Origin: Candidatus Hermodarchaeota archaeon
GTDB lineage: Archaea; Asgardarchaeota; Heimdallarchaeia; Hodarchaeales; Hodarchaeaceae
Assembly (NCBI GenBank): GCA_048886185.1
Contig: JBHLKY010000001.1
Location: 90,001-122,000, forward strand
Length of the DNA stretch: 32,000 bases
Direction of reading: 5' to 3'
Position 1 is the first letter of the stretch; each line of letters begins with the position of its first letter. Positions 1 through 32,000 of the stretch are shown piece by piece. A program made the translations under genes and the position numbers. The notes below the pieces were generated by a model that was not told the origin of the DNA, did no database searches, and saw only the letters and a list, made by a program, of their open reading frames with translations.

Positions 1-1
1 A

Positions 2-808
2 GTAGCTCGAACTTTTAATAGGAACTTTTATGGAAGAAGTGGAACGAAGAGTGCTAACGCTTATTTGGTAAGTCCAGAAGTTGCTGTTGCTGCTGCTGTC
101 TTTGGAGAATTCACCGATCCTCGTAAATTAGGAGACTATCCCAAAATAGAGATGCCACCAGCAATTGAAATCGATGACTCAATGATTCTTCAACCGTCTG
201 ACAAACCTGAAGAAGTAGAGATCATTCGAGGCCCCAACATTGCCCCATTACCAGAATTTTATGCGATGCCTGATGATTTCCAGATTAAAGTGCTCATTAA
301 AACTGAGGATAACATCACAACGGATCATATCATGCCTGCAGGAGCGAAAATACTACCTTTAAGGTCTAATCTTCCAGAGATTAGCAAGTATGTGTTTGAA
401 CAGGTAGATCCAACCTTTCCAGAGAGAGCTCTTGAAAGTAAAAAGGAAGGTGGCGGAATCATCATTGGTGGGGACAATTACGGTCAAGGATCTAGTAGAG
501 AACATGCAGCACTCGCTCCAATGTATTTAGGAATAAAGGCTGTTCTTACAAAATCCTTTGCACGAATTCATCGTGACAATTTAATAAACTTTGGAATTCT
601 CCCTCTGTCGTTTGCAAACACTGCCGATTATGACAAAATCAAAGAGAATGATATCCTAGAGATTAAAGGAGTACGTAAAGCCTTAGAAAGTAATGAATCA
701 GTTGTCATCCATAATATTACTCAAGGATTTGACATCAAAACCTCATATGATCTATCTGAACGTGATCGGAAAATCCTCCTTGCTGGGGGCACGTTAAGCT
801 ACATTTAA
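2..808 (+). CDS. acn: Aconitate hydratase, C-terminal part (5'-truncated by the window edge)
   Basis: Frame is open from base 2 (VARTFNRNFYGRSGTKSANAYLVSPEV, the aconitase NRNFxGR motif). Swivel-domain motifs DNITTDHIMPAG and GDNYGQGSSREHAA follow. The TTG at 65 in the ORF track is not the real start. Confidence 0.92.
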   Translation, partial: VARTFNRNFYGRSGTKSANAYLVSPEVAVAAAVFGEFTDPRKLGDYPKIEMPPAIEIDDSMILQPSDKPEEVEIIRGPNIAPLPEFYAMPDDFQIKVLIKTEDNITTDHIMPAGAKILPLRSNLPEISKYVFEQVDPTFPERALESKKEGGGIIIGGDNYGQGSSREHAALAPMYLGIKAVLTKSFARIHRDNLINFGILPLSFANTADYDKIKENDILEIKGVRKALESNESVVIHNITQGFDIKTSYDLSERDRKILLAGGTLSYI

Positions 809-830
809 TGGCACTTGCTGCTCAATCTCT

Positions 831-917
831 TTTAATCCCCCCTTTTTTTCAAAAAAAACGAATATTCAGTTTCAATTCAATATGATATTTATAGGTAAAA
901 AAGTGAAAAAAGGGAGG
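831..917. terminator. Convergent terminator region between acn and icd
   Basis: CCCCCCTTTTTTT at 837-849 on + after the acn stop; CCTCCCTTTTTT on - (906-917) just after the icd stop. Confidence 0.6.
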
Positions 918-927
918 ATGAGTTTGA

Positions 928-2121
928 TCACTGATAACTTTGCCATTTCTGGTCTAGGTTAGGGTCTTGGAGTGTTTCATTGATGTAATCAGCGAACTCA
1001 TTGCCAGTACATCCAGTGTCCCGTCCAGTGCAAGTGATTCGCTTTTCATACTGAGAACAGATGTCTAGAGCTTTGTCTAGTTTGGATGCTTTCTCGACAA
1101 ATCCAATATGATTCAATAGCATAGCAGTGGCTTTAATGATGCTAGTTGGATCAGCATATTGAACACGGCCTTCCTCTACCATTCGAAGACCAGAACCATG
1201 TACCGCTTCAAACATGGCATATCTCTTACCAATATTAGCTGCACCTGCAGTTCCAAGACCTCCTTGAATCTGAGCTGCTTCATCCGTAATAATATCACCA
1301 TAAAGATTTGGAGCAGTAATCACTCGGAAGGAGCTTTGCCGAGCGGGATCGATGAGCTTCGCAGTCATGATGTCAATGTACCAATCATCCCATTTTACAT
1401 CGGGGTAGTCTTTCGCTACTTGTTCTGCGATCGCGAGGAATTTTCCGTCTGTTTTCTTTACGACATTGGCTTTAGTGACTACCGTGACTTTGTTGATGTT
1501 GTTCTTCTTTGCATATTCAAATGCTGCTCTGATAATTCGATCTGAGCCTTGATTTGTGATAACTTTGAAATCAATGGCCAAATCATCGGAAATATCGACG
1601 CCTTTTGATCCAAGAACGTATGCTCCTTCAGTATTTTCTCGATAAAACATCCAATCGATATTTTTTTCAGGTACACGAACAGGACGCACGTTGGCAAAAA
1701 GATCCAACTCACGACGCATTGCCACATTAGCGGATTCAATGTTAGGCCATGGAGAACCCTTCCAGGGAGTGGTTGTTGGTCCCTTCAGGATGGCATGACA
1801 TTTCTTCAGTTCTTCCAACACATCATCAGGAATAGGTTTCATTACTTTAACTCTATTTTCAATGGTCAAACCATCTATCATTCGAACTTCTACTTTTCCT
1901 GACTTAATTTCCTCTTCTAACAGGAAATTTAGAATTTTTACTGCATGCTGGGTAATTTCAGGTCCAATTCCATCTCCTCCACATGCGCCAATGATGATTG
2001 GTTTCAATGTGCTGAAATCCAACCAATCTGGTTCTTTTTTCATTCTTTCTACGCGTTCAAGCTGTTCTTTTACTAATTTTTCAAAATGGTCAGTTGCTTT
2101 TTTGACGATTTCTTCAGACAA
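928..2121 (-). CDS. icd: Isocitrate dehydrogenase (isocitrate/isopropylmalate dehydrogenase family)
   Basis: GDGIGPE, KGPTTTP, ESANVAMRRELDLFANVRP (SxN..R..R isocitrate-binding pattern), RENTEGAY, TKANVVK, NLYGDIITD, FEAVHGS. TTG start with AGGTGA upstream. Neighbours are acn and acl. Confidence 0.88.
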   Translation of the reverse strand: MSEEIVKKATDHFEKLVKEQLERVERMKKEPDWLDFSTLKPIIIGACGGDGIGPEITQHAVKILNFLLEEEIKSGKVEVRMIDGLTIENRVKVMKPIPDDVLEELKKCHAILKGPTTTPWKGSPWPNIESANVAMRRELDLFANVRPVRVPEKNIDWMFYRENTEGAYVLGSKGVDISDDLAIDFKVITNQGSDRIIRAAFEYAKKNNINKVTVVTKANVVKKTDGKFLAIAEQVAKDYPDVKWDDWYIDIMTAKLIDPARQSSFRVITAPNLYGDIITDEAAQIQGGLGTAGAANIGKRYAMFEAVHGSGLRMVEEGRVQYADPTSIIKATAMLLNHIGFVEKASKLDKALDICSQYEKRITCTGRDTGCTGNEFADYINETLQDPNLDQKWQSYQ

Positions 2122-2185
2122 TTCTTTTCACCTTAATTGTATTTATTCTTATGTTCATCTTGAAATAAAAAAGAAAAGTTGTGAT

Positions 2186-4024
2186 TTAGTTCGCAAAGAG
2201 GATTTCATCCCAGGGTTGTCGATAAAGGCCAGCTCTTTGCCTCTTTTGATCAAAAATATGCCCCATCATACCAATGGATCGCCCGAGGACGAATAATCCG
2301 TTGAGTAGCTCGCTTTCAATTACATCCTGTATCTCATCGTCGGTTAAACCGAGATTTAAGAGGAGATCTAGGAAGCAGATTCCGATACACCCATCAACAT
2401 TCAAGATTAGATTGTTACGCTTAGCAGTTGTGATTTTCTCTACTTCTAAAGAAAAGTCAAGATGTGGGTGTTTTTCGAAATGTTTGAAAACAAACTCTTT
2501 CAAAAGCGTGACACGAACATCAGGATTTTGAACAGATTTTATCCGATGGCCAATTCCAGGGATATTAATCCCTACGACGTTTTTCATGTAATCAACAAAG
2601 TCTACTGGCTTCATGTTTTTATCAACAGCCTCTTTGATATATTTAGCTGCATCAGAGATAGCTCCTCCAAACCGTGGGCCTATTGTCAAGATCCCACTCG
2701 AAAGTGAGGACATAAGATCTCTACCAGCTCTGGCAGTTATAATTGCATTGTGTGCGCCGCTTACTGCCGGGCCATGGTCTGAGGTTAGTTTTATCACCAT
2801 TTCAATGTAATCTTGCGCATATTGTGGCAGTTCCTTTTTAAACCAGAGTAATCCTATTGTATAGCCAATCGATTTATTCTCTCTAACAATAGTATCAAGA
2901 CCAACTCCAGAAAACATTGGAACATCGCCTCTTTCATCACTAATAGTACTTACTACGTCAGTTGGTCTCCTAACAATGCCAAGTCTAGAAGCTTGGGCAT
3001 AATCCATTGGTAATTTTGGTGGTTCAAATTCTTTCACAGGTTCGATCTTTCCCTCTGCTTTAAGTTTGTCAAATGTTTCACGAATCTTCTCACCTAGCTC
3101 GTCATATGAGCTTGGTACAATAGCTCCTGCTTCGGCTAATATTCTGTTTTTTGCTTCAGCAGTTTCTAGATCCGTTCCAGCCATAGCTCCAGCATGACCA
3201 AATTGAAGACCTGCAGGTAACAGTTTTGCAGCAGTTCCTATACACCACATAACTAGAGGTTTTTTTATTCGCCCATCCTTCAATGCATCTGCAACGTCTA
3301 TTTCTCCTGTTCCACCTACTTCACCTAAACAAACATGCATCTTAATTTTGGGAATGGACTCAAATCGAAGTAGATGGTCTAAAAGAGTTGAACCTGCATA
3401 TCTATCACCACCGATTGCGATTGCTTCGTAGACTCCATCAGAATTTTCTGCAATCATGAAATTTAGTTCGTTACTCATACCGCCACTTTTTGAGACAAGA
3501 CCGACACTACCAGTCCGATAAAGTTTTGATAACACAATATTCTCAATAGTACCAGCAGTGTTTCCTATCTTAAAAGCACCTGCTTTCATTCCTCCAACTG
3601 TTGCTGGCCCTATTATCATTTTACCTTTTTCTTTGGCTAATTTGATAAGTTCACGGCTTTGACGTTCGGGAATACCTTCAGCTATTACGGCAACTGTTCG
3701 AATTGTATCTGATTCCAAGGCCTCCTTTGATGTTGGATAAGCCGATCGAAAAGAGGAGAAGTTAACCATCACATCAGCATCAGGGTGGTTCTTCAAAGCA
3801 AGTGAAAGTTTTCTATAAATTGGTATGACAATTTCTTTTCCTCCCCAGAAAACTTTATGATAGCCTATCGCTCCTGTTTGACTTGGTCTGATGATAGCTG
3901 CTACAGAGGGGGTATCTCGTTTGCAAACAAAATCAAAATCTAACATTCGTTGGATAGCTGCTGCTTGAAAACCGTAAATAATGGCTTTAGTTTCTTTGCT
4001 AAATAATTCATAATTTTCCTTCAT
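2186..4024 (-). CDS. aclA: ATP-citrate lyase alpha subunit (CoA-binding, phospho-His and citryl-CoA lyase domains)
   Basis: IIGPATVGG, VSKSGGMSNEL, phospho-His loop QFGHAGA, and citryl-CoA lyase motifs DHGPAVSGAHN, GPRFGGA, PGIGHR, LNVDG, LFVLGRSIG. Confidence 0.96.
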   Translation of the reverse strand: MKENYELFSKETKAIIYGFQAAAIQRMLDFDFVCKRDTPSVAAIIRPSQTGAIGYHKVFWGGKEIVIPIYRKLSLALKNHPDADVMVNFSSFRSAYPTSKEALESDTIRTVAVIAEGIPERQSRELIKLAKEKGKMIIGPATVGGMKAGAFKIGNTAGTIENIVLSKLYRTGSVGLVSKSGGMSNELNFMIAENSDGVYEAIAIGGDRYAGSTLLDHLLRFESIPKIKMHVCLGEVGGTGEIDVADALKDGRIKKPLVMWCIGTAAKLLPAGLQFGHAGAMAGTDLETAEAKNRILAEAGAIVPSSYDELGEKIRETFDKLKAEGKIEPVKEFEPPKLPMDYAQASRLGIVRRPTDVVSTISDERGDVPMFSGVGLDTIVRENKSIGYTIGLLWFKKELPQYAQDYIEMVIKLTSDHGPAVSGAHNAIITARAGRDLMSSLSSGILTIGPRFGGAISDAAKYIKEAVDKNMKPVDFVDYMKNVVGINIPGIGHRIKSVQNPDVRVTLLKEFVFKHFEKHPHLDFSLEVEKITTAKRNNLILNVDGCIGICFLDLLLNLGLTDDEIQDVIESELLNGLFVLGRSIGMMGHIFDQKRQRAGLYRQPWDEILFAN

Positions 4025-4036
4025 TGGTGTATCTCC

Positions 4037-5320
4037 TTAATCTATTTCCTTTAGGGCTAGTGGAACAACTCGGGTCATATGAGTATAACGATCATACACT
4101 TCAATGGGTACGCCTATTTCTTCACCTACAGCCCTGATAAGTTCTAATCCTTCTTTTTCGTTTGGTCCACCGCGTCTAACATATATTTTCACGTTTGCTT
4201 TCTTGAGCTTTTCAGCTGAGTTTCTTAGAGCACTGACTATACCTGTAAATGTTGCCTTGACGTCAGTAAAGTTGGCTATTCCGCCTCCTATGATAAGAAT
4301 CTTGGGCTTACCTGTAGGATCAGGTTTTTCTGTTATTAGATCAATGATTGTCTGAGCATAGAGTTCGGTATGCTCTCGGTTTGGATTACCCGAATATTCG
4401 CCATAATTAGCTAGTTTCTTAGCATAACCCATATCTGCAATGGTATCAGTATAAATAACACTGGATCCACCTCCTGCAACCATCGTCCACAGGGGAGCAT
4501 CTCTATCTAGGATTGTTAATTTCAGAGAAGCACCAGTTTGCCCATCTAAATGTACCACAAACTCTTCCTCCTTAGATAACACTTGACCAAATCCTCGGGG
4601 GAATTCAATCGGGTCATCTGGATTACCCCACGTATCTGGATGACGAAATGCCGCTGTATCATCTAGTCGTGCTTTCAGATCAAGGGGAACAATCTTTTTA
4701 TCATCTGTAATAGCAAATGGGTTTATTTCCAAGAAAGCAAAATCTTGGTCTACATAGACTTGGAATAATCCTTTGATGAAAGGGATAAGAACATCGCTGA
4801 GGTCACCAAGATCAGGTAATTTGCTTTTAAGATCAAATAATTTGATATCTGTTCCCAATGGAACATTAACATGAGTTACTTTATCCCAATTTTCTTCTAC
4901 AAAGATACCTCCCTCAAAGCTGAAATGTATAATGTCGTTATCGCGATCAGATGTGAATGCGACATAATATTCTTTTGAATGAGGTATGAATGGTTCTACT
5001 AGGATTCGTTCCAAAATTCCAGTTGTGGTACCAATTGTTTGTTCTTTACCTAGCTTTTCTTTTGCGAAGGTTTTGAGTCCATTTAGATCAGCATCAAGTA
5101 ATAATAGTCCAGCTTTCCCACGTTTACCAAAAAGCTGATCAGGTTTTGCCGCTAGCTTCTCAGTGTTAAGCCATGGGTTAGCAGCAACTAATTTATTCCA
5201 GTCAGTATCAGGAGTAACAACCGCAAGTTTTCCATGATAATTATAATCAGGAAAATATTTTGGTAACTCCGACATAAGTAATTTTTTTGCTGCATATTCA
5301 TATATTGATTTTTGTGCCAT
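4037..5320 (-). CDS. aclB: ATP-citrate lyase beta subunit (ATP-grasp and citrate-binding domains)
   Basis: KPDQLFGKRGKAGL, EINP, DLKARLDDTA, FPRGFG, SLKLTIL, TMVAGGGSSVIYTD, NYGEYSGNP, GGGIANFTDV, VRRGGPN. Confidence 0.96.
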   Translation of the reverse strand: MAQKSIYEYAAKKLLMSELPKYFPDYNYHGKLAVVTPDTDWNKLVAANPWLNTEKLAAKPDQLFGKRGKAGLLLLDADLNGLKTFAKEKLGKEQTIGTTTGILERILVEPFIPHSKEYYVAFTSDRDNDIIHFSFEGGIFVEENWDKVTHVNVPLGTDIKLFDLKSKLPDLGDLSDVLIPFIKGLFQVYVDQDFAFLEINPFAITDDKKIVPLDLKARLDDTAAFRHPDTWGNPDDPIEFPRGFGQVLSKEEEFVVHLDGQTGASLKLTILDRDAPLWTMVAGGGSSVIYTDTIADMGYAKKLANYGEYSGNPNREHTELYAQTIIDLITEKPDPTGKPKILIIGGGIANFTDVKATFTGIVSALRNSAEKLKKANVKIYVRRGGPNEKEGLELIRAVGEEIGVPIEVYDRYTHMTRVVPLALKEID

Positions 5321-5984
5321 ATTCTTTCCTCTCTAAATTGATTGGTAGAAACTTAAATTGAGAGAAGACAGGAAATAACTAATTTTACTTCTCTCTCCTT
5401 CACTAAGTTGTGAAAGAGATGTAGGGTCTAGACATCAAAAATAAACAACTAAATAAGAATTTTATTATAAAAATTGATAAATAATTACATAATGGTGGTT
5501 ACTCAGGATTTCGACTTAAGAGGGAATTATGAGTCTAATGTCTAGTGGATCCTCATTATTTTTTCAGAAGTATCTCTTAACTTAGTAATCATTATTTGGG
5601 AGTATCCTTCCTCCTCCTTCTTATAGTTAATAACCCATGGCGTTATTTTCCGAATTCTTCTTTATTATAAGCAACTAAGTATGATGTACTCCCCCTTCAT
5701 TAATAGGGTATAATCTAATTACTATATTCCTGTGGATCGTTAGGCATAAAATCTGGATAAATAGTAAGTATTTGAACATTAGACTAATAATATTGAATTA
5801 GAATAGCAGCTTCGTATGACTCCTTGCCATATTATATTTTACGGATTTCCTTCTTGTAAACTTATGAGGGGATTCGAAAATCTGGTTATTAAAGAGGATA
5901 ATATTAATTATTTCCCTCTAGGTAAAAAATATTTGTGGTACGATAATGAACCTTTGTTAAATCAAGAAATATTTAATTTAGAGA

Positions 5985-6296
5985 GTGCTATTTGTGAATT
6001 CATGTGTACGACGGTTAGTTTTAGATGTCATGAAACCTCATGAACCTGATATTATTGTCTATGCAAATCATCTGGCAATGGTCGAACAGGAGAAGGGGGA
6101 AGTCACAGCGGTGAATATTGCTGTTATCGAGGTTGATCGTCTAGTTGAGAATATCAAAATTACCATTCAAGGTAATAAATTAGATTATGAGCTTATATCA
6201 AATAAGATTAAAGAATTAGGTGGAGCAATTCATTCGATTGATCTTGTAATTGCGGGAAAATCCATTATTGAAGAAACACCTACTCCCCAAGATTAG
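5985..6296 (+). CDS. DUF211 family protein
   Basis: RRLVLDVMKPHEP...ENIKITIQG...GGAIHSID matches the archaeal DUF211 pattern. The start may be the GTG at 5994. Confidence 0.85.
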   Translation: MLFVNSCVRRLVLDVMKPHEPDIIVYANHLAMVEQEKGEVTAVNIAVIEVDRLVENIKITIQGNKLDYELISNKIKELGGAIHSIDLVIAGKSIIEETPTPQD

Positions 6297-6320
6297 GTAT
6301 ATTGCTTGGAGTTACATTAA

Positions 6321-6905
6321 GTGTCATTTTTTTCGAAATTAAAACTCTATATTCAGATAACAGGAGGATGGGAGATTGCGCGTAGGTATTTTGTAATGAA
6401 TGGATTTGATGGTGTTCTCACTGTCTTTGGGATTGTATTAGGCGCTTTTTTAGTTGGTTATGAATCACCAAAAGAGATAATTGTTCCGGGAATAGGGGCA
6501 TCCTTTGCAATTGGGATTTCTGGGTTCTGGATTGCTTTTCTAACAGAGCAAGCAGAGCAAGAATTAGAGAAAAAAAAGATTGAATCGGCTATCTTCTCCA
6601 ATTTAGATGACACTATGTATTCCAAAGCAGCCCAAGTTGCATCGTTTATCAACTCTTTTGTCGACGGTTTAAGTCCCTTCCTGTTTGGATTTTTAGTTTT
6701 ATCTCCCTTCTTTCTAGTTCAATTTGGGGTTATAATGATAGAAATGGGGTACATTACTTCCTTCATACTGACATTTCTTTTACTATTTGTATTAGGATTC
6801 TTCTTAGGAAGAATTGCAAACCAGAATTGGCTAATATTTGGCTTAAAAACATCAATGGCTGGGATTGTATTGGGGATTTTAATGCTTCTTACTGGGATTG
6901 AATAA
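6321..6905 (+). CDS. VIT1/CCC1-family membrane transporter (TIGR00267-like)
   Basis: ARRYFVMNGFDG, Glu-rich EQAEQELE segment, about 5 hydrophobic helices. Typical partner of DUF211. Confidence 0.82.
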   Translation: MSFFSKLKLYIQITGGWEIARRYFVMNGFDGVLTVFGIVLGAFLVGYESPKEIIVPGIGASFAIGISGFWIAFLTEQAEQELEKKKIESAIFSNLDDTMYSKAAQVASFINSFVDGLSPFLFGFLVLSPFFLVQFGVIMIEMGYITSFILTFLLLFVLGFFLGRIANQNWLIFGLKTSMAGIVLGILMLLTGIE

Positions 6906-7118
6906 AAGTGACATAATTTAGGTTATAACAGAATTTTTTAGATCAATATAAATCTTAAAGGACAATGTATTATTACTCTCGTTTTTACATTCCAAAAAAT
7001 GTCTATTAATTGCAATTGAACTTTAAGTGAATCGTGCATTCCCTTACCTTCTGCAAAACATTTGAGGAAAAATTATTATAAATTCAGAAAATTTATGGGT
7101 GATGTAGGGTTGATAATT

Positions 7119-8468
7119 ATGTCTTACAAGGATATAGCGCTAGCGTATGGGGATGAAATGATTTCCCATTTTATCCCAGCTGATCTGAATGTACGAGTTC
7201 TGGAGCCCGAGAAAGCCAAACGGACCTTTACTGATCTCCAAGCTCGGTTTGATGAAGTCCTCAGAAAGCCTGTCGATTCTCCCCCTCTTGAGGAAATGGT
7301 GAAAAACCGGCAACGACCTCGAATAATGATTCTTGTAGATGATGCAACGAGGCCAAATAAGCATACAAAAGTTCTTCTTCCAATGCTTTTGGAAAAATTA
7401 TTCGAATACGGAGTGAATAAAGAGGATATTCGTATTATGGTAGCAAGTGGTTCTCATAGTCCACCAAGTGATGATTTACTCGAAAATAAGATCCTTGGTT
7501 CCGATATTTACAACGCATGGAAGAATCATGTTTTAATCCATAAGCAAGCAGAAAATTGCAAGAATATTGGGACATCATCATTAGGAACACCTATTGAAGT
7601 TGACATTGATGTTTTAGAATCAGGACTGGTAATTGCTGTCTCTGATAGTGAATATCATTATTTCGCTGGAGTTGCTGGAACCGTTAAGTCATTCTTCCCT
7701 GGATGTGCAGGAAAAGAGACTATTGCCAGAAATCATCCACAAATGTTCGACAAGGATCATGGTTTCAAACCTGCGTGTCGACTTGGGAATACTGCGGGCA
7801 ATCCAGTCATTCAAGATATGATTGAAATGGCTAAAAAGACAAAGAAGATGGTTCCAGTATTTGACATTGATTGTGTACTAGAAGGAGATGAAATCGTCAT
7901 CTTAAACGCAGGTGATATTAACTCGTTACATGACATAATTCTTGAAGATTTGAAGCCCCTTCGTATTGTTGAAGTCGAGGAAGCAGCTGATTTAGTCATT
8001 GTTTCCACAGGAGCATTAAGTATTAACTTATATCAAGGAGGAAAAGGATTTCATGCAGGTTGGAACGCAGTAAAACAAGGTGGAGATGTCTTACTTCTAG
8101 CTCACTGTCCCTTGGGTCACGGAAGTCAGAATTACAAAGATACAATGCTTGAAATAAAAGGGATGGATCTTGATAAAGCCATGGAACATGTGATTAATAC
8201 AAAATGTAGTATTGACAATTTCAAGATTGGGAATCAAAAAGTAGTAGATTTGATTCGTATTTTACTACGATGCACTTGTCACATGATCACCGAGATGGAT
8301 AAAGATGAGCTTGAAGATGTATTTCAAATAAAATACGTTCCACGAACAGGAACTATTCAAGAAAGTCTACGTGCATGGATTCATAAGTATAGGGAGGAAA
8401 AGAATCAAGATCCTTTAATCTACGTGCTCCCAGATGCTGGAAATTATATCGATGTGAAAAATAGGTGA
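7119..8468 (+). CDS. larA: LarA-family nickel-pincer-dependent 2-hydroxyacid racemase
   Basis: DDATRP, ASGSH, EYHYFAGVAGTVKSFFPG, ARNH, LYQGGKG retain the catalytic His and cofactor-binding Lys/His pattern of LarA. ATG at 7119 preferred over the track's TTG at 7062. Substrate unknown. Confidence 0.88.
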   Translation: MSYKDIALAYGDEMISHFIPADLNVRVLEPEKAKRTFTDLQARFDEVLRKPVDSPPLEEMVKNRQRPRIMILVDDATRPNKHTKVLLPMLLEKLFEYGVNKEDIRIMVASGSHSPPSDDLLENKILGSDIYNAWKNHVLIHKQAENCKNIGTSSLGTPIEVDIDVLESGLVIAVSDSEYHYFAGVAGTVKSFFPGCAGKETIARNHPQMFDKDHGFKPACRLGNTAGNPVIQDMIEMAKKTKKMVPVFDIDCVLEGDEIVILNAGDINSLHDIILEDLKPLRIVEVEEAADLVIVSTGALSINLYQGGKGFHAGWNAVKQGGDVLLLAHCPLGHGSQNYKDTMLEIKGMDLDKAMEHVINTKCSIDNFKIGNQKVVDLIRILLRCTCHMITEMDKDELEDVFQIKYVPRTGTIQESLRAWIHKYREEKNQDPLIYVLPDAGNYIDVKNR

Positions 8469-8965
8469 ACACTTTTCGTTCATCTACCCTTTTTCATTCT
8501 TCGTGCTTAGATTTCAAGTTTCTGAGTAGTAATTCTATTTAGATTAGTATTTACAACTTCCTTGCTGTAATATAGAGAAGGATTTTTGAACCTCACTACT
8601 ACTAATCTTCTTTGAACAGATATTTATTTACCAGTATTCATATATGGATTTTTTAATTTTAAATTCCACAAACCCTCAATGTATAGATTGAAATTCTTCT
8701 ATTCTTACTGGAATTTTTATCTTTTCTTCACTCAGAAGTGATCTTGAAAGATATTTGAGAATTAAAATGGTAGACTCAGAATGGTTCAATAAAGTATGTT
8801 TTATTGTGTCGATCAAAAATAATAATTTGAATCTTAAAGGATTCCCAAATTATAGATTTAAATGAATTTAAGTTGTGTTCGAAAAATAGCCACTTTTATA
8901 TTTCCAACGAAAAAAAAGATAAGATACTATCAGCTGGTCGCCAATATATTCCACAAAGTCTTTAG

Positions 8966-8982
8966 CTTACGATTTTCGTAAG
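8966..8982. promoter_or_regulatory. Perfect 7-3-7 inverted repeat upstream of the sdh operon (candidate operator)
   Basis: CTTACGA-TTT-TCGTAAG, ending 44 nt before the sdhD ATG. Confidence 0.45.
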
Positions 8983-9026
8983 AATTGATAGTCTATGGCA
9001 ATATAATAGTGTGATGTGAGTAAAAT

Positions 9027-9461
9027 ATGGGAATAGAAATCTCTTCTGAAAGTAAACTTACGCGTTTTGTACCTAAACATCAAGCAAGGAGTGCAGTATG
9101 GTGGGTTTTCCAGCGTCTCTCTGGATTTTTCTTATTCTTTTTCCTATTATTCCATTTGCTGGTAAATCACTACTTAACCACACTCCTTCCGACAGATGTA
9201 CGAGAATTCGGTGTAGCTTCTTTTGAGGCAGTTCAATGGAAGATGCAATATACTTACTTAGGGATACCTTTATACCTTGTAATATCTCTCTGTTTTGTCA
9301 CCTTTTTAGTTTTTCATATGTTGAATGGTTTTAGAACAGTTACGCTAGATCTCATAACAAACCAGTCACTTCGAAAGCTTATAGCTTTCTTGTTGGTAAT
9401 CATAGGACTTGTAGCAATTACATACACAATATGGCTTAACCTAACAGTCGCTGGTATTTGA
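9027..9461 (+). CDS. sdhD: Succinate dehydrogenase membrane anchor (SdhD-like)
   Basis: WWVFQRLSG, FHLL, SFEAV, FHMLNG; 3 TM helices; first gene of the sdh operon. Confidence 0.8.
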   Translation: MGIEISSESKLTRFVPKHQARSAVWWVFQRLSGFFLFFFLLFHLLVNHYLTTLLPTDVREFGVASFEAVQWKMQYTYLGIPLYLVISLCFVTFLVFHMLNGFRTVTLDLITNQSLRKLIAFLLVIIGLVAITYTIWLNLTVAGI

Positions 9462-9475
9462 ATAAGGTGGTTTAT

Positions 9476-10009
9476 ATGGTAGAACAAGAAGAAATAATAC
9501 ATGATTCACGAATAGACACGAGTAGTAAAGCAGCAAACTTTCTCCAATGGTTCAATCCTTTTGCCCGTGGAATAGGGATGTGGGCGTGGTTACTTCAACG
9601 GATTACAGGTCTTCTTCTAATTATGTATGTAATTTTTCATTTTGGTATGATATTTACCCTAGCAGTGGACTTTATCTGGGGTTTAAATGCTGGTCAATTC
9701 TATAATAGTCTTATTCATTGGGTCAATTCACCAATTCTTCCTGATATCGCTCCTCTAAAATTCGGAGAAATCCAAATCAATATTCAAAATATAATTTCTA
9801 TTGGATATGGGATTGATATTGGAGTCATTGGGATTCTGGTATATCATGGGTTTAACGGGATTAGGGTTGTCCTGTTTGACTTAGGAATTGGTATTCATCG
9901 TCAGAAAACAATCTTCTGGATAATGGTTGTTTTAGGGGTTGTGACTTGGTTTTTAGCTTTACTATTAATTCTAATTGTTCCAGAAATTGTAATTTTATCA
10001 GGTGAGTGA
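9476..10009 (+). CDS. sdhC: Succinate dehydrogenase cytochrome b subunit (SdhC-like)
   Basis: GMWAWLLQRITG, IFHF, YHGFNGIRVVLFD. AGGTGG at 9465-9470 supports the ATG at 9476. Confidence 0.83.
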   Translation: MVEQEEIIHDSRIDTSSKAANFLQWFNPFARGIGMWAWLLQRITGLLLIMYVIFHFGMIFTLAVDFIWGLNAGQFYNSLIHWVNSPILPDIAPLKFGEIQINIQNIISIGYGIDIGVIGILVYHGFNGIRVVLFDLGIGIHRQKTIFWIMVVLGVVTWFLALLLILIVPEIVILSGE

Positions 10010-10014
10010 AAAAT

Positions 10015-11736
10015 ATGAAGATACACAGACATTCAATACTTGTCGTGGGGTCAGGTCTTGCAGGGATGCGTGCAGCAGTAGCAGCAAGAGAGAATGGAGC
10101 CGATGTGGCTGTTATTTCAATTTGTCAGCCTGTAAGAAGTCATTCTGTTGCAGCTCAAGGTGGAATTAATGCACCTTTAGGCAATAATCCAGAATCAAAA
10201 GATGATTCAGTCGAGCGACATGCCTTTGATACTGTAAAAGGTTCAGATTATCTAGCTGACCAACCAGCTGTAATCAAGATGATTGGATTAGCAAAAGAAA
10301 CAATTTATGAATTAGAACACTGGGGATGTCCTTTCTCTAGGTTTGAAGATGGGAGTATTGGCCAAAGACCATTTGGGGGCGCTGGTTATCCTAGAACTTG
10401 TTTCGCTGCTGACCGTACAGGCCACTCAGTACTTCATGTGGCTTGGGAAAGATCAGTAAAACTAGGTGTTCCTGTGTATGAAGATCGTCTTGTTGTCCGA
10501 CTCGTAGTAAAAGATAAAAAAGTAAATGGTCTTATTGTTTATAACTTTAGAACAGGAAACCTTGAAATGTGGGAGTGTGATGCAGCAATTTTTGCCACTG
10601 GTGGGGCTGGACAAATATATGGGGCAACTTCAAACGCCCTAGCTTGTAATGGTTTTGGTATGGCTGTAGCATATTGGGCAGGTATTGCTCTGAAAGATAT
10701 GGAGTTCATTCAATTTCATCCAACGACATTATACGGAAATAATGTTCTGATTTCCGAGGCAGCGCGAGGAGAAGGTGGTTACTTACGAAATAACAAGGGT
10801 GAGCGTTTCATGGAAAAGTATGCAGCAGAAAAAATGGAGCTTGCTCCTCGAGACATTGTTTCAAGGTCAATCTATCAAGAAGTGCTTGAAGGTCGTGGAT
10901 ATGGAACAAAAGAGAATGGCTATGTCCACCTCGATTTGACACACCTTCCAGCTGAACAAATACTTGAACGTCTTCCCCAGATTCGTGATCTTGCTTTACG
11001 TTTCACTGGTCAAGATATGGTAAAAGATCCAATTCCAGTGCAACCAGGTTTCCATTATGCGATGGGAGGCATTCATGTAGATGAAACCACAGCCAGTAAA
11101 GAAGTCGAAGGATTTTTCGCTTGTGGTGAATGTTCATGTGTTTCAGTACATGGTGCAAATCGTCTAGGTGGGAATTCTCTTTTGGAGTGTGCTGTTTTTG
11201 GAAAAGTTGCAGGTTTGGAGGCAGCTAAATATGTAAACGGAGTAACTGTTTCTCCTAACGCGAAATATATCATTTTTGAAGAACTACAAAAGCAACAAGA
11301 AAAACACAATTTTTGGTTCAGTGGTGAAGGTAAGAATGATCCTTTCAAGATCATGGAAGAGATGAGAGATACAATGAAATTGAAAGTGTTTGTTTATCGG
11401 GAAGAAGGCTCATTGACAGAGGCTCTCAATAAAATTAGAGAACTTAAGAAACGCTTTAAAGAAGGTGTTTATCTCAAATCTAAAGTTAAAGAGTACAATC
11501 GGGAATTGGAGTGGATTTTAGCTCTCGAAGGCATGTTGGATCTTTCCGAAGTGATTTGTATGGGTGCTCTTCAACGAAAAGAATGTCGTGGGAGCCATTG
11601 GCGATTGGATCATCTTGGTAGAGACGATAAGAACTTCTTGAAGCATACTTTGGCAAACTATATTGATGGTGAAGCAAAATTGAGCTATTTAGACGCTATT
11701 ATAACAAAATGGCAACCGGAGGAACGAAAGTACTAA
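10015..11736 (+). CDS. sdhA: Succinate dehydrogenase/fumarate reductase flavoprotein
   Basis: VVGSGLAG, covalent-FAD motif RSHSVAAQGG, QFHPT, EAARGEGG, LAPRD, HYAMGG, HGANRLGGNSL. GGTGA at 10001-10005 supports the ATG at 10015. Confidence 0.97.
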   Translation: MKIHRHSILVVGSGLAGMRAAVAARENGADVAVISICQPVRSHSVAAQGGINAPLGNNPESKDDSVERHAFDTVKGSDYLADQPAVIKMIGLAKETIYELEHWGCPFSRFEDGSIGQRPFGGAGYPRTCFAADRTGHSVLHVAWERSVKLGVPVYEDRLVVRLVVKDKKVNGLIVYNFRTGNLEMWECDAAIFATGGAGQIYGATSNALACNGFGMAVAYWAGIALKDMEFIQFHPTTLYGNNVLISEAARGEGGYLRNNKGERFMEKYAAEKMELAPRDIVSRSIYQEVLEGRGYGTKENGYVHLDLTHLPAEQILERLPQIRDLALRFTGQDMVKDPIPVQPGFHYAMGGIHVDETTASKEVEGFFACGECSCVSVHGANRLGGNSLLECAVFGKVAGLEAAKYVNGVTVSPNAKYIIFEELQKQQEKHNFWFSGEGKNDPFKIMEEMRDTMKLKVFVYREEGSLTEALNKIRELKKRFKEGVYLKSKVKEYNRELEWILALEGMLDLSEVICMGALQRKECRGSHWRLDHLGRDDKNFLKHTLANYIDGEAKLSYLDAIITKWQPEERKY

Positions 11737-11746
11737 GGTGATAAAA

Positions 11747-12478
11747 ATGAGTGAAACAAAGAAAATTACTTTCAAGATCAAACGTTTTAATCCAGCAAGG
11801 GATATCGAACCCTATTGGGATATATTTGAGCTAGATTGCGATGAAGGTACAACAATTTTGATTGCAATTCAAGAACTCATTGCTAAACAAGATGGTTCAA
11901 TTGCTATGAGATATAATTGCCGTGCTGGTGTTTGTGGCTCATGTGCTGTTCTAGTTAATAAGAAATATCGCTTAGCCTGTGAGACTCTTGTTCTTCAGCT
12001 TAAAAAAGATGTGATCAAATTAGAACCCTTACCTTTCTTTCCTGTTATCAAAGACCTAGTTGTTGATATGGATCCATTCTATGAGAAAGTTCTTGCTATC
12101 GATCCTTTCCTAATACGGGATCACTCTAAAGATCCCGAGACTGAACTCATCCAAAGTCCTGAAGACTTTAAAATCATCGAAGAAGCAACTAAATGTATTT
12201 TATGTGGTGCATGTCATAGTTCATGTGTATCAGTATGGACTGACAAGAATTATTTAGGCCCTGGAGCACTATTGAAAGCATTCCGGTTTACTAAAGATAC
12301 TAGAGACGAAAACACCAAAAGTCGTGTCAAACGAGTGTCTGCTGAAGATGGAGTTTTCCGTTGTCATACAGCCTTCAATTGCGTCGAGGCTTGTCCGAAA
12401 GAACTTAATCCGACTGAAGCTATTCAGGCTTTGAAACGACAGGCAGCAAAACAAGCTCTTAAATTTTGGTCTCGTTAA
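11747..12478 (+). CDS. sdhB: Succinate dehydrogenase iron-sulfur subunit
   Basis: CRAGVCGSC...C (2Fe-2S), CILCGACHSSC (4Fe-4S), CHTAFNCVEACP (3Fe-4S type). AGGTGA upstream of the ATG at 11747. Confidence 0.96.
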   Translation: MSETKKITFKIKRFNPARDIEPYWDIFELDCDEGTTILIAIQELIAKQDGSIAMRYNCRAGVCGSCAVLVNKKYRLACETLVLQLKKDVIKLEPLPFFPVIKDLVVDMDPFYEKVLAIDPFLIRDHSKDPETELIQSPEDFKIIEEATKCILCGACHSSCVSVWTDKNYLGPGALLKAFRFTKDTRDENTKSRVKRVSAEDGVFRCHTAFNCVEACPKELNPTEAIQALKRQAAKQALKFWSR

Positions 12479-12729
12479 AAACATTCATAAGGCTACAAAT
12501 GGCAAGAGATATTGTCATTAATCCTTTTCCCTCTTTTTATGAAAATTTTGATAAAAAATTTATTCTACATTAGAAATGTGGATTTTTTATGAATTTTTAG
12601 AAGTTAAAACTAGATAATTCTTAAAGCTATATTGTATTCATAAGTTAAAAGGAATAGAATTTTTATTATTACAAAAAAATTCATTTTATCAGTTTTTCAC
12701 ATACCTATAGTTTGAGAATTGTGATTACT

Positions 12730-13626
12730 ATGGCTGAAACGTTTGATAACACGATAATTGAGAATACAGCTGTTAAGTTGCTCAAGTTTGCTGCAACTCA
12801 ACTGCCTAATGATGTTTCCGAAGCATTGAAAACCATGTACAATCAAGAAACGAAGCCTACAAGTAAAGCTGCTTTAAAAACGATTGTAGACAACTTTACC
12901 ATTGCTAATGAGACATCTACTCCCATGTGTCAAGACACAGGGATACATATCTACTATGTGAATATTGGCGAAAAATTTCCCAAAGTTGAGGGTATTCAAG
13001 AAACACTTAGGAAGGCATCGGCTCGTGCAACCAAAGAAGTGCCTCTAAGACCAAATGCGGTCAATCCAATTGTTGGTGGAAATTCTGGGGACAATACAGG
13101 TAATCATATTCCGTTTATAAATTTTGATTTTATTCCTGGAGCAGATTACTTGGAGATTACTGCTTTTCCCAAAGGTGGTGGATCAGAAAATATGTGTGCC
13201 TTGGGAATGCTTAAACCAGGTCAAGGTATTAATGGCGTGAAAAAATTCGTAATTGACACCATCATGAATGCAGGTGGTCAACCCTGCCCACCAGTTGTTG
13301 TAGGAGTTGGTATAGGTGGTGGTGCAGACATTGCACTTAAACTCGGGAAAAAACAATTACTACGTCCACTTGGGGAAAGACATCATGATCCTGAGATAGC
13401 CAAACTTGAGGAGGATCTATTGAAGGCAATTAACATGACTGGCATTGGTTCTATGGGACTAGGCGGTGATGTTTCTACAGCTTTAGATGTAAAAATTGAC
13501 TACGCTCATAGACATCCTGCATCTCTTCCTGCAGCAGTAGTTATTCAATGTTGGGCTGCTAGAAGAGCCACAGCTCGAATTTATCCTGATGAACGAGTAG
13601 AGTTCTTAACTCATAAGGAGGCATAA
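12730..13626 (+). CDS. fumA: Class I (Fe-S) fumarate hydratase alpha subunit
   Basis: PMCQDTG, PKGGGSEN, GQPCPP, CWAAR. Tartrate dehydratase is in the same family, but context favours fumarase. Confidence 0.88.
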   Translation: MAETFDNTIIENTAVKLLKFAATQLPNDVSEALKTMYNQETKPTSKAALKTIVDNFTIANETSTPMCQDTGIHIYYVNIGEKFPKVEGIQETLRKASARATKEVPLRPNAVNPIVGGNSGDNTGNHIPFINFDFIPGADYLEITAFPKGGGSENMCALGMLKPGQGINGVKKFVIDTIMNAGGQPCPPVVVGVGIGGGADIALKLGKKQLLRPLGERHHDPEIAKLEEDLLKAINMTGIGSMGLGGDVSTALDVKIDYAHRHPASLPAAVVIQCWAARRATARIYPDERVEFLTHKEA

Positions 13627-13628
13627 TT

Positions 13629-14234
13629 ATGGCTGAATTTCATTTTACGACCCCTATTTCAAAAGAAGATGTACAAAAAGTTAAGATAGGAGATGTAATC
13701 TACATTTCGGGGACTGTTTTTACAGCCCGCGATGAAGCTCACGAGAGAGCGTTACACCTTGCAAAAAAAGGTGAAAAAATGCCCATTGATTTCGAAGGCT
13801 TAGCTGTTTATCATTGTGGCCCAGTAGTGAGACAAGTAGGAGATGAATGGGAAATTGTTGCAGCAGGACCTACAACCTCAACGCGAATGGATCTATTTGA
13901 GGATGAATTCATTAAAACATTCAATGTGAACGTTATTATCGGTAAGGGTGGTATGGGGGATAGAACAGCTAAAGCTATGAGGGAATATAAAGCAATCTAT
14001 ACTGCCTTCGTGGGTGGTGCTGCAGTAGTAGCTGCTAAAGGGATTAAACGGGTAAAAGAGGTTCATTGGTTAGATCTTGGAACTCCTGAATGCTTATGGG
14101 TTCTAGAAGTTGATAAATTTGGGCCTTTAATCGTTGGTATCGACTCAAACGGTGATAGTCTTTTTAAAGATGTAGCTCTGAAAGCTCAAGAAAATTTAGG
14201 TAAAATAGGCGAATTTTTAGGTATTACCTTTTAA
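13629..14234 (+). CDS. fumB: Class I fumarate hydratase beta subunit
   Basis: TARDEAH, YHCGP, GPTTSTRM, GKGGM. GGAGG ribosome-binding site. Confidence 0.88.
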   Translation: MAEFHFTTPISKEDVQKVKIGDVIYISGTVFTARDEAHERALHLAKKGEKMPIDFEGLAVYHCGPVVRQVGDEWEIVAAGPTTSTRMDLFEDEFIKTFNVNVIIGKGGMGDRTAKAMREYKAIYTAFVGGAAVVAAKGIKRVKEVHWLDLGTPECLWVLEVDKFGPLIVGIDSNGDSLFKDVALKAQENLGKIGEFLGITF

Positions 14235-14304
14235 GTAAGCATCATATAGGTAATATAAGCACTAAATAAATTCCTTATCAACTTAATTTTTTTTTAAGAA
14301 TTTA

Positions 14305-15441
14305 TTGGAGGTTCACACAATTCGTCTTCTCGAATATGAAAGTAAAGAAATTTTCAACGAATTTAATATTCCCCTTGCTGAGCGTCTTGTGATCACAAAA
14401 GGGGAAGATATTGAAGAAAAAATAAGCAATTTCAACTTCCCTGCAATAGTAAAGAGTCAAATAGCAGTTGGCAGTCGAAAGAAACGAGGTCTCATTAAAA
14501 TTGCTCAAACAAGTGATGAAGCACTTTCAATGTGTACTGAGTTCTTTAGTAGAAAAGTGGGAGAGTATGGAGTCGAAGCAATCCTGATAGAAGGACTTGC
14601 TGATATAAAACACGAATATTACTGTTCAATTGCTTTAGATTCCTCTGGTAGGCGTTTCGTTCTCATTGCTAGTGCGGAAGGGGGAATTGACATTGAGGAG
14701 GTTGCTGCTACTCGGCCAGAAGCAATAATAAAAGAAAATATATCTATAACTGAAGGCTTGAGTAAAGAAGCTGCTAGAGGTGTTGCTGAGAAATTAGGTT
14801 TTTCAGGTGCATTTCTTAACTCTGCTACAGACCTTTTTCTGAAATTGTGGAAAATAACAATTGAGAAAGAAGCTCAGCTTGTCGAGATAAATCCATTGGT
14901 ACTCACTCCTTCAGGATTAGTCGCTGTTGATGGAAAAATGACTTTAGATGACAATGCTGCGTTTCGCCAAGAGCTTATCATAGAACTACGCAAGCATAAG
15001 CTTAGTGAGCTAGAAAAGACAGCCCAAAGAGTGGGATTTTCTTTTGTTGAACTTGATGGTGAGATTGGTATTCTAGCAAACGGAGCGGGGTTGACAATGG
15101 CTTTACTTGACGTTCTAGCTCAACATGGATTAGCGGGGATGAATTTTCTAGATGTTGGTGGAGGCGCTAGTAAAGAACGGGTATATGAAGCTCTTAAACT
15201 TATTTATACGATGAATCCCAAAGCTGTCTTAATAAATATTTATGGTGGCATTACAAGATGTGATGTTGTAGCAGAGGCGATATTACAGACAATGGAGGAA
15301 TTTCCAGATGCCCCTCCAATGGTAATTCGATTAACTGGAACCCGAGAGGCTGAGGGAGTCGCAATACTCAAAAATGCTGGGATAAATGCCTATCAAGATA
15401 TGATGGATGCTGTTGGTAAGCTTAAAGAGGTTATGACCTAA
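14305..15441 (+). CDS. sucC: Succinyl-CoA synthetase beta subunit (start either TTG 14305 or ATT 14320)
   Basis: RLLEYESK, ASAEGGIDIEEV, VEINPL, DGKMTLDDNA, NGAGLTM, NFLDVGGGA, GGITRCD. Confidence 0.9.
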   Translation: MEVHTIRLLEYESKEIFNEFNIPLAERLVITKGEDIEEKISNFNFPAIVKSQIAVGSRKKRGLIKIAQTSDEALSMCTEFFSRKVGEYGVEAILIEGLADIKHEYYCSIALDSSGRRFVLIASAEGGIDIEEVAATRPEAIIKENISITEGLSKEAARGVAEKLGFSGAFLNSATDLFLKLWKITIEKEAQLVEINPLVLTPSGLVAVDGKMTLDDNAAFRQELIIELRKHKLSELEKTAQRVGFSFVELDGEIGILANGAGLTMALLDVLAQHGLAGMNFLDVGGGASKERVYEALKLIYTMNPKAVLINIYGGITRCDVVAEAILQTMEEFPDAPPMVIRLTGTREAEGVAILKNAGINAYQDMMDAVGKLKEVMT

Positions 15442-15450
15442 GAAGGTGGA

Positions 15451-16317
15451 ATGATGTACATTAGCGAAGATTCAAAAGTCGTAGTTCAAGGCATTACTGG
15501 CAATCAAGGACAGTTCCATACCCAATTAATGCTTGAGTATGGTACTAAGGTTGTTGCTGGAGTGACTCCCAAAAAGGGTGGGCAAGAAGTTCTTGGTATT
15601 TCGGTATATAATACTGTCCAAGAGGCAGTTAGAGAGCATGGAGTCGATACAAGTATTATTTTTGTTCCCGCTCGGTTCACCTATGGCGCTGTTATGGAAA
15701 GTTTGGGTGCAGGAATTAATATGACATGTATTATAAGCGAAGGTGTCCCTGTTTTTGATATGGTTCGCCTTGTGGAGACGGCTAAAGCAAGAAAATTAAA
15801 CATAATTGGCCCAAATACTCCAGGAATGTTAATCCCTGATAAAATTAAATTAGGAATTATGCCAAGTGATATGGCCCACTTTGGTAATGTGGCAGTCATT
15901 GCTAAGAGCGGGACGTTGTCATATGAAATCACAAAAGCCCTTGGTAACGCCAATATTGGAGTTTCTGCATATATTGGAATTGGAGGGGATCCAGTTCGTG
16001 GAAAAACTTTAACAGAAGCTTTTGATTATTATGTTAAGGACATTGGGACTAGAGTAATCGTATTAATCGGTGAAATAGGTGGTGATGACGAAGAGAAAGT
16101 TGCTCAGTATATCAAAGAACAAAAGGTTGACAAACCTGTTGTAGCATATATTGCAGGTAAAAGTGCTCCTGAAGGTAAGCGAATGGGTCATGCCGGTGCT
16201 ATAATCTCAGGAAATGTTGGAACAGCACAAGGAAAAATAGATGCTCTTGAAGATGTTGGTGCCAAAGTCACTGATACTCCTTGGGAGATTCCCAAAGCAG
16301 TTAAAACCTACTTATAA
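15451..16317 (+). CDS. sucD: Succinyl-CoA synthetase alpha subunit
   Basis: VQGITG, GVTPKKGG, IIGPNTPG, SGTLSYE, GIGGDP, GEIGG and phospho-His loop RMGHAGAI. Confidence 0.94.
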   Translation: MMYISEDSKVVVQGITGNQGQFHTQLMLEYGTKVVAGVTPKKGGQEVLGISVYNTVQEAVREHGVDTSIIFVPARFTYGAVMESLGAGINMTCIISEGVPVFDMVRLVETAKARKLNIIGPNTPGMLIPDKIKLGIMPSDMAHFGNVAVIAKSGTLSYEITKALGNANIGVSAYIGIGGDPVRGKTLTEAFDYYVKDIGTRVIVLIGEIGGDDEEKVAQYIKEQKVDKPVVAYIAGKSAPEGKRMGHAGAIISGNVGTAQGKIDALEDVGAKVTDTPWEIPKAVKTYL

Positions 16318-16350
16318 GTCAAATGAGGTCTTAATGAGTATTCTAAACTT

Positions 16351-16362
16351 CCTCCTCTTTTT
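16351..16362 (+). terminator. Pyrimidine-rich terminator after sucD
   Basis: CCTCCTCTTTTT 33 nt after the stop; a second CCTCCCTTTTT lies at 16487-16497. Confidence 0.5.
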
Positions 16363-16531
16363 CCACTCCCTCTTTAGGATTGTATGTCTCATTGTTAGAC
16401 TTCGACATTTAAAAAATCACTTTGAGTCTTGAGACTATGTCTTAATCGTTTAATTTGACGGTAAATATGAGACCTCTCGGACTTCTCCTCCCTTTTTATA
16501 CTTTAAAAAAGTTTTTAAATAATTAAAATGT

Positions 16532-17086
16532 TCAAAATGATCTTAATTTATGATTTAATAGTATATTTTCAGTTTTCTTCGTTAAACCAAGCTCATCAAT
16601 TTCTGAATCAGATAAAACTCGTTGTTCTAAACAATCAAAAATTTCTCCTTTAATTAATTGATAGCGAAATTCAAAAATATCACTATGCTCACTTGTAGCA
16701 ATCACTACGATTTGTGTTTCACAATGGGGACACGATAATACGGGGAAGTTACTTATAAGGATTGAGGAGGAGACATAAACAATATCACCTGATTCTGGGA
16801 GATCACGGTAACAATTATCCATAAAAGGAAGAATGGTCTGTAAACAATTAGGACAGGCCCATTCTTTAATCACATATTGTAAAAAAAGCTGAACAATTGA
16901 GTTTAGAGAACCAAGAAGTTTCCTATTGAGTAGATTTTCTATTTTATCATGATAAAGGTAAGCATCCCAGACTATATCAGCGTAGTTGTGTTTAATATGC
17001 TGTCTGAATAATATTGGGTCTGTTAAGTCTTCATCCATCACTCTACCTCGCTCTGCTAGAGATTCACTTTCCTTATCCCAAAACAA
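16532..17086 (-). CDS. Hypothetical protein with two CxxC motifs (putative Zn ribbon)
   Basis: 184-aa ORF filling an otherwise empty gap; WACPNC and LSCPHC. Start uncertain. Confidence 0.65.
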   Translation of the reverse strand: MFWDKESESLAERGRVMDEDLTDPILFRQHIKHNYADIVWDAYLYHDKIENLLNRKLLGSLNSIVQLFLQYVIKEWACPNCLQTILPFMDNCYRDLPESGDIVYVSSSILISNFPVLSCPHCETQIVVIATSEHSDIFEFRYQLIKGEIFDCLEQRVLSDSEIDELGLTKKTENILLNHKLRSF

Positions 17087-17173
17087 TTAATTATTTTTCT
17101 CAAATATTGGGAGTTCACCTACCACCATTTAAAAGAACTTTGTTCAAGGACAGAATCATTTGAATTCACATAG

Positions 17174-18943
17174 GTGCTAATATTGTCATTTTTCTTTCAG
17201 AAGTATGAAAAAAAGCTGAGAAGCATGCAGAAGGTCCATTCTGATAAGCGTATTGATCTAGCAAAAGCATTAAAGGAAATATTAAGACCTAAAATGCTGA
17301 TTCATTTTGCCTGTGTTAGCGCATTGCCTTATTCATCAGTTAGAGAGATTATCAGGCAAATTAAAGGAAGGAATTTCGATTTTGAGGTGATTTCTTTAGG
17401 TTCAGCGAGCCAAATTCAGATGTTAGTTGCTGAAGGTTTAGTAAAGAAATTGATAACAAGCTATATAGGAGACGTCTATCCAAGACCAGGTATTTCACCT
17501 GTTTTTCAGCGTGCTGTCGAGAATGGGCTCGAAATTGAGCAGTGGTCTTTGATGACTTTAGCTCTTCGTTTATATGCTGGTGCTCTTCACCTAGATTTCA
17601 TTCCGACAAATTCTCTCATCAACAGTTCAATGGGGATTGATAACAAAAAGTCTTTTCGAATCATTGCTAATCCTTTTGATACCACACAAGAGGTTGCTAT
17701 TATATCAAAATTAGTTCCTGAATTGAGTATTATTCATGCATGGGCCTCTGATCAATTAGGGAACACCTTAATTTTTCCACCGTATAGTGAGAACCTTTGG
17801 GGATGTTTTGCGGCTAATAAAGTTCTTGTTACAGCAGAGAAGATAGTGAGTCCACAGGTCATTAGAGAAATGGCGAATAGTCATCAATGCCTAACTCTTC
17901 CTGGTGCTGTTGTCGATCATATAGCCGAATCACCATTTGGAGGACATCCTGGTTCTCATTACGGTCCTTGGGGGTCTGGTTATGATATTGACCTTGATCA
18001 TCTGATTAACTTTCGGGAATCAGCTAAAGAAGCAGAAGAAATATCATCTTGGATAAAAGAATGGATTCATGAGACAAATTCCGAATCATATATCCAAAAA
18101 GCAGGAGTGGAGCGATTAATCCAAAATTTAGGACGTTTGAATGAATCATATTGGAAATGGGCTATCATTGACAAAAGAACCAAAATACAAATAGAACAGC
18201 CTGCAACAACAATTGAGAAGATGATTTGGGCTGCAACAGAGATAATAAGGGAACGAGTTCAAGAGAAAGACTATACAACTATCTTGGCTGGTCAAGGAGT
18301 CTCTAATCTTGCGGCATGGCTTTCTGTGTATTCACTTTATGAAAATGGACGCGATATCAATCTTTGTGCTGAGGTTGGGTTTTATGGTTACCAACCAAAG
18401 CCAGCAAGTCCGTATATCTTTGAATTCAATAATCTTAGATCATCAGCAGCAATTATTGATTCTATTATGACTCTTGGGGCATTATTACGTTCTACTAGAA
18501 GCCTTGGAGTTCTTGGTGCTGGTCAAATTGATCAGTTTGGTAACATAAACTCTACTAGGGTTGATTCTTTCATCCTTTTTGGCTCTGGAGGTGCCAATGA
18601 TGCAGGATCGAATGCTCAAGAAATTATTGTACTTCTACCACTTAGATATGGACGATTTCCTACCAAGGTATCTTATATTACTGTCCCAGGAGAAAATGTT
18701 TCGATATGTGTGACGACTGAAGGGATTTTCGAAAAGGTAAATAGCAATAAATTTATTTTAACTGGGTACATTGGTGATATTTCTGAAGAAGATCAGATTA
18801 TTGATAATATCAAAGAGAAAATTGACTGGGAAGTGGAGATTCAAAAACCTCTAAAGAGTTTTGCAGATCCTACGGCAGATTGGTTGGAATTTTTGAGATC
18901 TTTTGACCCTGACAGGTATTTCCTGGGACGGTTCATTGAATGA
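17174..18943 (+). CDS. Fused alpha+beta family I CoA-transferase (glutaconate CoA-transferase GctAB-like); probable start ATG 17225
   Basis: Alpha half: LRLYAGALHLDFIP, IIHAWASDQLGN, VLVTAEKIV, PFGGHP. Beta half: LAGQG, CAEVG (catalytic-Glu position), GAGQIDQFGNINST, GSGGAND. Confidence 0.82.
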   Translation: MLILSFFFQKYEKKLRSMQKVHSDKRIDLAKALKEILRPKMLIHFACVSALPYSSVREIIRQIKGRNFDFEVISLGSASQIQMLVAEGLVKKLITSYIGDVYPRPGISPVFQRAVENGLEIEQWSLMTLALRLYAGALHLDFIPTNSLINSSMGIDNKKSFRIIANPFDTTQEVAIISKLVPELSIIHAWASDQLGNTLIFPPYSENLWGCFAANKVLVTAEKIVSPQVIREMANSHQCLTLPGAVVDHIAESPFGGHPGSHYGPWGSGYDIDLDHLINFRESAKEAEEISSWIKEWIHETNSESYIQKAGVERLIQNLGRLNESYWKWAIIDKRTKIQIEQPATTIEKMIWAATEIIRERVQEKDYTTILAGQGVSNLAAWLSVYSLYENGRDINLCAEVGFYGYQPKPASPYIFEFNNLRSSAAIIDSIMTLGALLRSTRSLGVLGAGQIDQFGNINSTRVDSFILFGSGGANDAGSNAQEIIVLLPLRYGRFPTKVSYITVPGENVSICVTTEGIFEKVNSNKFILTGYIGDISEEDQIIDNIKEKIDWEVEIQKPLKSFADPTADWLEFLRSFDPDRYFLGRFIE

Positions 18944-19017
18944 GTGATTAAGGGCCCAAAAAATACTAAAAGATGAGTTTTAACTGTAAAAGGGAGGAAA
19001 GGAGATAGATGTTAAAA

Positions 19018-21984
19018 TTATGGCTTCTCTAAACCATAAGCATCTCGAAGAACTTGAGTAGGATGATATACCTCTTTATTAACATTGAGGAGTTGTAGCT
19101 TACATGTTGGACAATCGGTGACTAGAACATCAATATCGTCTCTTTTTCCTTCAGGGTATAGACTTCTTTCAGCAATCATTTGACCGTATTTATAGTTCTT
19201 TGACTTAAAACCCCAGGAACCTAATTGACCACAGCATTCTGTTTTAAGTGGAACTAGATCAATACTTTTGACATTCTTTAACATATTTACTGATATTCCT
19301 TTGCTTCCTGTACTGAGAAGATGACAGGGCTCATGATAGCCAAAGCGAAGCTTCTTTTCTGTTGTTTCATTGAAGTTTGTGTCCAAACTACCCTCTTTTT
19401 TCAGTTTTAAAATGTAATCGGAAAAGAAATAGGTATTGTCTTTTACTAACTTTGAATCATCAGTACCGACGAGAGTTTCGTGTAACTCATCTTTAAGAGT
19501 TGCATAACAAGAGCTACATTGAGTTACTACATCATATCCTTGTTTAACATATTCAGCAAAGGTGTCTGTATTCTTTTCTCCCTTTTTTCTGGCAACTTGG
19601 CCGAGTCCATTAGAAAGTAACGGAATCCCACAACAGTATTGCTTATTTGGCACAACAACTTCAATGTTGTTCTTCTCAAGAACTTGAACCTCTGCGATAG
19701 CAATATCTGTGTTTTCTGTATAATTAGCGAAACATCCGTGGAAAATTGCGACTTTCTTTGTTGGATTTATTGGGGGTGGATTAGTTTTTCGATATTTTTT
19801 GAACCATTTTTGGAATGTATTTCTACGGAATTTTGGAAAGTTTGAATCATGATGAACTCCTCCAAAGAGTTGCATCAAATACTTATTTGGTCCCCAAAGT
19901 CCTATATTTGATAGAGGTGCAAAAGTACTTCCTAATCGTGCAATCATCTCATAATTACCAGTGAAATAATGCCCTCTTGGAATTTTTCCAATATAAGGTA
20001 ACTTTGAGTTTTTATAATGCATGATTTTTGCATCAAAAATTGTTTTAGGTATATTAACTTCAGATGGACAATCAACAACGCACATCATGCATCCTGCACA
20101 GTCTTCTAACACTTGTCTGGCTTCTTTTGAATATAAAATGTTATAATCTAGTTGACCTGACATAATACCTCTCATTAGGTTTGCTCTAGCCCTAGGTGAT
20201 GCCAACTCACCAGTACTTGTCTTTTTTGCTCGATAAATCGGACAATCTCTTTGAGGTAGTAATTCTACAGTGCATTTGCCACATCCGTGACATGATTCGA
20301 TCACATCTTCGAATCCCCACTCCTCTGGCCAAAGTAAGTTTGTTTTCATATCTAAAGTTGCGTAATCTCCCCCAAAACGAAGATTCTTTATTATAAGATC
20401 TTCTTCATCAGTAATCTTCTTACCTGGGTTGAGGATTCCTTTTGGATCAAAGAGGGACTTAATTTTCTTGAAAACCTCATAAACTTCATCTCCATACATC
20501 TTTTCGATAAAGTTGACTCGATCAAGGCCATCATTATGTTCACCTGAAACAGCTCCTCCTATACTGATAACATAAGAATTTACTTCTTCTGCTACAGCTT
20601 TTATGATTTCTAAATCTTTTACGTCTTTTGTATTTACAAAAGGTCGAGTATGAACAAGTCCTTTGGATGCATGACCGTATATAGCTGCTTGAATTCCGTG
20701 TTTTGGGAACACTTCTTCTTGTAACTTTGTCATATAGTGTCCAAGGTATTCAAGGGGAACTGTTTGGTCTTCAACAAACGCCATAATTCGACGAGGCTCC
20801 CGAACTTTCTGGAGTAATGGTACAGCATCCTTTCTGACTTTCCAAAGGTTTGCTTGTTCAACAGGATCATCAGAAAACCTCATGTCTTTAGCGAGTTTTT
20901 CTTGTTCCATAATCAGTTTTCTTGTTTTTTCAACTTTTTCAGCTCGGATTTTTTCATCTTGTTCGTCAAATTCAATGTAAAGGATATTATCCACACCTTC
21001 AGGAATAAACTGCTTTAATGAAGGATCCATTTCAACTCCAAAATCAAGTACGCTTTTACCAAGAACTTCAATAGCAGCTACTCCTATCTGATTAACAATT
21101 AACTCTACAGCTCTTCCTGAATCAGCAAGATTGTCAAAATCCATGACCACTAATGTTAAATTTTTCGGTTTGTCAATAAACTTGAGTTTGGCTTCTACAA
21201 CAACTCCTAATGTTGCTTCCGATCCTAAAAATGCTTTTGATAAGTCAACCATGTTATCTGTTATCATATCCTTTATATTATAACCAGTTACATTCATCTT
21301 AACCTTAGGCCATTTCTCCGAAATAAGATTTTGCACCTTTGGATTATCTATTAATTCTACTACTGATTTATACAGCTTTGCTTCCAGTGTATCCTTAGTA
21401 ATAATTGTATTATATTCATCTGAGCCGATTTCAATTGGCCTTGTTGTAATTTCTTCCCCGTTACTTAAAATCACAGTTAATCCTTCAACAAAATCAGCCA
21501 TATATCCATACTTTGCTGCATGCGCTCCTGATGAATTTGTTCCTATCATACCTCCAATAGAAGCATAATTTTCTGAAGAATTATCAACATAAACGATTTT
21601 CCCGATCTTTGCTAATTCATGATTCAAATTTCCACATATTACTCCAGGTTGGACCATTGTATATGATTTTTCCTTGTTAATTTCAAGAATGCTGTTCATG
21701 TACCTTCTAAAGGCAAGCACAATTCCGGGTCCTAAACTTGAACCTGTTAATCCAGATCCAGCTCCTCTTGCGTGAATTGGGATCCCTTTCTCGCGAGCAT
21801 ATCGGATTACGTTCTTTACATCTTCTTTATCTTTCGGATAAACCACACACGAAGGGACAATTCTATAAACACTAGCATCAGTGCTAAAAAAGTTACGAGT
21901 AATTTCATCACTTGCTACATCTCCTTTCACCCTCGTCTTTAGTTCCATTTCAATCATTTTTGGTTCGAGCTTATTCGTAGGCAT
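19018..21984 (-). CDS. FAD-linked, Fe-S-containing D-2-hydroxyacid dehydrogenase (GlcD+GlcF fusion, YdiJ/Dld-II-like)
   Basis: STDASVY, RGAGSGLTG, SIGGMIGTN, GSEATLG, VEDQTVP, HASKGLVHTRP, SGEHNDG, LNPGK; ferredoxin motifs CHGCGKC and CAGCMMCVVDCP; two CCG domains. Confidence 0.87.
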   Translation of the reverse strand: MPTNKLEPKMIEMELKTRVKGDVASDEITRNFFSTDASVYRIVPSCVVYPKDKEDVKNVIRYAREKGIPIHARGAGSGLTGSSLGPGIVLAFRRYMNSILEINKEKSYTMVQPGVICGNLNHELAKIGKIVYVDNSSENYASIGGMIGTNSSGAHAAKYGYMADFVEGLTVILSNGEEITTRPIEIGSDEYNTIITKDTLEAKLYKSVVELIDNPKVQNLISEKWPKVKMNVTGYNIKDMITDNMVDLSKAFLGSEATLGVVVEAKLKFIDKPKNLTLVVMDFDNLADSGRAVELIVNQIGVAAIEVLGKSVLDFGVEMDPSLKQFIPEGVDNILYIEFDEQDEKIRAEKVEKTRKLIMEQEKLAKDMRFSDDPVEQANLWKVRKDAVPLLQKVREPRRIMAFVEDQTVPLEYLGHYMTKLQEEVFPKHGIQAAIYGHASKGLVHTRPFVNTKDVKDLEIIKAVAEEVNSYVISIGGAVSGEHNDGLDRVNFIEKMYGDEVYEVFKKIKSLFDPKGILNPGKKITDEEDLIIKNLRFGGDYATLDMKTNLLWPEEWGFEDVIESCHGCGKCTVELLPQRDCPIYRAKKTSTGELASPRARANLMRGIMSGQLDYNILYSKEARQVLEDCAGCMMCVVDCPSEVNIPKTIFDAKIMHYKNSKLPYIGKIPRGHYFTGNYEMIARLGSTFAPLSNIGLWGPNKYLMQLFGGVHHDSNFPKFRRNTFQKWFKKYRKTNPPPINPTKKVAIFHGCFANYTENTDIAIAEVQVLEKNNIEVVVPNKQYCCGIPLLSNGLGQVARKKGEKNTDTFAEYVKQGYDVVTQCSSCYATLKDELHETLVGTDDSKLVKDNTYFFSDYILKLKKEGSLDTNFNETTEKKLRFGYHEPCHLLSTGSKGISVNMLKNVKSIDLVPLKTECCGQLGSWGFKSKNYKYGQMIAERSLYPEGKRDDIDVLVTDCPTCKLQLLNVNKEVYHPTQVLRDAYGLEKP

Positions 21985-22289
21985 AGTTATTCACTTTCTT
22001 TTTTTCAGAAAAAGCCATGGACTGATAATTATTATTCATACTAAGGTTTTGAACTTCCATTAAAAACTCTAACGCTCAGAAACAAGGAAATTGTCATTAA
22101 CTATTGTTAAAGAGATAAAAATACAAAATAACCATATTATGTCCGAAGAAATATTAAGTAATAATATTGAATTAAAAACTATTGACTTTGAACCAAAGAG
22201 TAAAAGGATTAATATTAATTAACACAGAGATATTCTTAAGTATTAATTAGTTTACAAATAGTCTATCTATTTCTTTAAGGTGGTTTTTA

Positions 22290-24206
22290 CTGTATCAACC
22301 AATCGAAACTGATGAACCCAAAATAACTACACCTGATTTAGCTCTTTCTCACATAAAACCAGGTGATCGGATTTTTGTAGGAACAGGATGTTCTCAACCC
22401 CGACTATTAATGCTTCATCTTTCTAACATGGAAACACAAACAGAGGATAATGAAATTTATCATGTAATTTCTCTTGGTTCCGCTCCTTATGTCAAGGATC
22501 AGTATAAGAGGCGATTTCGTTACAATAGTTTCTTTATTACAAACAATGTAAGAGAAGCTGTGAGAACAGGGCAAGCTGATTATACTCCGGTATCCACTAA
22601 AAGATTGCCTGAATTATTTGATAAAAAAATACTTCCTATTGATGTTGCTTTAATTCAAACTTCTATGCCAAATGAATCGGGGGATGTGAGTTTAGGGATC
22701 AGTGTTGATATAACTAAATCTGCTGTAAAAAATGCTCGATTGGTAATTGCTGAAATTAATCCAGAAATGCCTGTAACGCATGGAGATAGCCTTATTCATA
22801 CCTCTGAGATTAACTTTATGGTCGAAAATCATGCACCACTACAAGAATGGATACCACCTAAGACAACACCCCAAATTGAGCATGTGGCTAGAAATATTGC
22901 CACTTTAATAGAGGATGGTTCAACACTTCAATTTGGTGTCGGTAAAGTACCAAATGCTGTTCCCAAATATCTTTTAAATCGAAAAGACTTAGGTATCCAT
23001 TCTGAAATGATTACTGATTGTGTTTTAGATCTAATGGAGGCTGAAGTGGTAACAAATGAAAAGAAAACCATTCATAAAGGAGAAACAGTGGCAACATTTT
23101 GCATTGGGACTCAAAGGTTGTACAGTGCCATTGATAACAATCCAAAATTTAAGTTTTATTCTTCAGATTATGTTTTAGATCCTGATGTGATTGCTAAAAA
23201 TCCTAGAATGGTAACAATAAATTCTGCCTTGGAAATTGACTTGACTGGACAAGTAGCAGCTGACAGTTTAGGACATTATCTATATAGTGGTATTGGAGGA
23301 GCAGTGGATCTACATAGGGGAGCTTTAAGATCAAAAGGGGGAAAATTAATTATCGCATTTCCAGCTACATCGAGAGATGGGAAATATTCTCGAATTGTAT
23401 CTCATCTGTCACCAGGGGCAGGTGTTGCCATCACAAGAGCAGATATTGAGTATGTTGTTACCGAGTATGGTATAGCTTACCTTCATGGGGCTACTTTAAG
23501 AGAACGTGTTCTTTCGATGATTGAATTAGCGCATCCAAAATTTCGTAAAGATCTGTTATTAAAAGCCAAGGAATTCGGATATTGTTATCAAGATCAAATA
23601 TATAATCATCCCGCAGAATTTATGCAATACCCACTAGATCGTCAAGAATATTATACATTAAAAAAAGGTCCCACTGTTCGTGTTCGGCCAATCCTTACAA
23701 GTGATGAAAATAAACTAAGAACATTCTTTTATTCACTATCTGATCAAAGTAGATATTCAAGATATTTCAGTGCAATTAGGGCTCTCCCTCATGAATTGGC
23801 ACAGAAAGAAGCAAATATTGATTTTTTCAGGGATATGGGTATTGCAGCTTTTTTGGGGCCTATATCAACGGAAAAAATTATAGGAACTGGTCATTTTTAT
23901 ATTTTAAGAGATAATCATACTGCTGAAATTTCGTTATTAGTTCATGAAAAATTCCGAAATAAAGGCCTTGCTAGGTTCTTTCTTTACTTTCTTACTAGAG
24001 AAGCACGCGAACGGGGAATTACAACATTTGTGACTGAATTGGTAATCGGTAATCGTGCTGCGATTCATTTGTTAAAAGATTTTGCTGCACATGGCTTAGC
24101 AGAAAATCCAAGGATAGAAACAGAGGATGAAGTAACGATTCTTTCATGGGATATTCCATGGGATTGGTATAGATGGTGGATACAATATGAAAAGAAAAGA
24201 CTATAG
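22290..24206 (+). CDS. Acetyl-CoA hydrolase/transferase domain fused to a Pat-like GNAT acetyltransferase; inferred CTG start
   Basis: HIKPGDRIFVGTGCSQP lies in frame upstream of the track's ATG. TLQFGVG, LGIHSEM (catalytic Glu), SGIGG, VVTEYG; C-terminal GNAT motifs SRYSRYF, AEISLLV, FRNKGLA. Confidence 0.85.
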   Translation: MYQPIETDEPKITTPDLALSHIKPGDRIFVGTGCSQPRLLMLHLSNMETQTEDNEIYHVISLGSAPYVKDQYKRRFRYNSFFITNNVREAVRTGQADYTPVSTKRLPELFDKKILPIDVALIQTSMPNESGDVSLGISVDITKSAVKNARLVIAEINPEMPVTHGDSLIHTSEINFMVENHAPLQEWIPPKTTPQIEHVARNIATLIEDGSTLQFGVGKVPNAVPKYLLNRKDLGIHSEMITDCVLDLMEAEVVTNEKKTIHKGETVATFCIGTQRLYSAIDNNPKFKFYSSDYVLDPDVIAKNPRMVTINSALEIDLTGQVAADSLGHYLYSGIGGAVDLHRGALRSKGGKLIIAFPATSRDGKYSRIVSHLSPGAGVAITRADIEYVVTEYGIAYLHGATLRERVLSMIELAHPKFRKDLLLKAKEFGYCYQDQIYNHPAEFMQYPLDRQEYYTLKKGPTVRVRPILTSDENKLRTFFYSLSDQSRYSRYFSAIRALPHELAQKEANIDFFRDMGIAAFLGPISTEKIIGTGHFYILRDNHTAEISLLVHEKFRNKGLARFFLYFLTREARERGITTFVTELVIGNRAAIHLLKDFAAHGLAENPRIETEDEVTILSWDIPWDWYRWWIQYEKKRL

Positions 24207-24404
24207 TTATGTTTATTCAAACATTTCTTGGTTAATGCTAGTTATTTAAACGTAATGTGATTCTCTTATAGAAAAATTTTGTGTAGTCTGGCTGAACAAA
24301 CTACCGTTGAAAGAGTATTAACGCAACTATCCTTACTGGGATATTTCTGAGTTTTCAAATCGTATAGGAAAAAACACTTGGTTATACATTTGAGAAAGAC
24401 TTAT

Positions 24405-25364
24405 TCAAGCTAAAATGAATGCCAATGACATTATAATACCAAAAGTGAAATGAGTAAGGATTGTTGTTGCATTAGCAGGTTGTAACTCTTCAATAAGCAT
24501 ATAATTTCTTTTTGCTATTAAAATGGCTTTTATTGCTAAAGGAATAGTGATAAAAGGTAATAAAAGGAAAATAGGGAAAAATGTACTAATTATTCCTATG
24601 AGAAGGAAAATGTAGGCAAGAATCATGCCTATTATATAGATTCTAACTGCTGAGGTCTTTCCTAATGCAACAACAAGTGTTCTTTTTCCTGCTTCTTGAT
24701 CTGCTTCGCTATCCTGAAATTCATTAAGAAAAAGGACCATTGCAATCAAGAAAGCAATTGGAATAGAAGCCATTAAGCATGTTCCCCAGTTGATGTACCT
24801 TAATTGAATGAAATAAGCACTTAGAACCCCAAGTGGCCCAAATCCGACAAAAACAGCAATTTCTCCTAATCCATGATAACTAAGTTGAATAGGCAGAGCA
24901 GTGTAAAATAGACCTAGTAATATAGCAGTTAGTAAGAAGAATATTAATAATAATCCTCCGGTGTTAATGATTATGAGGAGGGCTGTTAAAATACCAACCA
25001 AATAACAGATAATTGACGCTATCAGAATTTGACGAGGTATAAGAACATTATTTTGAATCATGCGCGACCCACCATTAAAGGGAGAGAAATTCTGATTAAT
25101 ATGATCTGTGGGTTGATCGAAATAGTCATTTATTAAGTTTGTTCCAGCATGAATTGCGACACCAGAAATTAGGGTCAGTAAACCTAATAGAGGATAAAAA
25201 ATTCTAGTTTCATACCAAGCAATAGCCATTCCCAATATTAAGGGAACTACTGAAGCAGTAAAGAAAGGTGCACGGAGAGCTCGAATCCAAGTTAGAGTTC
25301 GAGTCATGAAAGAATGATTTAATGGTGTTTTTGTAGATTCTATGCTAACATTAAGGTCGCTCAT
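24405..25364 (-). CDS. menA: 1,4-dihydroxy-2-naphthoate prenyltransferase (UbiA superfamily)
   Basis: ALRAPFFTASVVP, NLINDYFD, GGSR, GLGEIAVF, LNEFQDSEADQEAGKRTL. AGGTGA upstream of the ATG at 25364. Confidence 0.9.
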   Translation of the reverse strand: MSDLNVSIESTKTPLNHSFMTRTLTWIRALRAPFFTASVVPLILGMAIAWYETRIFYPLLGLLTLISGVAIHAGTNLINDYFDQPTDHINQNFSPFNGGSRMIQNNVLIPRQILIASIICYLVGILTALLIIINTGGLLLIFFLLTAILLGLFYTALPIQLSYHGLGEIAVFVGFGPLGVLSAYFIQLRYINWGTCLMASIPIAFLIAMVLFLNEFQDSEADQEAGKRTLVVALGKTSAVRIYIIGMILAYIFLLIGIISTFFPIFLLLPFITIPLAIKAILIAKRNYMLIEELQPANATTILTHFTFGIIMSLAFILA

Positions 25365-25441
25365 TGTAATAAAGTCACCTGATGAGATTATAGATGTAAT
25401 AAGTTTCATGCAGAGATTTAAGAAAAGACTTGATAATTCCC

Positions 25442-25458
25442 CGTTTACGATGTAAACG
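25442..25458. promoter_or_regulatory. Perfect 7-3-7 inverted repeat in the divergent menA/RHH promoter (candidate operator)
   Basis: CGTTTAC-GAT-GTAAACG, ending 18 nt before the RHH ATG. Confidence 0.5.
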
Positions 25459-25476
25459 ATAGCGAGAGATTTCTAA

Positions 25477-25683
25477 ATGCCACGAACGACAGTATTATCT
25501 ATAAGAATAAATCGAAAAACTAGAGAAATTCTTGAAAACAACGCTAGGATTTTAAACTTGAAAGTTAGTGTCCTAGCTGCAAGAGTTCTAGAAGAAAGAA
25601 CAGAGGCTTGGGCGAAAGAGTATGCAGCTAGGATTTATCATCAGCTCGGACTTGATGAGAAAAATTCCGAGGGGTATTACTAA
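25477..25683 (+). CDS. Putative ribbon-helix-helix DNA-binding protein
   Basis: Alternating strand TTVLSIRI, helix RKTREILENNARIL, turn, helix VSVLAARVLEE; 68 aa. Confidence 0.7.
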   Translation: MPRTTVLSIRINRKTREILENNARILNLKVSVLAARVLEERTEAWAKEYAARIYHQLGLDEKNSEGYY

Positions 25684-26462
25684 TGGTTGCTTTGCTAGAA
25701 CTTTTCATTCTTGCTTTTCCCTTATTTATTACTGCTTGTTTATCTTTTCTTAACTTCCTTGTATTTTTCAGGAATTATCGTCAGAAAGAAGAAAAGACTT
25801 TGTTGCATATAGCAATAACCTTTTTTTCGGGCACTATAATCTTTACTCTTCTATTTATGACTGTTTTTCTCCCCCAATCCATGCAGCTCCAGTTTTTCTT
25901 AATAACAAATGTGATGGTATGGTTCCTCTTTCTTGAAGTAGGGAATTCTTACTTATCAGCTTTTCTTAACCTATCAAAGGAAATTGAATGGTATTTGTTA
26001 CCTATATTTGGTGCAGCAATTGGTTCAGCAACACTCGTTGCAGTAAAACCAGATATTTACCTTGTGATAATTTCTCTAAATATAGAACTAATTGTATACT
26101 TAATAGCGATAATTTCTCTTCTATATATTTTTATGAGGGCGATTATTCGAATAAATTCTGTCCTTGGTCAATTTGAAGGAGAAGAGCTTAAACTTTTGGA
26201 ATTAACACAGCAAACATTTTTCTTAGGCATGTTTTGTATCGGATTTACTTTTATTACTTGTTTTGCGTGGTTAGTGGTTAAGGGAGTTCAAAATTTGTCC
26301 CTAGAAGTAGCAACTTGGGAAATAATAGACTGGATAACTTATCTAAATTTACCAATGTATGCAGGAATCTTATTCAGTGCTTTACTTCGATCATTAAAGA
26401 TTGATTTTGAGCAGATAGACGTTCCTACGATTCTTAATGTGATTGATTCTCCCCCAGAGTAG
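25683..26462 (+). CDS. Uncharacterised multi-pass membrane protein, about 7 TM helices
   Basis: Seven hydrophobic stretches by eye; TAATG stop/start overlap with the RHH gene. Confidence 0.8.
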   Translation: MVALLELFILAFPLFITACLSFLNFLVFFRNYRQKEEKTLLHIAITFFSGTIIFTLLFMTVFLPQSMQLQFFLITNVMVWFLFLEVGNSYLSAFLNLSKEIEWYLLPIFGAAIGSATLVAVKPDIYLVIISLNIELIVYLIAIISLLYIFMRAIIRINSVLGQFEGEELKLLELTQQTFFLGMFCIGFTFITCFAWLVVKGVQNLSLEVATWEIIDWITYLNLPMYAGILFSALLRSLKIDFEQIDVPTILNVIDSPPE

Positions 26463-26564
26463 ATAGGTTTCTAGAATTTTCTGTGGTGAAAAATAGAGAA
26501 CAAAATTTAAATCCTGAGAAGAAGAACATTAATATGATTAAATAAGTAGATGTAGTTGTCCTAG

Positions 26565-26822
26565 ATGTGTTTAGCAATTCCTGCGCAAGTAAAAAAATTT
26601 ATTGACAACAATCTCATTATAGCTGATTTTGGAAAAGGAGTTTATCGTGAGGTTAGTATTGCACTGATGCCAGAAAAGATTTCAGTAGGGGATTGGATTT
26701 TAATTCATACAGGTTATGCTGTTTCTAAAATGGAGCCAGAAGAAGCCAAAGAAACGTTGGCTATGTGGGAAGAAATATGGAAACTTGAGGAAAAAGAAAA
26801 ATCAACAACATCTAAACTATAA
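26565..26822 (+). CDS. hypC: [NiFe]-hydrogenase maturation chaperone HypC
   Basis: N-terminal MCLAIP, VGDWILIHTGYA, EEAKETL. Confidence 0.95.
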   Translation: MCLAIPAQVKKFIDNNLIIADFGKGVYREVSIALMPEKISVGDWILIHTGYAVSKMEPEEAKETLAMWEEIWKLEEKEKSTTSKL

Positions 26823-26832
26823 TGTGAATTTT

Positions 26833-27879
26833 TTAACAAACTCTAGGAATCGGTTCACCAACAGGTTTATCAAGAATTCGATGCCCACCAATAGTCGTTT
26901 TCATGAATACTTTCCTTATTCTATCCTTTCGCGCCTCCCCAATAATTGCAGCATTCTGGCCTAGTGGAGAGGATTTCAATATAGATAGAATTGTTTCAGC
27001 ATCTTCTGGATGAACTGCAATAATTGCTTTCCCTTCACAAGAGACATTCAATGGATCAATCCCAAAAATTTCTGATATTATGTGAACATCTTCGGAAATA
27101 GGAATTTTGCTCTCATCTATCCAGATAGAAACAGATGATTTCTCTGCCCATTCTGTTAGGACTGAAGTTAAACCTCCTCGTGTTGGATCCTTCATTGCAT
27201 GAATACGATATTTGAGAATGGGCAAAATCAATGAGTTTAGAGGTGCCACATCTGAACAAAGTGTTGTCTCAAGCTCAATTCCTTCTCGACTTACTAACAT
27301 AGCAAATCCGTGATCTCCCAAAGTACCTGAAGCTATGATCTTGTCACCTACCTGTACTGAACTATCAGTGATACGCTTTCCTGATGAAATTACGCCAATT
27401 CCAGTAGTATTAATGAGAATTCCTGCTTCAGTTAGTGTATGTCGGGGCATGACTTTAGTGTCACCTGCTACAATTCCAATATCATATTTTGTTGTTATTT
27501 CGGAAATTGTATCAATAATCATGGCTAATCTAGAGAATTTAAATCCTTCTTTGATGATTAATGCTAAGGTAATTGCGATAGGTGTTGCGCCCATCATTAA
27601 TAAGTCGTTTATTGTTCCTGCTGCTGCCAATGTCCCAATATTACCACCTCGGAAGAAAAGAGGAGAAACAGTGTAAGAATCAGTGGTTATAACTAAATCA
27701 GTTAAAGATCCATCAATTGGAATGATAGCCCCATCATCAAAAGCCTCTACTCCAATCCCATTAGGGACTTTCTTAATCTTTATTCTCTTAGTAATAAAAT
27801 CTAATAAAATATCCATTTTCTTCCCTCCCTGTCCCATGTCCAATTCCACAATTCTGTTATCATCTGCGCTTTTTGACAT
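26833..27879 (-). CDS. hypE: Hydrogenase maturation carbamoyl dehydratase HypE
   Basis: TTDSYTVSPLFFRGGNIG, GTINDLLMMGA, AGDTKV, GTLGDHG, MKDPTRGG, CEGK, C-terminal GEPIPRVC. Confidence 0.94.
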   Translation of the reverse strand: MSKSADDNRIVELDMGQGGKKMDILLDFITKRIKIKKVPNGIGVEAFDDGAIIPIDGSLTDLVITTDSYTVSPLFFRGGNIGTLAAAGTINDLLMMGATPIAITLALIIKEGFKFSRLAMIIDTISEITTKYDIGIVAGDTKVMPRHTLTEAGILINTTGIGVISSGKRITDSSVQVGDKIIASGTLGDHGFAMLVSREGIELETTLCSDVAPLNSLILPILKYRIHAMKDPTRGGLTSVLTEWAEKSSVSIWIDESKIPISEDVHIISEIFGIDPLNVSCEGKAIIAVHPEDAETILSILKSSPLGQNAAIIGEARKDRIRKVFMKTTIGGHRILDKPVGEPIPRVC

Positions 27880-28027
27880 GTTTTTCAACTCATAATTTGA
27901 TTAAAGTCTCATGTGGGGTCTGATGGGCTATGATTGGATGTATGTAGAGTATTTATCTAGCCTTTGGATGAAGAAAACCACTTTTAGCTTGTCTTGAAAT
28001 CATAAATAAATAGGAGACTATGAATGA

Positions 28028-29584
28028 ATGGTTTCTAATCATTATGATAGTGCATTTTATAACGCGAACATTATCACGATGGATCCAGACAACCCCTTAG
28101 CAGAAATGATTGCAATAAATAACGACAAATTTGTCTATGTTGGTGAATATCGATCAAAAATCATCGAAAAAGCGAATTCTGAAGTAGACATTGCTAATAA
28201 AACTATAATCCCTGGATTCATTGATTTACATACACATCTATGGAAGGAAGCTCATATCATTTCTATTGATTTAGGATCCTTTCAGACTTATAATGAGGTT
28301 ATTAAGAGACTAGAAGCTGAAGTTAATTCCAAAAGGTCTGGTGAATGGATTTTTGCGTCAAACTGGGACGAATCGAAGTGGAAGGATCGGAAAGAATTTC
28401 TCAGTAAAGAGGATCTTGATGAAATCAGCCCCCTCAATCCGTTATACACACATAGGGAAGATGGACATTTAGTAGTAGTGAATTCTCTTGCCCTAGAGAA
28501 GTTACCATTACCTATTTCACATCCCGGCATTGTAAAAGATTCACTAGGAAAACCAACAGGTATTTTAAAGGATGTTTGGTTAGATTTATCTCCATACTAT
28601 AAAGAAAAAATACCAAATAGCATAGAAAAATCATGTCAAATCGCAGCTTCTAAAGGTATCACTGCAGCGGTTGATAATCTTACAATAATGTCAACAGGTC
28701 AGAAAAATATCATAGAAGCATATTTACAACTCGACTTAAGTGATAAATTACCAATTCGCATCTTTCTCAATCCAACACGTGAGTTAATGACAGAGTTCAC
28801 AAAACTGGGGTTGAAACAAACTTGGGGGTCGTCAAAAATAAGATTCTCTGGTTTTAAAGGCTTTTTCGATGGTGCCCTTGGGGCGCATACAGCTTTGATT
28901 AGTCTTCAATATCAAGATATGGAAGGAACTGGAGATCAATTTTTGAATGAAGAGGAACTAATTTCTCAGATTATTTTTGCAGAGGAAAATGATTATACAC
29001 TATGTATTCATGCAATTGGGGATCTAGCAATAGAAAAACTTCTTAATTGTTATGAGAAGGGAATCAAAGAAGCTGGAAAAGTTTCTTCCTCTCGTAGGCA
29101 TCGAATTGAACATGCAGAAATGATTACTGACATACAAATTCAGAAGGCGAAAGAATTAGGGATTCTTCTTTCAATGCAACCCAATTTTCTTAAATGGGAA
29201 TATCCAAGAGAGCTTTATGAAACACGTCTGGGAAAAGACAGATTTATGACCCTAAATCGATTTTCCGACATCCTATCCCTTGGCGTGAAAATTTATTTTG
29301 GTTCAGATAATATGCCGCTCTCTCCGCTCTATGGAATTCAGCAGGCTATTAATTTCCCCTCACCAAACATAAAAATATCAATAAACGAGGCACTCCAAGC
29401 ATACACGCTTAATAATGCTCAAGCATTGTTTATGGAATCTAGATTAGGTAGTATTACCATAGGAAAGTATGCAGATTTTCTAGTTCTAACAGAATCTCCT
29501 TTTGAGATGAATCCAACTCAAATAAGCGATAAGATTATTGAACGGACATTTGTTGGAGGAAATGTGGTCTATTCCTCCAATTAA
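28028..29584 (+). CDS. Metal-dependent amidohydrolase (amidohydrolase-3/YtcJ-like)
   Basis: PGFIDLHTH, DGHLVVVNSLAL, FKGFFDGALG, IHAIGD, RIEHA, SMQP, GSD, GKYADF. Confidence 0.88.
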   Translation: MVSNHYDSAFYNANIITMDPDNPLAEMIAINNDKFVYVGEYRSKIIEKANSEVDIANKTIIPGFIDLHTHLWKEAHIISIDLGSFQTYNEVIKRLEAEVNSKRSGEWIFASNWDESKWKDRKEFLSKEDLDEISPLNPLYTHREDGHLVVVNSLALEKLPLPISHPGIVKDSLGKPTGILKDVWLDLSPYYKEKIPNSIEKSCQIAASKGITAAVDNLTIMSTGQKNIIEAYLQLDLSDKLPIRIFLNPTRELMTEFTKLGLKQTWGSSKIRFSGFKGFFDGALGAHTALISLQYQDMEGTGDQFLNEEELISQIIFAEENDYTLCIHAIGDLAIEKLLNCYEKGIKEAGKVSSSRRHRIEHAEMITDIQIQKAKELGILLSMQPNFLKWEYPRELYETRLGKDRFMTLNRFSDILSLGVKIYFGSDNMPLSPLYGIQQAINFPSPNIKISINEALQAYTLNNAQALFMESRLGSITIGKYADFLVLTESPFEMNPTQISDKIIERTFVGGNVVYSSN

Positions 29585-29600
29585 TCTTAAGTGAAAGAGA

Positions 29601-30716
29601 ATGAAATTATTAGATTTAGCGATTTTCCTCAAAGATCAATTACTGGGGCATTTTCCAAATAAAGTTGGTATAATTATACTTTATGGTTCGGTTGCTCAGA
29701 GAACTGAAGATGAATTTTCTGATCTCGATATGTATGCAATTGTTGATGATCAAGAAGACACAACTCTTCCTTGGGAATTTATTTTTCATGGCCATACGGT
29801 TGATTTCTGGAAAATGGATTGGCGTCAAGCTGAATTAATGGCTTCTGGAGATAATGATAGAAGTCCTTGGGCTGTTGCTGCTTCATTATTCACTGAAGGA
29901 CGGATTCTCCATAAACGATCAGATTCAGATAAAATTCGATTTAATTCATTTGTCTCGAAAATTCGACGTACAGATGAAGAAAATCTGAAACACATAATAA
30001 AAGAATTCAATTCTGTTTATTCTCACCTTGAGGAAATAAAGATCGCAAAAAGAAAGAAAGACCTCCTTTCCGCACGCTGGGCTATATGGCAACTTACTAA
30101 TAAATTAACCATAAACCTTTCTCTGATGAATAATTCCTATTTAACAAAAAATTGGGGATCAAATCTTCATGAAATATTTCAATTCCCAATAATACCACCC
30201 AACTTTAGAGAATTAGTTACAATTCTTTGTACCACGAATAATTATGATGAAATGATCAGAGTTGGTCGAGTGTTGATTCAAAATGTTAGAAAATTAATCC
30301 TAAAAAAACAACAAAACATCATAATGAGTCCAATTTATGAAAAAAAGGCATTTACCCGTTATGTTAGTATGAAGGCATATATCAATAAGATCATATCAGC
30401 TTGTCATAAAGGAGATATCCTCACAGCGAGTTATGCTGTAACTGAACTACAAATATGGATTGCTGAGGAACTTAATCATATTGAGGGAAATTTCCTTGTT
30501 GATGTAGACAATTTTAATTCTTTTGATGAAATCAAAGTATTTTATAATCGATTAAAGCTTCCCGATCTTATGGATGGAATATCCCAATCAGATTTCCAAG
30601 AAATTGAGAAAAGGGTTAATCAGCTTGATTTGCAACTGCTAGAATTCTGTAAGAATCAAAATTCAAAGATTCCGAGGTTTAATAACAAAGAAGAAATTAA
30701 AAAGTATCTTAGCTAA
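29601..30716 (+). CDS. Pol-beta-superfamily nucleotidyltransferase, kanamycin-nucleotidyltransferase-like architecture
   Basis: LYGSVAQRTEDEFSDLDM (GS...DxD), third acidic residue in VDF, helical C-terminal region with an internal repeat. Confidence 0.75.
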   Translation: MKLLDLAIFLKDQLLGHFPNKVGIIILYGSVAQRTEDEFSDLDMYAIVDDQEDTTLPWEFIFHGHTVDFWKMDWRQAELMASGDNDRSPWAVAASLFTEGRILHKRSDSDKIRFNSFVSKIRRTDEENLKHIIKEFNSVYSHLEEIKIAKRKKDLLSARWAIWQLTNKLTINLSLMNNSYLTKNWGSNLHEIFQFPIIPPNFRELVTILCTTNNYDEMIRVGRVLIQNVRKLILKKQQNIIMSPIYEKKAFTRYVSMKAYINKIISACHKGDILTASYAVTELQIWIAEELNHIEGNFLVDVDNFNSFDEIKVFYNRLKLPDLMDGISQSDFQEIEKRVNQLDLQLLEFCKNQNSKIPRFNNKEEIKKYLS

Positions 30717-30723
30717 GGTGATT

Positions 30724-31698
30724 ATGTTGAATTCACGTCCACGTGTTTTATGTACTCATAGAATTCCAGAAGCAGGGTTGAAAATCCTTGAGAAATCGAT
30801 GCAAGTGACAATTTTAGATGAAAATCTTCCCATTAAAGCTCAGTTGCAGGAATTGCTCCCTTTGACTAATTTTCTTATAACACTTCTTTCTGTGGAGATA
30901 TCAGAAAGCTTGATGTGTTTAGCTCCATCGCTTAAAGGAATTGCGAATTATGCAGTTGGATATAATAATATTGATATCGTTGCAGCTAGAAAAAGAAACA
31001 TTTTGGTTACAAACACCCCAGATGTGTTAACAAACGCGACTGCTGATCTTGTATGGGGATTAATCCTTGCAGTAACACGTAGAATTATTGAGGGGGATAA
31101 AATATGTCGTGACAATATTTTTCCTGGCTGGTTACCAAAGTTTTTACTTGGATTTGAAATCACTGGAAAAACTCTAGGAGTAATTGGTTTGGGACGGATA
31201 GGAGCTGCAGTAGCAAAACGAGCTGTTGGGTTTGATATGCAGATTCTCTACCATTCACGAACACGGAAACGTGATATTGAGCAAAAATATGGATTAATCT
31301 TCAGAAAATCGTTAGAAGAAGTACTTAAAGAATCTGATATAATCAGCCTCAATATTCCATACACACAAGAAACCCATCATTTGATTTCAAAAAGAGAATT
31401 ATCATTAATGAAATCTTCTGCATATCTTATCAACACTGCCCGTGGTAGAGTTGTTAATGAAAAAGATCTTATAGATGCATTAAAAACCAAGGTTATTGCG
31501 GGAGCTGGACTTGATGTATTTTATAATGAGCCTTCAATACCCTCAGAATTGAGTGAATTACAGAATGTTGTACTAACTCCTCATATTGGATCTGCGACAA
31601 CTCAAACCCGTGATGCTATGGCACGAATGGTAGCAGATAATATTCTAGCCATGAATGAAGGAAATCAACCGCCCAATCTTATCCCTGAAATGTTATAA
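30724..31698 (+). CDS. gyaR: D-isomer-specific 2-hydroxyacid dehydrogenase (glyoxylate reductase-like)
   Basis: AVGYNNID, NTPDVLTNATAD, GVIGLGRIG, LINTARG, AGLDVFYNEP, TPHIGSAT. AGGTGA upstream of the ATG at 30724. Confidence 0.85.
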   Translation: MLNSRPRVLCTHRIPEAGLKILEKSMQVTILDENLPIKAQLQELLPLTNFLITLLSVEISESLMCLAPSLKGIANYAVGYNNIDIVAARKRNILVTNTPDVLTNATADLVWGLILAVTRRIIEGDKICRDNIFPGWLPKFLLGFEITGKTLGVIGLGRIGAAVAKRAVGFDMQILYHSRTRKRDIEQKYGLIFRKSLEEVLKESDIISLNIPYTQETHHLISKRELSLMKSSAYLINTARGRVVNEKDLIDALKTKVIAGAGLDVFYNEPSIPSELSELQNVVLTPHIGSATTQTRDAMARMVADNILAMNEGNQPPNLIPEML

Positions 31699-31707
31699 AG
31701 TTTTTTC

Positions 31708-32000
31708 TTATCCAGGTCGATCAATACTTTCTTTTTTTCGTAATTTATTATAAATCTCATTCCAATCTACAAGAATAAATACTGTAATTATTAGTATTGT
31801 AAGGATCCACATCATTGTGCTAGTTACTATCTCCCCAATTGTGGTTTGTTGGATCACTCCTGATCTGACTTGATTTAAATTAATCCCATAGAGCTGTAAG
31901 AATAATTGACCAATGGTTGTTTCGCTAGCAACTGAAGCCATGAACGCAGCTGAACACGTTAATGTCACTTTTCCCAAAAAACAGAAAAATAGAGTTTTCC
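31708..32000 (-). CDS. C-terminal fragment of a membrane protein (possibly DedA/VTT-like), continues beyond the window
   Basis: Frame is open to the window end (KTLFFCFLGKVTLTCSAAF...); hydrophobic helices. The family guess is weak. Confidence 0.55.
   Translation of the reverse strand, partial: KTLFFCFLGKVTLTCSAAFMASVASETTIGQLFLQLYGINLNQVRSGVIQQTTIGEIVTSTMMWILTILIITVFILVDWNEIYNKLRKKESIDRPG

Follow-up and report, generated by a model that had tools for sequence, protein, structure and literature searches.

The gene larAH (7119..8468, + strand), which lies between the ATP-citrate lyase (ACL) and succinate dehydrogenase (SDH) operons of the analysed window (the whole stretch of 32,000 nucleotides of Candidatus Hermodarchaeota DNA under study, the host being an Asgard archaeon of Hodarchaeales type), encodes an intact member of the LarA family of NPN-dependent 2-hydroxyacid racemases. 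The best reading of this gene, which we consider about evenly poised between right and wrong, is that its product is a predicted malate (C4-dicarboxylate) racemase tying D-malate to the TCA cycle, a substrate and a physiological role that we infer from sequence comparison and gene context. As judged from genome content, larAH does not replace malate dehydrogenase (MDH), because two MDH candidates are encoded elsewhere in the genome, and the evidence now leans against the MDH bypass that the first-pass annotation of this DNA had proposed.

Organisation of the larAH locus

The open reading frame around larAH extends from 7062 to 8468 (+), with the ATG at position 7119 generating a protein of 449 aa, which is the same length as that of orthologues of 91% identity and which contains the Pfam domains Lar_N and LarA_C, whose scores of 147 and 42 bits, respectively, exceed the Pfam cut-offs. 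The gene is thus an intact LarA homologue placed between the ACL and SDH operons, as had been described in the first-pass annotation. The 213 bp located 5' of larAH (6906..7118, as defined by the ORF map and the sequence) separate it from a gene pair specifying DUF211 and VIT1 (iron-transporter family) proteins (5985..6905, +; Pfam), which is situated in the interval between aclB and larAH and is missing from that interval in two relatives (G058, locus L028, and G056, locus L014). ATP-citrate lyase is encoded by aclB (4037-5320) and aclA (2186-4024) on the minus strand (together 2186..5320; Pfam Citrate_bind, Citrate_synth_N, Ligase_CoA and Citrate_synt). On the other side, larAH is followed by the succinate dehydrogenase/fumarate reductase genes sdhC-sdhD-sdhA-sdhB (9027..12478, +; Pfam), and seems to be a stand-alone gene, a gap of 558 bp preceding sdhC. 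The sdh genes are in turn followed by a two-subunit Fe-S (class I) fumarase (12712..14234, +; Pfam Fumerase and Fumerase_C), an enzyme which both makes and uses L-malate.

Based on Pfam analysis of the window ORFs, this supercluster covers all TCA steps but that between malate and oxaloacetate, and neither Ldh_1, Ldh_2 nor Mqo was found among the 25 large window ORFs scanned, a set from which ORFs overlapping larger genes had been left out. The window furthermore contains an NAD-dependent D-isomer-specific 2-hydroxyacid dehydrogenase (30718..31698, +; Pfam 2-Hacid_dh_C), which is glyoxylate-reductase-like (367 bits with the NCBIfam glyoxylate reductase model versus a cut-off of 455 bits), has four paralogues in the genome, and is a possible source of D-2-hydroxyacids. 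Two candidate shared cis-elements, being a 12-mer found upstream of both larAH and sdhC, and a 16-mer common to the promoter regions of aclB and of the FAD-dependent dehydrogenase gene discussed below, were rejected, as the 12-mer occurs at approximately chance expectation and neither element was found in the relatives G058, G056 and G050.

Cofactor genes and catalytic residues

All NPN-binding and catalytic residues of LarA (D72, R75, H108, H174, K184, H200, Y294, Q295 and K298) align with identical residues in the larAH product, in which the motifs DDxTRP, GxH, E-Y-H-Y-F, T-V-K, N-H, Y-Q-x-G-K and I-G-N-Q-K are kept, and H113, H180, K190, H206, Y305, Q306 and K309 (larAH-product numbering) are invariant in 13 members of its clade. 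The genes required for NPN synthesis are all present in the genome, with scores above the NCBIfam cut-offs (larE, 276 bits; larB, 236 bits; larC, 139 + 89 bits), and form a single larC-larB-larE operon (C1:205679-208401) situated 84 kb downstream of larAH. The three hallmarks of the LarA superfamily, being the Lar_N and LarA_C domain pair, the catalytic and NPN-binding residues, and larBCE in the same genome, are found together. Since the gene is intact, its cofactor and catalytic residues are kept, and the genome carries larBCE, the larAH product probably is an active NPN-dependent LarA homologue, the fold of which is settled, at the level of sequence matches, by solved structures of the LarA family. 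Racemisation would, as expected for this family, take place by proton-coupled hydride transfer, in which His113 and His180 would act as the bases, and Lys190 and His206 would hold the nickel-pincer cofactor supplied by LarB, LarC and LarE.

Substrate class of the predicted racemase

Placement of the larAH product in a subfamily was based on the ranking of HMM and PDB matches and on published signature positions. The best PDB match, which covers the full length of the protein, is the malate racemase Mar2 (6D6Z; E 4.6e-45), LarA and other solved members of the superfamily being matched over the full length as well. The two top NCBIfam models are both malate racemases, namely LarAH6 (255 bits versus a 500-bit cut-off) and LarAH5 (233 versus 462). 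Because these scores are below the cut-offs, the larAH product does not, by this measure, count as an equivalog of any of the characterised malate racemases, and it falls below the cut-off of every curated NCBIfam subfamily, including LarA (199 bits versus 460).

At the positions matching D356, W358 and T359 of LarA1 the larAH product contains G, Q and K, and thereby carries the signature G...[H/Q]-K of the malate racemases LarAH5, LarAH6 and LarAH62 in the form I-G-N-Q-K, which is invariant across the clade from Hodarchaeales to Anaerolineales. These positions have been described as 'GHK' in malate racemases and 'NQT' in 2-hydroxyglutarate racemases (Desguin 2020, PMC7583248), and, in a later account, as H/Q followed by K in malate racemases with T at the last position in 2-hydroxyglutarate racemases (Urdiain-Arraiza 2024, PMC11770544). 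The next-nearest families outside the clade mostly display the classical malate-racemase signature HYF / YQAQK / LGGHKA. The pocket residues typical of Mar2, being a Lys after the catalytic His and a Gln before the catalytic Lys, are replaced in the larAH product by Y-F and Gly, respectively. The loop following the catalytic His is Y-K in Mar2 and usually Y-F in 2-hydroxyglutarate racemases (PMC7583248), and loop positions are variable among malate racemases (PMC7583248, PMC11770544); the Y-F loop combined with a Gly before the catalytic Lys could enlarge or otherwise change the substrate pocket. Interconversion of D- and L-malate, or of a very similar C4 2-hydroxy-dicarboxylate, has in our estimate an even chance of being the reaction catalysed; counting against malate, no source or sink of D-malate was identified in this organism.

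The same loop bears on another reading, according to which the enzyme would be a 2-hydroxyglutarate racemase serving metabolite repair, whereby L-2-hydroxyglutarate produced by promiscuous MDH/LDH-type enzymes would be converted to D-2-hydroxyglutarate and then to 2-oxoglutarate by a YdiJ-like enzyme. The Y-F loop and Gln358 are features that 2-hydroxyglutarate racemases typically show as well (PMC11770544), and a residue as small as Gly ahead of the catalytic Lys could leave space for a C5 substrate. A candidate partner encoded in the window is a predicted FAD/Fe-S/CCG D-2-hydroxyacid dehydrogenase (19018..21984, - strand; 988 aa), which has the architecture of YdiJ (FAD_binding_4, FAD-oxidase_C, 4Fe-4S dicluster and two CCG domains), and for which the best NCBIfam model is that of the D-2-hydroxyglutarate dehydrogenase YdiJ (NF049975). 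The racemase moreover tracks an Ldh_2 enzyme at the family level, and the Ldh_2 family has promiscuous archaeal members. This repair role is nevertheless considered unlikely: the invariant Lys359 is a mark of malate racemases as opposed to Thr, position 356 is Gly and not Asn (PMC7583248, PMC11770544), families bearing the malate signature are nearer than those bearing the 2-hydroxyglutarate signature, the YdiJ model scores 382 bits versus a cut-off of 1350 bits, and beyond the genus there is no co-occurrence of the YdiJ-like gene and the racemase.

Distribution of the clade and linkage to TCA genes

The larAH product belongs to a compact clade with members in Heimdallarchaeia, Thorarchaeota and Anaerolineales, which is separate from Mar2 and confined to Asgard archaea and Anaerolineales, and which, on sequence comparison, appears to be a LarA branch without a characterised member, the protein being a new member of a known family. 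The class was surveyed in 83 genomes, 21 of which belong to the host genus (g1) and 62 to other genera, and the neighbourhood of larAH was compared at 15 loci of the host genus and 65 loci outside it. At most of the 15 genus loci larAH has TCA genes next to it: the gene is located at most approximately 2 kb from aclB in 11 genus genomes, with a divergent arrangement and a distance of about 300 bp in G058, G065, G066, G067 and G051, and sdhA is found within approximately 3 kb in seven (G000, G058, G067, G066, G065, G051 and G048). This linkage is kept within the genus even where the proteins have diverged to about 75% identity, and a highly divergent member with 41% identity and the same motif adjoins acn-aclBA-idh in G050. 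The aclB gene itself is restricted to the host genus (19 of its 21 genomes versus none of the 62 elsewhere in the class).

Outside the genus none of the 65 loci has TCA, MDH or malic-enzyme genes as neighbours of larAH, and so the genomic context backs malate in one lineage only; the synteny with sdh and acl, which the first-pass annotation had named as a check, is present in most loci of the genus but at no locus beyond it. The neighbours at those other loci are purSQL, feoAB/cysS, or radical-SAM/NTP-transferase genes. Such variation would suit an enzyme with a housekeeping role that acts on another anionic 2-hydroxyacid (sulfolactate, tartrate or 2-hydroxysuccinamate), the gene having arrived in the TCA cluster by a genus-specific accident of genome history, given that context differs per lineage and is nowhere TCA-related outside the genus. 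The Km of Mar1 for malate is very high, with its authors suspecting another native substrate (PMC7583248), and tartrate is also epimerised by malate racemases (PMC11770544). We regard this explanation as unlikely, considering the extent of divergence through which the linkage in the genus has been kept, the occurrence of TCA linkage also for the divergent member of G050, and the lack of genes for sulfolactate or tartrate pathways in the neighbourhood of any of the members. Under the preferred reading as a malate racemase, larAH would have been recruited into the TCA supercluster in this genus, where, being divergent from aclBA and near sdh and fumarase, it would link the cycle's L-malate with a pool of D-malate. 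This D-malate could be a by-product of 2-hydroxyacid dehydrogenases with D specificity, or could be imported from outside.

Malate dehydrogenase candidates and a proposed route through D-malate

The first-pass annotation had stated that the cluster is without malate dehydrogenase, which holds for the window according to the Pfam scan but not for the genome, where an Ldh_1 and an Ldh_2 candidate are encoded elsewhere. The Ldh_1-family enzyme (C2:175662-176621), a member of the LDH clade, reads 'AGRKRKPGDTRLDL', with an Arg of MDH type at the position of Gln102 in LDH, and this Arg102 is kept in both genus orthologues aligned (n = 2). The Ldh_2-family enzyme (C7:125972-126988) matches PDB entry 1V9N (E 9e-98), its best solved relatives being deposited as archaeal 'malate dehydrogenase'. 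Neither candidate is located in a TCA context, and Mqo was not found in the genome. Of the 83 class genomes, every one with a completeness of 92% or more contains an enzyme of the Ldh_1 and/or Ldh_2 type. The complementary distribution of LarAH and Ldh_1-type enzymes, by which LarAH is present and Ldh_1 absent in families f4 and f7, with the reverse in f5 and f6, was rejected as support for a bypass, since it is explained by a high-scoring Ldh_2 enzyme in 26 of the 31 genomes of f4 and all 12 of f7. G056 and G050 likewise contain ACL and LarAH (G056 also fumarase) without Ldh_1, Ldh_2 or malic enzyme, and were rejected as evidence for an MDH-less cycle at a completeness of 70% and 87%, respectively; G056 corresponds to bin272, which is filed as 'complete' yet has ribosomal-protein genes missing (PMC10833476).

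In the route originally proposed, LarAH would convert L-malate to D-malate, which the FAD/Fe-S/CCG enzyme would oxidise to oxaloacetate using a quinone/thiol-type acceptor, thus closing the cycle by an NAD-independent, Mqo-like bypass or parallel path. The gap left by the supercluster at malate/oxaloacetate, the absence of Mqo from the genome and the location of both MDH candidates away from TCA genes are consistent with this route. The FAD/Fe-S gene does lie within 3 kb of sucD, as had been noted (2.7 kb from the sucD end at 16317), and its product is the best-scoring GlcD-type dehydrogenase of the genome and the only Fe-S/CCG fusion found; tblastn with its FAD domain retrieved one other relative in the genome, which is weak, and a Pfam FAD-oxidase_C search gave a second clear match on contig C11 (116 bits). 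The racemase and the FAD/Fe-S enzyme are both part of the supercluster in G000, G058, G065 and G066, and are encoded 3.9 kb apart in G070, which belongs to another family. LarAH groups repeatedly have genes for GlcD (COG0277) and GlpC (COG0247) in their neighbourhood (PMC7583248), and some D-2-hydroxyglutarate dehydrogenases (D2HGDHs) oxidise D-malate (PMC10034468, PMC9504171). The distribution of the GlcD-type family was set aside as evidence, because the family is near-ubiquitous in the class and its distribution is therefore uninformative.

Against the bypass stand, in addition to the two MDH candidates and the presence of at least one candidate type in every class genome of at least 92% completeness, the properties of the proposed partner. 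Its FAD domain is closer to glycolate oxidase (9QGZ), LctD (7QH2; E 2.4e-38) and D-LDH (8JDC) than to D2HGDH (6LPN), which is a weaker match, and characterised YdiJ enzymes of the same architecture do not oxidise D-malate (PMC9504171). In the host, 10.5 kb separate larAH from the FAD/Fe-S gene, which is on the opposite strand and belongs to a different transcription unit, and the two are not inherited as a pair by other families: the FAD/Fe-S enzyme occurs in none of the 12 genomes of f7, all of which have LarAH, and in 4 of the 31 genomes of f4, in which LarAH occurs in 27. The first-pass interpretation stands in part: malate-racemase affinity, linkage within the genus and larBCE are in line with it, but MDH candidates exist, the linkage is confined to the genus, and co-occurrence fails. 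Oxidation of malate by this route appears improbable. A bypass is possible but not needed, because two ordinary MDH candidates are encoded elsewhere in the genome, and it is quite improbable that in Hodarchaeales the cycle with ACL would pass from malate to oxaloacetate NAD-free via D-malate, using a membrane or thiol acceptor and so standing in for the absent Mqo.

Implications for Asgard central metabolism

LarA homologues have been reported in 87.5% of Asgard genomes, the highest value among archaeal groups (PMC11770544), and this survey was the only report found in a full-text literature search for lactate racemase and Asgard. The present analysis defines a compact and well-conserved LarA clade that bears a malate-type signature and is shared by Heimdallarchaeia, Thorarchaeota and Anaerolineales; in one Hodarchaeales genus the gene has become part of a near-complete TCA/ACL supercluster. 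Should the enzyme prove to be a malate racemase, D-malate would be a regular metabolite of these organisms, and the enzyme would have to be added to those reconstructions of Asgard central metabolism that are used in work on eukaryote origins. The MDH bypass, if true, would be a real pathway novelty, being a nickel-pincer variant of the TCA cycle in the closest archaeal relatives of eukaryotes.

Comparison with known systems

Pairs formed by a racemase and an FAD-dependent D-lactate dehydrogenase serve lactate use, as in the lct operon of Acetobacterium woodii, the LctD protein of which is PDB entry 7QH2. The proposed bypass follows the same logic, in which a racemase feeds a D-specific flavoenzyme, but the two host genes are not organised as one operon and do not co-occur across families, and the predicted substrate is malate and not lactate. 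The lactate racemase LarA of Lactiplantibacillus plantarum (PDB 5HUQ, 6C1W) resembles the larAH product in the Lar_N and LarA_C domains, catalytic histidines, cofactor ligands and larBCE, whereas its hydrophobic specificity residues F175, F176, W358 and T359 correspond to Y, F, Q and K. The 2-hydroxyglutarate racemases LarAH7 of Deferribacter desulfuricans and LarAH32 of Geobacter metallireducens share the Y-F loop and Gln358 (PMC7583248, PMC11770544), and the substrate of the larAH product, like theirs, would be a TCA-linked dicarboxylic 2-hydroxyacid; their signature, when compared in its published form, is N...Q-T and not the G...Q-K of the larAH product. Mar2/LarAH6 of Thermoanaerobacterium thermosaccharolyticum (PDB 6D6Z, 7S91; PMC7583248) is alike in the NPN-binding and catalytic residues, in the Lys at the putative second-carboxylate position and in the G-x-[H/Q]-K motif, and differs by the changes from Y-K to Y-F, from Gln to Gly before the catalytic Lys and from His358 to Gln, and by its position in a separate clade.

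Gene order around the LarA homologue

In window order (G000:C1:90001-122000), the C-terminal end of an aconitase is followed by an Iso_dh-family dehydrogenase, by aclA and aclB on the minus strand (2186-5320), and by a DUF211 plus VIT1 pair of the iron-transporter family (5985-6905), which represents a local insertion directly upstream of the LarA homologue, LarAH (7119-8468, + strand; Lar_N and LarA_C domains). Next come sdhCDAB, a two-subunit Fe-S fumarase, sucCD, an unknown gene, a CoA-transferase, a 988-aa FAD/Fe-S/CCG dehydrogenase (19018-21984, minus strand), an acetyl-CoA hydrolase/transferase-GNAT fusion and further genes. The first-pass annotation had described an intact LarA homologue between the ACL (ATP-citrate lyase) and SDH genes, a cluster without malate dehydrogenase (MDH), and the FAD/Fe-S dehydrogenase within 3 kb of sucD. 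This was borne out: translation from ATG 7119 yields 449 aa, the length of the closest orthologues, no Ldh_1, Ldh_2 or Mqo protein is encoded in the window, and the dehydrogenase starts 2.7 kb past sucD.

The host genome (G000; 4.84 Mb, 75 contigs, 96% complete) encodes no canonical citrate synthase, the sole other Citrate_synt match being a domain in a 720-aa ORF (C9:105800-106804), and aclB is confined to the host's genus (19/21 genomes vs 0/62 in the remaining class). An exact 16-nt repeat, TAATAATATTGAATTA, is present in the aclB/DUF211 intergenic region (5786-5801) and at 22160-22175, the divergent promoter region of the FAD/Fe-S dehydrogenase and acetyl-CoA hydrolase genes, with part of it recurring at 874; searches of the relatives G058, G056 and G050 gave no match to it.

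Probable cofactor dependence and active-site signature of LarAH

The best full-length PDB alignment of LarAH was obtained with the malate racemase Mar2 (6D6Z, E 4.6e-45), followed by lactate racemases (E about 1e-30). LarAH retains D72, R75, H108, H174, K184, H200, Y294, Q295 and K298 of the L. plantarum enzyme LarA, all of them invariant across 13 diverse members of its clade. The suggested genome search for larB/C/E located a larC-larB-larE operon 84 kb downstream, each protein exceeding its curated cut-off. Considering these retained catalytic and cofactor residues together with the operon, LarAH is very probably active and dependent on the nickel-pincer cofactor (NPN). The host genome would contain two NPN-dependent enzymes, since a second LarA homologue (G000:C10:123991-125280; L011:760-2049, minus strand), adjoining an FGGY sugar kinase gene, is placed by a score of 641 bits (cut-off 500) in the LarAH18 'putative hexonate epimerase' family. 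Proteins 80-91% identical to LarAH occur in MAGs named Hodarchaeales, Hodarchaeota, Heimdallarchaeota or Promethearchaeota.

Several lines of evidence favour malate as the substrate. Among NCBIfam models LarAH scores best with the malate racemases LarAH6 (255 bits) and LarAH5 (233), followed by LarAH10 (221) and LarA (199); all four values fall far under cut-offs of 460-540 bits, and LarAH fits no curated equivalog. Desguin et al. 2020 (PMC7583248) and Urdiain-Arraiza et al. 2024 (PMC11770544) predict function from the residues equivalent to LarA1 F175, F176, D356, W358 and T359, a scheme in which malate racemases are marked by 'GHK', with H or Q before the K, 2-hydroxyglutarate (2-HG) racemases by 'NQT' with a loop that is usually Y-F, and lactate racemases by F, F, W and E/Q. 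The corresponding residues of LarAH are Y, F, G, Q and K, and its I-G-N-Q-K stretch is invariant from Hodarchaeales via Thorarchaeota to Anaerolineales. When 1.84 billion representative proteins were searched, its clade proved compact (12 clusters at 310-405 bits, the next at <=217 bits); the families just outside it mostly display the classical malate-racemase signature HYF / YQAQK / LGGHKA, and those with a 2-HG-racemase-like signature are more distant. LarAH is a real nickel-pincer racemase, probably active, from a clade that is uncharacterised and shows a malate-type pocket; 2-HG and other anionic hydroxyacids are rival substrates.

Malate dehydrogenase candidates and the proposed partner enzyme

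Malate dehydrogenase is not missing from the host genome, in which two candidate types were recognized; the genome also encodes a malic enzyme, and a search for Mqo was negative. The single Ldh_1-family gene (G000:C2:175662-176621; L001:973-1935, minus strand) specifies a protein scoring 383 bits as L-LDH; it likewise clears the threshold of the MDH subfamily (292 vs 283), and taken as a whole it most resembles bacterial L-LDHs (2ZQY, E 4e-91). In its substrate loop, AGRKRKPGDTRLDL stands in place of the AGAPQKPGETRLDL of LDHs. The Gln102 equivalent, within this very basic loop (GRKRKPG), is Arg, and the Arg is retained in both genus orthologues aligned (n=2). Arg at position 102 is an MDH determinant, and a Q102R swap turns LDH specificity to MDH; this enzyme could represent a natural LDH-to-MDH switch. 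Its gene is patchy within the genus (10/21 genomes). The second type consists of two Ldh_2-family genes, one product of which (399 bits) has deposited malate dehydrogenases as its best solved relatives (Pyrococcus horikoshii 1V9N, E 9e-98; Entamoeba 3I0P).

The dehydrogenase encoded by 19018-21984 has YdiJ architecture, its score with the YdiJ model being 382 bits vs a 1350-bit cut-off, and the best matches to its FAD domain are glycolate oxidase, LctD and D-LDH, with D-2-HG dehydrogenase (D2HGDH) matching more weakly. The background statements that the LarA family includes malate and 2-HG racemases and that some D2HGDHs oxidise D-malate were correct: the Pseudomonas and human enzymes do so, and YdiJ of E. 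coli and Pantoea is strictly D-2-HG-specific, D-malate not being used (PMC9504171, PMC10034468). The genome G070, from another family, has larAH and a YdiJ-like gene only 3.9 kb apart, one extra hint for the proposed racemase-dehydrogenase pair. G065 carries two tandem copies of the FAD/Fe-S/CCG dehydrogenase gene (G065:C41:191504-197732), whose products are 86% and 76% identical to that of the window, and the fumarase match of this genome contains one in-frame TGA.

Distribution and neighbourhood

Among the 83 genomes of the class, divided into families f1-f7, LarAH was found in 19/21 (f1), 2/2 (f2), 27/31 (f4), 0/3 (f5), 0/12 (f6) and 12/12 (f7), and the Ldh_1 type in 10/21, 2/2, 0/31, 2/3, 11/12 and 0/12, respectively (no entry for f3). 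The high-scoring Ldh_2 type occurs in f1 (15/21), f3 (1/1), f4 (26/31) and f7 (12/12), with low-scoring forms only in f5 and f6 and no entry for f2. The two MDH types are nearly complementary across these Heimdallarchaeia families (Ldh_1 in f5, f6 and f2; Ldh_2 in f4, f7 and f3; f1 mixed). LarAH simply tracks the Ldh_2 lineages; its anti-correlation with Ldh_1, considered as a sign of a bypass, is accounted for because the two MDH types replace each other. These patterns amount to about four independent contrasts and not to statistics. Eleven genomes are without both types, every one <=91% complete; G056 (bin272) is filed as complete, yet is without ribosomal-protein genes (PMC10833476). The FAD/Fe-S enzyme (f1 17/21, f4 4/31, f6 2/12, f7 0/12) does not follow LarAH, and GlcD-type enzymes as a whole are found everywhere in the class.

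The neighbourhood survey covered 80 loci from named genomes, 15 in the genus and 65 from other Heimdallarchaeia, Thorarchaeota and Anaerolineales. The linkage to sdh and acl was recovered within the genus and did not extend further: TCA genes flank larAH in the genus loci only, and no TCA, MDH, malic-enzyme, YdiJ-like or lar gene lies <=10 kb from it in any of the 65 others. In the genus, larAH is <= about 2 kb from aclB in 11 genomes (usually divergent, gap about 300 bp) and <= about 3 kb from sdhA in seven. The LarAH of G050 (L024, G050:C9:267435-268778) has a very long branch, being 41-44% identical to all other members with the same I-G-N-Q-K, and its gene adjoins acn-aclBA-idh, the ACL there being 78% identical to that of the window; this LarAH has either diverged rapidly or been replaced in situ.

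Neighbours elsewhere include a Rieske gene with purS-purQ-purL, Ham1 and ribosomal genes, radical-SAM and NTP-transferase genes, and feoA-feoB with cysS. In one other Heimdallarchaeia family (L017-L022, L032, L033) the gene is directly 5' of purS-purQ-purL on the same strand, an order kept amid surrounding rearrangements; in other Heimdallarchaeia its divergent neighbour encodes a small Rieske protein, and in Thorarchaeota (L089 and 14 other loci) it is nearly always transcribed away from feoA-feoB (iron uptake) and towards a convergent cysS. A metal-related link of the clade is possible, given the feoAB, DUF211-VIT1 and Rieske neighbours.

Role of LarAH and comparison with Mar2

Since one Hodarchaeales genus has placed larAH in its TCA/ACL supercluster, a TCA-related substrate is supported there. 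A parallel, NAD-independent route via D-malate is improbable, and the bypass of MDH by LarAH and the FAD/Fe-S dehydrogenase, as originally proposed, is not required and receives no support from co-occurrence or wider synteny. Regarding the substrate itself, LarAH is probably a malate (C4-dicarboxylate) racemase, a call of moderate confidence because LarAH differs from Mar2 in its loop, Y-F as opposed to Y-K, and in the residue preceding the catalytic Lys, which is Gly in LarAH and Gln in Mar2.
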